NCBI RefSeq assembly: GCF_036009065.1
Contig: NZ_DASYMN010000102.1
Location: 3,202-67,201 of the forward strand
Reading direction: 5' to 3'
Source of the DNA: Bradyrhizobium sp.
Lineage (GTDB): Bacteria; Pseudomonadota; Alphaproteobacteria; Rhizobiales; Xanthobacteraceae
Length of the DNA stretch: 64,000 nt
Shown: positions 1 through 64,000 of the stretch, piece by piece
How the letters are laid out: every line of letters begins with the position of its first letter
How positions within the stretch are numbered: the stretch's first letter is position 1
Notes under the pieces: generated by a model
The model's database searches: none
The model's input: the letters and a program-made list of their open reading frames with translations, nothing else
What the model was told of the DNA's origin: nothing
Translations under genes and position numbers: made by a program

Positions 1-2
1 TG

Positions 3-452
3 TTCGTGCGCGGCGTCGGGCCGATCGGCTATCCCGGCGGCGCGGAGGTGGTCAACATGCAGCCGCCCGCCGCGCTGATAAAAAAAGGCATCACCGCGTT
101 GCCGTGTATCGGCGACGGCCGTCAATCCGGCACCTCGGGATCGCCGTCGATCCTCAACGCTTCGCCCGAAGCCGCCGCGAACGGCGGTCTCGCTGTGCTC
201 AAAACCGGCGACCGCGTCCGCGTCGACCTTACAAAGGGCGAAGCCAACATTCTGATCTCCGCCGAGGAGCTGAAGCAGCGCTTCGCCGACCTGAAAGCGA
301 TGGGCGGGTTTCCGTATCCGAAGAACCAGACGCCGTGGCAGGAGCTGTACCGCGGCAACGTCGGCCAGCAATCCACTGGCGCCTGCCTCGAATTCGCAAC
401 CCGCTACCGCGACATCGCCGGCACCGTCGGCGTGGCGCGGGATAATCACTAG
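3..452 (+). CDS. IlvD/Edd-family dehydratase (sugar-acid dehydratase-like), C-terminal part; 5' end outside window
   Basis: GYPGGAEV and [24 protein letters not shown] motifs of the dihydroxy-acid/sugar-acid dehydratase C-terminal domain; frame open to window start. Confidence 0.88.
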
Positions 453-460
453 GCAACTTC

Positions 461-548
461 GTCATTGCCGGGCTTGACCCGGCAATCCATCCTCTTCGAA
501 GACTCTTGCGAAGATTGATGGATACGCGGGTCAAGCCCGCGTATGACG
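461..548. repeat. REP-like palindromic intergenic repeat (GTCATTGCCGGGCTTGACCCGGCAATCC...GGGTCAAGCCCGCGTATGAC)
   Basis: Two inverted arms, each with an internal hairpin, between stop 452 and start 575. Confidence 0.8.
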
Positions 549-574
549 CATCGAACAATAAACGGAGGAAATAG

Positions 575-1309
575 ATGTCCAACCGCCTGAAAGGCAAACG
601 CGCATTCGTGACTGCGGGCGCGGTGGGGATCGGCCGCGCCTGCGCCACAGCCTTTGCGCGCGAGGGCGCGGAAGTGTTCGCCACCGACATCGACGAGGAA
701 AAACTGGCGCTGCTGAAAAAGGACGGCATCTCCGATGTCGCAAAGCTCGACGTGCGCGACAGCACCGCGGTCGAGGCCATGGCCAAGCGCGTCGGCAAGG
801 TCGACATCCTGCTCAATGCCGCCGGCTTCGTGCATCACGGCACCGTGCTGGAATGCTCCGATGCCGACTGGGATTTTTCCTTCGACCTCAACGTCAAATC
901 GATGCACCGGACCATCCGCGCGTTCCTGCCGGGCATGCTGGAGGCCGGCCGCGGCTCGATCGTCAACATCTCCTCCGCCGCCGGCGTCTTCAAGGCCGCA
1001 CCCAACCGCTACGTCTACGGCGCGACCAAGGCCGCGGTCGCGGCGCTGACCCGGGCGGTCGCCGCCGATTTCATCACCAAGGGCATCCGTTGCAACGCCA
1101 TCTGCCCCGGCACCATCGAGACACCGTCGATGCTGGACCGCGCGGCCGCCACAGGGCCTGGCGGGCGCGAAATGTTCGTCAGCCGGCAGCCGATGGGACG
1201 GCTCGGGACCGCGGACGAGATCGGATCGCTCGCAGTGTACCTCGCGAGCGACGAGAGCGCATTCACCACGGGCGTCGCCCACATCATCGACGGCGGCTGG
1301 ACGCTGTGA
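575..1309 (+). CDS. SDR family oxidoreductase (2-keto-3-deoxy sugar-acid dehydrogenase-like)
   Basis: TAGAVGIG dinucleotide motif, NAAG, catalytic YGATK; GGAGG SD upstream. Confidence 0.88.
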   Translation: MSNRLKGKRAFVTAGAVGIGRACATAFAREGAEVFATDIDEEKLALLKKDGISDVAKLDVRDSTAVEAMAKRVGKVDILLNAAGFVHHGTVLECSDADWDFSFDLNVKSMHRTIRAFLPGMLEAGRGSIVNISSAAGVFKAAPNRYVYGATKAAVAALTRAVAADFITKGIRCNAICPGTIETPSMLDRAAATGPGGREMFVSRQPMGRLGTADEIGSLAVYLASDESAFTTGVAHIIDGGWTL

Positions 1310-1317
1310 TTGAGGCA

Positions 1318-1478
1318 CGTGCCCCGGACGCAGCGCAGCGCGCAGCCCTTGCGAAGCGGTGCGCTGCAGAGCCATAAGCGCGTTTACGCGCGTCTTCGAC
1401 GCGCTATGGCCCAGCTTGCCTAACCGGGGTCCCGGTTCTGCGGAGCGGCATCAGGAATGCCGCACCGCGTCCGGGACA
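1318..1478. repeat. Composite REP element (CGTGCCCCGGACGCAGCGC...GCGTCCGGGAC) with a nested 40-bp palindrome at 1371-1410
   Basis: Terminal inverted arms; same outer family as 32141-32245. Confidence 0.7.
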
Positions 1479-1510
1479 GGAGAATTGAATGCAACAATAA
1501 GGACTTCACC

Positions 1511-2257
1511 ATGAACAAAATCGACCTCAACAACCGCTGCGCCGTCGTCACCGGCGGTGCTCAAGGGTTTGGGCGCGCCATCACCGAGCGTTTCGTGGCG
1601 TCCGGAGCCAAAGTCGCGATCTGGGATCATGACCAGCCATTTGCGGAGAAGACCGCGAAAGAAATCGGCGCCGGCGTGACGGCGTTCAAGGTCGACGTCT
1701 CCGATCTCGCCGCTGTCGAAAAAGCCCGCGACGCCACCCTTGCCACCCTCGGCAAGATCGACATCCTGGTCAACAACGCCGGTATCGCCGGCATCAACAA
1801 GACGGTGTGGGAAACCGACCTCGACGAATGGCGCAAGGTGCTGCGCATCAACCTCGACGGCCCCTTCATCTGCTGCAAGGCGATCGTGCCGTCGATGGTG
1901 AAACAGAATTACGGCCGCATCGTCAACATCGCCTCGATCGCCGGCAAGGAGGGTAACCCCAACGCCGCGCACTACTCGGCCTCCAAGGCCGGACTGATCG
2001 CATTGACGAAATCGCTGGGCAAGGAGCTCGCCGGCCACGAGATCGCCGTCAATGCGGTCACGCCGGCTGCGGCAAAAACCGCGATCTTCGACCAGATGAC
2101 GCAAGAGCATATCAATTTCATGCTCTCCAAGATTCCGAAGGGCCGCTTCGTGCTGGTGGAAGAGCTGGCGGCGATGGTAGCGTGGCTGGCATCGGAGGAT
2201 TGCGCCTTCTCCACCGGCGCGGTGTTCGACATTTCCGGCGGCCGCGCAACGTACTGA
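1511..2257 (+). CDS. SDR family oxidoreductase (FabG-like)
   Basis: TGGAQGFG, NNAG, catalytic YSASK. Confidence 0.88.
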   Translation: MNKIDLNNRCAVVTGGAQGFGRAITERFVASGAKVAIWDHDQPFAEKTAKEIGAGVTAFKVDVSDLAAVEKARDATLATLGKIDILVNNAGIAGINKTVWETDLDEWRKVLRINLDGPFICCKAIVPSMVKQNYGRIVNIASIAGKEGNPNAAHYSASKAGLIALTKSLGKELAGHEIAVNAVTPAAAKTAIFDQMTQEHINFMLSKIPKGRFVLVEELAAMVAWLASEDCAFSTGAVFDISGGRATY

Positions 2258-2517
2258 TCCGGTTCGAAAGCCTGAAGAACCGGGGATTCCCGAGGCTTGA
2301 AGCGGTGCAACGACGAACAGCATGACGAACAGCAGCCGGTCAGCGCCGTCAGAAGCGGATCACTCCAGCGTTCCCGCAAAACAGCGATGCGATCATTCGT
2401 ATGGCGGCCGGCCCGATTTCATCGTTGAATACAGTCACACAGCGCGTTGGCCGGGTCAATTCGTGCTAACCTTGCCGCGGTGCACCTACCCGCCAATTGA
2501 ACTGAACGGACAATCGA

Positions 2518-3201
2518 TTGCCTGACATCAGCATCTACGACGTATCGGTTTGGGTATTGCCGCTGGTCATCGCCATCACCTTTCACGAGGCCGCCCACGG
2601 TTTCGTCGCGCACCGCCTCGGCGACAACACGGCCCTTGAACTCGGCCGCGTCAGTTTCAATCCGCTCAAGCACATCGACCCGTTCGGCACCCTTATATTG
2701 CCGGCTGTGCTGTTGCTGTCGCACTCGCCGTTTCTGTTCGGCTATGCCAAGCCGGTGCCGGTGAATTTTCGCGCCCTGCGCCATCCGCGGCTCGACATGG
2801 TCTGGGTGGCCCTCGCCGGGCCGGCGACGAACATCCTGCTGGCTGCACTGGCGGCATCGGCATTTCATCTCTTGAACCTGGTGCCCGACGGCGCCGCGCG
2901 GTGGGTTGCCGACAATCTCAAAAATGCGCTGGTCATCAATGTCGTCCTGGCGGTTTTCAACATGCTGCCGATCCCGCCGCTGGACGGCGGGCGGGTCGCG
3001 GTCGGATTGCTGCCGAACGTGCTGGCGGTCCCGCTTTCCCGGCTGGAGCCGTACGGAATGCTGATCCTGATTGGAATTCTGATCGTTCTTCCGCTCGCCG
3101 GTACGCAGTTCGGTCTAAATCTTGATGTTATTTCAGCGACACTTCGCACGTCGACCGGCTATGTCCTGAGGCTGTTGCTACTGCTGACCGGCAACACGTG
3201 A
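2518..3201 (+). CDS. Site-2 protease (peptidase M50) family protein
   Basis: HEAAH zinc motif, AGP and NMLPIPPLDG motifs, hydrophobic helices; TTG start. Confidence 0.9.
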   Translation: MPDISIYDVSVWVLPLVIAITFHEAAHGFVAHRLGDNTALELGRVSFNPLKHIDPFGTLILPAVLLLSHSPFLFGYAKPVPVNFRALRHPRLDMVWVALAGPATNILLAALAASAFHLLNLVPDGAARWVADNLKNALVINVVLAVFNMLPIPPLDGGRVAVGLLPNVLAVPLSRLEPYGMLILIGILIVLPLAGTQFGLNLDVISATLRTSTGYVLRLLLLLTGNT

Positions 3202-3264
3202 GTCCCATCATCTCCATGCCGCCCGAAAGAATTTGAGGCCGTTTTGATCAAAGCACCGGATAAA

Positions 3265-3669
3265 ATGATCGCACGCCGCGCCGACACCAAGGCGCGCGCG
3301 GATTTTGCGACCTGGAAAATGATGGCCAAGCTGAATGGCGCCTCGGCGCTTCCTGCCGAAGCCCAGCGATTCCTGGGCAGATACAACACGTTTCTCACCG
3401 AGATGACGGAATCCGAAGCGACCGACGCCACCATCAACCTTGTTTACAAAAGCTATTATGCGGAAATGGGCGGCGTCGGCACGCCGCCGGATGTTCGAGC
3501 CGGCCCGAACGATCCCGTGACCGACAACGTCACGGCCTTCAAACGGCCGCCCGCTTCGTGGCCAAAGCCGGCAAGCGCCGCTGCGCAAGCAAGGCCCCGG
3601 CTCCCGGTCGCGCTGATCTTCGCTTGCCTTGCCGCCGTCTATGTCGGATTTCGATATTTTTGGCGGTGA
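3265..3669 (+). CDS. Hypothetical protein with C-terminal membrane anchor
   Basis: High-GC3 ORF ending in hydrophobic LPVALIFACLAAVYVGFRYFWR. Confidence 0.65.
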   Translation: MIARRADTKARADFATWKMMAKLNGASALPAEAQRFLGRYNTFLTEMTESEATDATINLVYKSYYAEMGGVGTPPDVRAGPNDPVTDNVTAFKRPPASWPKPASAAAQARPRLPVALIFACLAAVYVGFRYFWR

Positions 3670-3674
3670 CGCGA

Positions 3675-4067
3675 ATGATCCGGGAAGGCGGTTGTCTGTG
3701 TGGAGCGGTTCGGTTCAAGGCCGAAGGTGAGCCGGTCAACGTCCGCATCTGCCATTGCCGCTTGTGCCAGAAGGCGATGGGCTCGCCGTTCTTTGCGCGC
3801 GCGCTGTTCGATCAGAAAATGCTGACGGTTGAAGGCGACACCGCCCGCTATGCCTCGTCGGAAGCTCTCGACCGGGTTTTTTGCAAAATCTGCGGCACCC
3901 GGCTGTTTGGCTGGCGAAAAAACGGAACGGTCGCGGGCGTCGCGCTTGCTGTTTTCGACGACCGCAACGCATTCGTGCCAACCGAGCATATCTGGGTCGC
4001 GGAAAAGATCGATTGGGTCAGGCTCGAGGATGGGCTGCCGCAATATCCGGGAACGGTCCCCTCTTAA
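3675..4067 (+). CDS. GFA (glutathione-dependent formaldehyde-activating / CENP-V) family protein
   Basis: GGCLCGAVRF, CHCRLCQK and FCKICGT zinc motifs. Confidence 0.9.
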   Translation: MIREGGCLCGAVRFKAEGEPVNVRICHCRLCQKAMGSPFFARALFDQKMLTVEGDTARYASSEALDRVFCKICGTRLFGWRKNGTVAGVALAVFDDRNAFVPTEHIWVAEKIDWVRLEDGLPQYPGTVPS

Positions 4068-4183
4068 AGCGTGACGCCTCCCAACCTTCAGTTCGGGCAA
4101 TTTGCCGCAATGACTGTACCGGCTGCCTGATGTTGGGCATGATGGCTGCCGGGACAAACATTCATCAGATCATTGGAGAGAAC

Positions 4184-5407
4184 ATGAAACGATCGATCGC
4201 AGCTTTGGTACTGACCACGAGTCTTGTGGTCGCCGGCAGCGCGCTGGCGCAAGGCAAGCTCGACAAGGTGGTAAAAGTCGGAAGCCTCGGCGACCAGTCC
4301 AGCCTTTATGCGGATATCGGCGGGCCGGGCTCGGCCGTTACCGCCCAGATGGCGATCGAGGATTCCGGATTGCTGGCCAAGGGCTGGAAGATCGACCTGA
4401 TCACGGCCGATCACCAGAACAAGCCCGACATCGGCACCAACATCGCCAAGCAATGGATCGACGTCGAGAAGGTCGATGTCGTGGTCGATCTTGCCAGCTC
4501 CGGCGTCGGGCTGGCAGTCGCCAACGTCGCGAAGGAGAAAAACATTGTCAATCTGAATTCCGGCTCGGCATCGTCCGATCTCACCGGCCTGCAGTGTTCG
4601 CCGAACACCGTGCACTGGGTTTACGACACCTACATGCTGGCGAACGGCACCGGCAAGGCGCTGGTCAAATCGGGCGGCGACAGCTGGTTCTTCCTGACCG
4701 CGGATTACGCGTTCGGCATGGCGCTGGAGCGCGACACCGCGGCGGTGGTCAAGGCCAATGGCGGACAGGTGCTCGGCGGCGTTAAGCATCCGCTCAATAA
4801 CTCCGACTTCTCCTCGTTTCTGCTGCAGGCGCAAAGCTCGAAGGCGAAGATCGTCGGCCTCGCCAATGCCGGCGGCGATACCACCAACGCGATCAAGCAG
4901 GCCGCGGAGTTCGGCATCGTTGCTGGCGGGCAGAAGCTTGCCGGAATGCTGATGTTCATCACCGACGTGCACGCGCTCGGGCTGAACGTCTCGCAGGGCC
5001 TGAATTTTACGGAAACGTTCTACTGGGACATGAACGACAAGACCCGGGCCTTCACCAGGCGCTTCAATGAGAAGTACAAGAAGAGCCCGCCGACCATGGT
5101 CCACGCCGGCGTGTATTCCTCGCTGATCCATTACTTCAAGGCGCTCGAAGCGCTCGGCGGCAATCCGCATGACGGCGCAGCGGTGGTCGCCAAGATGAAG
5201 GAAATGCCGACCGACGATCCGTTGTTCGGCGCAGGCTCTATCCGCGCCGACGGCCGCAAGATTCACCCCGCCTATCTGTTTGAGGTAAAGAAGCCCGCGG
5301 AATCGAAATACCCGTGGGATTACTACAAGCTGGTCGCTACCATCCCGGCCGACGAAGCGTTCATCCCGCTGGAGAAGAGTGTCTGCCCGATGGTCAAGAA
5401 GAGCTGA
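4184..5407 (+). CDS. Branched-chain amino acid-type ABC transporter substrate-binding protein (stand-alone)
   Basis: Signal peptide; DHQNKPD, HWVYDTY, TADYAFG motifs; GGAG SD. Confidence 0.9.
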   Translation: MKRSIAALVLTTSLVVAGSALAQGKLDKVVKVGSLGDQSSLYADIGGPGSAVTAQMAIEDSGLLAKGWKIDLITADHQNKPDIGTNIAKQWIDVEKVDVVVDLASSGVGLAVANVAKEKNIVNLNSGSASSDLTGLQCSPNTVHWVYDTYMLANGTGKALVKSGGDSWFFLTADYAFGMALERDTAAVVKANGGQVLGGVKHPLNNSDFSSFLLQAQSSKAKIVGLANAGGDTTNAIKQAAEFGIVAGGQKLAGMLMFITDVHALGLNVSQGLNFTETFYWDMNDKTRAFTRRFNEKYKKSPPTMVHAGVYSSLIHYFKALEALGGNPHDGAAVVAKMKEMPTDDPLFGAGSIRADGRKIHPAYLFEVKKPAESKYPWDYYKLVATIPADEAFIPLEKSVCPMVKKS

Positions 5408-5499
5408 GGCTCGTCCGGCTGTCGTTGAAATCCGTCATGGCCGACGCAAATATGCGTCGGCCATTGCGTTCGAATCGGGCCTCGTTGCCACGGAGCAAC

Positions 5500-5783
5500 A
5501 TGATGGATCAATCGCCGCGGATTGAAGCCGTCTCGGTAGCACAACCCGCCACATTGCGGTTGCGATGGCGGGGAAGACGCGCCGGCGACAGCGTCGATCT
5601 TACCGGCTGGATAGCTACCAGCGGACCGACGCTTGCTCCTCTGCGCGAGGCCCCGGTCTTTGCCAAGGCATCGGTCGGAATTACGGGGCCGCGGTGGTGT
5701 GGGAGGATGGCGACCTGGCTATTGATGCTGCGCATCTGAAGTTGCTGGCCGATGAAGAAAAAACCTCCGTCCACGACGGATGA
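5500..5783 (+). pseudogene. DUF2442-like protein, frameshifted near 5680
   Basis: PRIEAVSV...DLTGWIA...APLREAPVF in one frame continues as NYGAAVVWEDGDLAIDA in another. Confidence 0.55.
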
Positions 5784-5802
5784 ACCGGTTAGGCTGCGCC
5801 GC

Positions 5803-6597
5803 TCAACTCTTTCCCTTGACCCTGAAGATCACCGGCAGGGTGAAATTCAGGCCTTCGTCGGCGACCAGCGGCGGGGGCTGCGGCACCGGGTCGGAGCGTT
5901 TGACCATGGCCAGCGCTGCCTCGTCGAACGCGGTATCGCCCGATCCTTTGACGATGCTGGTCGAGAGCACGCGGCCGGTGCGATCGAGCACGAAGGCGAT
6001 CAGGATCTCGGCGGTCTTTTGCTGGCGCTGCGCGGGGTAACGCTTGTGCTTGTCGAGATGGGCGATCAATTCCTTGGTCCAGGTCGCGCGCATGCGCCGC
6101 GCGCTTTCGCCGGTGCCTGAGGCGGGCGCGACCGAGCGCGGGCCCTCGGGAATGGCTTCGGAGCTTGGCGTTGCCGTGGCTTCGGCCGCGACCGATTCCT
6201 GTGAGGCCTGGGTCTGCACCGCGGCGACCTCCTGCTCTTCCTTCTCCGGCTCCTTGATGTCGTTGGTGGTGACGACGCGGTCCGGTTCTTCGGTCTCGGT
6301 CGGCACCGCCTTGGGCAGATCGGTATCCGTGACCACCGCCTGCTGCTCGGCGAGCGCCGGGGAAGCGACGGAAGCGTCGGTATCCGGACCCGGCGGCAGA
6401 TCGGTCGCCTCCTGCCGCGGCGCCATCATCTCCAGCCCGATCTCGATTGCCGGCGCGCCGAGCGAGTCGTCGGGATCGTCGGTCTGCAAATGCGCGATCG
6501 CAAGCGCGGCGCAGCCGACATGGAGCGCGAGCGCGGCAACGCCTGCGAAAATCCAGAGCCGCCGGGACGGCCTTTGTTCGGTGTCGAGGTCAGGCAT
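5803..6597 (-). CDS. tonB: Energy transducer TonB
   Basis: N-terminal TM helix, Pro/Glu-rich linker, KRYP...GSG...FDEAAL...P.PP C-terminal domain; follows exbBD. Confidence 0.9.
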   Translation of the reverse strand: MPDLDTEQRPSRRLWIFAGVAALALHVGCAALAIAHLQTDDPDDSLGAPAIEIGLEMMAPRQEATDLPPGPDTDASVASPALAEQQAVVTDTDLPKAVPTETEEPDRVVTTNDIKEPEKEEQEVAAVQTQASQESVAAEATATPSSEAIPEGPRSVAPASGTGESARRMRATWTKELIAHLDKHKRYPAQRQQKTAEILIAFVLDRTGRVLSTSIVKGSGDTAFDEAALAMVKRSDPVPQPPPLVADEGLNFTLPVIFRVKGKS

Positions 6598-6612
6598 CTA
6601 GGTCGGCGCCAT

Positions 6613-7089
<477 letters not shown>

Positions 7090-7092
7090 TGG

Positions 7093-8061
7093 CTACTCCG
7101 CCGCCCGCGAATGCGTGCCGGAACTGACATGGGTACGGTCGAGATCGCGCGACAACAGCCGCCCGGCGGCGCCGGAGGCCCGGCTCACCAGTTCGAGATA
7201 GGTTTTGGTCACCCGCGCAAAGTGATTGTAGATGATGACGGCCGGGATCGCCGCGACCAGGCCGATCGCGGTGGCCAGCAGCGCCTCGGCGATGCCCGGC
7301 GCCACCACCGCGAGGTTGGTGGTCTGCGCCTTCGAAATCCCGATAAAGCTGTTCATGATGCCCCAAACCGTGCCGAACAGCCCGACGAAGGGCGAGGTCG
7401 CGCCGATGGTGGCGAGCAATCCCATCCCCAAGCGAATCCGCCGCGCCTCGGCGCGCATGATCTCGGCAAAACTCGACGCCGCGCGTTCCTTGATGCCGGT
7501 GTCGGACGAAATTCCCGCCGACAGCCGCGCCTCGCGCATTGCGGCAGCAAGAAACGATGACAGCACGCCCCGCTTGGCGCCGAGCGCGAATTGCGCCTCG
7601 GCCAGCGAACGGGAGTCGCTGATCTTGCCGAGCGCGGTCCTGAGCTTGCGCCGCGCCACCGCAAGCTCGATCATTTTGGCGATGAAGATCGTCCAGGTCA
7701 GCAGCGATGCGAAGGCAAGACCGATCATCACCGCCTTGACCAGGATGTCCGCCGACAGGAACATCGACCACGGCGACAATTCGCGCAGCGCTGCCGCCTC
7801 GGCTTTCAGCGGTCTGCTGCCGCTGTTGGTGAGAGATGCTGCGGATTCGCTCGCCGAAGGTGCCGGCGCCGGCTGAGCGACCGCGGGAGCTGGCTCCTGC
7901 GCCGCCGGCGCGGCGGGCGCCTGAATGGCGGGTTGGGTGACCGCGGGCATTTGCGCTGCCGGCGCGGGCGCCGTCCGCTGCGCAACCGATGGCGGCGCGA
8001 GCGACAGCATTGCAAGCGCGAGAATCACACCACAGGTCGCTCGAAAAACTGACACATTCAT
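7093..8061 (-). CDS. exbB: ExbB proton channel with Pro/Ala-rich N-terminal extension
   Basis: LATIGATSPFVGLFGTVWGIM and VAPGIAEALLATA motifs. Confidence 0.95.
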   Translation of the reverse strand: MNVSVFRATCGVILALAMLSLAPPSVAQRTAPAPAAQMPAVTQPAIQAPAAPAAQEPAPAVAQPAPAPSASESAASLTNSGSRPLKAEAAALRELSPWSMFLSADILVKAVMIGLAFASLLTWTIFIAKMIELAVARRKLRTALGKISDSRSLAEAQFALGAKRGVLSSFLAAAMREARLSAGISSDTGIKERAASSFAEIMRAEARRIRLGMGLLATIGATSPFVGLFGTVWGIMNSFIGISKAQTTNLAVVAPGIAEALLATAIGLVAAIPAVIIYNHFARVTKTYLELVSRASGAAGRLLSRDLDRTHVSSGTHSRAAE

Positions 8062-8496
8062 GCTTCGGCCCAGGTGCGGGATAGGTTATGATAGATACCG
8101 GTCAATTTGACCGTTTCAGGGTCATCTCGCCCAGGCCGCTCTACAACCGGCTCTTCGATGTCGACATCGAAGAGAACGCTGCGGGCGTGAGCATTCGATA
8201 CCATGCTCTGCACCCTGAAAAAAGCCGCAACACGTAACCCTCGCGTGAACACCTGCAAACCGGAACCTGGACCAGGTATGAGATGACGCGCCGGCGATTT
8301 GGTTCCTTAAGACCTAAATACCCCGCAACCCGGTCGGCACCAACTGCATTGCTCCGCGGCCTTTCTAGAACTCCTAAAATCTGGCGATCGCCGAAAGCCG
8401 CACGGGTCAGCGGCTGGCCGGGCACCATGCTGTTGTCGCCGCCCGGCCGCCGCCCGATAGCTCTTGTCGAGTTCGTGGAAATCGTAATGATCCTCG

Positions 8497-10860
8497 CTAG
8501 AAATTGGCTGTTGCGGACAGGCGAAACACGCGCGGCGACCCGGGGGTGATATTGTTGTTGCCGTCCGCGGTCGCAATGTAGCGGCGATCGAAGACGTTCT
8601 CGATGTTCAATTGTGCGCGCCACATCGCGTTGAAGCGATAATAGACGGCCGCGTCGACGCGGGTGAACTCCGGCAAGATGACCGTATCATCCGATGAAGC
8701 GAAGAAATTGGTGTAATGAATGACGCCGACGCCGGCTCCCCAGGCCGGGTTGAACTGATATCTGTTCCACAGCGCGAAGGTGTTGAAAGGCACCAGCCCG
8801 ACACGGTTGCCCGCGACGATCGTCGGCGAGGTGCTGCCGACGATCCGCGCATCGGTATAGGCATAGCCGCCCGTGATCTGCCAGGCATCCGTGACATACC
8901 CGGTCAGCGACGCCTCGAAGCCGCGCGTTCTTGTTGCGCCGCTCAGGATAAAGAAGCCGGCGTTGTTGGGGTCCGGAAGGCGCTGATTGGTGCGGTTCAG
9001 CTCGTACACGGCGGCGGCAAATTGAAGCCGGGGGAAGATGTCATATTTCAGTCCGACTTCCTTGTTCGCAAACTTTTCCGGCTCGGCAAGGACCAGGCCC
9101 GGAGAAAGCGCGCTGAACTGGTCGCCGGCGCTCGGCAGGTAGGAGACGCTGTAGCTGGTGTAGACGGCGAGATTTTCCATCGGTTTCAGCACCACGCCGG
9201 CGCGCGGGGAAACCAAATTGTCATCGCGGCCGAGGCTGATGCCGGTTCGGCGGTCGCGCGACTCCAGCCCAAAATGATCGAAGCGGACGCCGCCGATCAA
9301 CTGCAGGTACCGGGTAATTTCTATCTGGTCCTGCACATAGACGGCGCCCAGATCGAGTTTGTAAGTGTTGTTGGCGCCGGTCGCGATGTTGCGGAAGCTC
9401 ACCGGCACCAAGGACACCGGATTTCGCGGGTCGACCGTGATGGTGTTTGTCAAATTGTTGAAGAATCCGTCTTGCCGGAAATTCAAGCCATTCTGCCGTC
9501 CGACCTCGCCGCCGAACACGACGGTATGACGAATCGGGCCGGTGCCGAACCTGTAGGTAAGATCGGTCTGGTTGAACAGATTCTGCCGGTCGGTTTCGTT
9601 GTTGTACGCGGTCAGGTTGCTCGAAGTGCCCGCGACATTGACGGCGCCTGCATCGGCGCCGCCGCCGGGAAAGATGTTCTGGTAGAACTTGTCGTATCTG
9701 GCAAACTGGGACGCGTTCCTGATCGTCAGTCCGTTCTCGAAATCGTGCTCGACCACGGCATTTGCTATGTCGACGTCGGCAAGCGCGTAGTTGAGATCCG
9801 GATTGCCGAAGAACGTCGACGGCGACGTATTGTAAGGCATACGGGGGGAAACCCCGCCCGGCAGAATCTGCGAAGGAATGCCGCGGTCGGTGACCCGGCG
9901 GTCGTGCAGGTGCTCGTAGCTCAGTTTGACCACCGTGGTGTCGTTCGGTGCGAAGGTCGCGGTGGGATTGATTGCCCAGCGTTCCAGATTGACGAAATCC
10001 CGGTAGCTTTGGGTGTTCTCGTACATGGCGTTGAGCCGGAATGCCCAGTTCTCGTTGACCGCCTGACCGACGTCCGTCGTGACGCGGCCGCCGGGATAGG
10101 AGTTGCGGCCGACCGTTACCTCGCGAATGGTGGTGCCGTCGGCTTCCTTGAGCACGCGATTCACCACGCCGCCGCCACCGCCCCGACCGAAGATCAGCGC
10201 GTTCGGCCCCTTCAGGACTTCAAGGCGCTGCAGATTATAGAAGTCGCGGAAATACTGAACGTCGTCGCGAATCCCGTTGGTGTAGAAGTCGGCGTTGCTG
10301 CGTTGACCGCGGATGACCAGGTCGTCGCGGTTCGATTCGCCTTGATGGTAGATCACGCCGGGGACGTAGCGGACGGCCTCGCCGATCGACGTGAAGGCCT
10401 GGTCCTTGATGAATTCCTTGGTCAGCACCGAAACCGACGCCGGTATGTTGAGCAGCGCGGTGTTGGTCTTGGTTGCGCTCGACGTGCTCCCGGTGACGTA
10501 GCCGGTCTGTCCTGTCCGGGCGTCCTGCGGATTGACGCTGGGTTGCCGCGGCGCCTGCACCTGCTGCTGCACGGCAGGTCGCGTGGTCCGCGCCGCCCTC
10601 CGCGCACTGACTGGACGATGCTGCCGGGCGCGGCGCACACGCGGAGCGTCCGGAGCACCTACATACACCGGCGGCAGCGATGAGACTCGGGGCTTGGCGT
10701 CTTGCGCGGCCGTCGGCGTCACGCCGAGCGCTGCTGCGACTCCGAAGGCGACGATGCTTGTGGAGACGGATAGCGTCGCCCGCGAACACGCCGCCAAAAC
10801 CTTGCCGGAATAGCCGGCGGCAACCGGCCGCGACGACCTCGTTATTTTTGCTGTGCTCAT
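8497..10860 (-). CDS. TonB-dependent siderophore receptor
   Basis: Plug motifs (SATKT, IRG, EVLKGPNAL.FG), beta-barrel-like pattern, C-terminal aromatic residue (LSATANF). Confidence 0.93.
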   Translation of the reverse strand: MSTAKITRSSRPVAAGYSGKVLAACSRATLSVSTSIVAFGVAAALGVTPTAAQDAKPRVSSLPPVYVGAPDAPRVRRARQHRPVSARRAARTTRPAVQQQVQAPRQPSVNPQDARTGQTGYVTGSTSSATKTNTALLNIPASVSVLTKEFIKDQAFTSIGEAVRYVPGVIYHQGESNRDDLVIRGQRSNADFYTNGIRDDVQYFRDFYNLQRLEVLKGPNALIFGRGGGGGVVNRVLKEADGTTIREVTVGRNSYPGGRVTTDVGQAVNENWAFRLNAMYENTQSYRDFVNLERWAINPTATFAPNDTTVVKLSYEHLHDRRVTDRGIPSQILPGGVSPRMPYNTSPSTFFGNPDLNYALADVDIANAVVEHDFENGLTIRNASQFARYDKFYQNIFPGGGADAGAVNVAGTSSNLTAYNNETDRQNLFNQTDLTYRFGTGPIRHTVVFGGEVGRQNGLNFRQDGFFNNLTNTITVDPRNPVSLVPVSFRNIATGANNTYKLDLGAVYVQDQIEITRYLQLIGGVRFDHFGLESRDRRTGISLGRDDNLVSPRAGVVLKPMENLAVYTSYSVSYLPSAGDQFSALSPGLVLAEPEKFANKEVGLKYDIFPRLQFAAAVYELNRTNQRLPDPNNAGFFILSGATRTRGFEASLTGYVTDAWQITGGYAYTDARIVGSTSPTIVAGNRVGLVPFNTFALWNRYQFNPAWGAGVGVIHYTNFFASSDDTVILPEFTRVDAAVYYRFNAMWRAQLNIENVFDRRYIATADGNNNITPGSPRVFRLSATANF

Positions 10861-10992
10861 GACGCGCCCCTGAATTCAATTCGCTCACACCGTCACTTAG
10901 TGGTGACGCCCCAGGGTTTGGTATCGAGCGCGAAATTTCGGGTCAACGCGAATTGGTCCAATAACGGCGCGGGTTTGTTTGAATCTCTCCAG

Positions 10993-11092
10993 ATCAAAAC
11001 GGTTCTAATATTGATTCTAGAGCATGCGCCTCGTGGCGCAAATGATTGTGCTTTGACGTGATTTTATGGACACAGATTGAAACCATTCTAAG
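10993..11092. promoter_or_regulatory. Cluster of Irr-box (iron control element)-like motifs upstream of the TonB-dependent receptor
   Basis: 11076-11092 ATTGAAACCATTCTAAG matches TTTRGAAYNRTTCYAAA at 14/17; 10993-11009 matches 13/17 on the reverse strand. Confidence 0.55.
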
Positions 11093-11160
11093 CCATTTCA
11101 GGACAATTTCGTGCGCGCAGAATCAATCGCCGCTCAACGGCTTCACGGGAGACGAGCATT

Positions 11161-11292
11161 CGTCATTGCCGGCCGTGACCGGCAATCCATCCTCGTTGAC
11201 CTCGTCATTCCGGGATGCGCCCGCTTGGGCGCAGACCTGGGAAATCCAGCACCATGCACTGTTCTGAATTCCGGATTCGTCCGCGCATGACG
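11161..11292. repeat. Composite REP element
   Basis: GTCATTGCCGGCCGTGACCGGCAATCC left arm, internal GTCATTCCGGGATGCGCCC...ATTCCGGATTCG element, CCGCGCATGACG right end. Confidence 0.65.
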
Positions 11293-11316
11293 CAGAATTG
11301 GTTGCGATGCTCCCCT

Positions 11317-12489
11317 TCAATCGCCGGCTTGCACTTCGCTCACCACATTGGCTGCAGGAATCGAGGCGCTCCAGTTCAGCCCTTCCGCTGCAAACTCCAT
11401 GGCGACCCTGGCGCCCAGCGAGCGCTCGACCATTTCGCCGATGACGACGTGGCCGAAACCTTTGCGCTGGGGTGGCGTGACCTGCGGCCCGCCCTGCTCG
11501 ACCCAGTTCAACAATAGCGGTCCCGCCGCGCCGGCATCGCCGTCGAACGTCCAGGATACGCTTACCTTGCCTGCCGGCACCGATAGCGCCCCGTATTTGA
11601 TGGCGTTGGTCGCCAGCTCATGAATCGCAAGGCCGAGCGCTTGGGCTGCCTCCGCCGTAACCACAATTTCGGGCCCCGCAAGTTCAATGCGCGAACCTTT
11701 AATCTCGGCAAACGCAACCAGTTGCTGGCGCACCAGCTCTGCGAGCGGCGCGCCCTGCCAGTTCTTGGCTACCAGTACGTCGTGCGACGCGGCGAGGCCC
11801 TGCAGCCGCCGTTCGAAACGGCGTTCGAACTCTTCCATGGAGCCTGCGGTGCGCGCGGTGCGGCGGGCGATCGACTGAATCACCATCAACAGGTTTTTCG
11901 AGCGATGCGATATTTCGTGCATCAGGAACTGGATGTGGTCCTCGGCCGCCTTGCGGTCGGTGACATCGGTCACGATGCTCACCATGCGCTGCGCTTTGCC
12001 GTCGGGCCCACGCGCGATCACCTGGCCGCGCCCGCGCAACCAGAGCACGGTGCCGTCTGGGTGAACCGTGCGGTATTCGGACGTAAACGTATCTTGCTTG
12101 TCTGCCAATTGGTGGAACGTGTGCATCAGGTGACGGTCCTCGGGATGCAGCGCTCGTTGATACTCGTCGTTCTCGCCGCCCACCTGACCGCGGCCATCGG
12201 GCAGTGAAATTCCAAACAGCGCCATGCCCTCTTCGGTCCAGAGCCGCGTCCGGTTGACCAGGTCGGTTTCCCAGGTGCCCATCCGGCCAGCCGCCAATGC
12301 CGTGCGGTACCGCGCCTCGCTTTCGCGCAGACTCCGGTTGGCTTCGGACAATTCCGCGGTCTTGCGTTCCAGCGCCTCCTTCGACTCCAGCAGGTCCCGG
12401 TCGGCGCGCTGCCGCGCCAGCAGAATGCTCTGGGCGTTCTGCAGCGCCACCGAACGAAGCAGCTTTTCCTCGTCGTCGTCCGATGGCAT
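11317..12489 (-). CDS. HWE-family sensor histidine kinase with one PAS/PAC domain
   Basis: HEISHRSKNL H-box, IHELATNAIKYGALS N-box, WVEQGGP; ATG overlaps the stop of the upstream gene. Confidence 0.9.
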   Translation of the reverse strand: MPSDDDEEKLLRSVALQNAQSILLARQRADRDLLESKEALERKTAELSEANRSLRESEARYRTALAAGRMGTWETDLVNRTRLWTEEGMALFGISLPDGRGQVGGENDEYQRALHPEDRHLMHTFHQLADKQDTFTSEYRTVHPDGTVLWLRGRGQVIARGPDGKAQRMVSIVTDVTDRKAAEDHIQFLMHEISHRSKNLLMVIQSIARRTARTAGSMEEFERRFERRLQGLAASHDVLVAKNWQGAPLAELVRQQLVAFAEIKGSRIELAGPEIVVTAEAAQALGLAIHELATNAIKYGALSVPAGKVSVSWTFDGDAGAAGPLLLNWVEQGGPQVTPPQRKGFGHVVIGEMVERSLGARVAMEFAAEGLNWSASIPAANVVSEVQAGD

Positions 12490-13553
12490 CAGCGGCCCGC
12501 AATCCTGTCCGCAGCAAGCTGCGTTCCAAGCACGCGCGAGCGGATTTTCGCGAACGCGGTGTCGCGGCTGGTGGAGGTGTCGTCGCTGAACGGCGAGAAG
12601 CCGCAATCGTCCGTGGTGCCCAGTTGCTCGACTGGAATGTACTCCGCGGCCTGCAAGATCCGGCCGCAGACCTGTTCGGCGGTCTCGAGTTGCGGGTCGA
12701 TCGGCGCGACCACGCCGACGAATATTCGTTGATCTGATTTCATGTGCTTGCGGATGATCTTCAGAACCCCCGGACGATCCGGCTCGCCCGCCAGCGCAAT
12801 ATAAAAATTTTTGGCGCGCAGTTCGAACAGGCTCGGCAGCAACTCGGCATAGTTGACATCGCTGCTATGGGTAGAGTCGCGGTCGCCGCCGGGGCAAGTA
12901 TGAATACCGATGCGCCGGCGTTCTTCGGCGGAAAACCGCGACAGCGCCAGGTTGTTCAGATCGATAAAACTGTTGAGCAGGTGTCCGGTGGGATCGAGCT
13001 TGATCGCCAGGCGTGCTTCGGTGAAATCGATCTGAACCTTGTGCGCGCCCTTGGATAGGCAGGCGCGCACCTCGGTCTCGTGCTCGCGCAGCAGATCGTC
13101 GATAAATTCCTCGCGCGTATAGCCGGGGATGCCTTGCGCCGGATACATCAGGCTCAAGGCCGACGGCGAGATCACCGCCTGCTTGACCGGGACATGGGCG
13201 TAACGCTGGGCCACGTCGAGGAAGCGGTCGGCCGATACCTTGTAGCGAAACGGCCCCGAGGTCAGGCGCGGCATATGGCGCGTATGACCCGCGGCGAAGG
13301 GAATCCTAAAACCGTCCGGTGCGGTGTTGCCTAGACCGTCCACGCAGTAGGTCCAGAAATTGTGATATTTGCGCTGCTCGCCGTCGGTGATAACGGGCGA
13401 GCCCGTGGCCTCGAACCGCGCGATGGTGTCGGCAATGGCGTCCTCGTAGAGCGGGTCTAGCCCAGGGTCGGTATGGTTTCCCGCCGCTGCAATCGCCTCG
13501 ATCAGGCGCGGCGGCCGCGGAATACTGCCGATCGGTTCGGTAGGAATGCTCAT
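12489..13553 (-). CDS. Cobalamin-independent methionine synthase catalytic-domain (MetE C-terminal / 'core') family protein
   Basis: PIGSIPRP start, ITDGEQ, zinc ligands GIHTC and TDDCGF; no N-terminal folate-binding half. Confidence 0.82.
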   Translation of the reverse strand: MSIPTEPIGSIPRPPRLIEAIAAAGNHTDPGLDPLYEDAIADTIARFEATGSPVITDGEQRKYHNFWTYCVDGLGNTAPDGFRIPFAAGHTRHMPRLTSGPFRYKVSADRFLDVAQRYAHVPVKQAVISPSALSLMYPAQGIPGYTREEFIDDLLREHETEVRACLSKGAHKVQIDFTEARLAIKLDPTGHLLNSFIDLNNLALSRFSAEERRRIGIHTCPGGDRDSTHSSDVNYAELLPSLFELRAKNFYIALAGEPDRPGVLKIIRKHMKSDQRIFVGVVAPIDPQLETAEQVCGRILQAAEYIPVEQLGTTDDCGFSPFSDDTSTSRDTAFAKIRSRVLGTQLAADRIAGR

Positions 13554-13699
13554 CAGCCCCCCTGCTGGCGCGGACAATGCGATGCCGACCGCAACCCAGC
13601 CTTTTTTAGATTACACCGATTAAGTCAAGATAAGCAGGAAATTTCAGAGTTACCGCGTCGCAGCAGGTTGCGGCGATGAGGCGCGAAAAGCCACGCGAC

Positions 13700-14925
13700 T
13701 TACCAGACCCGCCTCACCATCGCAGGCGTCAGATCCTTGAGCGATGGCGCACCGACCTGCGCCATCGTCGCGCGCATCTCGGCGCGCAGGATGGTGAGCA
13801 CGCGCTCGACGCCGGGCTGGCCGAAGGCGCCCAGTCCCCACAGATGAGGCCGGCCGATGCATACCGCCCTGGCGCCGATCGCCAGCGCCTGACGATGTCG
13901 CTGCCGCGTCGAAAACCGCTGTCGACCAGAACCGGCATGCGGCCGGCGGCCGCAACGATATCCGGCAGCACGTCGATGGTGGCGCCGACGCCGTCCCCAC
14001 CCGACCGCCGTGGTTGGAAACGATGATGGCGTCGATCCCCGCCTCCGTTGCGAGCCTTGTATCCTCATGTGTGAGAATGCCCTTGAGCACGATTTTTGTC
14101 TTCACCGTGTCGCGCAAGCGCTTGATCGACTCCCAGGTGATGTTGGTGACGGCGGTGCCGCCGACGCCGCCGAGCGCGATGCCGGCAAAATTCGGCTTGC
14201 GGCTGAGATAATCGTTGCCGCCATGGCAGCTTCCGCAGTCCCGCGTATCGGTGCGCCGCAGCCGGGTAAAGGTCTCCCACTTCGCTGAGGATCGCACATC
14301 CAGCGTCACCACGATCACCGGCGCGCCCGCGCGCTCGGCACGCCTGGCGAGCGCCTCGCCGATCTCCCAGCGCTGCGTCGTATAAAGCTGAAACCACACC
14401 GGCGCGCCGCGCGCGGCAATCGCATCCTCGATCGATGTGGTCGCCACCGTGGAAAGAATTTGCAAATGGTTGCCGGTCCTCGCCGCCTTGGCGACGGCGA
14501 CCTCCGCATCGGGATGAAAGGCGCGGTTGCTGCCCGTCGGTGCAATCACGATCGGACTGTCGTAGCTGATGCCGAGGATGTCGGCGCTGGTGTCGATCTT
14601 GCTGACATCGGTGAGTCGCCGCGGTCGCAACTCGAATCTCGAAAACCCTGGCGGTTGGCGCGCAACGTCAGTTCATCGTCGACGCCGGTGGCCATGTAGC
14701 CGAAATGCGCCGGCGGAACGTTCTTCTTCATGACCGGCTCGAAGTCGAAGACGTCGAGCGCCTGGGCGGGATCGGCGATCAGCTTGTCGAGTTCGCGCGG
14801 CGCCCAGTCCACCGGATCCTCCGGCCGCTGCCCCTGCGCCAGTGCGCCGTGCGCGATCAGCGGACTCGCCGCCAAAAATTGCAGCAGCGGCGCCGGCTGG
14901 CGATCTGAAGGTTTGGCCGCGACAT
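13700..14925 (-). pseudogene. FMN-dependent alpha-hydroxy-acid oxidase/dehydrogenase with four single-base frameshifts
   Basis: Family motifs spread over frames: SRRR(L)LQFLAASPL, YMATGVDDELT, APTG, LKGILT, SNHGGR, DSGFRRGSD, GRPHLWGL; shifts near 14888, 14640, 14000, 13890. Confidence 0.85.
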
Positions 14926-15036
14926 CGTGAACCTCAGCAATGCGAGGAGAGCGCGTTGCCGAGCCTGCCACACACCGACGCCGGTACAAACCGGTATTTG
15001 ACTGCAGCAGCGCGCGCGAACTTCGCGCAAGACCGT

Positions 15037-15849
15037 TCAGCGGACCGCCGTGATCACGTGCGCCCTGATCCGCCCTTCAACGGGGCCGCTGCCAAACCTG
15101 AGCGCCTGCGCCTCGGCGCAGGCTTGCGTGGCCGCCTCCAGGCCAGATGGATCACGCGCCTCGATTTCATTTCGCAGTGGCGTTCCCTGGCAATAGGCGA
15201 TCGCCGGATCGCGCGGCGATGGAGCCCTGCTGATGGCGCCACGCGTCTCGATCGAGACCGGCGCAAAACCGGCCATGGTCAGCTCTTCGCGGAGCCTTGC
15301 CACATCGTGATAGCCGTGCGGGGTGCGGGTCATGAAGCGCGGCGGGTCATTTGGAAAGATCGTCGCCAGTGTTTCGGTGACGACATCGGCGAATTCGTTT
15401 TCGGCGATCCGGTCCCACACATTGAAGAAAAAGTGGCCCCCCGGTTTCAGCACGCGGCGCGCCTGCCCGTAGCCCAAAACCTTGTCGGGAAAGAACATCG
15501 CGCCGAACTGGCACGCCACCGCATCAAAGGTTTGATCTTCAAACGGCAGCGCCAGCGCATCGGCCTGCCGCCATGTGACCCTGCCCGAGGCCTGTTGTCG
15601 CGCCGCAGCGTGATCCAGCATCGGTTGGTTCAGATCGGTCGCCACGATGCGGGCCTGCGCGGGCAGCGTCGATGCAATCGCCCGGGTGAGAACGCCAGTC
15701 CCCGCAGCGGTTTCCAGCACGTCCTGCGGCTCGACATTAGCGAGCCGCCCGGCGAGGTCGCGCGCATAGGATTCAAAGATCAGGGGAACCAGGAATCGAT
15801 CGTAAATCTCCGGGATCGATCCCGCGAACAGCTTGTCCGCCGCTGCCAT
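15037..15849 (-). CDS. Class I SAM-dependent methyltransferase (UbiE-like)
   Basis: VLETAAGTG motif I, TDLNQPML, ADALALPF, CQFGAMFF. Confidence 0.9.
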   Translation of the reverse strand: MAAADKLFAGSIPEIYDRFLVPLIFESYARDLAGRLANVEPQDVLETAAGTGVLTRAIASTLPAQARIVATDLNQPMLDHAAARQQASGRVTWRQADALALPFEDQTFDAVACQFGAMFFPDKVLGYGQARRVLKPGGHFFFNVWDRIAENEFADVVTETLATIFPNDPPRFMTRTPHGYHDVARLREELTMAGFAPVSIETRGAISRAPSPRDPAIAYCQGTPLRNEIEARDPSGLEAATQACAEAQALRFGSGPVEGRIRAHVITAVR

Positions 15850-16086
15850 CGTGCTGCTCCAGTTCGACTGACACAGAGTACCGGTCTACTTCCGCTGAAG
15901 ATGCCACGAACCATGCCGGCCGTCACCGGGAGCAATATCGCGCAATTCGGCCTACGCGGCGGTCGCGCCACGACCTCCGACACAGGATACGCTCCCCATA
16001 CCTGTTGGCCCGGCTGCGCCTTTTGGCGCTTCCTGCGTTGCCGAGCAGGAGCCGTAACGGAGCGCGGCACTTGTAACGGTCCACGG

Positions 16087-16302
16087 TCACCGCGGCGAGA
16101 TCTGCAGTTCCAGCAGCGCCATCCGTTCGAGCGTTTTCGGATCGGTTTCGCCCTGCTGGGCGGTTCGCAGGATGGTCTCGGCAATCGACTGCACGCTGGC
16201 GGAGGAGACCGGGTGCGGAAGGGTCGCGACGGCGCCGTCCATCGCCGTTTTCATGATGCCTATGGTTTCGGGCGGGAAAGATGCGTTGGCGAAGTCTTTC
16301 AT
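16087..16302 (-). CDS. Small hypothetical protein (71 aa)
   Basis: Compact helical ORF with an upstream GAGG; resembles short rhizobial hypothetical proteins (recollection). Confidence 0.6.
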   Translation of the reverse strand: MKDFANASFPPETIGIMKTAMDGAVATLPHPVSSASVQSIAETILRTAQQGETDPKTLERMALLELQISPR

Positions 16303-16312
16303 GGGGTCAGCC

Positions 16313-16504
16313 TCAATGTTGTTTCGGACGCGGCTCGCGGCGATCTTCCGCTGCCAGCCGTTCCAGCAATGTCTGCAAGCCGGGCATCACCGGGGTGCGC
16401 TCGGCGTTCAGCGAGATGCGAAGTCTGTCGCCGATCTCCCTGCGGATGGCGGCGTTATGGGCGCGGTCGATTTGAACGTCGCCTGGATGAGCGAAAATTG
16501 CCAT
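16313..16504 (-). CDS. Small hypothetical protein (63 aa)
   Basis: Tandem with 16087-16302 (10-bp gap); QIDRAHNAAIRREIGDRL amphipathic pattern. Confidence 0.45.
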   Translation of the reverse strand: MAIFAHPGDVQIDRAHNAAIRREIGDRLRISLNAERTPVMPGLQTLLERLAAEDRREPRPKQH

Positions 16505-16753
16505 GTGCGTTTCGTTTCAATGTTTCGCCGGCAAAATAGCCGGTCCGCGGTCGACGCGTTCGCCGGATGCGCCTTCAACCGCAAAAACTTCAACCGAACG
16601 CCATGCCACCGGCTTGAGATGTCGCTTAAACACGCACTCGGGAATCGATTGACAACGGTCGACGTGGCGAAGCGTTCCTCACAACGCCTGCTATTCGCCC
16701 GCAGGTTCCCCTATGGAACAAGCACCATGGCGCTCCAGTTCAAATGTCATCGC

Positions 16754-17533
16754 TCAAGCGAGCGCGACCGAAACTTTACCGAAGGCGCCGAAGTCGGCTT
16801 CGATCAGGTCGCCCGATTGAATTGGAAGCGGCGCGTGGCACGTGCCTGTTGTCACCACCTCGCCCGCCTTCAGCGTGACGCCGAGCGTTCGCAGCTCATT
16901 GGCCAGCCAGGTCAGCGCGACGCGCGGGTCGCCGAGCACATTGCCCCCGTAGCCGGCAAAACGCTGGCCGCGCAGCGTGACCACCGGCTTTTCCCTGACG
17001 AGGTCGACCGAGCGCCAGTCCGCGGTCGATGGCGCGCCAAGCACGAACAGGTGCGCGCAGGCGTTGTCCGCGATGAGTTGCGCTTCGCCGGCGCTGGCGA
17101 AATCGGCGAAGCGGGAATCCGGCAGTTCGATCGCGGGATGAAGGGTTTCGACTGCGCCCAAGACATCTTCGATCGAATAGGGAGTCGATCGGGGCGGCAG
17201 GCTGCGTCCCATCCGAAACGCAAATTCCGGTTCCCCTACCCGCATGTCGTTGCCGGCCATCGATGCAGTGCCGCCGTTGGCAACCACCCGCTCGGCAAAG
17301 ATACCGCCGGCCAGCGGGCCGGCGACATTGATGTGCCTTTGGCCGGCTTCGCTGGTGGCCGCGATTTTCCAGCCGAACAAGCTTCCGTAGCCCTGCATCG
17401 CGGCCTGAATGGCGTAACCATCGGCGCGATCGCGAGGGCGTTGCGACGGCGAGAGATCGCGTATCTTTGTGCCGGCCTGCCAATGATCGTACAGGGTCCT
17501 TGCCGCACCCGCCGTCTGAGTTTTATCGAGCAT
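16754..17533 (-). CDS. 2-keto-4-pentenoate hydratase / FAH family protein
   Basis: GWKIAATS, EPEFAF, AIELPDSRF, ADNA, GEVVTTGT motifs. Confidence 0.88.
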   Translation of the reverse strand: MLDKTQTAGAARTLYDHWQAGTKIRDLSPSQRPRDRADGYAIQAAMQGYGSLFGWKIAATSEAGQRHINVAGPLAGGIFAERVVANGGTASMAGNDMRVGEPEFAFRMGRSLPPRSTPYSIEDVLGAVETLHPAIELPDSRFADFASAGEAQLIADNACAHLFVLGAPSTADWRSVDLVREKPVVTLRGQRFAGYGGNVLGDPRVALTWLANELRTLGVTLKAGEVVTTGTCHAPLPIQSGDLIEADFGAFGKVSVALA

Positions 17534-17616
17534 GCCTTCAAAACTCCGAATGATTGGCGGGATGCGAAGTTATCTGCGATTATATTCGCTTCGGTCGGAA
17601 AAGCGGAAGTTTTTGA

Positions 17617-18582
17617 ATGAGCAAGGGCGCGCTGGCTTTATTGATCCACGGCGGCAGCGAGAACTGGTCGCCGCCGCGGTGGAGGGAGCGTTTCCGCAGC
17701 GTCTGCGGCGACCGGCGCGTCGCTTTGTTGCCCGGCGATGCGATCGATCCGGTCGACGTCCGCTACGCGGCGGTATGGAAACCGGCGCCGGGCGCGCTTG
17801 CGGCATTCCCCAACCTGCGGGTGATTTTCAATCTCGGCGCCGGCGTCGATGCCTTGGTCGCGGACCGCAGCCTGCCGAAGGTGCCGCTGGTGCGCGTTGC
17901 GATCGGCGATCTGACCAAGCGAATGACCGAATACGTTGTGCTGCACGTGCTGATGCATCACCGGCAGCAATTGTATCTGTTGGACTGCCAGCGGCAAAGG
18001 CGGTGGCAGCCGCGGGCGCAATGGCCGGCCCGCGAAATCCGGGTCGGAATCATGGGGCTTGGAACGCTCGGGCTGGATGCCGCTGCGGTGCTTGCCGGGC
18101 TGGGCTTTCGGGTGGCCGGATGGAGCGCCACCGCCAAGCGAATCGAAGGCATCGACAGCTATCATGGCGGTGACGGTCTTGAGCCGTTTCTGAAGCGCAC
18201 CAGCATTCTGGTCTGCCTGCTGCCGCTGACGCCGCAGACCCGGCATATCATCAACCGGCGCACGCTCTCGATGCTCGATTGCACCGGTCCGCTGGGCGCG
18301 CCGGTGCTGATCAATGCCGGCCGCGGCGGCCTGCAGGACGAGGCCGATATTCTTGCCTGCCTGAACGACGGCACGCTCGGTGCGGCCACGCTCGACGTAT
18401 TCGAAGCCGAACCGCTGCCGGCGGACAGTCCGTTGTGGCAGCACCCCAATGTCATCGTGACGCCGCACAACGCCGCCGATACCGATCCGGAGGAAATATC
18501 GAAATATGTGGCCGCGCAAATCGCGCGGTTCGAGGCCGGCGGCGAGTTGGAGAATGTGGTCGATTTGAGCAGGGGGTATTGA
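17617..18582 (+). CDS. ghrA: Glyoxylate/hydroxypyruvate reductase A (D-2-hydroxyacid dehydrogenase)
   Basis: GAGVD, GIMGLGTLG, LLPLTPQT, NAGRG, DVF..EPL, TPHNA. Confidence 0.85.
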   Translation: MSKGALALLIHGGSENWSPPRWRERFRSVCGDRRVALLPGDAIDPVDVRYAAVWKPAPGALAAFPNLRVIFNLGAGVDALVADRSLPKVPLVRVAIGDLTKRMTEYVVLHVLMHHRQQLYLLDCQRQRRWQPRAQWPAREIRVGIMGLGTLGLDAAAVLAGLGFRVAGWSATAKRIEGIDSYHGGDGLEPFLKRTSILVCLLPLTPQTRHIINRRTLSMLDCTGPLGAPVLINAGRGGLQDEADILACLNDGTLGAATLDVFEAEPLPADSPLWQHPNVIVTPHNAADTDPEEISKYVAAQIARFEAGGELENVVDLSRGY

Positions 18583-18638
18583 GGCGCTGCTTCGAAATCA
18601 GAGATTACCCGTCACGAGGCAACAACGAGCGCAAGACC

Positions 18639-19589
18639 TCAGCGGGGTAACAGCGTTCTGGCAACACGAAAGCCGAACGTATCGACGCGATTGTCCGGAG
18701 GATCCCTTTCGCGCCTGGCCGAGCGAAGGGTGTGAGGCGCGTTGTTGAAGGCAGCGCCGCGCAGAACGCGAAGACTGCAGTCTCCCGTCGTCCTTGCCGT
18801 GCCATCCCCGGGGTTTTCGGCATTTTTTTCGTTCCAGCAATCCTCCGTCCATTCCCAGACGTTGCCATGCACGTTGTAGAGTCCCCACGGATTGGCGCTG
18901 AAACTATCGACCGGAACCGTCGCCTTTCGCCGCCCGCCTTTGGCCGCCGGCATAGACGAAGTTGCCATTGTAGTTGGCTTGGTCGGTTGAAATCGCCGCG
19001 CCCCACCAGAACGGGCCAGTCGATCCTGCCCGGGCGACGTATTCGCGCTCGGCCTCGGACAGCAGCCCATAATTTTTCCCCGTGAGCGACGACATCCAGG
19101 CGGCATAAGCCTTCGCATCGTTCCAGTTGACACAGACGACGGGGTGGCGGTCGTGCTGCAAAAAGCCGGGCGAGCGCCAATTGCGGTCAGCGTTCAGCTT
19201 ACGCTCGGACAGCGATAACAGCCGCCGTCGGTGTTGTGACCTGTCGCTGCAACAAATGCCGCGAACTCGCCGCGCGTCACGGCAAAGCGCCCGACCGCAA
19301 ACGGCTTGGCAATGCTCACCGGCATTTGGTCTTCGCGTCCGGTCGCCACTTCCTCGTCCGGCCGTGCGCCCATCCTGAAGCTGCCGGCGGGGATGACGAC
19401 CATTTCCGGACAGTCGGGACAATCCCTGTAGGATTGGCCTGCGCCGGGCTTGAGGCAACGTCGTTCGCTTGCTCCGATCTCGACTTCGACTCCATCGCAG
19501 CGCTGCGCTGCGGCGGCACCGATCGAAAGCACCCCGATCACCCAGGCAACGGTCAAGCGCGCTAAAGCCAGGTTCGCCTTTTGCTCCAT
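18639..19589 (-). pseudogene. FGE-sulfatase (SUMF1-like) domain protein with two frameshifts
   Basis: DCPDCPEMVVIPAGSFRMG / HPVVCVNWNDA..LLSEAEREY / NPWGLYNVHGNVWEW..RVLRG..GFRVAR lie in three different frames; shifts near 19215 and 18945. Confidence 0.85.
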
Positions 19590-19784
19590 CGCATTTTCTC
19601 CATGGATGCGATCTCGACATGCATGCTACCTCGATTCATGCGAGCTCAACCCGGCTATTTGATCGCAATGTCGCCGGGGCTTGCCCAAAACCTTGTTTCA
19701 CGCCAACACAACGGGATATTAGGAAGTTTCCGTCAGCGTTCGCCGGGAGCGGCATCGCGCGAAAAATTCATTGAGGACAGTCTC

Positions 19785-22220
19785 TTGCAAACATCGCCCC
19801 GAATTCCAGGCCGCTATTATTTCGCGATTTTCGTGCTGGCCTCCGCCACGCTGTCCTACCAGATCCTGATCACCCGCTTCTTCAGCGTCATGCTGTATTA
19901 TCACTTTGCGTTCGCCGCCATCTCGCTGGCGATGCTCGGGCTGACGCGCGGCGCGATGGAGGTGTACGGCAAACCAGCGCGCTACGCGCCCGAACGCGTA
20001 AGCGTGGAATTCGCACACCACGCATCGTGGTTCGCGATGTCGGGCGTTGGCGCGATGATTGGCTTTCTGTGCGTGCCGCTGGTGATGCCCGCGGATTACG
20101 TGCCGGCGGCGCTGGCGATCGCGACCTTCGCCTTCGTCATGCCGTTCACCGAAAGCGGCGTCTGTATCACGCTGCTGCTGACGCGCCTGCCCTATGGCGG
20201 CGGATGGCTTTATGCGGCCGACCTTGCAGGCGCCGCACTCGGATGCCTCGGGGTCATCTTCGTGTTGCTCGCCGTCGATCCGGTGAGCGCCACGCTGTGG
20301 ATCGGAGCCTTTGCCGCCGCCGCGGGCTGGATGGTGGTGCGCAACAGGGACGATCTCCGCACCCTGCGCTTAAGCGGCGCGGTGGCGCTGACGCTGGCTG
20401 CCGCAGCCACGGTACATACCGGACTTGACGTCGCCGGCAAAAGCCATCTCGGCGTGTTCTGGGCCAAGGGCACCGAGCAAAAAGGAACGCTGTTCGAGCG
20501 CTGGAACACCTATTCGCGCGTCAGGGTCACGCCGTACGGCAACAGCACGCCGTTCGGCTGGGGCCTCGCTCGCACGCCGGAAACGAAGATCGAACAGAAA
20601 CATCTCGACATCGACGCGGATGCGGGCACGGTGATCACCCGGTACGACGGCGACCTTGGCAAGCTCTCCTACCTGAAGGACGACGTCATCAATGCCGCCT
20701 ATCTGGTGCAGCCGCCGGCCGACGTCGCGGTCGTCGGCGTGGGCGGCGGACGCGACATTCTTTCCGGACTCTATTTCGGCGCCAAGCGCATCCGAGGCAT
20801 TGAGATCAACCCCGCGATCTTCGAAGTCCTCACCGACAAGTTCGCCGATTTTTCCGGCCATCTCGACCGTGTGCCGGGCGTGTCGTTGGTCAATGCCGAA
20901 GCCCGCAGCTACATCAACCATTCGAAGGACCGCTACGACCTGGTGCAGATTTCGCTGATCGACACCTGGGCCGCAACGGCCGCCGGCGGGCTGACGCTCA
21001 CGGAAAACCGGCTTTACACCGTGGAGGCGTGGGAGGATTTCTACCGGGCGCTGAAGCCCGGCGGGATGCTGTCGGTATCGCGCTGGTTCGATCCGGACGG
21101 CCACCGCGGCGAGTTCTATCGCCTGGTGGCGATCGCTGCGAGCGCGCTGCAGCGCACAGGCGTGCCGGCGGCCGAACTGCCTCGCCATGTCGTCGCCCTG
21201 AACGTCGGCGGCATCGTGACGGTGATTACCCGTCCCGACGCTTTCACCGATGCCCTGTGGCACCGTGCGCGAACCGCGCTGCTGGGCCAAGGCTTCAAGA
21301 TCCTGCTGGGGCCGGATGTCGCCTTCGACACCGTCACGTCGACGTTGCTGTCCGGCAAGGCGGACGCGGCATTCTTCGCGTCCCTGCCGGAAAATATCGC
21401 GCCCTCGACCGACGACAATCCGTTTTTCTTTTATACCGCGCGCTTCGGCGAATTTGTCGCGCAGCCCGCACTGGCTTTCACCTACAACAACGCGGCGATC
21501 AACATGACGCTGCTGCTGATCATGGTGGCGCTTTGCGCGTGCGGCGTTTACATCGCCCTTCCCTTCATCCGTCTCGCGCGGCGGATGCCCTTGTCGGTGC
21601 TGACGCCGCCGGTGGCGTATTTCAGCGCGATCGGCATGGGCTTCATGCTGATCGAAATATCGCAGATGCAGCGGCTGATGGTGTTCCTGGGACATCCCGT
21701 CTACGGACTGAGTGTCGTGCTGTTCACGATTCTGCTGTTCAGCGGGATCGGCAGCGCCACGGTCGGCGCGCGCGCCCCGCGGCGCAGCGCGATCATCACC
21801 AGAATTGCCGCCCTGCTGACAACGCTGGTGGCGGCGGGGCTGCTCACGCCCCCGCTCACCGATTGGGCGCGGTCGGAATCGACCGACATGCGCATTCTGT
21901 TGTCCGTAACTCTGCTGGCGCCGCCTGCGTTCTGCATGGGGATGATGTTCCCGCTCGGCCTGAGTATCTGGCGCCGTCATTCCGAACTGCTTCCGTTCTT
22001 CTGGAGTGCCAATGGAATTACGTCGATGTTCGCATCGGTACTGGGCATGGCTCTGTCCATCGAATTCGGCATCGCCAGGACATACGCGCTGGGCGTCTGC
22101 TTCTATGTCGTCTGTGCGGTCATGATCGTCGCAAGCCGCCAGGCGAGCCGGTTGGGCGTGTCAGGACTCGCGCGCCCGCGTGACGTCGCCGCCGATCCAG
22201 GCGCATCGTCGGCGACGTAG
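19785..22220 (+). CDS. Multi-pass membrane protein fused to a spermidine-synthase-like SAM-binding domain
   Basis: N- and C-terminal TM bundles flank VVGVGGGRD, EINP, AEAR, DLVQISLID; TTG start 8 nt after GAGG. Confidence 0.8.
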   Translation: MQTSPRIPGRYYFAIFVLASATLSYQILITRFFSVMLYYHFAFAAISLAMLGLTRGAMEVYGKPARYAPERVSVEFAHHASWFAMSGVGAMIGFLCVPLVMPADYVPAALAIATFAFVMPFTESGVCITLLLTRLPYGGGWLYAADLAGAALGCLGVIFVLLAVDPVSATLWIGAFAAAAGWMVVRNRDDLRTLRLSGAVALTLAAAATVHTGLDVAGKSHLGVFWAKGTEQKGTLFERWNTYSRVRVTPYGNSTPFGWGLARTPETKIEQKHLDIDADAGTVITRYDGDLGKLSYLKDDVINAAYLVQPPADVAVVGVGGGRDILSGLYFGAKRIRGIEINPAIFEVLTDKFADFSGHLDRVPGVSLVNAEARSYINHSKDRYDLVQISLIDTWAATAAGGLTLTENRLYTVEAWEDFYRALKPGGMLSVSRWFDPDGHRGEFYRLVAIAASALQRTGVPAAELPRHVVALNVGGIVTVITRPDAFTDALWHRARTALLGQGFKILLGPDVAFDTVTSTLLSGKADAAFFASLPENIAPSTDDNPFFFYTARFGEFVAQPALAFTYNNAAINMTLLLIMVALCACGVYIALPFIRLARRMPLSVLTPPVAYFSAIGMGFMLIEISQMQRLMVFLGHPVYGLSVVLFTILLFSGIGSATVGARAPRRSAIITRIAALLTTLVAAGLLTPPLTDWARSESTDMRILLSVTLLAPPAFCMGMMFPLGLSIWRRHSELLPFFWSANGITSMFASVLGMALSIEFGIARTYALGVCFYVVCAVMIVASRQASRLGVSGLARPRDVAADPGASSAT

Positions 22221-22227
22221 ATCGCAC

Positions 22228-22686
22228 CTACTTGACCGCGATATCGGGACTCTCGGCAAATCCCTTGATGCGGTCCTTGATGTCGACGAGCGTCTTGAGA
22301 CTGGTCTCGATCGCAGCGTCGGGAATTTCCCGCAGCACATCGGTCGCGATGGCGTCGCGCAAACTGTCGAGATCGTCCACCAGCTGACGGCCGGCGCCGG
22401 TCAGGAACAGGCGGTTGGTCCTTCGGTCTTTGGGGTCCGGACGCCTCTCCAGCAGACCGTGCTCGACCAGGCGGTCGAGCAGACGGACCAGCGAGATCGG
22501 TTGCAGTTCGAGGACATCGGCGAGATCGACCTGCGACAATCCTTCCTGCTGCCGCAATCGGAACAGTACGATCCACTGCGCGCGGGTGGTGCCGCGGCCT
22601 TTGGCGCGATGGTCGATATAGTTGCGCAGCAGGCGCGAGCTTTCGACCAGTTGCGCGATCAGCTGCCGTTTCAGGTCGAGCGACAT
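22228..22686 (-). CDS. MarR family transcriptional regulator
   Basis: TRAQWIVL, SQVDLAD HTH, DPKDRRT wing; divergent from the RND operon. Confidence 0.9.
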   Translation of the reverse strand: MSLDLKRQLIAQLVESSRLLRNYIDHRAKGRGTTRAQWIVLFRLRQQEGLSQVDLADVLELQPISLVRLLDRLVEHGLLERRPDPKDRRTNRLFLTGAGRQLVDDLDSLRDAIATDVLREIPDAAIETSLKTLVDIKDRIKGFAESPDIAVK

Positions 22687-22754
22687 ATCGGCGGAAGTCC
22701 TTCTGGGCCGTGCGGCCTTCCCCAAGCTTTCCAAATGTTCACAATTTTCAAGTT

Positions 22755-22792
22755 ATAGTGTGTGTACACATTAAGTGCACGCGTATTATATT
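22755..22792. promoter_or_regulatory. Candidate MarR operator / divergent promoter
   Basis: AT-rich stretch with the palindrome TGTGTACACA (22761-22770) between marR and the adaptor gene. Confidence 0.35.
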
Positions 22793-22851
22793 TGCAAGCA
22801 TCAGGAACCGGTCTGCAGAGCCATTTACTTATTTCCGAACCCCGAGTTGAC

Positions 22852-24033
22852 ATGACCAGGTCGCGGACGATGCGTTGGGTTTTGCTGGCCGCCATACTGG
22901 CGGCGGCGGGCGTTTTCGGCTGGCAGCGATTTTACGGCATGGACCAGGCGGCGCAGGCGGAGAACGCCCAGAAATCCGCCGTTACCGCGCGCAATGCCGC
23001 CGTTCCGGTCACTGTTGCCACCGTCGAGAAGACCGATTTTCCGGTGTGGCTGACCGGACTCGGCACCGTGCAGGGTTTCAATACCGTCGTGGTGCGCACC
23101 CGGGTCGACGGCCAGATCCACGCGATTGCCTTCAAGGAAGGCGATCTCGTGAAACAGGGCGACCTGCTTGTCCAGATCGATCCGCGGCCGTTCCAGGCAG
23201 CGCTCGACCAAGCCAAGGCCAAGAAGCAGCAGGACGATGCCAACCTCGCCAACGCCAATCTCGATTTGCAGCGCTTCACCAAACTCGGCGAGTTCGCCAC
23301 CCGGCAACAGACCGACACCCAGCGCTCCACCGTGGCGCAACTCACCGCGCAGATCGCGGCTGACGATGCCGCCATCTTCAATGCGCAAACCCAGCTCGAC
23401 TATGCCACCGTCAAGGCGCCGATCTCCGGCGTCGCCAGCCTGCGTCTGGTCGACGTCGGCAACATCGTCAATGCCTCGACGCAAACCGGCATCGTGACCA
23501 TCGCGCAGATCGAACCGATCGCGGTGATTTTCACGGCGCCCGAAGACCAGTTGCCCACCATCAACGAAGCGCAGGCGGCGCAGCCGTTGAAAGTGACCGC
23601 GCTCACGACCGACGGCAAGAAGCCGCTGTCGGATGGCGTGCTGGCGGTGATCAACAATCAGGTCGACACGTCAAGCGGCACCATCCGTCTCAAGGCGGTG
23701 TTCGACAACAAGAACCACGCGCTGTGGCCGGGCCAGTCGGTGTCGACGCGCCTCCTGGTGACGACGCTGAAGGACGCCACGGTGATACCGGACGACGCGG
23801 TTCAGCACGGAACGGACGGCCTCTACGCCTTCGCCGTCAACCAGGACAACAAGGCTGAACTGCGCAAGATCAAGGTTTCGAAATCGATCGACGGACGTTC
23901 GGTGGTCGATGATGGGCTGAAGCCCGGCGAGCGCGTCATCGTGTCCGGTCAGTACAAGGTGCGGCCCGGCTCCGCGGTCGCGACCAAGGTCGCAGCTTCC
24001 GATGCCGCCCCGGCCAAGGCCGACCAGCCATGA
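22852..24033 (+). CDS. RND efflux periplasmic adaptor subunit (MdtA-like)
   Basis: TM anchor, VRTRVDGQI lipoyl segment, IKAPISG-type motif, LWPGQSV. Confidence 0.92.
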   Translation: MTRSRTMRWVLLAAILAAAGVFGWQRFYGMDQAAQAENAQKSAVTARNAAVPVTVATVEKTDFPVWLTGLGTVQGFNTVVVRTRVDGQIHAIAFKEGDLVKQGDLLVQIDPRPFQAALDQAKAKKQQDDANLANANLDLQRFTKLGEFATRQQTDTQRSTVAQLTAQIAADDAAIFNAQTQLDYATVKAPISGVASLRLVDVGNIVNASTQTGIVTIAQIEPIAVIFTAPEDQLPTINEAQAAQPLKVTALTTDGKKPLSDGVLAVINNQVDTSSGTIRLKAVFDNKNHALWPGQSVSTRLLVTTLKDATVIPDDAVQHGTDGLYAFAVNQDNKAELRKIKVSKSIDGRSVVDDGLKPGERVIVSGQYKVRPGSAVATKVAASDAAPAKADQP

Positions 24034-27000
24034 CCGAACAAACCCGCGAGAGCATCTCCTCGCCCTTCATCCGCTATCCCATTGCAACGTCGTTGCTGAT
24101 GGCGGGGATTCTGTTCGTCGGCCTCGTTGCCTATCCCCTGCTCCCGGTGGCGCCGCTGCCGCAGGTCGACTTCCCGACCATCCAGGTCGCGGCGTCCCTG
24201 CCGGGCGGCAGCCCCGAAACCATGGCGTCGTCGGTGGCGCAACCGCTGGAACGGCAGCTGGCGCAAATCCCCGGCGTGGCGCAGATGACCTCGACGAGCT
24301 CGCTCGGCACCACCGCGGTCACCATCCAGTTCGACCTCAACCGGAACATCGACGGCGCCGCCAACGACGTGCAGGCGGCGATCAATGCCGCCGGCGGTCA
24401 ACTGCCGAAGAATCTCCCCTCGCCGCCGACCTACCGCAAGGTCAATCCTGCGGATTCGCCGATCCTGCTGCTGTCGGCCACATCGGACACGCTGCCGCTG
24501 ACCACGGTGAGCGACGCCGTCGATGCCCAGCTCGCGCAGCAGATCAGCCAGATCTCCGGCGTCGCCCAGGTCAGCATTGGCGGCCAGCAGAAGCCCGCGG
24601 TGCGCGTCCAGATCGACCCGGCAAAACTGGTGGCCAAGGGCCTGCAACTCGAGGATGTCCGCGCCCAGATCGCGATTGCCACGGTCGACAGCCCGAAGGG
24701 CAACATCGACGGCGCCACCAAGAGCTTCACCATCTACGCCAACGACCAGTTGCAGGAATCCAAGGACTGGAACAACGTCATCATCGCCTATCGCAACGGC
24801 GGTCCGTTGCGGATCCGCGATATCGGTCAGGCCGTCACCGGTCCTGAAGATGCCAAACAGGCCGCTTGGGCCAACGGCAAGCGCGGCGTGTTCCTCGTCG
24901 TCTTCAAGCAGCCCGGCGCCAACGTCATCGACACCGTCGACAAGATCAAGGCGCAACTGCCGCGGCTGGTCGCAGCGATCCCGCCCGCGATCAAGGTCGA
25001 TGTCATCAGCGATCGTACCCAGACCATCCGCGCCGCCGTCGAGGACGTGCAGTTCACGCTGCTCCTGACCATCGCATTGGTGGTCATGGTGATCTTCATC
25101 TTCCTGCGCAGTGTATGGGCGACCATTATCCCAAGCGTCACCGTTCCATTGGCCCTGCTCGGCGCCTGTTCTCTGATGTGGGTGTTCGGCTACACGCTCG
25201 ACAATCTGTCGCTGATGGCGCTGACGATTTCGGTCGGCTTCGTGGTCGACGACGCCATCGTCATGCTGGAGAACATCACCCGCTATATCGAGGAAGGCGA
25301 AAAGCCGTTTGCCGCGGCGCTGAAGGGCGCCGGCGAGATCGGGTTCACCATCGTCTCGATCGGCGTATCGCTGGTGGCGGTGCAGATTCCGCTGCTGCTG
25401 ATGGGCGGCATCATCGGACGGCTGTTCCGCGAATTCGCGGTCACGCTGACGATGGCGATTTTTGTGTCGCTCGTGGTGTCGCTGACGCTGACCCCGATGA
25501 TGGCCTCGCGCTTCCTGCGCGCGCACAAGGAAACAAGGCACGGCCGCTTCTATCAGTGGAGCGAGCGCGGCTTTGAGGCGATGCTGCATGCCTATGAGCG
25601 CGGCCTCGACCTCGCCTTGAGATGGCGCCTGACAACGCTCGGTATTTTCTTCGCGACGCTGGCGCTGTCCATCTACCTGTTCGTGATCATTCCGAAGGGT
25701 TTTTTCCCGCAACAGGATACCGGCCTGATCACGGCCACCTCGGAAGCGGCGCAGGACATCTCCTTCGCCGACATGAAACGCCATCAGGAAGAACTCGGCG
25801 CCATCGTGCAGGCCGATCCCGATGTCGCCACCATCGCGATGTCCGTCGGCGGCAGCGGCAGCGCGCTTAACACCGGCCGCATGTACATCACGCTGAAACC
25901 GCGCGACCATCGCAGCGCCAGCGCGCAGCAGATCATCGCACGGCTGCGGCCGAAGCTGGAACAGGTCCAGGGCGCCCGGCTGTTCATGCAGGCCGCCCAG
26001 GACGTGCGGCTCGGCGGCCGCGCCACCCGGACCCAGTTCGAATACACGCTGCAGGATGCCAACCTTGCCGAATTGAACGAGTGGGCGCCGAAAATCCTGG
26101 ACAAGATGAAGACGCTGCCGCAGTTGCGCGACGTCGCGACCGACCAGCAGACGCAGGGAACGACGCTGACGCTGACCATCGATCGCGACACCGCCTCGCG
26201 CTTCGGCATCCAGCCGCAATTGATCGACGACACGCTCTATGACGCGTTCGGCCAGCGCCAGGTCGCCCAGTATTTTACCCAACTCAACAGCTACCACGTG
26301 ATCCTGGAAATCTTGCCCGAACTGCAGGGCAATTTCGATACGCTCAACAAGATCTACATCAAGTCGCCGACCACCGGCGATCAGGTGCCGCTGTCGGCAT
26401 TTGCAAAATGGACCAGCGTGCCGGTGCGGCCGTTGTCGATCAGCCACCAGGGCCAGTTTCCGGCGATCACCATCAGCTTCAACCTCGCGCAGGGCGTGGC
26501 GCTTGGACAGGCGACCGAGGCGATCCAGAGCGCGATGGTCGAACTCGGCGCGCCGTCGACGCTCAATTCGAGCTTCCAGGGCACGGCCCAGGCGTTCCAG
26601 CAGTCGCTCGGCACCGTGCCGCTGCTGATCATGGCCGCCCTGGTCGTCGTGTACCTGATCCTCGGCATTCTCTACGAAAGCTACATCCACCCGCTGACGA
26701 TTCTGTCGACATTGCCCTCGGCCGGGGTCGGCGCGCTCGCGATCCTGATGGCGTTCGGATACGACTTCAGCCTGATCGCGCTGATCGGCATCATCTTGCT
26801 GATCGGCATCGTCAAAAAGAACGGCATCATGATGGTCGATTTTGCAATCTCGGCCGAACGCGACGAGCATCTCACCGCGGAAGCAGCGATCCGCAAGGCC
26901 GCCATATTGCGCTTCCGTCCCATCATGATGACGACGATGGCGGCGATGCTCGGCGGCGTGCCGCTGATGCTGGGCACCGGCACCGGATCGGAAATCCGCC

Positions 27001-27188
27001 AGCCGCTGGGCTATGCGATGGTCGGCGGCCTGATCGTCAGCCAGGCGCTGACGCTGTTCACCACGCCGGTGGTGTATCTCTATCTCGACAGGGTCTCCGA
27101 CTTTTTCTCGGGCTGGGGCCGCTCACATGATGACGACAGCGACGAGCCGGTGACGGAGCGTGGCCGGGTCAGGCAAGCCGCCGAGTGA
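24030..27188 (+). CDS. RND efflux permease (MdtB/MdtC-like)
   Basis: FIRYPIATSLL, LPVAPLPQVDFPT, GFVVDDAIVMLENI, IVKKNGIMMVDF, RFRPIMMTT; ATGA overlap with adaptor. Confidence 0.95.
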   Translation: MTEQTRESISSPFIRYPIATSLLMAGILFVGLVAYPLLPVAPLPQVDFPTIQVAASLPGGSPETMASSVAQPLERQLAQIPGVAQMTSTSSLGTTAVTIQFDLNRNIDGAANDVQAAINAAGGQLPKNLPSPPTYRKVNPADSPILLLSATSDTLPLTTVSDAVDAQLAQQISQISGVAQVSIGGQQKPAVRVQIDPAKLVAKGLQLEDVRAQIAIATVDSPKGNIDGATKSFTIYANDQLQESKDWNNVIIAYRNGGPLRIRDIGQAVTGPEDAKQAAWANGKRGVFLVVFKQPGANVIDTVDKIKAQLPRLVAAIPPAIKVDVISDRTQTIRAAVEDVQFTLLLTIALVVMVIFIFLRSVWATIIPSVTVPLALLGACSLMWVFGYTLDNLSLMALTISVGFVVDDAIVMLENITRYIEEGEKPFAAALKGAGEIGFTIVSIGVSLVAVQIPLLLMGGIIGRLFREFAVTLTMAIFVSLVVSLTLTPMMASRFLRAHKETRHGRFYQWSERGFEAMLHAYERGLDLALRWRLTTLGIFFATLALSIYLFVIIPKGFFPQQDTGLITATSEAAQDISFADMKRHQEELGAIVQADPDVATIAMSVGGSGSALNTGRMYITLKPRDHRSASAQQIIARLRPKLEQVQGARLFMQAAQDVRLGGRATRTQFEYTLQDANLAELNEWAPKILDKMKTLPQLRDVATDQQTQGTTLTLTIDRDTASRFGIQPQLIDDTLYDAFGQRQVAQYFTQLNSYHVILEILPELQGNFDTLNKIYIKSPTTGDQVPLSAFAKWTSVPVRPLSISHQGQFPAITISFNLAQGVALGQATEAIQSAMVELGAPSTLNSSFQGTAQAFQQSLGTVPLLIMAALVVVYLILGILYESYIHPLTILSTLPSAGVGALAILMAFGYDFSLIALIGIILLIGIVKKNGIMMVDFAISAERDEHLTAEAAIRKAAILRFRPIMMTTMAAMLGGVPLMLGTGTGSEIRQPLGYAMVGGLIVSQALTLFTTPVVYLYLDRVSDFFSGWGRSHDDDSDEPVTERGRVRQAAE

Positions 27189-27228
27189 CGACTCGTCATG
27201 CGCGGGCTTGGCCCCCGCGCGCTTCAAT

Positions 27229-28422
27229 TCAGGTTTCCGGGAACAGCCGGGGAAACAGCACGTCGAGGGCGTCAGCCGGAAAGCGGAGGGACACCGCCGT
27301 CTTGGGTGTGTCGGAATCGAGCAGTCCAGCGGCGATGACGTCGGCCAGAACTCGGCGTGCCGTACGGTCGGGCAGGCCGGTGATGCGTGCGATGTCGCCG
27401 CGCTCGAACTCGCCGCGTATCAGTGCCTCTTCCAATAGCCGGAACGCGTCCGCCTTGAGGGACAAACGCTCGACGTGGGTTCTCAGCCTCGGCGCCAGAC
27501 TGCCGATCTCGAAAAGGCTGCCCATGAATTTCACCTGGTCGAGACTTATCTGAAGAAACCACAAAACGAATTCGCCAAGCGCTTTCTGCGAAAGATTGCC
27601 TCGTCCATCGAGATCTCCTTGCCGCGGCATATCGGCAAGATCCATCATGGCCTTGTATTCGCTCGGTCCCTTTAGTCCCCGCGCCAGCCCACGCGAGATC
27701 GACCAGAGACCGTGCGCGCCGATATCCGCCAATTGCGCCATGGCGTGGCTCATCAGGCGGCTGACGCGTCCATTTCCGTCGGGAAACGGATGGATGTAGT
27801 TGAAACGGTGATGGGCGGCGGCCATGGCCATGATGCGGCCTGCCTGTTTGAGCGGTTTGAAGTCATAACGCTGTTCAAAATAGTGCATGAAATCCTGCAC
27901 GCGGCCGCTCGATGGCGGAACGTGGCGGCCCACAGCTACATCGTGTTCGTCGCGGGAGCGCCATGCACCAGGCTCCATGAGAAATTCGCGTTCAGTACCG
28001 CGGATGGTGAGCATCTCCTTTGAGGCGTCGCGATAAAATTCCCGATGAAGCCACTGGATGAATTCTACCGATGCCGGTTCGGGCAATTTTCCTTGCGTAG
28101 CCATGTGGTCGAGCTGACGCTGCACGCGCACATGCGCGGCTGCTTCGATCTGTAAGTTACGGCGTGCCGTGTCCTGATCGAACTTTCCTTCAAGTGCGCG
28201 GGCAATTTCTCTCGGACGCGTGTTATGCCCCTCGATGAGGTTGCTGTAATACGTATTCATGAGCCGCACGAGATCGGCAAGATTGGATGCCGTACGCGGA
28301 TGCAGCCCGGCACCGAGGATTGCCGAAGCCGAAGACAGCTCGGCAATGACGTCGGCAATCGCTTCCGACGTTTCTTCAAGCCGGGCGGGCTCGATCCGTT
28401 GCGGAGTTTCAATTGGCGACAT
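27229..28422 (-). CDS. Fic family protein with C-terminal HTH
   Basis: Canonical HPFPDGNGRVSR motif, SNLIEG; C-terminal DIARITGLPDRTARRVL HTH. Confidence 0.9.
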   Translation of the reverse strand: MSPIETPQRIEPARLEETSEAIADVIAELSSASAILGAGLHPRTASNLADLVRLMNTYYSNLIEGHNTRPREIARALEGKFDQDTARRNLQIEAAAHVRVQRQLDHMATQGKLPEPASVEFIQWLHREFYRDASKEMLTIRGTEREFLMEPGAWRSRDEHDVAVGRHVPPSSGRVQDFMHYFEQRYDFKPLKQAGRIMAMAAAHHRFNYIHPFPDGNGRVSRLMSHAMAQLADIGAHGLWSISRGLARGLKGPSEYKAMMDLADMPRQGDLDGRGNLSQKALGEFVLWFLQISLDQVKFMGSLFEIGSLAPRLRTHVERLSLKADAFRLLEEALIRGEFERGDIARITGLPDRTARRVLADVIAAGLLDSDTPKTAVSLRFPADALDVLFPRLFPET

Positions 28423-28616
28423 TTGGCCGATCTTGATCTGATTTAAGATATTGATCACACATATGAATTATTAAGCAACTGCCAAAATTGGCCGATCCCT
28501 TGGCCGATCTTCCTCTCCCAAAACTTGGCCGAAATTGGTTATATTCAACCCATTGATCGATATAGATTATTTTGCAAAGCTAGCAAAACTTGGCCGATCT
28601 GCTGGCCGATCTTCTG
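28423..28616. repeat. Six direct repeats of TGGCCGA(TC) in the AT-rich fic-ialB intergenic region
   Basis: Copies at about 28424, 28489, 28501, 28526, 28591, 28603; two doublets with 12-bp period. Confidence 0.7.
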
Positions 28617-28631
28617 ATTGATGGCTCGACC

Positions 28632-29219
28632 ATGAAAAACCCCGCAAAACTCGTAGTTCTGGTCGCGGCCATCCTGGCATCAGACGCAACTCCACCCAGC
28701 TACGCCCAGCAAGCCAAATCCAAGGCCCCGCCCAAATCGGCGCAACCGGCGCCGAACGATACTCCGGCGCCTGCACCGGCCGACAACGCGAACGCGGCCA
28801 ACACCCCGCCCCCGCCCGGCTGGGCCGCGCGCTGCGGCAGCGCCAGCCGCGACGCGCCGCTGGAATGCGCCATCGAGCAAAGCGCCTTGATGCCGCGCAC
28901 CGGACAGCTGGTGATCGCCGTGAATATCCGCGTACCGGCCGATACCCGCACGCCGTCGGCCCTGATCCAGTTGCCACTCGGACTTAATCTGCCGAGCGGC
29001 GTCAAACTGCAGGTCGACGATGGCACCGCGACCGAGATGCAGATCGAGACCTGCGAAGCCCGCGGCTGCTACGCCGGAACGGCGATAGCACCCGACCTGC
29101 TCGCGGCCATGAAATCCGGCAAGCAGTTGAAGATATCGTTCCAGAACCTGAACAAGGAAATCCTGACTGTGCCGTTGCCGCTCGCGGATTTCGCGGCGGC
29201 GTATGACAAGATAAAGTAG
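28632..29219 (+). CDS. Invasion-associated locus B (IalB) family protein
   Basis: Signal peptide, W..RC, LPLGLNLPSGVKL, TCEARGCYA. Confidence 0.85.
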   Translation: MKNPAKLVVLVAAILASDATPPSYAQQAKSKAPPKSAQPAPNDTPAPAPADNANAANTPPPPGWAARCGSASRDAPLECAIEQSALMPRTGQLVIAVNIRVPADTRTPSALIQLPLGLNLPSGVKLQVDDGTATEMQIETCEARGCYAGTAIAPDLLAAMKSGKQLKISFQNLNKEILTVPLPLADFAAAYDKIK

Positions 29220-29227
29220 TGTATTTT

Positions 29228-29341
29228 GTAGGGTGGGCAAACCGCCCGGCGCGCGAGCGCGCGTCGGGTGGTGTGCCCACCACTTCCAAATGCACAGGCG
29301 GACAAGTGGCACGGCGCAAGAGCGCCTTTGCCCACCCTACG
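29228..29341. repeat. REP element GTAGGGTGGGCAAA...TTTGCCCACCCTAC
   Basis: 14-bp terminal inverted repeats. Confidence 0.85.
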
Positions 29342-29347
29342 ACTTCT

Positions 29348-29429
29348 GTCATTCCGAAAAGCGCTCGCGACGAAGCAAATCCAGCCTTTCTTTCAGCCCT
29401 CTGGATTGCTTCGCTTCGCTCGCAACGAC
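29348..29429. repeat. REP element GTCATT...GAAGCAAATCCAG...CTGGATTGCTTC...GCAACGAC
   Basis: Inverted arms GAAGCAAATCCAG / CTGGATTGCTTC. Confidence 0.75.
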
Positions 29430-29459
29430 CGCGCGCAAGCCTAACGAAAAGGACAAGCA

Positions 29460-29933
29460 ATGGCCAAAAACACGATTTGCCTGTGGTACGACAAGGACGC
29501 GGAGGCTGCTGCCCGCTTCTATGCCGCAACCTTTCCCGACAGCGCCGTGGGCGCCGTCCGCCGTGCACCCAGTGACTTTCCATCCGGCAAGAAGGGCGAC
29601 GTGCTGACGGTGGAATTCACGGTCGCCGGCGTCCCCTGTCTCGGCCTCAACGGCGGTCCCGCGTTCAAGCATAACGAAGCTTTCTCGTTTCAGATCGCCA
29701 CCGACGATCAGCAGGAGACCGACCGCTACTGGAACGCCATTGTCGGCAATTCAGGCCAGGAGAGTGCGTGCGGCTGGTGCAAGGACAGATGGGGCATCTC
29801 CTGGCAAATCACGCCGCGCGTGCTGACCGAGGCGATGGCGGCCGGCGGCGACGAAGCAAAGCGCGCATTCGAAGCCATGATGGGCATGAAGAAAATCGAC
29901 GTCGCCGCGATCAAGGCGGCGCGGCGCGGCTGA
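29460..29933 (+). CDS. VOC family protein (PhnB / 3-demethylubiquinone-9 3-methyltransferase domain)
   Basis: ICLWYDKDAEAAARFY, LNGGP.FKHNEAFSF, CGWCKDRWGISWQI. Confidence 0.9.
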   Translation: MAKNTICLWYDKDAEAAARFYAATFPDSAVGAVRRAPSDFPSGKKGDVLTVEFTVAGVPCLGLNGGPAFKHNEAFSFQIATDDQQETDRYWNAIVGNSGQESACGWCKDRWGISWQITPRVLTEAMAAGGDEAKRAFEAMMGMKKIDVAAIKAARRG

Positions 29934-29967
29934 TATTCACACTGGATAGCCGGCCTGTCGCGTCCTA

Positions 29968-31518
29968 TCACCAGCCCGGTTGCGACGGCTGCCAGCCCGG
30001 TCGCACCTGCGGATAGTACTGGCCGCCGCGCCGGCGCGTATCGCCGGTTGGGGAATCCCAACTGCGCTGAAAAAAGGAGCCGAAGCCGAAACCGTCATCA
30101 CTCGCGACCTCGACATTGACCGTAGGCTTGCGCGTTATGAATCCACCCTGGGGCTGATTGCTCAGCACCGCGACAAACTCGGTACGATAATTGGTCTCGG
30201 CGCTCAGCGGCTCGTCCGAGATGACGATCGAGGATCGCGGCAATGCGGTCGGCGCGATGCGATCGAGCACATCCTGCGGGATAATGATGCGGTCGAGCGC
30301 ACCCTTGGCGTCGTCGGCATCGTCGATCGTGACCGCGGTCCAGCGCAGGCCGGCGTCCGTGCGCGCCATCGCGGTGAATACATGCGTGCCGATCGGCTTG
30401 TCGGGATTGCGGATCGTGACCGGAACCTCAATGGAGAAATCGAACACCTCGCCGCCCCCGTCCGGCGCCGGCCTGTGCGTGTTACGCCGCACGTAAAGCT
30501 TCTGCGTCGCGCGGCTGATGTAGATCGACGCCGGCTCGAGCGCGAGGCTCGCTTCGCGCGCCACCTTGGCGGTATCGATCTTCCTGGTCTGGGCCGCCTT
30601 GGCAGCGTCCTTTGCGGCGGCGGTTGCGTCGAGCTTCGGTTTCGCGTCGGCCTTGGCGGTGTCGAACTGCGTGCCTAAGTCCGCGTCCTTGGCGGCGGCC
30701 TTCTGCTTGCGGTCCTCGGCTCGCGCCTTGGCCTCGTCCGTCCTGGCCGCGGCGAGCGCCTTTTCGGCGGTGGCGAGTTCGGCGTCGGCGCGGGCCTTGA
30801 GCCCCTGCAGCTTGCGCAGCGACAACGTCAGCGACGCCGTCTCGCGCGGCGCCTTCGCGGCGGTTTTCTTCGCCTCGTCGGCCGCCTTGGCAGCCTCGAC
30901 CGCTTCGCGGGCGAGCGTCTCGGCCTTGGCCGGGGCGGCCGCGATGGCCTCCGCCTTCGGCATGAACAGCGCGGGATGGGAAAACTCGACCGGGGCCGCG
31001 TCGTTCGGCGAAATGATCACCCGCATCCCGATCCGCGTCTTGTCGAACAGCTTCTCCGCCAAGCCGAAGGGCATCCGCACGCAGCCATGCGAGGCCGCAT
31101 ATCCGGGCAGCGGACCGCCGTGCAGCGCGACGCCGTTCCAGGTGATGCGCTGCAGGTGCGGCATATGGGCATCGTCATACATGTTCGAGCGGTGGTCCTC
31201 TTTCCTCTCGACGACGGCGAAGACGCCAGCCGGCGTCTCGCGTCCCTTGGTGCCGGTCGACACCGGCGCGCGCAGAATCCAGCCATCGGCGTCGTAGAAA
31301 GTGACCTGCTGGGTCTTGATCGATACGATCGCCATGATCGGCTCGCCTGCGTCGCGCGGAGCCGTCGCCTCGACGGGGGGCGCGGGGCGCGCCTGTCTCG
31401 GCGCGGCGTCGGCGGTCAGCGCCGTCAGTGCGGCCATCGCCGCGAGCGTCACCATGGCCGGAGGACCCCAGCGCCGCGTCGCCACGCTCGATCGCGCCGT
31501 CGTAAATCGATTTACCAT
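29968..31518 (-). CDS. L,D-transpeptidase (YkuD) family protein with Ala/Lys-rich coiled coil
   Basis: PVSTG..TPAG and HGG....ASHGCVRM catalytic motif; exact start uncertain. Confidence 0.88.
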   Translation of the reverse strand: MVNRFTTARSSVATRRWGPPAMVTLAAMAALTALTADAAPRQARPAPPVEATAPRDAGEPIMAIVSIKTQQVTFYDADGWILRAPVSTGTKGRETPAGVFAVVERKEDHRSNMYDDAHMPHLQRITWNGVALHGGPLPGYAASHGCVRMPFGLAEKLFDKTRIGMRVIISPNDAAPVEFSHPALFMPKAEAIAAAPAKAETLAREAVEAAKAADEAKKTAAKAPRETASLTLSLRKLQGLKARADAELATAEKALAAARTDEAKARAEDRKQKAAAKDADLGTQFDTAKADAKPKLDATAAAKDAAKAAQTRKIDTAKVAREASLALEPASIYISRATQKLYVRRNTHRPAPDGGGEVFDFSIEVPVTIRNPDKPIGTHVFTAMARTDAGLRWTAVTIDDADDAKGALDRIIIPQDVLDRIAPTALPRSSIVISDEPLSAETNYRTEFVAVLSNQPQGGFITRKPTVNVEVASDDGFGFGSFFQRSWDSPTGDTRRRGGQYYPQVRPGWQPSQPGW

Positions 31519-31629
31519 GCCATGTCCCGGTTGAAATGCTCGTCGGCGCTTGCATCGATCAAGTGTCAGATCGGCGATTTTTTGGATTAACTAACCGCCG
31601 CCACCGTCCGTGTTGCGCTAGCAATTCTC

Positions 31630-32030
31630 TCATATACGACAGCTCTCGCAGGAGGAAGGGTTGGTTCGCGCGACACTTCGCGTCGGGGCACGATACCCTC
31701 CGGCGCGCCGGCGTTTCGGCTTGCCGTTATCTTTTTGCAATGGCTTCCGTACAAGCAAAATCGCAGCCCGAAGAATTCCATTCATCCGGGTCTGCCAGCC
31801 CTCGCCGCTGCATTTGAATGCATCCAAATATCCGCGTCCACGCGGAGGCTGATAGCCGCTTTCCTGGTTTCGGACTTCGACCGGCCCCCGGGCCGGATTC
31901 CAATCGAGACCGGGGCACGCGCTATTTGTGCATCGGTCAATTCCGGCGCGTCGTCGTATTCGTCCGGCCGGATGACATGAGCATCAACCTTCTTCAAATC
32001 GCTTCTAATAGCGGGCTTGTTCTTTGTCAT
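31630..32030 (-). pseudogene. brnA: BrnA family antitoxin, frameshifted near 31826
   Basis: EYDDAPELTD...ISLRVDADI in one frame, DAFKCSGEGWQTRMNGILR in the next. Confidence 0.8.
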
Positions 32031-32043
32031 TGCATTTTCTCAT
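32005..32043 (-). pseudogene. C-terminal remnant of BrnT toxin (MRKCNDKEQARY*)
   Basis: Matches the BrnT SMRKANxREQxxY end and overlaps the brnA start; rest of gene absent. Confidence 0.5.
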
Positions 32044-32077
32044 GTACGGCTTTGCAACGCGGGGTCTCTATGGGGAA

Positions 32078-32097
32078 ATTATCGTATATACGATAAT
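32078..32097. promoter_or_regulatory. Perfect 20-bp palindrome ATTATCGTATATACGATAAT; candidate TA operator
   Basis: Exact palindrome 48 bp upstream of the brnA start. Confidence 0.55.
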
Positions 32098-32140
32098 GTG
32101 GTGCCGGTCGAGACGTACTACTGCCGCATCGTTCCCACAT

Positions 32141-32245
32141 GCAGCGCGACGCTCTTGCGGCGCGCTGCTAAGCCGGGGCCGCGTTCTTAGCGGTCCCGGC
32201 TCTGCGGTGCATTGTGAAGAACGCTGCGCCGCGTCCGGCACACGA
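32141..32245. repeat. REP element (GCAGCGC...GCTGC...CCGGGGCC...CCCGGCTCTGCG...GCGTCCGGCAC)
   Basis: Same family as the outer element at 1318-1478. Confidence 0.6.
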
Positions 32246-32480
32246 AATCGCCGTTGCGTAACTCCTCTTCCAATCGTACGAACCAAGTTTACACTGGCTG
32301 TGTAAACTTGCGATGCGGGCCGACCTCTCTACGACTGAATACTACCCGTCCCCTGCTTTACCAAGGCCGTCCCGACTGCACCCAATTCATGAATGCCGAT
32401 AGGATAGGTCAGCCTGAACGTCAGTTCGCCTCAGTGGCCGTGCGAATGACAATCCTGAAATATCCAAGCAAGCAAAGATT

Positions 32481-33026
32481 CTATGCAGCGGCCGATTCGA
32501 GAGCCGCTGCATCGTCTTGAGCTCGTTTCTTTAATCGCTTCGCAAGATGCGTTTCGCCTGCGGCGATGGCTATGTTCGCTTCTTTAATCACACCTGCTGA
32601 AATCGCGACTTCTGCCGAAACCTTCTTGTGGAGCGCCATCCAGGAAGCAACTTCGGCCCAGTCGTAGAGCGGTGTGTCCGAGGTTACACGGGCGACCGGA
32701 GCTGGAAAGTTTTTTGCGCGATCGCCCTTGGCATAATTGGAAATCGCCGCGCGCGTCAGGTCGGCGCGCGACGCAATCTCGGAAAGGTTGACCAGAGGAT
32801 CCGGTTCTATACGATCAATCTTCGCGCCGGCAGCGCAAACATTCTCGACCGCGGAAGCAATCGCCTCGTCAATTGTTATAGCCTCTCGAGCAAAGTCGAT
32901 GATCGTACGGCCCTTCTGAAAAGCCACCAAAGCATCGTCACAGCCCGCGTCATAGAAGCCGTCACCAAAATCATCCGCGGTGGGGTCAACGCCAGATGCG
33001 ACGATGCTGAACTCAAACGTCTTCAT
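32481..33026 (-). CDS. Putative antitoxin / DNA-binding protein with central HTH
   Basis: FYDAGCDDA N-domain, LVNLSEIASRADLTRAAISNY HTH, FPAP...LYDWAEV; ATGA-coupled to a small upstream ORF. Confidence 0.75.
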   Translation of the reverse strand: MKTFEFSIVASGVDPTADDFGDGFYDAGCDDALVAFQKGRTIIDFAREAITIDEAIASAVENVCAAGAKIDRIEPDPLVNLSEIASRADLTRAAISNYAKGDRAKNFPAPVARVTSDTPLYDWAEVASWMALHKKVSAEVAISAGVIKEANIAIAAGETHLAKRLKKRAQDDAAALESAAA

Positions 33027-33262
33027 TCTTGACCTCCTTCCGCTTTGTGGGGACACCTGTCGACGGCCCTGATGATCTGTTTAGCGTGATTGCCAGCATT
33101 GGCCGGCGTACCGTTTACCTGTTGAGCGCATCCATCCCGATCGGCGTGCGGACAAAAATAAGCGTCCGAAATGGCCCATTTTTCGGAAGGTCCAACCTTC
33201 AGCTTCGGCATACTTAACTGCTGCCTCGACCTCTTTCTTTGATGTGTCGGCCTTGTTGCCAT
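33023..33262 (-). pseudogene. HicA-like small toxin partner with two compensating frameshifts
   Basis: Hidden frame reads KKEVEAAVKYAEAEGWTFRKMGHFGRLF; main frame supplies CPH...TPANAGNHAKQIIRAVDRCP. Confidence 0.6.
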
Positions 33263-33394
33263 TGTCAGTATCACCAATTTAGTGTGGTGTTGACACTTGT
33301 CAACGGACCCCTACCAAAAACAGCCTCAATACGTCGTGTTTCGGTAAATAGCTCTTATTTGGTAAATTGCAGCCCTTATAGCTTGCTCGAGCCC

Positions 33395-34114
33395 TCACCC
33401 CGTCCCCAGATACACCTTCTGTACCTGCGGATCGTTGGCGAGATCGGCCGCCGTCCCGGACAGCACGCTCTTCCCCACCTGCAGGACGGTAGCGAAATCC
33501 GAAACTTCGAGCGCGAGTTCGATCGACTGTTCGGCGAGCAGGATGGTGAGGCCCTGCTTGTGCAGCCGGCCAAATGTCTCGTACATCGATTCCACCACCG
33601 TCGGCGCAAGGCCGAGCGAGGGTTCGTCCAGCATCAGCAGTTTGGGGTCGCTCATCAGGGCGCGGCCGACCGCCAGCATCTGCCGCTCGCCGCCGGACAT
33701 GGTGCCGGCGCGCTGGCTGCGCCGCTCGGCGAGCTTTGGAAAGAGTTCATAGACGCGATCGAGCAGCACAGTGATGCGCGCCTTGTCGTGCAGCGGCGTG
33801 GCGCCGAGTCTGAGATTGTTCTCCACGCTTTGCTGCACGAACAGCCGCCAGCCTTCCGGCGACAGCGCGAGACCTTTGCGGACAATCGCGAAGGCGGTCT
33901 GCCCGGCAATCGGCTCGCCGCGAAAAATGATCGATCCGGAATGCACCGGGATCAAGCCGGCGATGGCATTGAGCGTCGTGGTCTTGCCGCCGCCGTTGGA
34001 GCCGAGCAGCGCCACCACGCTTCCCTGCGGCACTTCCAGCGACACGTCGAAGACGCCGATCAGGTCGCCGTAGCGGACCTCCAGATGCTCGATCTTGAGC
34101 AGCGGCGCGGTCAT
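33395..34114 (-). CDS. livF: Branched-chain amino acid ABC transporter ATP-binding protein
   Basis: GSNGGGKTT Walker A, MSGGERQML signature, LDEPS. Confidence 0.92.
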   Translation of the reverse strand: MTAPLLKIEHLEVRYGDLIGVFDVSLEVPQGSVVALLGSNGGGKTTTLNAIAGLIPVHSGSIIFRGEPIAGQTAFAIVRKGLALSPEGWRLFVQQSVENNLRLGATPLHDKARITVLLDRVYELFPKLAERRSQRAGTMSGGERQMLAVGRALMSDPKLLMLDEPSLGLAPTVVESMYETFGRLHKQGLTILLAEQSIELALEVSDFATVLQVGKSVLSGTAADLANDPQVQKVYLGTG

Positions 34115-34878
34115 GGGATGGGTCCGCCCATCAATTCGATCGGCGTGTGGCCCGCGGCGGCCTTAGCGGCGCGGGTGCCAAGATAGGCGGCGATCACGGC
34201 CGGATTGCCGGTGACCTCGCGCGGGCTGCCGCGCGCGATCTCGCGGCCCTGGTGAAACACCACCACGCGCGTCGCCAGCGACATGATGACTTCCATGATG
34301 TGCTCGACAATGACCAGCGTAATGCCGGAGTGATGGATATCGCGGACGAGATCGATCGCGAGTTGCACCTCGCGCTGCGTCAGGCCCGCCATCGCCTCAT
34401 CGAGCAGCAGGATTTTCGGCTCGGTGGCGAGCGCGCGCGCGATTTCGAGCCGCTTGCGGCCGGGCGTGCCGAGCGACCGCGCCGGCGCGTTGGCCAATGC
34501 GTTGAGGCCCACGCGCTCCAGCACCGCGCGGGCCTTGATCTCGGCCTCGGAACGATGCGGCGTACGCAAAAATGCGCCGATCATGACATTCTCGAGCACC
34601 GACATGCCTTCAAAGGTCTGCGGCACCTGAAAGGTGCGCGCGAGTCCGAGATGCGCGCGCGCTTCGGGCGTCAGGTTGGTGATGTCGTGACCCTCCAGCA
34701 AAACCGTGCCGGAGGTCGACAACAGATCGCCGGTCAGACAATTGAACAGCGTGGATTTGCCGGCGCCGTTGGGCCCGATCAGGCCGAGGATGTCGCCCTG
34801 CTCCAGCGTCACCGAGGCTCTATCGACGGCCTTGAAGCTGCCGAAGGCCTTTGTGACGTCGCGCGCCTCAAGGAGCAT
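34111..34878 (-). CDS. livG: Branched-chain amino acid ABC transporter ATP-binding protein
   Basis: GPNGAGKST, RTFQ, LLDEAMAG, VIAAYLG. Confidence 0.92.
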   Translation of the reverse strand: MLLEARDVTKAFGSFKAVDRASVTLEQGDILGLIGPNGAGKSTLFNCLTGDLLSTSGTVLLEGHDITNLTPEARAHLGLARTFQVPQTFEGMSVLENVMIGAFLRTPHRSEAEIKARAVLERVGLNALANAPARSLGTPGRKRLEIARALATEPKILLLDEAMAGLTQREVQLAIDLVRDIHHSGITLVIVEHIMEVIMSLATRVVVFHQGREIARGSPREVTGNPAVIAAYLGTRAAKAAAGHTPIELMGGPIP

Positions 34879-35869
34879 GGGCCGCTCCTTTCTGCGCAAC
34901 GGGCTCGGCCGCCTTGCTGCGCCTGGCCCACAGCCGGTTGATCAAGGTCAGAATGCCGCCGGGCTGGAAACGCGCGATCAAGACGATGATGGCGCCGTAG
35001 ACGACGAACGTCAGTCCCGCGCCCTTGCCGCCGAGCAGATTGTTGGAAATCTCCTCCAGCGGCACCAGGATGGCCGCGCCGATCAGCGGTCCGAACAGCA
35101 GGCCGGCGCCGCCGAGTGCCGCCATGATCAGCATTTTTACCGAGATCAGGATGCCGAGCCCGGACTCCGGATCGACAAAGCCGAACATCATTGCATAGAG
35201 CGCACCGGCGACGCTGGTCAGCCCGGCGCTCAGCATGAAAGCGTAGAGTTTTGTGCGGCTCGCCGGCGCGCCGAGCGAGCGCGCGGCGCGTTCGGAGTCC
35301 TTGATGGCGCGCAGATAAAAGCCCATCCGGCTATTCGCCATCCACCAGGTGATTCCAAGCGTGATCGCGAGCACGATGAGGAACAGATAGTAATAAGGCA
35401 ATGCCGACGTGAAGGAGAGATCTAGTACGGTTCGCGGCACAGTGGGACCGCTGAGGCCCACGGCCGCGCCGAGAAACTCGGTGTTGGTGACGATCAGCCG
35501 CACCAGTTCGGCAACCGCAATGGTCGCCATGCTGAAATAATGCCCGGACAGCCGCAGCGTCGGCACGCCGATCACCGCCGCAATCAGCACGGCGGCGGCG
35601 ACCCCGACGGGAATTCCGACCAGCGGCGGCAGCGCGAAGTGGGAATACGCCGCCATCGAAGCATAGGCGCCGCATCCGAAGAACACCACGTGCCCAACCG
35701 ACACCTGGCCGGCATAGCCGCCGACGATATTCCACGCCGAGGCGGCGATGGCATAGAGCAGAATCAGCGCGCCGAGCCGCTGCTGAAACGGTGTCGAGAA
35801 AAACAGCGGATACGCAATGATCAGCGCCAGTGCCACCGAAGGCCACAGGAAACGCCGCATCGTGCTCAT
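34868..35869 (-). CDS. livM: Branched-chain amino acid ABC transporter permease
   Basis: WNIVGGYAGQVSVGH, LRLSGHYF, AIKDSERAA. Confidence 0.9.
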   Translation of the reverse strand: MSTMRRFLWPSVALALIIAYPLFFSTPFQQRLGALILLYAIAASAWNIVGGYAGQVSVGHVVFFGCGAYASMAAYSHFALPPLVGIPVGVAAAVLIAAVIGVPTLRLSGHYFSMATIAVAELVRLIVTNTEFLGAAVGLSGPTVPRTVLDLSFTSALPYYYLFLIVLAITLGITWWMANSRMGFYLRAIKDSERAARSLGAPASRTKLYAFMLSAGLTSVAGALYAMMFGFVDPESGLGILISVKMLIMAALGGAGLLFGPLIGAAILVPLEEISNNLLGGKGAGLTFVVYGAIIVLIARFQPGGILTLINRLWARRSKAAEPVAQKGAAHAP

Positions 35870-36732
35870 TAGTTCTTGCCCATCAAGCCTTGCGGCCGGA
35901 ACCAGAGGAAACACAGGAACAGCGAATAGACCACGATGTCCTTGTAGACCGCGCCGATCCAGTAGGCCGACACCGACTCGATGACGCCGATCAGCAGTCC
36001 CGCCACCAGCGCGCCGGGCACGCTACCGAAGCCGCCCAGCGACACCGTGACAAAGGCGACGATGCCCAGCGTCTCGCCGACCGTCGGCGCGATATAGAAG
36101 AAGGTTGCGATCAGCGCACCGGCGATGCCGGTGGCCGCCGCGGCAATCGCCCAGGCGATGGCCTGCATGGTGTCCGGGCGGATGCCCATCAGCTGCGCCG
36201 CCGTGGAATCCTCGGCGACCGCAAGCATCTTCGAGCCAAGCGAGGTACGGGTAAGCAACACGTGCAGGCCAAGCGTGACCAGCAACGCGACCACGCCAGC
36301 CAGCAGGCGCGAGGCCTGGATACGGATGCCGAACACATCAAACGTGCCGCCGACGATATTTTCCGGCAGCGTCAAAAAATTGGCCCCAAAGCCCCAGAAC
36401 ACCGAATAGCGCAGCAGCAGCGCGAGGCCGAAGGTGCCGAGGATTTGCGCCAGCATCGGCCCCTTCATCACGCTGCGGATCAGGCCGAAATAGACGACGA
36501 TGCCTAGCGTCGCCAACACCAATGCTGCGACCGGCGCGCCGAGGAAGGGACCTACGCCGAACAGCGTCCACACCACGAACGCCACATACATGCCGAGCAT
36601 GACGAAATCGCCATGGGCGAAATTGACGATGTTCATCATGCCCCAGATCAGCGTGAGGCCGGAGGAAAACAGCGCATAAACCGCGCCGAGCAACAGGCCG
36701 CCGACGATCACCTGAACGAGGATGGAGGACAT
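35869..36732 (-). CDS. livH: Branched-chain amino acid ABC transporter permease
   Basis: GLTLIWGMMNIVNFAHGDF, GGFGSVPGA, FRPQGL. Confidence 0.92.
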   Translation of the reverse strand: MSSILVQVIVGGLLLGAVYALFSSGLTLIWGMMNIVNFAHGDFVMLGMYVAFVVWTLFGVGPFLGAPVAALVLATLGIVVYFGLIRSVMKGPMLAQILGTFGLALLLRYSVFWGFGANFLTLPENIVGGTFDVFGIRIQASRLLAGVVALLVTLGLHVLLTRTSLGSKMLAVAEDSTAAQLMGIRPDTMQAIAWAIAAAATGIAGALIATFFYIAPTVGETLGIVAFVTVSLGGFGSVPGALVAGLLIGVIESVSAYWIGAVYKDIVVYSLFLCFLWFRPQGLMGKN

Positions 36733-36829
36733 GCCGGCTTAAAAATTCTTGCGGGGTTAAATCTCATCGATGGCATCGTTGCCGGTCGAGAAGGCGGGAG
36801 CAATGCCCCGCCTTCGGTCGCTCGATTTA

Positions 36830-38083
36830 TTACCAGCCCTTGTAGGGCATCACCGGCGCCGTCTTGGCCTGGTTCTTCGGCCAGACCGCGACGTAGTTCT
36901 CGCCGTCCTGCAGCTGGATCACCAGTCCCGCCGCCAGGATGTTCTGGCCCTTGTCGTCGAATTTTACCCCTTTGTAGCCCATGATCAGCTGATCGGGTTT
37001 TAGGTCGGTAGCCTTCAATGCCGCCTGGATCTTGTCGGGCTCGGTCGACTTGGCGCGGTCGATCGCATCCATCAGGACAAAGAAACCCTGCATCTGACGC
37101 GCCGCGGTATCGTCCATGTCGTCGCCGCTCTTCTTCTTGTACATCTCGTTGATCAGGAACGACGGCGATCCCGGAGGTCCGATCGCGAAGGAGGAACGGT
37201 TGAACACGCCCTGCGCCAGCTTGCCGACCGCCTTGATGAAGGAGGGATCGGAGAAGCCTGCGTTGTCGGCCACCATCATCGGCGGCTTGTAGTCCAGCGC
37301 CTGCATGGTCTTGGCGTAGAGGATCGCATCGGACTGGTAGCAGACCATGATCACAACATCAGGCTTCTTGTCCTTGAGCTGCAGCACCTGGCTCTGCACG
37401 TCGGTGGTGTTGGCGGAGTACGCAATGTCCTGCGCGATGCTTAAGCCGTTCTCCTTGAACACGCTGGTGATGACGCTCGCAACCGAGGTGCCGTATTCGG
37501 TGTTCTCATGAACGATGGCGATGTTGTCGGTCTTGGCGCCGGCGGCCTTCATGTCCTTGAGGAAGTCGAGATAGATTTTTGCGAAATCGGATGCGACCGG
37601 CGTGGTGCGGAAGAACCATTTGAAACCACGCTCGGTCAGGCTTGCCGCCACCGACTCGCCATTCAGATAAGGAATGCCGTATTTTTCGGCGATCGCACTG
37701 GTCGTCAGCGTGATCCCGGACTGATAGGCGCCGCTGAGCGCAACCACCTTCTCTTCGGTGATCAGCCGCAACGCCTGGTTCTGTCCGGTGGCGGGGCTGC
37801 CCTGGTTGTCGGCGAATACCACCTCGACTTTTGCCCCGCCGAGACCGGCGAGACCGGGACCCTTCGTCACCGGCAGGTTGCCGAGACCGGGATGTCCGTT
37901 GTTGATGATGTCGACGGCGGTTTCGATCGCGGCCTTGGCGTGAACACCGGCGCTGGCGGCATTGCCGCTCAGCGGATAGATCGCGCCGATCTTGACGGTT
38001 TTTTGCTGCGCCAGCGCTGATCCCGTCAGGCAGAAGGAAATCGAGGCGGCGCAAAGCAGCCCGACGACGTGTTTGAATTTCAT
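36830..38083 (-). CDS. Branched-chain amino acid ABC transporter substrate-binding protein
   Basis: Signal peptide, KIGAIYPLSG, GAYQS, LTERGFKWFFRT. Confidence 0.9.
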   Translation of the reverse strand: MKFKHVVGLLCAASISFCLTGSALAQQKTVKIGAIYPLSGNAASAGVHAKAAIETAVDIINNGHPGLGNLPVTKGPGLAGLGGAKVEVVFADNQGSPATGQNQALRLITEEKVVALSGAYQSGITLTTSAIAEKYGIPYLNGESVAASLTERGFKWFFRTTPVASDFAKIYLDFLKDMKAAGAKTDNIAIVHENTEYGTSVASVITSVFKENGLSIAQDIAYSANTTDVQSQVLQLKDKKPDVVIMVCYQSDAILYAKTMQALDYKPPMMVADNAGFSDPSFIKAVGKLAQGVFNRSSFAIGPPGSPSFLINEMYKKKSGDDMDDTAARQMQGFFVLMDAIDRAKSTEPDKIQAALKATDLKPDQLIMGYKGVKFDDKGQNILAAGLVIQLQDGENYVAVWPKNQAKTAPVMPYKGW

Positions 38084-38198
38084 GCTGATAATCTCCGAAA
38101 GCGTTCCCACCCAATGCCGGGCTCTGAGGCCGAGATGCGCCGGGCGCTGGCGCCCGTCGCTCTGTTTTGTTTGGCATGACAAGCATGGCATGCCCGCT

Positions 38199-38921
38199 TC
38201 ACAGGGGCAAGCTGGCCTTGACGCCGATGTAGACGGTGTTGCTCGCATCGCGGTCCTGCAGCGGATTGTCGAAGGTCACGACATGCGCATCGGACGTTGC
38301 AAAGACATTGGCCAGCACCGCCTTGAATGCCGCATCCGGCGGGTCGTTCGACCACAGCGCGAACACGCCGCCGGGATGCAGATGTCCGGCAAGTTTTCGC
38401 AAGCCCTCCGGCCGGTACAGCGCCGCGTGGTTCGGATGCAGCAGGTTTTGCGGCGAGTGGTCGATGTCCACCAGCACCGCATCGAAGCGGCGACCGGGTG
38501 ACTGCGGATCAAGGGCGGATGCCGACATCGCGAAGAAGTCGCCGGCGACGAAGCGGCAGCGCGAATCGGCCATCAGCTGCCTGCCGAGCGGCAGCAGTCC
38601 CCGCTCGTGCCACTCGATCACCTCGGCCAGTGCATCGACCACGATCAGCGACCGCACCCGTCGATCTTCCAGCACGGCCTGCGCAGTGTAACCAAGCCCG
38701 AGCCCGCCAACGACCACATCGAGGTCCGCCCTCTCCAGCGCCGCCAATCCGAGCCGCGCCAGCGCAATTTCCGCAACCGTGAACAGGCTCGACATCAAAA
38801 ATTCGTCGCCGAGTTTTATTTCGTAGACGTCGATTCCGGTCGATAGCTGTCTTCGCCGCCGCAGGCTGAGCGCGCCCATCGGCGTCGGGCGAAAATCCAT
38901 CTCCTCGAAGTACACGCTCAT
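38199..38921 (-). CDS. Spermidine synthase-like SAM-dependent methyltransferase (short form)
   Basis: FLMSS, VVGGLGLGYT, DAVLVDIDHSP. Confidence 0.8.
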   Translation of the reverse strand: MSVYFEEMDFRPTPMGALSLRRRRQLSTGIDVYEIKLGDEFLMSSLFTVAEIALARLGLAALERADLDVVVGGLGLGYTAQAVLEDRRVRSLIVVDALAEVIEWHERGLLPLGRQLMADSRCRFVAGDFFAMSASALDPQSPGRRFDAVLVDIDHSPQNLLHPNHAALYRPEGLRKLAGHLHPGGVFALWSNDPPDAAFKAVLANVFATSDAHVVTFDNPLQDRDASNTVYIGVKASLPL

Positions 38922-39148
38922 GCGCCGACGGCTCCGGATGTCATGCAAACGCCGTCCCAGAACGGCCGCGGGTTCGCCCAAGCGGGCCGCAAGACCTCAG
39001 GCAGCGCGGCAACCCTTGTAACCCCCTCGTCTTGCTTGCCAAAGCCGTTACGTAACGAGTAGAAGGACGCTCAGCCGCGGGATCAAGCAAAGTCCCCTCG
39101 CCAGCGATTTCCGGCGCAGACTTTAAGCTTTTGAGACTGCTCAGCTTT

Positions 39149-39222
39149 TGGGGAATGGTGTAACGGTAGCACAACAGACTCTGACTCTGTTTGTCTAGGT
39201 TCGAATCCTAGTTCCCCAGCCA
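39149..39222 (+). tRNA. tRNA-Gln (anticodon CTG)
   Basis: TGGGGAA/TTCCCCA acceptor stem, ACAGA-CTCTGAC-TCTGT anticodon arm, GTTCGAATC T-loop, encoded CCA. Confidence 0.97.
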
Positions 39223-39258
39223 CGTGAAGATTTATAATATCAATCTTGCAAAGCTGCG

Positions 39259-40689
39259 CTACGTGCGTGGAGAATCCGCCACGGCCACGACGATTCTTCG
39301 ATCCCAAAGCCACTGCAGCATGTTCCGGCCGAGATCGGGCGACATGCGGTCAGACCAGGCCTGCACGATGGAACCGGCGGTCTCGTCAGAGCGTATCTGC
39401 CGCAACAACGGGACCAGTTCGACTTCGCTCAGAAAGGCGACGGGACGATCCAGCGCCGCATGACAGAGCGCCGGCGTGGACGCGATCATGTCGCCCTGCA
39501 TGACCGGCATCGACTCGATCCGCGATAGCTTCGAAAGCTCGATCCTGCACGCCGGTTCTAGCCGTCTCGTTTCCAGCGGCGGCGGAGCGATATCGCGCAC
39601 GGCGGCAGCGGCGCGCTGCTGCCAGAACGGCCCCCCGGTTACGGCGGCGCGCTCCTGATAGAAGGCCGCCGCGCTGGCGGTGTGCTGTGAAACCTTTTCG
39701 GTTTGACGGTCCTTGTAGAATGTGATCGCGTCTGCCGCATGCGCCGGATGTTTTGCCAGCGTGTTGATGACCACGGCCGCCTGCAGTCCCGAGACCACGG
39801 CGCTTTGAATGCCCTGCGCAGACAACGGGTCAAGGGTCAGATTGGCGTCGCCGACCCGCACAAAATCCGGCCCGGCGGCGTGCTCGGCATGCCGGCTCGA
39901 TGCGTCGCACGCGGCGACCTCTCCCGCGATGCGGCCGGCCTCGTCCTCGCGAAACAATCTGAACCGGCGGAGGAGGTCGAAGTAAATGCCTTCGATGTTC
40001 GTCCGCGACCTGCCCGACAGGAGCTTCGGATCGATGAATACGGCGGCGACCGACTTGCCGCTGCCGAGCGGCGCGTACCAGAGCCACATATTGTCACCGG
40101 CCTCCACGCATCCCTCGACCTGCTTGCGGTCCGGCGCGTGCCAGTGCGCGAACAGGCTGAGCAATGGAGCGGAGCTTCGGATTCGCCGGCCGGGCAGCAA
40201 TGCCCGGCTTCCGGCGGCATCGACGAGGAACGTCGCCACGATCTCCTTTCGGCTTCCGTCATGCCGAACCGGGATTTGCCAGCCGCCGCCGTGCAGCCGC
40301 TGGGGGCTCATCGCATGCGCAGGCCGCAGCACCATGACGCCGCCGGCTTCGGCGTTGCGCAGCAGGATGTCATCGAACCGGCAGCGGTCCACATGGAAGC
40401 CGGGAAGCCCGGGCAACGACCGAACAGAAGGCCGCGCGTCCGCCCACCACACCACGATTCGTTCGGGACGCAGGAAGCCGGCACGCTCCAGGCGATCGCG
40501 GACCCCGATGACCTCAAGCAACGGCAGGATGCTGGACGGGAGTGATGCGCCGCTGCGCGCTTCAGGTACCGCATCGCGCTCAAGCAGACAGACCCGATAG
40601 CCGAACGAGGCGAGCCGGCAGGCGGCGGTTGAGCCGGCAGGGCCGCCGCCGATCACGCAAATGTCCGCCGTGATCCTTGCGATTTCCAT
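39259..40689 (-). CDS. FAD-dependent oxidoreductase, LodB/GoxB/QhpG-like, with C-terminal extra domain
   Basis: IGGGPAG, VDRCRFD, FLVDAAG, GDANLTLDPLSAQGI; in an operon with a LodA-like gene. Confidence 0.82.
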   Translation of the reverse strand: MEIARITADICVIGGGPAGSTAACRLASFGYRVCLLERDAVPEARSGASLPSSILPLLEVIGVRDRLERAGFLRPERIVVWWADARPSVRSLPGLPGFHVDRCRFDDILLRNAEAGGVMVLRPAHAMSPQRLHGGGWQIPVRHDGSRKEIVATFLVDAAGSRALLPGRRIRSSAPLLSLFAHWHAPDRKQVEGCVEAGDNMWLWYAPLGSGKSVAAVFIDPKLLSGRSRTNIEGIYFDLLRRFRLFREDEAGRIAGEVAACDASSRHAEHAAGPDFVRVGDANLTLDPLSAQGIQSAVVSGLQAAVVINTLAKHPAHAADAITFYKDRQTEKVSQHTASAAAFYQERAAVTGGPFWQQRAAAAVRDIAPPPLETRRLEPACRIELSKLSRIESMPVMQGDMIASTPALCHAALDRPVAFLSEVELVPLLRQIRSDETAGSIVQAWSDRMSPDLGRNMLQWLWDRRIVVAVADSPRT

Positions 40690-40696
40690 CTGGCAA

Positions 40697-42079
40697 TTAA
40701 GGGTGCGCCTGCGAATTCAGGACCTGGTGAAGCAGCGGAGGCTTCGCTTCCATCAGTCGCGCGTACACGCCGAGACAATAGTGCAGCCAGCCGCGAATGT
40801 AGTCGCAGGCGGGACGGCCACGATGAATGACCTCGTGATGGCAACCGCCACCGCACTGATGGCGCGCCCAACAGGTTCGGCAGGGCTCCTGCCTCTGCAC
40901 GTTCCGGTCCGATAGCCAGCGCTGCTGCTTTTCGCCGTCCACGCCATCGCTGACGTTGCCCATCGCGCCGAGATCGTCGTCGACGAAGCGATGACAGGCG
41001 AACAAGTCTCCCTTGGAGGAAACGCCGAGATAGCCCCCACCCGCGCCGCACGGATAGGCGTCGCGGTTTGGCTTGTGGATGCGGCGGAGCGTGTTGATGA
41101 TATTCAGGAATGGATAGATTTCGTTGTTCATCAGACGCTGCTCGAACGTCTCAGCGCATGCGATCATGCGCGCGAGCATGGCGTCGAACTCGCCCCTGCC
41201 CATCTGGTCGGAACCCGCCGGGGATTTCAGCACCGGCGAGAAGGACACGCCGTCGAAACCAAGGCGCGCGAGTTCGTCCAGCGTTTCCGGCAGGCCGAGG
41301 TTTCGCGGGGTGACGCTCACGCGCGCGATGACCTGCGAGCGGCGATGTGGGCGCAACAGCAGCAGTTTCGACCGTTCGATAATGCGGTCATAGCTGCCCC
41401 GGCCGGACTTGAACGGCCGCAGCGCATCATGGGCCGCGCCGACCCCATCGATGCTGACCGTCACGGTGAACCCGTGGCGGTCGAAGAACGCCGCATCGTC
41501 GGCCGTCAGCAGCGTCGCATTGGTGGTCAGCGCAAACGCGACGTTGATACCCAACGATGCCGCCCTGTCGGCGGCATAGCGCGTTGCTTCCTGCAAGACC
41601 GTCCGGTTGACCAACGGTTCACCGCCCAGATACGCAATCGTGATATTTTCGCCGGGCTCCGCGTCCGCCAGCAGCCGGTCGACGGACGCCTTCGCGACCT
41701 CAATCGGCATGCTGCTGTCGGCGCCGCCGAAATTGCCCTGCTGCGCGTAGCAATAGGTGCAGCCGAGATTGCACTTCTGCGCCACCGCGAGCGACAGCGC
41801 GCGGACCGGGACCGACACAGGCGCCTGCTCGGGAGCCCTCGTCTCGCCAAGTCCGGCGGCCGACATGATGAAGCCGACCCGCTCCGCGTCGCCATACTGC
41901 ATGGCTCGATCGAGCACTTCGGCCATCGCGTCATCGATCTCATGGATAAGTCCGTCGTCGATCGACAACAGCATGGTGCGCGCGTCCGCGCCGAACAGAT
42001 GTGCGTTCGGAACTCGGGGAGCGCTCGCGTAACGGGCGCGGCGGTCCGGTGCCGGCAAGTCAACGCCGATTGCTTCCAT
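40697..42079 (-). CDS. Radical SAM/SPASM domain protein (QhpD/thioether-maturase-like)
   Basis: CNLGCTYC, GGEPL, TTNATLL; SPASM CGAG..GDLFACHRF and CRTCWARHQCGGGC..C; N-terminal RRE-like region. Confidence 0.9.
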   Translation of the reverse strand: MEAIGVDLPAPDRRARYASAPRVPNAHLFGADARTMLLSIDDGLIHEIDDAMAEVLDRAMQYGDAERVGFIMSAAGLGETRAPEQAPVSVPVRALSLAVAQKCNLGCTYCYAQQGNFGGADSSMPIEVAKASVDRLLADAEPGENITIAYLGGEPLVNRTVLQEATRYAADRAASLGINVAFALTTNATLLTADDAAFFDRHGFTVTVSIDGVGAAHDALRPFKSGRGSYDRIIERSKLLLLRPHRRSQVIARVSVTPRNLGLPETLDELARLGFDGVSFSPVLKSPAGSDQMGRGEFDAMLARMIACAETFEQRLMNNEIYPFLNIINTLRRIHKPNRDAYPCGAGGGYLGVSSKGDLFACHRFVDDDLGAMGNVSDGVDGEKQQRWLSDRNVQRQEPCRTCWARHQCGGGCHHEVIHRGRPACDYIRGWLHYCLGVYARLMEAKPPLLHQVLNSQAHP

Positions 42080-42109
42080 TGCGACCCACCGTGGTTCGAG
42101 CGCGTTACC

Positions 42110-43321
42110 CTAGGCTATCAAGTCCTCGATGTCGTCGCCGGGCCCGCGTTCGGTTTCTACCTTCTTGCCAGACACCACCCGCATCACGCCGATCTTGTCC
42201 ACATGGCGGTCCATCCCATTCGGATCGAATTCCAGCGTTGGTCCATTGTCTGACGTGTCCGCATACTGTTTTCGGAAGAACTGGACCAACGTAGACGTCT
42301 CCTCATCAAGGTATGCCTCTTGCGGAAGGTGCTGCGCCCAGTAACCGACACATGCAGCGAAGTCGCCCTGCCACGGCGAGCACAGCCCGCTCGTCAGTTG
42401 CCCCGGCACCGCGCCGGGCCCGGTGTCGGTCAGTGACGCCTTGTATCGAACACGCGCTTCCCGGGGATCGACTTTCGGATCCTGGCTGCTCAGATAGAAG
42501 ACGCTCTTGATATCGATTACTTCCGTTCCCGGACCCGCGGAACCGAATGATGTCTCCATGCCCGGTTGAAATCTTCGCGTTGTCGATTCAAGCGCTCCCT
42601 CGTCCAAGGCTCTCGCGGCCTGGTTGTGAAGATTGCCGGGCGGGAGATTGTCGGGAATTTGAAGTCTTTCCTGGAAAAATTCGATCAGGCTTTCAGGTTC
42701 ATTCGTATCGGGTGAGAAGTCCTGCGGAGCAACCACGATGCAGGCTGGCAGCACGTCCGGCGTCTGGCCGCCGCCGGTCAGTTTCACGGTGACCGATCCA
42801 TCGCTGGCGTTGTCGGTAATTTCCTCGGAATACATACCGGGAATTTCCTGGCCCTTGGTCTTGCGCACCGCTCGCGCTATCGGCGGAATGAACAGGCCGT
42901 CCGAGGTGATCTGTCCCATAGCGACATCTTTTCCTTCATCGAATCCCGGCAGAGAGCCGACCAGCATTCCACCACTCGCGTCATCGGAGGAGGCCTGTGC
43001 CGAGATTACGAAGTCGGTGCTGCTTAAGGGGATGTCTTTCCGATTGGCGATCTTGCGATTGGCGACCCTCGCCGACCACACCGCCTGAATTTTCAGGGCG
43101 CCCATCAATTTCGGGGTGAGTTCGCCCAGCCCGGCGTGATTTTCCCCATAGGCGTAAATCCTGAACTGCACGGCTTGCCGCTTGATCAGACCATTGGATT
43201 TGTAGGTGCCCGGATCTTTGCCAAAAACGTAATGATCATCATTGCGCGACAGCCGTGCAATTCCGATTGCGGGATGAATCTTGAAGACGACAACATTGCT
43301 CAGGTCATACGGAAATGCCAT
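42110..43321 (-). CDS. LodA/GoxA-like CTQ-dependent oxidase, unusually short (403 aa)
   Basis: KIHPAIGIAR, IKRQAVQFRIY, W..RVANRK, D..SDGSV, PG.E, PGQLT..LCSPWQGDF..C...W; GAGGAG SD. Confidence 0.8.
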   Translation of the reverse strand: MAFPYDLSNVVVFKIHPAIGIARLSRNDDHYVFGKDPGTYKSNGLIKRQAVQFRIYAYGENHAGLGELTPKLMGALKIQAVWSARVANRKIANRKDIPLSSTDFVISAQASSDDASGGMLVGSLPGFDEGKDVAMGQITSDGLFIPPIARAVRKTKGQEIPGMYSEEITDNASDGSVTVKLTGGGQTPDVLPACIVVAPQDFSPDTNEPESLIEFFQERLQIPDNLPPGNLHNQAARALDEGALESTTRRFQPGMETSFGSAGPGTEVIDIKSVFYLSSQDPKVDPREARVRYKASLTDTGPGAVPGQLTSGLCSPWQGDFAACVGYWAQHLPQEAYLDEETSTLVQFFRKQYADTSDNGPTLEFDPNGMDRHVDKIGVMRVVSGKKVETERGPGDDIEDLIA

Positions 43322-43378
43322 GTTTGTTTTCTCCTCATCAGCTCTCGCGGCCGAAGCCGCAGGTACGCACCTTCTCCG

Positions 43379-44389
43379 CTATGGAACATACTCGAACGGT
43401 AACCCCAGCTGTTTTCCGGTGTGGGAGTCCGGCGTCGACACCACGCTCTCAGCGAGTTCTCGAAGGGACGACATGGCGCCGACCGCGCCGGTAATCCCTC
43501 CCGGCGAACCGTCGAAAACATTCTGCAACCCGCGAAGCATGTTCGAGTACGCTTTGTTGAATCCATCCACTTTCGTCCGTTCTGCCGAGCCCACCGGATA
43601 GTCTGCCGCCTTCGGGTTATCGGGAATGTCCCAGACGCCTGTCGGATCGAAAATCAGCGGATTGCCTGTATATGAGTACCCGTTTTGCGCGGCCGGATTT
43701 ACGACCAACTCCGCGCCACGATAAATCCCCTCGAACAGGTAAAAGTGAGCGAACTTGCCGTCCACATCGAGCGGAGTTAAAGTTGTTCCCTCTCCATCCT
43801 CGACGACGCGTTTGAGAGCCTTTACGGCCGTTGCTGCATCGGTGATTGCGTAAAGCTGATCCGAAGGAAACGAGTCTTCGTCGACGACCTGACGGCCCGG
43901 GTCTCCGGTGAAGATGGCGTCGCCGAGCTGGTCGATCTTCTCGATAATCGACCGGTAGAATTCTCCGATCGTCGCGAACGAGGCGCTAAAGGGAATAATC
44001 GTTTCGGGTGCTTCGATCTTCATGAAGACATCGTGAACGAGTTCCACGGAAAACTTCTTGAGACCGACCTGCAAGCTGCCTCCTATGTTCATCGGCAGCG
44101 GCCCCGGGTAGACAGGCGCGGCCTTCGGATCGGCAATGAGAGGGCGGCCATCAACCGCATTGAGAACGTTCGCAACGATCGTCATGTGCAGCATCTCTTC
44201 CTTGGCTACCTTAAAGATTGTTCTTTTGATTTCTTTATTGGTGCCCGGCATGATGCTGTACACAGCTGTCAAATAAGGCGGGATCGTTGACAGTTCGAGT
44301 TCAATGGCTTTTTGCAGCGGTTCATGCAGATCGGCGCCGCTCTTGGCGTTGCGCGCAGCTGCTACATAGACGGGATCGATGCGAAGCAT
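43379..44389 (-). CDS. Ferritin-like domain protein (VioB/RebD C-terminal-like)
   Basis: LQKAIELELSTIPPYL, EEMLHM..VANVLNA, TIGEFY, EDGEG, AHFYLF; start could be 44404 or 44425. Confidence 0.82.
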   Translation of the reverse strand: MLRIDPVYVAAARNAKSGADLHEPLQKAIELELSTIPPYLTAVYSIMPGTNKEIKRTIFKVAKEEMLHMTIVANVLNAVDGRPLIADPKAAPVYPGPLPMNIGGSLQVGLKKFSVELVHDVFMKIEAPETIIPFSASFATIGEFYRSIIEKIDQLGDAIFTGDPGRQVVDEDSFPSDQLYAITDAATAVKALKRVVEDGEGTTLTPLDVDGKFAHFYLFEGIYRGAELVVNPAAQNGYSYTGNPLIFDPTGVWDIPDNPKAADYPVGSAERTKVDGFNKAYSNMLRGLQNVFDGSPGGITGAVGAMSSLRELAESVVSTPDSHTGKQLGLPFEYVP

Positions 44390-44882
44390 GATTGCCGTGC
44401 CCATGGCTGGAGGACCGCTCGGCACATATCCACGAGCTATCGCTCGCGATAGGCGGCCCCTCGCGTTTCGGAACGTGGTCTGAGGTCTGCAACTATATTT
44501 TTATGGTGACGATTATAACTTGGCTGTAATTTCTTGCTTTTGAGAATTACCGGAAGGTTCACATAAATCTGCTTTCTCGTCAACCGCAACGCGAACAATA
44601 GCGTTAGCTCTCGTGGTCGAGTCCCGGCCTGAGCGCCCATCCGTCAGTTGTGAATGTATCTAAACTTTCTCAGCACTTTGTGCGCTTGGATCCGAGATCG
44701 ACCGCTTCGTATCTCACTCGCGTTCGCGGGTGCGTACAAATGCCACATCTGAGCACGGGTGCGGCTCGATGCCGACGTCAGCAGCAAACGGGTGGCCACG
44801 CGAAGCGATGCAGTAGCGACGAACCCGCCACCAAGATTGCCGGCCTCCACGTGCGGCGGGCTGTTCATCGCACCGCGCTGCC

Positions 44883-45839
44883 TCACCCCCTCACCGGCGG
44901 CGTGCCGTGCGTATGAAACGACTCGATCGTCTTCAGCCCCCACGCCTGCCCCTTCTTGCGCTCTTCCTCGGTCCAGACGATCGGCTTCCAGTCCGGCGCC
45001 AGGATGAGACGGGCGCCGGCATTGGCGACTTCGACGCGGTTGCCGCCGGGTTCGTAGACGTAGAGGAAGAAGGTCTGCTGGATAGCGTGCTTGTGCGGGC
45101 CGGTCTCGATGTAGACGCCGTTTTCCAGAAAAATGTCGGCGGCGCGCAGGATGTCCTCGCGGCTGTCGAGGGCGTAGGTGACGTGATGGAAACGGCCCGG
45201 CGTTTTGAAGTGATCGCGTGAGTAGGCGAAGTCGTAGCTCTTGTTCGACATCGTCATCCACATTGCGGCTTCCGTGCCGTCGTCGAGCACGATCTGCTCG
45301 GTCAGGCGGCAGCCGAGATAATTCTGGAAGAAGATGCGGTTGGCCTTGATGTCCACGGCGAGGCAATTGAGGTGATCGAGGCGGCGGACGTTGACGCCGC
45401 GCGCAGGAAAACGCTGCGCCTGGTTTTTCAGCGCGGGTTTTAGGTCAGGCGGCGCCTCGTACCATTCGGTCTCATAATACAGCTCGATGATATGGCCGTC
45501 CGGGTCGCGGCAACGGAACGCCGGACCATGGCCGATGTCGCCGTCGGTCCAGCCGATCTCGAACTCCGAGCCTTTGAGCGCCGCGACGCGGCGTTGCAGC
45601 GCCTGCGGACTGCGCGCACGCAGCGCCATGTGCTCCATGCCTGATGTGTTGGACGCGGTCAGCTTGAGCGAATAGCGCTCGTAGTCGTCCCAGCCACGCA
45701 GATAGATCGAGTCTCCCTTGCGGCCGCTGATGGTCATGCCCATCACGTCGACGAAGAATTTGAGGCTCTCGTCCGGTTTCGGCGTCAGCAGCTCCATGTG
45801 GCCGAGATGGGCGAGATCGAAAATCGGCTCCGGCTTCAT
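44883..45839 (-). CDS. Catechol 2,3-dioxygenase (extradiol, VOC superfamily)
   Basis: AHLGHMEL, RLDHLN, FHHVTY, GPHKHAI, YVYEPGGNRVE metal/catalytic motifs. Confidence 0.9.
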   Translation of the reverse strand: MKPEPIFDLAHLGHMELLTPKPDESLKFFVDVMGMTISGRKGDSIYLRGWDDYERYSLKLTASNTSGMEHMALRARSPQALQRRVAALKGSEFEIGWTDGDIGHGPAFRCRDPDGHIIELYYETEWYEAPPDLKPALKNQAQRFPARGVNVRRLDHLNCLAVDIKANRIFFQNYLGCRLTEQIVLDDGTEAAMWMTMSNKSYDFAYSRDHFKTPGRFHHVTYALDSREDILRAADIFLENGVYIETGPHKHAIQQTFFLYVYEPGGNRVEVANAGARLILAPDWKPIVWTEEERKKGQAWGLKTIESFHTHGTPPVRG

Positions 45840-45855
45840 CCGTCCCCCCCTTAAG

Positions 45856-46746
45856 CTACCGCAGCGTCGGCGTCAGATCGCCGAACAATTCGTCTACCGC
45901 CAATTCGCGGGGAATGAGTCCCTGCTGCGCGGTATAGCGAATGATCATCTCCAGCGAGCGGCGCATTTCTTCAACGCTGAACCGCGGCGACGCAGCGGGC
46001 GCACGGGCCGCGCTTTGTTGCAGCAGCCGGAACACCTCCTGCACCACATCCGGATGGCTAGTCGAAAGCGCCTCGCTGACCACCACCATATGGTTGATCG
46101 GCATCACCTGATGCTTTGCAAACCATGATTTTTCTTCCCTCGCCACATCTGGAAACAGCGGCTTCAGATCCGGATGTTCCAATTTCTCGCCGAGCACCGC
46201 GTCGAGTTCGCCCTCCACCAGCATCTGGACGATCTGTTTACCCGGTGGCGCGCGCACCGTAGTGTCACGAAATTCGGCGACATGGGCGTCCTCGAACGTG
46301 ACCCAGTCGATCGAGTCCAGATCGACGCCATGATCATTGGCAAGGATTCCGCGCAGCCACGCGCCAGTCGTGGTCGTGAACGAGCGGATGCCGATGCGCT
46401 TGTTGTTGAGGTCGGCAGGCATCAGAGTTCCCGATTTCGCATTGTAGAGCGCGAACGCATGCTGAAACCGCGCCATCACCACGCTCGGCAGCAGCACCAT
46501 CGGCTTGCCAAAACTCTTCGCCATCAGATAGGTGACGATCGCCATCTCCGCGACATCGAAGGCCTGCTCGCGGACCATCGGCTTAAAACCCTTGTAGGTC
46601 GGTGAATAATCCGCGAAATCCAGCGTTACGGAATCCGACTTGATCGATCCGTTCTTCAGCGCGGCGGTGCCGGGATGATCGCCAAGCAATGTCCTTAGCC
46701 GCATCGGCACCTGCGGCGTGAAATTGCGCAAAGCGGTCTTTGACAT
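45856..46746 (-). CDS. 4,5-dihydroxyphthalate decarboxylase-like protein (periplasmic-binding-protein fold)
   Basis: FDVAEMAIVTYL, GIRSFTTTTGAWLRGIL, PINHMVVV. Confidence 0.75.
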   Translation of the reverse strand: MSKTALRNFTPQVPMRLRTLLGDHPGTAALKNGSIKSDSVTLDFADYSPTYKGFKPMVREQAFDVAEMAIVTYLMAKSFGKPMVLLPSVVMARFQHAFALYNAKSGTLMPADLNNKRIGIRSFTTTTGAWLRGILANDHGVDLDSIDWVTFEDAHVAEFRDTTVRAPPGKQIVQMLVEGELDAVLGEKLEHPDLKPLFPDVAREEKSWFAKHQVMPINHMVVVSEALSTSHPDVVQEVFRLLQQSAARAPAASPRFSVEEMRRSLEMIIRYTAQQGLIPRELAVDELFGDLTPTLR

Positions 46747-46768
46747 GGCATTCCCTTCTTGCAGGACG

Positions 46769-48058
46769 CTACCTCATATTCGCCGGCGCGTGTATATGCC
46801 ACAAGTCGGTGCGCCAATGCAGCGCGATAGTCAGCATCAGCAGCAGCCCGGTGGCCCCATAGAGCGTCGCGGTGGCGACGAATCCGATCTCGCCGATCAG
46901 GTTGCCGGCCGCCAGCAGGCCGAGCGGCAGGCTGTAGATCGCCAGCATGCGCACGCCCATCACCCGGCCGCGGAAATGCTCGCTCGCGGTGCGCATCAGG
47001 ATCACCGCGATCGAGATCATGGCGAGACTCTGCGAGAAGCCGGCCATCATCAGGCACGCGACCGCGGCCGGCATGTTCTGCACATGTGCGAATACCAGCA
47101 GCGTCACATACCACAGGATCGTCGCACCGATCATGAGACGGGCGATGCGGATGCCGCCGACCAGGCTCAAGGCAATCGACCCGATCAGCGAGCCGACTGC
47201 GAAACTAGCGGACAGATATCCAAGCCCGGTCTGGTTGGTGCCGTAGATGTCGCGCGCGATGTACGGCAGCAACCCGTTGGACAACGGATAGGCGGTCAGG
47301 TTGGCGAGGAACGCGATCCAGATCGCAGCCTGCATCCGCGGCGTGGTCCAGACATAGGCGATGCCCTCTTTCAAATCGCGCATCGGCGAACGTCGTATTG
47401 CTTCGCTCGCCACCTCATCGATGGGATGCGGTTTTGAGGGTGCAATCACGCGGAGGGTGAGCAACGTGCTTGCGATATAAAGACTGACGATCGCCACGTA
47501 GGCCGGTCCCATGCCGAGCGCCGCGAACAATCCGGCGCCGCTCAGCGCGCCGGCGATCCGCGCGGTATCCATCGTGGTGCGGGAGATGCTGATCGCGCCG
47601 ATCAATTGATGGTGCGGCATGATGGTGGCGACCAGCGCGCCGCGGACGCCAAGATCGGACGGACGAACGAGACCCATCACCGCCACGATGATAAAGACAT
47701 ATAGCGGGGTCAAATAGCCCGCGAACGCGAGCGTCATCAGCGTAATGGCGAGCACGGCATAGGTCGCGCGCATGATCGCGAGCAGATCGCGGTGGCCGAT
47801 GCGGTCGCCAACCACGCCGAACATCGGCGCGATCAGCGTGCCTATGAAATTGAGCGCCGCGAACAACGTGAGCAGCAGCACCGAGCCGGTCTCGACCAGC
47901 ACGTACCAACCGAGAATCAGCGTCTCCATCTCGAATGCCCATGACGTGAGCAGATCCGCCGGCCACTGAAAACGGTAGTTGCGTATCCGGAAGGGCGCCA
48001 GCGCCGAAGGGCGCGCGAGCTCGCTCAAAACCCAAAGCCGCGATTCATCGCGTTCCAC
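46769..48058 (-). CDS. MFS transporter
   Basis: About 12 hydrophobic helices; GVVGDRIGHR motif A; RGRVMG. Confidence 0.88.
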   Translation of the reverse strand: MERDESRLWVLSELARPSALAPFRIRNYRFQWPADLLTSWAFEMETLILGWYVLVETGSVLLLTLFAALNFIGTLIAPMFGVVGDRIGHRDLLAIMRATYAVLAITLMTLAFAGYLTPLYVFIIVAVMGLVRPSDLGVRGALVATIMPHHQLIGAISISRTTMDTARIAGALSGAGLFAALGMGPAYVAIVSLYIASTLLTLRVIAPSKPHPIDEVASEAIRRSPMRDLKEGIAYVWTTPRMQAAIWIAFLANLTAYPLSNGLLPYIARDIYGTNQTGLGYLSASFAVGSLIGSIALSLVGGIRIARLMIGATILWYVTLLVFAHVQNMPAAVACLMMAGFSQSLAMISIAVILMRTASEHFRGRVMGVRMLAIYSLPLGLLAAGNLIGEIGFVATATLYGATGLLLMLTIALHWRTDLWHIHAPANMR

Positions 48059-48262
48059 CCTTAGCTGTTTCTTGTTGTTCCAAGAACGGATTTGCCCGCG
48101 ATGGAAGTTGTTTCCTGAAAGTGGATACAGCGCTGATATCGCTTATGTCAATTACGATAGGCGGTCACGATCAATCGCGTCGTTACCTGCGGTGCTATCT
48201 ATTCAGGTCGAGATACAGCGCCAGCTGACGTCAGGAACCGCGCTGACCACAGCCTGATGCCC

Positions 48263-49318
48263 TCAGCCAACAAAGATGCGTTCAACTAACCAGTAGGTGC
48301 CGACCAGAGCGACAGCCAGCGAGACGAAGCGCGGGGTCAGCTGCGCGCCGCGTCCGCGTGACAGCCACATCAGCGCTGGCAGGAAGACGGCGACGAAGAG
48401 TAGCTGCCCGATCTCGACACCCAGATTAAAACCCACCAGTCCGCGTACCAGCGCGGCCCCCTTCAGGCCGAGTTCGCCAAGTGCGGAAGCAAACCCCAGG
48501 CCATGCACAAGGCCGAAACCGAAGCTCCAAATCCACCGCCTCCGGTCTGGCTCGGACCCGAAAAGATTTTCCAGCGCGACCCAGACGATCGTCGCCGCGA
48601 TCAGCGGTTCGATGATGCGGTCAGGTATCGTCACGATGCCCAGCGCGCCCACGGTCAGCGTCACGCTGTGAGCCAGGGTGAATGCCGTGACGATGCGCAC
48701 CACCGACCACAGGCCTCGCGCAGTAGCGAGCAGCACCGCCAGGAATAGCAGATGGTCATAGCCGGTGAGGATGTGCTCGACACCGAGCCTGACGAAGTCG
48801 AGCCAGCTCGTCGCGGCCGTGCGGTCGATGTCCACGCTTGCGGTCTTCGACGCCTCCCCGAAGGTCACTTGGCGCTCGCCGCTGGTCGTGCGGAGATTGC
48901 CGAGGGTCTGGTAATGCTCGCCCAGAAAGGCGCTCCAGTCTTCGGCGATGTCGAGGCGGCCATGTGTGGCGTCGCAGGTAAAGTCGATCTCGATCGTTGA
49001 ACGCGTCTCGTTTGCGCCGGCGCCGCCGATGCGCACCCGCCCCGTGCGACAGCGGACGCCGGCGAGGCCGATCGTGACGCTGCTGCGCGCCGCTTCGGCA
49101 ATCGTCTCCGCCGCTGCGCGGTCGCCGTTGGCTGCAGCGATGAGGATGCTCGCCGACGCGGCCGGAAGCTCGGGCAAGGCGACAGAAAGCGCATAGCGCA
49201 CGCGACCGGCTGCGACTTCGATGCGCAGCAATCCCGTCGTGGTCACATGTGCAAGCGCGCCGCCGCAGCAAATGAGCGCCAGCCAGACTGCCGCCCATTG
49301 CATGAGCCTCGCCGTCAC
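48263..49318 (-). CDS. HupE/UreJ family protein with N-terminal periplasmic domain
   Basis: AH after signal peptide; GVEHILTGYDHLLF, FTLAHSVTL, FGLVHGLGFA, FNLGVEIGQ; GTG start with GGAGG overlapping upstream stop. Confidence 0.88.
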   Translation of the reverse strand: MTARLMQWAAVWLALICCGGALAHVTTTGLLRIEVAAGRVRYALSVALPELPAASASILIAAANGDRAAAETIAEAARSSVTIGLAGVRCRTGRVRIGGAGANETRSTIEIDFTCDATHGRLDIAEDWSAFLGEHYQTLGNLRTTSGERQVTFGEASKTASVDIDRTAATSWLDFVRLGVEHILTGYDHLLFLAVLLATARGLWSVVRIVTAFTLAHSVTLTVGALGIVTIPDRIIEPLIAATIVWVALENLFGSEPDRRRWIWSFGFGLVHGLGFASALGELGLKGAALVRGLVGFNLGVEIGQLLFVAVFLPALMWLSRGRGAQLTPRFVSLAVALVGTYWLVERIFVG

Positions 49319-49836
49319 GGCGCTCCTCCCGTCCGCTCCCATTCTTCAGCCACGAAGGCCGGCAGCAGCACGATCTGCAAACTTCCGTCAATCCTCGCAT
49401 AGTGCGACAAGCCCATCAGATTGGTGACGCCGAACGAAATGGCGAACACCGAAGCGTCGGGTCCGCTCAGGGTAATGCGCAGCCGGGGCGGAGCGAGGCC
49501 GAATTGCGCGGCGCCGGCCCGATCGACGTCCGCCTCGGTCAGGACGCGGTCGGGCCCCGAATTGCGCAGCAGCTTGAGCGCGCTGTCGAGGCGCGCCTCG
49601 AAACCCGCGGTGGCTGTCCCCTGCGTCGGGCGCCAGCCGTCCTGCGTGCGCACGAAATGCCAATGGCCGCGCGGGGTGGCGAGATCGACCTCCCGCACCT
49701 CCTCGATCGGGATCGTCATCAGTCCCTTCGGTACGAACGGCTCAAGCCCCGGGCCGCTGCGACCGCCGGTAAACGCCAGCGTCACCAGAAAGGCCGTGGC
49801 GCCGAGCGCAGCAGCGGCCCAGGCCAGCCTGTTCAT
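49315..49836 (-). CDS. DUF4340-like protein
   Basis: N-terminal anchor, FVRTQDGW, FGLAPPRL, FG..N....Y; ATGA-coupled in a Gld-type ABC operon. Confidence 0.65.
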   Translation of the reverse strand: MNRLAWAAAALGATAFLVTLAFTGGRSGPGLEPFVPKGLMTIPIEEVREVDLATPRGHWHFVRTQDGWRPTQGTATAGFEARLDSALKLLRNSGPDRVLTEADVDRAGAAQFGLAPPRLRITLSGPDASVFAISFGVTNLMGLSHYARIDGSLQIVLLPAFVAEEWERTGGAP

Positions 49837-51395
49837 CGGCGCCACCACCACATCGCGCTGCCGGCGAGCGCTATCAGTCCGGGCATTAGCAGGACCGTGA
49901 TGAAGAAAATGCCGCGCATCTGTTCGCCGGTGAGCGATACGGTGGGAAGCACTTCGACAGGCGGTTTCATGGACGGCGCCCTTTCCTCACGCGCGAGCCA
50001 CGCGAGTTCCGCCAGCACGGCGTCGGAATTGGCCAAATAGGGAAAGAAGGAATTGGAGGCGAAATCGGCGTCGCCCGCGACAATGATGCGGAAGGGCGTT
50101 GCCACCGACTCGTTCAACCGTCCCTCCGCGGCGACAGCGATGATCTGCGATGCGCGCGGCCCGGACTTCGCCTTCGATTGGTCCCCGAGACGATTTGCGA
50201 TGACGTAACTGTCGGCACTGCTGCTGGCGAGCGGCATCACCTGCACGCCCGGCGCGGGTAAGACCTCCAGCGGACGCGCGCCGGGATAGAACGAGAGCGC
50301 CAGTCCCCGGGTGGCAGGATGAGGGCCGTAGCGCGCTACGGCGATCATCTGCTCGTCGGTGAAATAGTGCTCCATCGGATCGACGATCACACCGTCGCGC
50401 GCGGCGATGCCGGCGCCGGCAAGCAGGGCCGCGAGGCTGTCGTCGACCGCGTAGTCGGGCTCGATCAAGAACATTGCAGAGCCACCGCGCTCCAGATAGC
50501 CGCGCAGCACGTCGGTCTCGCCAGGGCTGTAGCGGGTCCGCGGATTAGCTTCGACAATCACGGCGCAATCATCCGGGATCGGCTGCCCGGTGGCGAAAGC
50601 GACCTTGCGGGCGACCAGGCCCAGCTTCTCAATGGCGCGTCGCAGACGGCCGAGACCGTGCTGCTCCATCTGCACGACACCGGTGCTGGAGACGTCGTGG
50701 CTATGATTGTGCGCGCCTTCGAAATGCGTGTGAAATTCGAAATTGTCGATGTCGTATTCGCCGTGACCCGCCGCAAAGCAGACCACGACCTGGCGTCTCC
50801 GCAGCAGCCGCAACAAGCCGAGCGCGATCTCGCGATCGTCCGTGGTGATCACTTCAACACGGCGGTCACCGAGGCGTAGCACGGCGGAATTGTAGGTCCG
50901 TACGCCCAGGCTGCTGGCCAGTGCCGGGTTCTGGTCGGCGTCAATCAGCTGCACGCGGAAATTCAGATTCTGTCGCTCCAATTGCCGCAGCATTGCGCCG
51001 AGTGCGCGCGCAGCCAGGTTCTGCTTCTGGTAGAAATAGGCGATCTCGACCTGTTCGCTGAGCCCGCGCACGACCTCGCGCACCTCCACCGACGGAGTGA
51101 AGGCTTTTTCGTGCGTGAGGTCGAGGTGCGCGTCGTGGCGAAACAGCGCCAGATTGGCGAGAATCGCGACCGTCAGGGCGGCGGCGGCAACAAGTGTGGC
51201 GGACGCGACGCGGCTGGCGAAGGCCAGCCTCGCCGGCACTTTCAATCCGGCCACAAAGAGCAGCACAAGCGCGAATACGACTCCGGCAAACCAGCCGAGA
51301 TTGATCCAGTCGAGCGATTGCAGCGACTGCAGGAGAGAGTGAAGAAAGCTGGCGTCCTCGGCCGGCAGGTCCTTGAAACCTTGCTGGTCGGTCAT
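49833..51395 (-). CDS. GldG-like ABC transporter auxiliary component
   Basis: DLT.EKAF, GHGE, YLERGGSAMFLIEP, RIIVAGDADF..N, C-terminal TM helix. Confidence 0.85.
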   Translation of the reverse strand: MTDQQGFKDLPAEDASFLHSLLQSLQSLDWINLGWFAGVVFALVLLFVAGLKVPARLAFASRVASATLVAAAALTVAILANLALFRHDAHLDLTHEKAFTPSVEVREVVRGLSEQVEIAYFYQKQNLAARALGAMLRQLERQNLNFRVQLIDADQNPALASSLGVRTYNSAVLRLGDRRVEVITTDDREIALGLLRLLRRRQVVVCFAAGHGEYDIDNFEFHTHFEGAHNHSHDVSSTGVVQMEQHGLGRLRRAIEKLGLVARKVAFATGQPIPDDCAVIVEANPRTRYSPGETDVLRGYLERGGSAMFLIEPDYAVDDSLAALLAGAGIAARDGVIVDPMEHYFTDEQMIAVARYGPHPATRGLALSFYPGARPLEVLPAPGVQVMPLASSSADSYVIANRLGDQSKAKSGPRASQIIAVAAEGRLNESVATPFRIIVAGDADFASNSFFPYLANSDAVLAELAWLAREERAPSMKPPVEVLPTVSLTGEQMRGIFFITVLLMPGLIALAGSAMWWWRR

Positions 51396-52093
51396 CGCTG
51401 CGCAAGTCCCCAAGTGGTTAGGAAAAGCGCCAGCATGCTCGCGGTGACGAAATAGCCGATGTCCGACAGGAACACCGAACCGCTGACCATCGGTTTGAAG
51501 TGGCCGATCAAAGAGAGGTTGATAGCCAAGCTATCGAATGGGGGCGGCAGAAGATAGGACACCGAATCCGCGAACCAAAGCATCAGGAAGGTGCCGATCG
51601 ACAGCGCCGCGGCGACCACCTGGTTCTCGGTGATGCTCGACATCAGAAGGCCGACCGCGACCAGCAGCGAGGCGTGAAGTACCAGCGCCAGATAGCCCGC
51701 ATAGATCGGCCCCCAGTCCGGCTCGCCGTAGCGGTCGAGGATGACGGCGTAGACCAGCGTCAGCGCGAAAATTCCGATCACCAGCGTCAGCGTAGCGGCG
51801 TATTTCGCCAGCACGACCGAAAGTTCCCGAACCGGCGCGGTGAGCAGCAGTTCGAGCGTCTCCGATCGCCGCTCTTCGGCGAAGGTGCGCATCGTCAGCA
51901 CCGGCACCAGGAGGATCGACAGCACGTACATCTGGTGAAAGATGTATTGGAGGTTCGCGACCTTGGTGACGAATAGCGTCAGGCTGAACGTATAGCCGAG
52001 CACAAGCAGGAATACCGCCGCAACCGTATAGCCGATCGGCGACGTCAGCGTCGCGTTCAGCTCCTTGGCGAAGAGGATGCGCAGCGTTCTCAT
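51392..52093 (-). CDS. ABC-2 permease (GldF-like)
   Basis: KEL...SPIGY, TMRTFAEERRSETLELLLTAP. Confidence 0.88.
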   Translation of the reverse strand: MRTLRILFAKELNATLTSPIGYTVAAVFLLVLGYTFSLTLFVTKVANLQYIFHQMYVLSILLVPVLTMRTFAEERRSETLELLLTAPVRELSVVLAKYAATLTLVIGIFALTLVYAVILDRYGEPDWGPIYAGYLALVLHASLLVAVGLLMSSITENQVVAAALSIGTFLMLWFADSVSYLLPPPFDSLAINLSLIGHFKPMVSGSVFLSDIGYFVTASMLALFLTTWGLAQR

Positions 52094-52845
52094 GTCAGCG
52101 ACAAAAACCAGCCTTCGAGATCCGGGGTGTCGGCCATTGCCCGGACGCCGAGCAACCGACCGTTAAGCAGCACCGCCACCCGGTCGCAGGTCTTCTCCAT
52201 CTCGCTGAGTATATGCGAACTCATGAGCACCGTGTGGCGCCCGGCAAGCGAGCGGATCAGCTCCCTCATTTCGATGATCTGGCGCGGATCAAGCCCGTTG
52301 GTCGGCTCATCGAGGATAAGGATGTCGGGATCGTGGATCAGCGCCTGGGCAAGGGCAGCCCGCTGACGGTAGCCGCGCGACAGGGCGCGCGTAGGCTTGT
52401 CCACGACAGCGCCCAACGCGAGTCGGTCGACGACCCGCTCCACGGCGGTGGCGACCGCCGGTTCAGGCAGCCCGCGAAGCCGCGCCATGAATGCGAGGAA
52501 TTCGCCGACGCGCATCTGCCGATAGAGAGGGGCTGATTCGGGCACATATCCGATACGCCGGCGCACCGCGAGCGAATCGCGCACAGCGTCCAGCCCTGCC
52601 ACCGTGAGCCGCCCCGCGGAAGGCAACAGATAGCCGGCGAGCAGCCGCATGAAAGTGGTCTTGCCGGAGCCGTTCGGCCCCAAGAGGCCGAATACCTCAC
52701 CGCAGCGAATGTCGAGCGAGAGTCGGTCGAGCGCCGTCACCGAGCCGTAGCGTTTGCTTACGTTGACAGCCGAGATGGCCGGAGCGTCCGTCGTTCGGGC
52801 CCGGGCATCGTCCGGCGGCGCCGCGTCGATTGACGAGATGATCAT
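52090..52845 (-). CDS. ABC transporter ATP-binding protein (GldA-like)
   Basis: GPNGSGKTT, LSRGYRQR, LDEPTNGLDP, SSHILSE. Confidence 0.92.
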   Translation of the reverse strand: MIISSIDAAPPDDARARTTDAPAISAVNVSKRYGSVTALDRLSLDIRCGEVFGLLGPNGSGKTTFMRLLAGYLLPSAGRLTVAGLDAVRDSLAVRRRIGYVPESAPLYRQMRVGEFLAFMARLRGLPEPAVATAVERVVDRLALGAVVDKPTRALSRGYRQRAALAQALIHDPDILILDEPTNGLDPRQIIEMRELIRSLAGRHTVLMSSHILSEMEKTCDRVAVLLNGRLLGVRAMADTPDLEGWFLSLT

Positions 52846-52966
52846 GCAGCGCCCCAAAAAAGCAGCACCGGCCCCTGCAAGACAAGCTTCCTGCTACATC
52901 GCCCCGGCGGGCTCGCCTGGAGATCTGGTGCGGGCGCCCCTCGGAGAGCCCGCGCCGGTTCAGCTC

Positions 52967-53833
52967 TCAATCATAGAAATCGGGCGCTTGCTTCGTCGCT
53001 TTGAAGATCTCCGGATCGTGTCCGTAGAAAATCTGCGCATTGTTGGCGTCGCGCACCAGCCGAATGCGCTGGTAGCTGCGATAGGCGTCGCCCGGATTCT
53101 GTGTTCCCGGCATGGGCGGAATGAGATTCTTGTCGAGGTTTTCCTTGAGATAGACAACGTCGCTGGTGAGGATTACCGAGCCGGTCTTGGGCAGCTTCAC
53201 GGTCACGAACTGGCTGCCAGGGGTATGGCCAGGACCACGCATAATGCGCACCGAGCCGTCGTCGAACAAGTCCAGGTCGCCATTGAGGCGGATGATGTTC
53301 ATCTTCTTCGTGTCGGCAAAATCGCCCGGAATGTAATAGACGGAGAAGCCGACATCGGGCCACCAGGCAGCCTTCAGCTCATCTTCCTGGACGACGAGGG
53401 TCGAATTCGGAAACTGACCAACATTTCCGCCGTGATCGAGGTGCAAGTGACCGGCGACCACGTATTTAATGTCATCGGTCTTGAGGCCAATCTTGGCCAG
53501 CTGCGCCGGGATCGCGTCATCCTTCGTCATCTTGAGGCCAAAGCCCTTGGCGAGCGGTCCCCACCATCCCTCGGCGTCGGTTATCGTCTTGTCGTTGTTT
53601 CCGGTGTCGATAATGACGTTGCCCTTGGGATGTTTGAGCACGTAGAAGCTCACCGGCGCCCAGTCGATATTGCCTTGCCCGCCCATCTGCAGGGCGGCCT
53701 TCGGGAACCCCCCCAACGAGCCGGATGTGAAGACATAAAGTTTCGGCCCTTCTTGTGCGGCGGCCGGCGCAGTGGCGCTCGCCGCAAGGCCGAGCGCGAT
53801 AGCTAGACTCACGGCAATATGCTTCGTCGTCAT
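52967..53833 (-). CDS. N-acyl homoserine lactonase-family metallo-beta-lactamase-fold hydrolase with signal peptide
   Basis: IIDTG, HLHLDHGG (HxHxDH), PGHTPG, SD, YGHD; Sec signal ending APAAAQ. Confidence 0.85.
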   Translation of the reverse strand: MTTKHIAVSLAIALGLAASATAPAAAQEGPKLYVFTSGSLGGFPKAALQMGGQGNIDWAPVSFYVLKHPKGNVIIDTGNNDKTITDAEGWWGPLAKGFGLKMTKDDAIPAQLAKIGLKTDDIKYVVAGHLHLDHGGNVGQFPNSTLVVQEDELKAAWWPDVGFSVYYIPGDFADTKKMNIIRLNGDLDLFDDGSVRIMRGPGHTPGSQFVTVKLPKTGSVILTSDVVYLKENLDKNLIPPMPGTQNPGDAYRSYQRIRLVRDANNAQIFYGHDPEIFKATKQAPDFYD

Positions 53834-54484
53834 AGCGTTTTCCTTCCTTCGCCTTCGTTTTTCCGGGCTCTCTGTAGGCACAAAGCCCCGCCCGACGCGG
53901 TCGAGGCCAAGTACCCAAGAATAGATTGAGCGCCCCGGCAAATGCAAGTTGTGAATGGTCTTCTACGTGGAACGGCTTGGCCATCGCCGGCATCACGAAT
54001 TATCCGAGCAGACGCTCAGCGGGCTTAGACGCCCTGGACGCGGCTCGACCAGCACGGCGGCGAATTTCCTTTGAAGCAGCGATATAACTGATTTGGATAT
54101 CTGACCTGCATTTTGGGGCCGGATACATAAAAAGCGCACTTCGTTGGAGAAATACTCTCTCTTGTTGGGACAAGATTTACAGGCGCGGCGGCTACCAACG
54201 CCAGCCTCACATAGCCGGACGGCTTGCTTGCAGACCGGACTCCCGTCCCCGGTTGGTAAACGAGGGATTAAGCCGGGGCCGATGTTCCGTACCGGCAAAC
54301 CGGCCGGAAATGCCGATTTACCCATTAAACGCAGGTGAAATAACCCCCGCGATCGCCGGCCGCCAGAATCCCGCGCGAATATGTCTGGGTTTTGACGGTC
54401 TTCGAAGTCCGCGGCTTAACAATTTCTCCAATAAACCCCTGCATAGTCGGGCAAACAAAGGGCGCGGCGACGCGAATTTCAGAC

Positions 54485-56236
54485 ATGTCAATTTCAACGG
54501 CTTCGGCAACCTTCGGGCGCGTGATTTCGGTCCGCGGTTCCCTTGCGCGAGTCGGCCTGCTGGCGGCGAGCCAGATGAACCACACCGAAGTGCGGGCAAC
54601 CGTCGGCCGTTTCGTCAGCATCCGCTGCTCGAATTCCACGATCGTCGCGATGATCACCGAAGTTTCCTGCGAAAATCTGCCGACCTCCGACATCTACATC
54701 GCCAGCGCCTCGGTCGACCTGCTCGGCGAAATCCTCGGTGGCCCGGTACGGCCCAAATTTCAGCGTGGCGTCACCAACTATCCGACCATCGGCGACACCG
54801 TCGACCTCATCACCAATCAGGAACTGCGAACCGTCTACGCACCGTCGGGGTCGGATCAGATCAACGTCGGGACCTTGCAGCAGGACCAGTCCGTGATTGC
54901 CTATGTCGACGTCGAGGAAATGCTCAGCAAGCATTTTGCCGTGCTCGGCTCGACCGGCGTCGGCAAATCCAGCGGCGTATCGCTGCTGCTGAATGAAATT
55001 TTGCGCGCCCGGCCGAACCTGCGCATCTTCCTGCTCGACGTTCACAACGAATATGGCCGCTGCTTCGGCGACCGTTCCCTCGTTCTCAACCCGCGCAATC
55101 TGAAGCTGCCGTTCTGGCTGTTCAATTTCGAAGAGATCGTGGACGTGCTGTTCGCCGGCCGGCCCGGTGTGCCGGAGGAACTGGATATCCTTGCCGAAGT
55201 CATCCCGATGGCGAAGGGAATCTATACGCAGTACCAGAACGCCGACCGGGTGGGACTGAAGCGGATCGATCCCAAAAGCATCGGCTATACTGCGGATACG
55301 CCGGTTCCATACCGTCTGGTCGATCTGATTTCGCTGATCGACGAACGCATGGGCAAGCTGGAAAACCGCTCGTCGCGCATCATCTATCACAAGCTGATTT
55401 CGCGCATCGAGACGGTGCGCAACGATCCGCGCTACGCCTTCATGTTCGACAACGCCAATGTCGGCGGCGATACCATGGCGGAAGTCATCAGCCACCTGTT
55501 CCGGTTGCCTGCCAACGGCCGGCCGATGACCATCATGCAGCTCGCGGGCTTCCCCGCTGAAGTCGTCGACTCCGTGGTGTCGGTGCTGTGCCGGATGGCG
55601 TTCGATTTCGGGTTGTGGAGCGACGGCGTTTCGCCGCTGCTGTTCGTCTGCGAGGAAGCGCATCGTTACGCCTCGGCGGACCGCAATATCGGTTTCGGGC
55701 CGACCCGCAAGGCGGTATCGCGCATCGCCAAGGAAGGCCGCAAATACGGCGTGTATCTCGGCCTCGTGACGCAGCGTCCTGCGGAACTCGACGCGACCAT
55801 CATTTCACAATGCAACACCCTGTTCGCGATGCGTCTTGCGAACGATCGGGACCAGGCACTGTTGCGCTCGGCGGTTTCGGACGCCGCGGCAAACCTGCTG
55901 TCGTTCGTGCCCTCGCTCGGAACCCGCGAAGTGCTCGCATTCGGTGAAGGCGTGGCGCTGCCGACCAGGTTGCGCTTCAAGGAGGTCCCGGCGCATCAAC
56001 TCCCGCGCAGCGAAGCCGCAATTTCAACCGTGCCGTCGGTCGCCGCCGGTCACGACATGCATTTCGTCAGCGCCGTGCTGGAGCGCTGGCGCGGAGCCAC
56101 CTCGCATCGCGACGTGCCGAACGATCCCGGCATCACCGAGCGGCCGGCTGCACGCACGGTGGAAGCACCGATGCTGCAGCCGTCGATGGGTCTCGACCCC
56201 GACCGCTTCTCGCTTCTCAAAAAGCCGCTGCGCTAA
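54485..56236 (+). CDS. HerA-like (DUF87) ATPase
   Basis: GSTGVGKS Walker A, CEEAHRY Walker B, AKEGRKYG, TQRPAEL, SQCNT. Confidence 0.88.
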   Translation: MSISTASATFGRVISVRGSLARVGLLAASQMNHTEVRATVGRFVSIRCSNSTIVAMITEVSCENLPTSDIYIASASVDLLGEILGGPVRPKFQRGVTNYPTIGDTVDLITNQELRTVYAPSGSDQINVGTLQQDQSVIAYVDVEEMLSKHFAVLGSTGVGKSSGVSLLLNEILRARPNLRIFLLDVHNEYGRCFGDRSLVLNPRNLKLPFWLFNFEEIVDVLFAGRPGVPEELDILAEVIPMAKGIYTQYQNADRVGLKRIDPKSIGYTADTPVPYRLVDLISLIDERMGKLENRSSRIIYHKLISRIETVRNDPRYAFMFDNANVGGDTMAEVISHLFRLPANGRPMTIMQLAGFPAEVVDSVVSVLCRMAFDFGLWSDGVSPLLFVCEEAHRYASADRNIGFGPTRKAVSRIAKEGRKYGVYLGLVTQRPAELDATIISQCNTLFAMRLANDRDQALLRSAVSDAAANLLSFVPSLGTREVLAFGEGVALPTRLRFKEVPAHQLPRSEAAISTVPSVAAGHDMHFVSAVLERWRGATSHRDVPNDPGITERPAARTVEAPMLQPSMGLDPDRFSLLKKPLR

Positions 56237-56352
56237 CCGTCCGAAGCAATCTTCGGCGCCGCGCGACTGTTGCGTGGTCGCGCTTTCCGTTGCGACCATC
56301 ATCGATTATGATCGCGGGCGAGTGCATCCGCCGCTCGAACCGGACCGTTCTG

Positions 56353-56931
56353 ATGTCGCAGCCCACGCCTAAGCGCTTCCCGATACCTGCCCTCGACAAG
56401 CTTCCGGACGATATTCGCGACCGCATTCTGGCGGTGCAGGAAAAATCCGGCTTCGTTCCCAATGTCTTTCTCACGCTGGCGTATCGCCCGGATGAGTTTC
56501 GCGCGTTCTTTGCCTATCATGATGCCTTGATGGACAAGGACGGCGGCCTGACCAAGGCGGAACGCGAAATGATCGTGGTCGCCACCTCCAGCGCCAATCA
56601 ATGCCACTACTGCGTCGTCGCGCACGGCGCCATTCTGCGCATCCGTGCGAAGAACCCGCAGATCGCCGACCAGATCGCCATCAACTACCGCAAGGCGGAC
56701 ATCACGCCGCGGCAGCGAGCGATGCTCGATTTCGCCATGAAGGTGAGCGCCGAGGCAGAGAAAATCTCCGAGCAGGATTTCAGCGATATCGCCCGCCACG
56801 GTTTCAGCGATGACGACATCTGGGATATCGCCGCGATTTCGGCGTTCTTCGCGCTGTCGAACCGGATGGCCAACCTCACCGGGATGCGCCCGAACGACGA
56901 ATTTTACATGATGGGCCGTCTGTCGAAGTAG
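56353..56931 (+). CDS. Peroxidase-related AhpD-family protein
   Basis: GFVPNVF, EREMIVVATS..NQCHYCVVAH. Confidence 0.9.
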   Translation: MSQPTPKRFPIPALDKLPDDIRDRILAVQEKSGFVPNVFLTLAYRPDEFRAFFAYHDALMDKDGGLTKAEREMIVVATSSANQCHYCVVAHGAILRIRAKNPQIADQIAINYRKADITPRQRAMLDFAMKVSAEAEKISEQDFSDIARHGFSDDDIWDIAAISAFFALSNRMANLTGMRPNDEFYMMGRLSK

Positions 56932-57101
56932 GTCATTTTGGTCAGGATGACCCCGAACAAAAATCCGCGGGCTCCTCGGCAGACGCAGCACTAACCTAGC
57001 CGCTCCCAGTCGTTATCGCATTTGTGCCATGCGGACTTTGTTTGTGGGACGTGGCCTCGGAATGCTACAAGGGGTGTCGAATGTCGCGGGATCAGGCAGC
57101 G

Positions 57102-57431
57102 ATGAAAAGCCAGCGGCCAGTGATCGAGGATGACGAGCACCGCGTGCTCAAGTTCCGGCCGCGCACCCAGGCCAAGCCGCCGGGCCGGGAGGCTCGTCAG
57201 AACGACGTCAGGCCGGAACCCAACGACTTATCGCGCTATGAACGAAGCCGGGAAGAACCGGACGAATTTCGCCATCGCATGCTGGCGAATATGGCGGCGT
57301 TCGCCTTCACCGTGGCGCTGACCGCCATCGGTATCTGGCTTGCCATGAGCATCGCGGATCTGCGCAAGACCCAGGATTGCGTGTTGATGGGCCGGCGGGA
57401 TTGCGCGCACATCTCGTCGCCGCGTTCCTGA
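57102..57431 (+). CDS. Hypothetical single-pass membrane protein
   Basis: RHRMLAN TM helix followed by [11 protein letters not shown]. Confidence 0.7.
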
Positions 57432-57616
57432 CGTTTCCGGCGCGGCTGGGGACCCGAAATCGGCCGAAACCGCCATGTTCCGCCGCCATTGAACTCAGGG
57501 CGGCGCTCCGATATACGGGCACTCGACACCGCATGGGGGACGGGGCGTTTCCAGGGCACTGCCCTCTCTTCGCGCGCCATCCCGCCATTTATCTTCAATG
57601 TATCAAAGGCTTAATG

Positions 57617-57919
57617 ATGTCTTCTACATTCGACAAGATCGCCGACATTATCGCGGAAACCTGCGACATTCCACGGGACACGATAACTCCCGAGAGCCAC
57701 GCGATCGACGATTTGGGGATCGACAGTCTGGACTTTCTCGACATCGCCTTCGCGATCGACAAGGCGTTCGGGATCAAGCTGCCGCTGGAGAAGTGGACGC
57801 AGGAGGTCAACGACGGCAAGGCCACGACGGAGCAGTATTTCGTCCTGAAAAACCTCAGCGAGCGCATCGACGAACTGGTCGCCGCCAAGGGCGCGCAGTC
57901 GCCTGACAATGCAACTTGA
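57617..57919 (+). CDS. acpXL: Specialised acyl carrier protein AcpXL
   Basis: [30 protein letters not shown]; heads the VLCFA cluster. Confidence 0.93.
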
Positions 57920-58382
57920 ATACTTTTACCTGATCGACCGTATCGTCGACCTCAACATCGGCGAGAAAACCATCACGGCCGAGGCGCAGGTACCTCAGCA
58001 AAACACCATCTTCGAAGGACACTTTCCGGGCTTTCCGCTGATGCCCGGCGTGTTGCTGATCGAGACCATGGCGCAGACGTCAGGATGGCTGCTGGTCGCC
58101 CTGATGAAGTTCGAACGCATGCCGTTTCTGGCCGTGGTCAAGGAAGCCAAGATGCGGAGCTTCGTTACTCCCGGCGAACTGCTGAAAATCGATGCCCGCG
58201 TGGTCCACGAGGGCTCGGGCTTCACCATTACGGAAGCCAAGATCAGCGTCGGCGGTAAGCCGAGATGCAACGCGACACTCACCTTCCGCCATATTCCCTT
58301 CCCCAATCCCGACCTGCGCGGACACATGGACGCGATGGCCAAACGCATCGGCTTTCCCGAAGAGGCGATGCCGCATGGCTGA
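57909..58382 (+). CDS. fabZ: 3-hydroxyacyl-ACP dehydratase (FabZ-like, VLCFA cluster)
   Basis: [18 protein letters not shown]. Confidence 0.9.
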
Positions 58383-59583
58383 GCCGAAACCGTCGAACTC
58401 GGATGCGGTGGAAGTCTGGATCACCGGCATCGGTATCGCGACCTCGCTCGGCGAAGGGCTCGACGCGCATTGGGATGCGCTGAATGCGCAGCGCGTCAAC
58501 GTCGACGAAAAGCGCTTCGCGCCCTACATCGTGCATCCCTGGGCGCCCATCAAGCTCGACGCCCAGATCCCGAAAAAGGGCGATCAGCGTCAGATGGAGG
58601 CGTGGCAGCGCATCGGCACCTACGCGGCGGGGCTGGCGCTGGATTCGGCCGGAGTCAAAGGCAATCAGGAAATCCTTGGTCGGATGGACATGATCATCGC
58701 GGCCGGCGGCGGCGAGCGCGATGTTCCGGTCGATTTGGCCATTCTCAATGGCTACGTGAAGGGCAATTCCTCGCCTGCGTTTCTCAACGAACGGCTGATG
58801 AACGATTTGCGGCCGACGCTGTTTCTGGCCCAGCTCTCGAACCTGCTCGCCGGTAACATCGCCATCGTCCACGGTGTGTCGGGGTCGTCGCGCACCTTCA
58901 TGGGTGAGGAAGCCGCCAGCATCGACGCGGCGCGGATCGCGATGGCACGCATCGCCTCGGGCCAAAGCGATATCGCGCTGATCGGTGCGTCGCATAATGG
59001 CGAGCGCTCGGATTTGCTCATCCTCTATGAGTTCGGCGACTACAACCTGAAGGACAAATTTGCTCCGGTTTGGGCGCGGACCGAAAACAGCGGCTTTGCG
59101 CTGGGGTCCGCAGGCGCCTTTCTTGTCATCGAATCCAGGGCACACGCGGAAGCGCGCGGTGCAAAGCCTTATGCGCGGCTGACCAACGTGGTTTCCGACC
59201 GGGCGCAGCGAAAGCAGCCCGGAGAGGTAACGAGATCTCTGGAAGGACTGTGGTCCAGGCTTGGCATCCTCGATGACAACGGCGCGCTTATCACGGGCGC
59301 CACGGGCGTCGACCCTGTTACATCAGAGGAAAAAACCTTCCTGAGCCAGCATCCAGGTTATGCGGTGCGCGCCACGGGAACAATGTTCGGCCACACCCTG
59401 GAAACACAGTTTCCGCTGGGCCTTGCGCTTGCGGCGCTTTCAATCTCGCGCGGCAAGCTGTTTCCGCCCAACGATCCGACCGGATTGGAGGTTGAAATGT
59501 CCAAGCCGCCGACCCAGATTGTTGTCGCCGGCGCCGGCCATTGGCGAGGCGAAGGCATGGCATTGGTCGAGGCGATCAGGTAG
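58375..59583 (+). CDS. Beta-ketoacyl-ACP synthase-like chain (FabF2XL, degenerate active site)
   Basis: ITGIG, LSNLLAGNIAI; GEEAA in place of the catalytic Cys segment. Confidence 0.85.
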   Translation: MAEPKPSNSDAVEVWITGIGIATSLGEGLDAHWDALNAQRVNVDEKRFAPYIVHPWAPIKLDAQIPKKGDQRQMEAWQRIGTYAAGLALDSAGVKGNQEILGRMDMIIAAGGGERDVPVDLAILNGYVKGNSSPAFLNERLMNDLRPTLFLAQLSNLLAGNIAIVHGVSGSSRTFMGEEAASIDAARIAMARIASGQSDIALIGASHNGERSDLLILYEFGDYNLKDKFAPVWARTENSGFALGSAGAFLVIESRAHAEARGAKPYARLTNVVSDRAQRKQPGEVTRSLEGLWSRLGILDDNGALITGATGVDPVTSEEKTFLSQHPGYAVRATGTMFGHTLETQFPLGLALAALSISRGKLFPPNDPTGLEVEMSKPPTQIVVAGAGHWRGEGMALVEAIR

Positions 59584-59611
59584 GCGGCGGCGCGGGATCG
59601 ACGGGGAAATC

Positions 59612-60889
59612 ATGGCAGCATCACGCGATAAATTCGGCAGGCCGATCGTTGTCGTCACCGGCATGGGCATCGTGACATCGCTCGGCACCGGCAAGGACGA
59701 TAATTGGGCAAAGTTGACAGCGGGCGAGTCCGGAATTCGAACCATCACGCGTTTCCCGATCGACGGCTTGAAAACAACGATGGCCGGAACGATCGATTTT
59801 GTAACGGTCGAGCCGTCGTCGTCGACCGCGCTAACCGAAAAACTCGCCGACATGGCCACCGAAGAAGCCGTCGCCCAGTCCGGTATCGGCAGCACGGGCG
59901 ATTTTCCCGGCCCGCTGTTTCTCGCGGTCGCGCCGGTCGAGGTCGAGTGGCCGCAACGCATTGAGGTGGGACGCGCGGTCGGCAAGACGGACATCAGCAT
60001 CGACGACGTATTGCGCATCAGCGGCGGTGGCCGGTTCGCACAATATCATCATCGTTTCATGTTCGGCTCGGTCGCGGGTTATCTGGCCGAGGCTTACGGT
60101 ACCAAGGGTTCGCCGATTTCGCTTTCAACCGCATGCGCATCCGGCGCCACTGCCATCCAGCTTGGCGTGGAGGCCATCCGGCGCGGCGAAACTGACGCGG
60201 CGCTTTGTGTGGCTACCGATGGCTCAGTCAATCTGGAGGCGCTGGTCCGGTTTTCGCTGCTGTCGGCGCTGTCGACCCAGAACGATACGCCGCAGGCCGC
60301 GTCCAAACCATTCTCGAAGAATCGTGATGGTTTCGTCATGGCGGAAGGCGCCGGGGCGCTGGTGCTCGAAAGCTATGAGGCGGCGGTCGCGCGCGGCGCG
60401 ACGATTCTCGGCGTCGTTGCCGGCTGCGGGGAACTGACCGATTCGTTCCACCGCACCCGATCGAGCCCGGACGGCAAGCCGATCATCGGCTGCGTCCGCA
60501 ATGTTCTGGCCGACGCCGGCATGACCGCGGAGCAGATCGACTATATCAATGCTCATGGCACGGCAACGCCCGAAAACGACAAGATGGAATACTTAAGTAT
60601 TTCCGCTGTGTTCGGCGAGCGCACGTCGAAAATTCCGGTCTCGTCCAACAAATCGATGGTGGGGCACACGATTTCGGCGGCGGGAGCGGTGGAGGCGGTT
60701 TTTTCCCTGCTGACGCTTGAGCACCAGCGTATTCCGCCGACCATCAACTACGAAATCCCCGACCCCTCAATCCTGTTCGACGTGGTGCCCAACAAGGCCC
60801 GCGACGCGCGCGTTACAGCTGTCATGTCGAACTCGTTCGGTTTCGGCGGCCAGAATGCCTCCTTGGTCCTGACCCGTGAACCAGTCTAA
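59612..60889 (+). CDS. fabF: Beta-ketoacyl-ACP synthase II (FabF1XL)
   Basis: STACASG, INAHGTATPEND, NKSMVGHT..AAG, SNSFGFGGQN. Confidence 0.92.
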   Translation: MAASRDKFGRPIVVVTGMGIVTSLGTGKDDNWAKLTAGESGIRTITRFPIDGLKTTMAGTIDFVTVEPSSSTALTEKLADMATEEAVAQSGIGSTGDFPGPLFLAVAPVEVEWPQRIEVGRAVGKTDISIDDVLRISGGGRFAQYHHRFMFGSVAGYLAEAYGTKGSPISLSTACASGATAIQLGVEAIRRGETDAALCVATDGSVNLEALVRFSLLSALSTQNDTPQAASKPFSKNRDGFVMAEGAGALVLESYEAAVARGATILGVVAGCGELTDSFHRTRSSPDGKPIIGCVRNVLADAGMTAEQIDYINAHGTATPENDKMEYLSISAVFGERTSKIPVSSNKSMVGHTISAAGAVEAVFSLLTLEHQRIPPTINYEIPDPSILFDVVPNKARDARVTAVMSNSFGFGGQNASLVLTREPV

Positions 60890-60910
60890 CAAGCCTGACG
60901 TTTCGCTCTG

Positions 60911-61843
60911 ATGCGTCGCCTTCTGCTCCGCACCAAGGCCGGTATCCGCGACGCCGCCAAACCGCTCGGCGATGCCGCGGTCGGCGCGCTGACCACCGGC
61001 CTGCTTCGCACCACGCGCTACTTCGATCCCATCAAGACGGCGAACCTGTTCGGCCGTGTCTCACGCTTCATCGGCCGCAGGCTCCGGGAGGACAAAATCG
61101 GCCGCGCCAATCTCACCGCCGCCTTTCCAGAAAAATCGCCAGAAGAGATCGAGACCATCCTTGCAGGCGTGTGGGACAACATCGGCCGCGTCGGCGCCGA
61201 ATTCGCGCATCTCGACCATATCTGGGAGCACGATCCGGCGCATCCCGAAGACAGCCGCATCGAGATCGAGCCGCGCACCCACGAGCTGTTCGCGCAGCTA
61301 CGTCTCGACGGCAAGCCGGCGCTGATTTTCGCAAGCCATCTCGGCAACTGGGAACTGCCGGCGCTGGCCGCAGTCGCACACGGGCTTGACGCCGCGATCC
61401 TGTATCGCCGCCCCAACATCGCCTCCGCCGACCGCGCCGTTGAGAAGTTGCGGGCGGTCAACATGGGAACGCTGATTCCAGCAGGCCGCGACGCGCCGTT
61501 CAAGCTCGCCGAAGCGCTGCAGAAGGGCCAGCACGTCGCCATGCTGGTCGATCAATACCTGACCAATGGCGTCGAGGTGACCTTCTTCGGGCGCAAGACC
61601 AAGGCCAATCCCATGATGGCGCGCCTGCTGCGGCAGGTCGAATGCCCGGTTCACGGCGTGCGTATCATCCGCCTCCCCGGCCATCGTTTCCGCGCCGAAC
61701 TGTCCGAAGAGGTGAAGCCGGTTCGCGATGCCGCGGGGCAAATTGATATTCGAGGGACGATGCAGGCGATCACATCGGTGGTCGAGGGCTGGATCCGCGA
61801 GTATCCCGACCAATGGCTATGGCTGCATCGCCGCTGGCGGTAG
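60911..61843 (+). CDS. lpxXL: Lipid A very-long-chain fatty acyltransferase LpxXL
   Basis: HLGNWE acyltransferase motif, DQ, FFG, PDQWLWLHRRW; ends the acpXL cluster. Confidence 0.85.
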   Translation: MRRLLLRTKAGIRDAAKPLGDAAVGALTTGLLRTTRYFDPIKTANLFGRVSRFIGRRLREDKIGRANLTAAFPEKSPEEIETILAGVWDNIGRVGAEFAHLDHIWEHDPAHPEDSRIEIEPRTHELFAQLRLDGKPALIFASHLGNWELPALAAVAHGLDAAILYRRPNIASADRAVEKLRAVNMGTLIPAGRDAPFKLAEALQKGQHVAMLVDQYLTNGVEVTFFGRKTKANPMMARLLRQVECPVHGVRIIRLPGHRFRAELSEEVKPVRDAAGQIDIRGTMQAITSVVEGWIREYPDQWLWLHRRWR

Positions 61844-61847
61844 ATCA

Positions 61848-61954
61848 CCTCATCCTGAGGAGCCGCGCGCTTGCGCGGCGTCTCGAAGGATGGCCGCAAA
61901 CTCCCTCCTCTCATCCTTCGAGACGCGCGCAAGGGCGCGCTCCTCAGGATGAGG
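61848..61954. repeat. REP element CCTCATCCTGAGGAG...CTCCTCAGGATGAGG
   Basis: 15-bp terminal inverted repeat plus TCTCGAAGGATG / CATCCTTCGAGA inner arms; between convergent genes. Confidence 0.88.
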
Positions 61955-63067
61955 CTACCGTCCGATCTTCACTTTGGTCCACAGCCGGTTGATGACGCGC
62001 TGCGTCGCCGGATCGCGCGCGGTGATCACGAACAGCTTTTTCAGCGTGGCCTCGTCCGGATAGATGTTCTTGTCATTGAGAATCTTGGGGTTCACCAGCT
62101 TCTGGCTCGCGAGGTTGCCATTGGCATAGGACAGAAAATTCGAATTTTTGGCCGCGACATCGGACCGATACAGGTAGTTGATCAACTCGTGGGCCTCGTT
62201 GACGTTCTTGGCATCGGCCGGAATTGCGAGATTGTCGAAGAACATCTCCGCGCCTTCCTTCGGAATTGCATAGCCGACCTCGATACCGTTTTTTGCCTCC
62301 TCCGCGCGGCTTCGCGCCTGCATGATGTCGCCGGACCAACCAACCACCAGGCAGATTTCTCCGGTAGCCAGTGCGTTCAGATATTCCGATGAGTGAAACT
62401 TGCGGACAAACGGTCTGATCTTGACCGCAAGGTCAGCGGCCCGCTCAAGATCGGCCTGCTTCGTCGAATCAGGGTTGAGACCAAGATAGCTCAGCGCCGT
62501 CGGCAGAATATCATCGGCGGAATCCAGCATGTGAACGCCGCAATCCTTGAATTTCGCGACATTTTCCGGCTTGAAGATGACCTCCCAGCTGTCGATTCTG
62601 GCGTCAGGGCCGAGAATGTTCTGCACCGTTTTCACGTTGTAACCGATGCCGGTGGTGCCCCACATGTAGTTGGCGCCATAGCTGTTGTCGCGATCGTAAA
62701 CAGCCAGACGCTGGGTGACTTCCGGCCAGGCATTGGCCAAGTTAGGCAGCTTCGACTTGTCGAGCTTCTGGAAGATATTTGCCAAAACCTGCCGCTGCAG
62801 AAAATACGCACTCGGCACGACCACGTCATATCCCGATTTTCCCGCCAGCAGCCGGGTCTCCAGCGTCTCGTTGGCGTCGAACGTGTCGTACACGACCTTG
62901 ATGCCGGTTTCCTTGGTAAAATCCTCCAGCACTCCGGGCGCCATGTAGTTCGACCAGTTATAGAAATTGACCGCGCGCTGCTCTGCCTGCGCCGGCGGCG
63001 ATGTCAGCGCGCCTAGCAAGGCGGCGACAGCTGCTACCACATGGATGGCGTGAATCTGAACGCGCAC
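61955..63067 (-). CDS. potF: Polyamine ABC transporter substrate-binding protein (PotF/PotD)
   Basis: YNWSNY, YDTFDANE, GYDVVVPS, YMWGTTGIGYN, GWSGD, PKEG. Confidence 0.88.
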   Translation of the reverse strand: MRVQIHAIHVVAAVAALLGALTSPPAQAEQRAVNFYNWSNYMAPGVLEDFTKETGIKVVYDTFDANETLETRLLAGKSGYDVVVPSAYFLQRQVLANIFQKLDKSKLPNLANAWPEVTQRLAVYDRDNSYGANYMWGTTGIGYNVKTVQNILGPDARIDSWEVIFKPENVAKFKDCGVHMLDSADDILPTALSYLGLNPDSTKQADLERAADLAVKIRPFVRKFHSSEYLNALATGEICLVVGWSGDIMQARSRAEEAKNGIEVGYAIPKEGAEMFFDNLAIPADAKNVNEAHELINYLYRSDVAAKNSNFLSYANGNLASQKLVNPKILNDKNIYPDEATLKKLFVITARDPATQRVINRLWTKVKIGR

Positions 63068-63082
63068 CGTGGAGGCTCCAAT

Positions 63083-64000
63083 CTACCTGCGATGCACCGC
63101 ATCCGACAACCGCTCCAGCGCGGTGTCCAGCGTCGCGTCTTTCTTGGCGAAACAGAACCGCACCACCGAGGTCACGGCATCTTCTTCGTAAAATGCCGAC
63201 ACCGGAATCGCCGCGACCTTGTAGTCAGTCACGATGCGCTTGCAGAACGCTTCGTCGGTTTCGTTGAGGCCGAGCGGCGACAGATCGACGGTGAGAAAAT
63301 AAGTACCCTGCGATTTCAGGACCGGGAAGCCGATGCTCTCCAGTCCCTTGGTCAGCCGGTCCCTGCTTCGCGCCAGTTCCTTGCGCATCTCGACAAAATA
63401 CTCGGCCGACTTGCCAAGGCCATAGGCGACGGCGGCCTGGAGATTGGGCGCGGTGGTGAAGGTGAGAAACTGATGCACTTTGGCGGCCACGCGCAACAAT
63501 GGCGGCGCGGCGCAGACAAAACCGATCTTCCAGCCCGTCAGCGAAAAAATCTTGCCGGCGGAGCCCACCTTGATGGTGCGATCGCGCATTCCCGGAATCG
63601 TGATCAGTGGAATGTGCTCGCGGCCATCGAAGGTCACGTGCTCCCAGACTTCGTCGCAGATCGCGATGGTATCGAACTCCTGACAGAATCGCGCCAGCAG
63701 CTCGAGGTCTTCGCGCGGATAGACCACCGCGGCGGGATTGAGCGGGTTGTTGAACAGCACCGCCTTGGTCTTGTGATTGAAGACATTGCGCAACATCTCT
63801 TCCGTCAAGCGCCAGTGCGGCGGCTCCAGGCGCACCAGACGCGGGCTGCCGCCGGCCTGGCGTATGATCGGCAGATAGGAATCATACACCGGCTGGAACG
63901 CCACAACCTCGTCGCCCGGTTCGACGACCGCGAGAATGGCCGATGTCAGCGCTTCCGTGCCACCCGACGTGACCATCACCTCGGTCATCGGGTCGAGGTT
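63083..64000 (-). CDS. PLP-dependent aminotransferase class I/II; 5' end outside window
   Basis: TSGGTEAL, NNPLNP, CDEVWEH, GSAGKIFSLTGWKIG (PLP lysine), RFCFAK. Confidence 0.9.
   Translation of the reverse strand, partial: NLDPMTEVMVTSGGTEALTSAILAVVEPGDEVVAFQPVYDSYLPIIRQAGGSPRLVRLEPPHWRLTEEMLRNVFNHKTKAVLFNNPLNPAAVVYPREDLELLARFCQEFDTIAICDEVWEHVTFDGREHIPLITIPGMRDRTIKVGSAGKIFSLTGWKIGFVCAAPPLLRVAAKVHQFLTFTTAPNLQAAVAYGLGKSAEYFVEMRKELARSRDRLTKGLESIGFPVLKSQGTYFLTVDLSPLGLNETDEAFCKRIVTDYKVAAIPVSAFYEEDAVTSVVRFCFAKKDATLDTALERLSDAVHRR

Follow-up and report, generated by a model that had tools for sequence, protein, structure and literature searches.

The 403-amino-acid protein encoded on the minus strand at positions 42110..43321 of the window, i.e. 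of the 64,000 nt of Bradyrhizobium sp. DNA analysed here (NZ_DASYMN010000102.1, assembly GCF_036009065.1, positions 3,202-67,201, forward strand), belongs to the LodA/GoxA fold superfamily, of which it is a compact representative. Its active-site loop shares homology with the loop that bears the cofactor in QhpC, the gamma subunit of quinohemoprotein amine dehydrogenase (QHNDH). We consider it fairly probable that this protein, denoted mini-LodA in the following, is a cysteine tryptophylquinone (CTQ) enzyme which is matured by the route of QHNDH, including a thioether between Cys314 and Asp320, and not by the LodB/GoxB route. As its gene adjoins those of both kinds of QHNDH maturase, the pathway is probably an undescribed hybrid that links two enzyme families hitherto treated separately.

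Fold and active-site loop of mini-LodA

Both Pfam domains of the superfamily are recognized above their cut-offs in mini-LodA, namely LodA_N (PF17990, 50.9 bits, cut-off 26.3) and LodA_C (PF18417, 31.5 bits, cut-off 25), and the catalytic Asp-x3-Cys with the downstream CTQ tryptophan is provided by D320, C324 and W328. The AF2 model (pLDDT 93.1, pTM 0.93) retrieves exclusively GoxA or LodA among the Foldseek matches in the PDB with E<1e-3 (48 of 48, query-normalised TM-score about 0.6); within the core, the model is least confident at residues 311-320 of the active-site loop (mean pLDDT 75). The NCBIfam equivalogs for LodA/GoxA, NF038172 and NF038173, are not reached, the scores being 26.5 and 27.6 bits versus cut-offs of 600 and 750. 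Homologues of similar size, about 390-425 residues, comprise 315 clusters at 90% identity.

The active-site loop with the QhpC-like motif extends from L313 to Q330 (LCSPWQGDFAACVGYWAQ; 42332..42385, minus strand). The original prediction had placed C314, D320, C324 and W328 within residues 313-330, and the translation of 42110-43321, which reads L313-CSPWQGDFAACVGYWAQ-330, agrees with it exactly, as do the coordinates, since by their codon positions W328 and C314 delimit precisely the segment 42338-42382. All four codons lie on the minus strand. C314 (42380..42382), the proposed thioether donor, is equivalent to QhpC C27. D320 (42362..42364), the catalytic aspartate and proposed thioether acceptor, corresponds to QhpC D33, LodA D512 and GoxA D678, the proposed CTQ cysteine C324 (42350..42352) to QhpC C37, LodA C516 and GoxA C682, and the proposed CTQ tryptophan W328 (42338..42340) to QhpC W43, LodA W581 and GoxA W697.

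The bare pattern C-x5-D-x3-C is common, occurring 106 times in the 5.56 million six-frame ORF residues of the genome; what exceeds chance is its position on the catalytic Asp-x3-Cys of LodA/GoxA, its conservation and its similarity to the QhpC profile. In 109 aligned mini-LodA homologues C314, S315, W317, Q318, D320, C324 and W328 are invariant, and further invariant acidic residues of the family are E67, D170, D174, D201, D240 and E389. The protein contains three cysteines in total, and C194 varies among homologues. W328 is the sole tryptophan C-terminal to C324 and is aligned with GoxA W697, LodA W581 and QhpC W43 via the common motif W-[PA]-[AS]-[QN]-x-P. Invariance, uniqueness and alignment of W328 thus support the predicted formation of CTQ from C324 and W328.

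Relationship to QhpC

The QhpC peptide cited in the original prediction is identical, letter for letter, to residues 26-46 of chain C in PDB entry 1JJU and deviates by one residue from that of 1JMX chain G. A QhpC profile built from nine true qhp loci aligns with mini-LodA residues 311-337 (hhalign probability 86.9%, E 4.1e-6), pairing C27 with C314, D33 with D320, C37 with C324 and W43 with W328 and likewise keeping the leucine, the proline and the x3-Cys in register, so that the C27-D33-C37 spacing indeed coincides with C314-D320-C324.

The 45-residue peptide of the window itself is not matched by the QhpC Pfam model PF08992. Active-site peptides of LodA-like relatives are matched with E-values of 3.5e-4 and 9.2e-4 (20.9 and 19.6 bits, where the cut-off is 25). 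Judged from these alignments, mini-LodA and QhpC are related by motif-level homology and not by membership in the PF08992 family. Mini-LodA also lacks the attributes of a QhpC, that is, a small peptide with N-terminal leader, three Cys-Asp/Glu thioethers and periplasmic export: LodA_N starts already at residue 16, and there is one candidate Cys-Asp pair. Profile searches of the PDB returned LodA, GoxA and QhpC as sole matches, which, together with the PF08992 cross-matches, supports the suggestion that the active-site peptides of LodA and QhpC share an origin.

Relatives of mini-LodA carry a further QhpC-like feature. The presence of a second cysteine co-varies with that of an aspartate at the position of QhpC D49 (19 of 19 versus 4 of 99), the residue that is the partner of QhpC C41. 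This suggests that the pairing logic of QhpC has been kept and argues for real cross-links.

Neither a true QhpC nor a true QhpD was found in searches of this genome. PF08992 gave no match here or in the control genomes and is therefore uninformative on this point. The profile from the qhp loci, which detects QhpC in three control genomes with values near 1e-62, gave only a weak match (E 0.04) to a canonical LodA-like active site. Consequently, there are no such partners for the maturases of the cassette to serve.

Composition of the gene cassette

Mini-LodA belongs to a cassette of four genes on the minus strand in the order ferritin-like, LodA-like, radical SAM, QhpG-like, separated by gaps of 57, 30 and 7 nt, and eight genome loci spread over at least six phyla show the same order. 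The first gene (43379..44425) encodes a ferritin-like protein of 348 residues without any cysteine (PF12902, E 2.7e-64), whose nearest relative of known structure is 3HL1, annotated as 'ferritin like protein' (E 1.9e-7); it is found upstream in eight of nine mini-LodA loci. The last gene (39259..40689), starting 7 nt past the radical SAM gene, encodes a FAD monooxygenase of 476 residues with its GxGxxG motif at 40633-40650. This protein scores 286.7 bits against the QhpG equivalog NF049967 (cut-off 240) over profile positions 1-423, hence including the C-terminal part, versus 129 bits against LodB and 105 bits against GoxB (cut-offs 400). The LodB-like partners of canonical loci reach only to about position 339 of the QhpG profile. 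With a partner of the QhpG type and a radical SAM gene in between, the arrangement does not conform to maturation by a LodB/GoxB-type flavoprotein alone.

Across the nine mini-LodA loci only these four genes are conserved, and none of them is a small cysteine-containing ORF. A hidden precursor peptide was considered and rejected, as the gaps are short, the sole small ORF upstream (44437-44640) is devoid of cysteine and the nine loci show no additional conserved gene. Given four conserved genes and a ferritin-like protein free of cysteine, no protein but the LodA-like one can supply the thiol. Genes for QhpA (dihaem), QhpB, QhpE (protease) and QhpF (exporter), as well as substrate-related genes, are not conserved in the neighbourhood of the nine loci.

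The radical SAM enzyme

The gene at 40697..42079 (minus strand), 30 nt past that of mini-LodA, encodes a radical SAM/SPASM enzyme of 460 residues. The CX3CX2C motif of the radical SAM cluster (C103, C107, C110) is located at 41750..41773 and the SPASM motif CX2CX5CX3C (C400, C403, C409, C413) at 40841..40882, both on the minus strand; together with C344, C362 and C425 the seven-cysteine SPASM set of a QhpD-like thioether former is complete. Among 18,950 NCBIfam families the best match is QhpD (TIGR03906) with 308 bits, which is below the equivalog cut-off of 453 and far from the 660-760 bits of true QhpD proteins. It is followed by PapB (NF047865, 262 bits), the nif11 maturase and, in fourth place, ScfB (TIGR03974, 224 bits), with the scores for PapB and ScfB below cut-off. 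The QhpD N-terminal region binds the leader peptide, and the first approximately 88 residues of the present enzyme do not match this region. In a phylogenetic tree the radical SAM enzymes associated with LodA-like genes group in a single clade, apart from true QhpD. A placement of this clade as sister of QhpD was dropped, because the remoteness of the two outgroups and the length of the branches precluded rooting.

Co-occurrence of Cys314 and the radical SAM gene

If the radical SAM enzyme acted on C314, the two should occur together, as had been anticipated. The motif "GLCS" and a QhpD-like gene directly downstream are found in nine of nine mini-type loci and in 70 of 70 large-type metagenomic loci (those with at least 500 nt downstream, and therefore informative), but in none of 70 canonical LodA-like loci. 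A Cys314 equally frequent in homologues without the radical SAM gene was accordingly not observed: the canonical loci, none of which has a QhpD-like neighbour, carry Ala, Gly or Ser at this position and never Cys, in line with the non-Cys residue given for typical LodA proteins in the original prediction. LodA itself has Ala506 (and an idiosyncratic Cys507 one residue further on) and GoxA has Gly672. The flavoprotein changes in step with the cysteine, from the LodB/GoxB type of canonical loci to the QhpG type. A Streptomyces locus (L038), in which a canonical LodA-like gene is followed by a radical SAM gene, was examined as a potential counter-example; the enzyme is TIGR04463-like, scores 57.6 bits against QhpD and was set aside as an unrelated neighbour.

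The same genome illustrates both situations. Two canonical LodA-like genes have Ala at the C314 position and LodB-like partners only. A second cassette encodes a very divergent, 781-residue LodA-like protein of the large type (GLC688SPWQND694FREC698SC700YYW703), again followed directly by a QhpD-like radical SAM gene. The AF2 model of this protein is of low quality (pLDDT 63, with less than 50 in the motif region), and although its Foldseek matches are LodA and GoxA only, this model lends weak support to the relationship; the real evidence is the profile alignment (hhalign 97.9%, E 4.5e-13). Mini and large types have C314 and little else in common.

The association of the cysteine with the radical SAM gene probably arose only once, as judged from the tree, so that the many co-occurring loci do not represent independent events. 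With a single clade of LodA-associated enzymes, the co-occurrence may go back to one event in an ancestor and to inheritance since then, and not to repeated coupling. Even so, the best match to QhpD, the co-occurrence with the cysteine and the elimination of other thiol donors are in favour of the predicted radical SAM cross-link originating from C314.

Proposed maturation and alternative explanations

Guided by the published chemistry of QhpD and QhpG (PMC7876137), we infer the following course of events from the invariant motif, the fold, the nature of the neighbouring genes, the co-occurrence and the resemblance to QhpC. The QhpD-like enzyme would join the sulfur of C314 to the methylene carbon of D320, a bond equivalent to C27-D33 of QhpC which would leave the carboxylate of the aspartate free. 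The QhpG-type flavin monooxygenase would then dihydroxylate W328, and oxidation and attack by C324 would complete the CTQ cofactor. The mature enzyme would oxidise a primary amine or an amino acid, the catalytic base being D320 in its tethered form, and the co-encoded ferritin-like protein may be a partner that handles electrons, oxygen or the product.

The outcome might differ in the choice of the acceptor, as PapB, the nif11 maturase and ScfB rank next after QhpD, and neither acceptor nor spacing is uniform among these families; acceptors in ranthipeptides and SCIFF peptides include Thr, Asn and other residues. The thioether could accordingly lead from C314 to another Asp or Glu, to Thr, Asn or some other residue that is near in space and not at position +6. 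The invariance of D320 does not speak to this point, because the residue is invariant for catalysis in all LodA-like proteins, including canonical ones without radical SAM enzyme. E67, D170, D174, D201, D240 and E389 are invariant likewise. We nevertheless regard another acceptor as unlikely, since the QhpC alignment superimposes C27-D33 exactly on C314-D320, with the leucine, the proline and the x3-Cys in register, and since the second cysteine of the relatives co-varies with the aspartate at the D49 position. The same two lines of evidence favour D320 as acceptor, as originally predicted.

It is similarly improbable, in our view, that C314 is not cross-linked at all and serves instead as a metal ligand, a redox thiol or a transient disulfide partner of C324, with the co-occurrence being a lineage effect and the radical SAM enzyme performing other chemistry (e.g. 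on the tryptophan) or providing mainly a scaffold to the QhpG-type enzyme. A scaffolding role has a parallel in QHNDH, where QhpG relies on QhpD also for the mere holding of its substrate (PMC7876137), and it would accord with the sub-cut-off score, the different N-terminal region and an association that maps to a single radical SAM clade and thus to roughly one evolutionary event. On the other hand, all best-scoring families are formers of Cys-thioethers, the SPASM cysteine set is retained in full, C314 is invariant across the otherwise dissimilar mini and large types, and the Cys-Asp pairs of relatives co-vary. That no tryptophylquinone is formed, and that the LodA-fold protein, the ferritin-like di-metal protein, the radical SAM enzyme and the flavoprotein act together on a metabolite or in another pathway, appears very unlikely. 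Members of the ferritin-like domain family do occur in biosynthetic enzymes of the VioB type, and conserved substrate-related genes are missing around the nine mini-LodA loci; the CTQ-defining Asp-x3-Cys...Trp triad is, however, invariant, the flavoprotein exceeds the QhpG equivalog cut-off and the radical SAM enzyme falls within the SPASM group that modifies peptides or proteins.

Implications

To our knowledge, only three CTQ enzymes are recognised, namely QHNDH, LodA and GoxA. Our literature search retrieved no publication on LodA-like proteins paired with a QhpD-like radical SAM enzyme, a QhpC-like loop or a ferritin-like partner, and the survey of LodA-like genes from 2015 makes no mention of radical SAM. 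According to a 2025 review, the pathway by which QHNDH is made is distinct from that of LodA and GoxA (PMC11951088). In the cassette described here, the scaffold is that of LodA/GoxA, and the cofactor loop and the two maturases are of the QHNDH kind. We tentatively propose that the QhpC peptide and the LodA/GoxA loop descend from one ancestral CTQ loop, with the 'GLCS' clade as the linking state, and that a leaderless RiPP-type radical SAM/SPASM reaction tethers the catalytic aspartate before a QhpG-type enzyme builds the quinone, a scenario that seems to us quite possible, if short of probable.

If it is true, the clade would constitute a third, hybrid class of CTQ enzymes with at least 1,600 protein clusters and a directly testable evolutionary link from LodA/GoxA to QHNDH. 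At 90% identity the clade comprises 315 clusters of the mini type and at least 1,366 of the large type, mostly from soil metagenomes and without functional name, save for a generic LodA/GoxA family label on a few. In so large and almost entirely unannotated a clade, a new amine-oxidising activity and a new role of the ferritin-like partner may be widespread. Moreover, radical SAM/SPASM "peptide maturase" chemistry would extend to a leaderless, full-length enzyme, and a covalently tethered catalytic aspartate would be present in a single-chain, soluble 44-kDa protein, a far more tractable object of study than QHNDH with its three subunits and periplasmic location.

Comparison with known systems

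With LodA and GoxA from Marinomonas mediterranea and Pseudoalteromonas luteoviolacea (3WEU, 2YMW, 6BYW) mini-LodA shares the fold, LodA_N and LodA_C, the core P-W-Q-x-D-x3-C, the downstream tryptophan within W-[PA]-x-[QN]-x-P, the lack of a signal peptide or leader and a flavoprotein gene in the operon. With 403 residues it is about half the size of LodA/GoxA (680-816 residues), it has Cys where LodA has A506 and GoxA G672, and 3 residues separate the CTQ cysteine from the tryptophan, compared to 14 in GoxA and 64 in LodA. The partner flavoprotein is of the QhpG type instead of the LodB/GoxB type, and the radical SAM/SPASM enzyme and the ferritin-like protein are additional to the LodA/GoxA set-up.

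The resemblance to the QHNDH module (QhpC PF08992, QhpD TIGR03906, QhpG NF049967; 1JJU, 1JMX) concerns the loop L-C-x-P-x3-D-x3-C...W-x-[AQ], which is in register, the radical SAM enzyme, whose nearest family is QhpD, and the flavoprotein, which lies above the QhpG cut-off; in relatives of mini-LodA the second cysteine and W-P-A-Q-R-P-D are reminiscent of QhpC C41...D49. In contrast to the 9-kDa QhpC peptide with its 28-residue leader, the cofactor loop here resides inside a 44-kDa LodA-fold enzyme, one Cys-Asp pair is possible instead of three, and three residues (x3) lie between Cys and Trp, as against five (x5) in QhpC. QhpA, QhpB, QhpE and QhpF are not conserved near mini-LodA, and the radical SAM enzyme, at 308 bits versus 660-760 for true QhpD, stands in a separate clade. 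For an enzyme of the QhpD-like class we know of no precedent of a leaderless 44-kDa protein as substrate.

The ranthipeptide and SCIFF maturases PapB and ScfB, which connect a Cys sulfur with a carbon in the side chain of Asp or of some other residue, are the second- and fourth-best families of the radical SAM enzyme. Their substrates are short, leader-bearing precursor peptides, whereas the genes conserved in the mini-LodA cassette do not include one for such a peptide.

Fold and active-site motif of mini-LodA

The 403-residue mini-LodA (42110-43321, minus strand) scores above the cut-offs of both Pfam domains LodA_N and LodA_C and falls far short of the LodA and GoxA equivalog cut-offs. Its AlphaFold2 model, calculated with 109 homologues, has a pLDDT of 93.1 and a pTM of 0.93, with the lowest confidence in the core found for the loop of residues 311-320 (mean pLDDT 75). 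All 48 significant Foldseek matches of this model in the PDB are GoxA or LodA.

The active-site stretch, residues 313-330, is translated from the minus strand as LCSPWQGDFAACVGYWAQ, with the codons of C314 at 42380-42382, D320 at 42362-42364, C324 at 42350-42352 and W328 at 42338-42340, in exact agreement with the range 42338-42382 given in the original prediction. The motif falls on the same catalytic core as RMAC507PWQAD512FFNC516 and the later YWW581PPQSP of LodA, and WMG672IPWQSD678AASC682 and the later SWW697AANLP of GoxA. Given this correspondence, D320 is the predicted catalytic Asp, C324 the CTQ (cysteine tryptophylquinone) Cys and W328, the sole Trp after C324, the CTQ Trp. CTQ formation from C324 and W328 had been proposed before and agrees with the invariance of both residues and their location on the positions of LodA C516/W581 and GoxA C682/W697. 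The position of C314, in contrast, is occupied by Ala in LodA and Gly in GoxA. Bare C-x5-D-x3-C is common, with 106 occurrences in 5.56 million six-frame residues of the same genome, and the case therefore depends on the position of the motif and its conservation. Within the mini-type family (315 clusters, about 390-425 aa) no variation is seen at C314, S315, W317, Q318, D320, C324 and W328; the third Cys of mini-LodA, C194, is variable.

The cassette and its maturation enzymes

Mini-LodA is the second of four co-oriented genes separated by 57, 30 and 7 nt, preceded by a ferritin-like protein (43379-44425, minus) and followed by a radical SAM/SPASM enzyme (40697-42079, minus) and an FAD monooxygenase (39259-40689, minus). 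A tRNA-Gln(CTG) gene on the opposite strand (39149-39222, plus), 36 nt past the end of the monooxygenase gene, bounds the operon.

Among 18,950 NCBIfam models the top family of the radical SAM enzyme is QhpD, the radical SAM enzyme of the quinohemoprotein amine dehydrogenase (QHNDH) system, with 308 bits against an equivalog cut-off of 453, followed by the Cys-thioether formers PapB, nif11 maturase and ScfB. The CX3CX2C motif and the full seven-Cys SPASM set are present. Residues 1-88 or so lie outside the QhpD match, and a paralogue on contig C351 of the same genome aligns to the QhpD model from profile position 62. The corresponding N-terminal region of QhpD is thought to bind the leader peptide of QhpC, the QHNDH gamma subunit (PMC7876137). 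The N-terminus of about 88 residues may be a different substrate-recognition domain for a leaderless protein substrate. The flavoprotein reaches 286.7 bits with QhpG, passing the equivalog cut-off of 240, but only 129 bits with LodB.

Co-occurrence of Cys314 and the radical SAM gene

Scanning one genome per species (185,579 species) yielded 80 loci, eight of which encode full-length mini-LodA proteins (Leucothrix, Opitutus, Thermoanaerobaculia, Bradyrhizobium, Aphanothece, Albibeggiatoa, Stappia and Verrucomicrobiales). GLCS-x-WQ-x-D-x3-C is found in all eight, as are a QhpD-like and then a QhpG-like gene directly downstream; a ferritin-like gene lies upstream in seven. Among the other 72 loci the motif could be located in 70 canonical LodA-like proteins (L050 and L060 gave none). 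Not one of these 70 has Cys at the 314 position, the residue being A, G or S, nor a QhpD-like gene nearby, so that Cys314 tracks the radical SAM gene in the test proposed in the original prediction. The same holds within the Bradyrhizobium genome, where two canonical LodA-like genes serve as internal control, with Ala at this position and LodB-like partners only.

The flavoprotein type changes in step with the presence of the radical SAM gene: at linked loci QhpG is the best model, covered to about position 415 of 423, whereas loci lacking the radical SAM gene match LodB or GoxB best, with coverage of QhpG ending at about position 339. A phylogenetic tree separates true QhpD proteins (one clade, support 98) from all LodA-associated radical SAM enzymes, which make up a second clade (92) containing a mini-associated subclade (96). 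Since the LodA-associated enzymes group in a single clade, the association of Cys, radical SAM and QhpG-type genes probably had a single origin, and the many concordant loci do not count as independent events.

In Streptomyces sp. NPDC020681 (L038) a radical SAM/SPASM gene (11482-12543) directly follows a canonical LodA-like/LodB-like pair, the only radical SAM neighbour among the 70 canonical loci. It was rejected as a counter-example, being TIGR04463-like and of an unrelated RiPP class, and probably belongs to an unrelated neighbouring cluster.

A second cassette with a large LodA-like protein

The Bradyrhizobium genome harbors a second cassette (L087, contig C351:5001-16000; genes at 1482-3401, 3401-5743, 5740-7095 and 7091-8497) encoding a 640-aa ferritin-like, a 781-aa LodA-like, a QhpD-like (308 bits) and a QhpG-like (314 bits) protein. 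The very divergent 781-aa protein gives only sub-threshold Pfam matches, carries GLCSPWQNDFRECSCYYWASARPD and has the motif ELTQGLC688SPWQND694FREC698SC700YYW703ASARPD709. By hhalign (97.9%, E 4.5e-13) this large type is a homologue of the mini type; it comprises at least 1,366 clusters, every one labelled hypothetical. Its motif is invariant in 80 metagenomic loci, with a radical SAM gene directly downstream in 77; the remaining three have less than 500 nt of downstream sequence, and all 70 informative loci carry the gene.

In four large-type metagenomic loci (L154, L155, L159, L166) the QhpG-like gene precedes the ferritin-like gene rather than following the radical SAM gene, and in five others (L126, L151, L162, L168, L169) none is found within 2.7-7 kb downstream. 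Further invariant Cys residues of the large type (L087:3401-5743) are C272, C443, C511, C512 and C635; the stretch N-C511-C512-P-G-L-E516-x-D518-F resembles the C-x-P-x3-D-F loop and could be an additional cross-link site. The second cassette is directly followed (L087:8497-8949) by the gene of a 151-aa protein that contains a sterile-alpha-motif (SAM_1/SAM_2) domain, which is unusual in bacteria.

Substrate of the radical SAM enzyme and the putative C314-D320 thioether

Only the four cassette genes are conserved across nine mini-type loci. No small Cys-containing ORF was found in or beside the operon of the window, the ferritin-like protein is devoid of Cys, and no true QhpD or QhpC was found in the Bradyrhizobium genome. 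There the QhpC profile, which gives about 1e-62 on QhpC in three control genomes, yields only a match of E = 0.04, which coincides with the active site of a canonical LodA-like gene. Another qhp-positive genome from the same class has a second weak match to this profile (G056:C4:499735-499932, E 0.0075), which lies in a 506-aa open frame and may represent another LodA-like active site. Thioether-forming enzymes require a Cys donor; as C314 and C324 are the only conserved Cys residues of mini-LodA and C324 is assigned by homology as the CTQ Cys, C314 is left as donor by elimination. A leaderless 44-kDa protein would be an unprecedented substrate for this enzyme group.

The acceptor is suggested by comparison with QhpC, where a thioether joins C27 to D33, a residue that is likewise the conserved active-site Asp (PMC7876137). 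The QhpC peptide quoted in the original prediction matches residues 26-46 of PDB 1JJU chain C at every position, with a single difference from 1JMX chain G. A profile of nine QhpC sequences from true qhp loci aligns with the mini-LodA profile (probability 86.9%, E 4.1e-6), QhpC 52-80 (leader-inclusive numbering) falling on mini-LodA 311-337, with the pairs C27/C314, D33/D320, C37/C324 and W43/W328 as well as L, P and the post-Trp A-Q in register. Moreover, one mini-LodA subfamily (e.g. L004 of Bradyrhizobium sp. NAS96.2; P0097-P0120) and the large type share AC-T-C-x-F-W-P-A-Q-R-P-D, close to C37-x3-C41-W-W43-P-A-Q-V-P-D49 of QhpC, where D49 is the known partner of C41. In the mini-type alignment all 19 sequences with the extra Cys have Asp at the D49 position, compared with 4 of the 99 without it; the subfamily to which the window's mini-LodA belongs has lost both residues. 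The pairing logic of QhpC thus appears to be retained in LodA-like relatives, which favours D320 as the partner of C314. Together, profile alignment and Cys/Asp covariation lend support to the radical SAM-catalyzed C314-D320 link originally proposed, and we consider this putative thioether moderately likely.

Relationship to QhpC and other CTQ enzymes

The resemblance of the two CTQ loops might reflect convergence or the shared origin put forward in the original prediction. Searched against all PDB sequences, a 50-aa peptide of a relative matches only LodA and QhpC, and a profile of the relatives' peptides only LodA, GoxA and QhpC (1JMX_G, E 0.053). Compared with 24,736 Pfam models, these peptides match LodA_C and QH-AmDH_gamma alone; with PF08992 a radical SAM-linked relative reaches E 3.5e-4, and a LodA-like protein lacking a radical SAM gene 9.2e-4. 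The window's own peptide alone does not reach PF08992, and the case for shared origin therefore leans on the relatives and the profile comparison. In many canonical LodA-like proteins that have no radical SAM neighbour (e.g. L009, L010, L018, L039, L080), the CTQ Cys is followed by F-W-P-A-Q-V-P-N or W-W-P-A-Q-R-P-D, which almost match C-W-W-P-A-Q-V-P-D of QhpC. The Cys-to-Trp spacer in canonical proteins ranges from 3 to about 64 residues. Because the loops are similar and the maturases homologous, common descent of the LodA/GoxA and QhpC loops is more likely than convergence.

Full-text literature searches returned no paper linking LodA-like proteins with radical SAM, QhpD or QhpG, and a 2015 survey of 168 LodA-like proteins makes no mention of radical SAM. 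A 2025 review recognizes no CTQ enzymes other than QHNDH, LodA and GoxA and presents their biogenesis as distinct (PMC11951088). Mini-LodA is probably a CTQ enzyme matured via QhpD-like and QhpG-type enzymes. It is best described as a protein of LodA/GoxA fold with a QhpC-type cofactor loop, QhpD-like and QhpG-type maturases and a ferritin-like partner.
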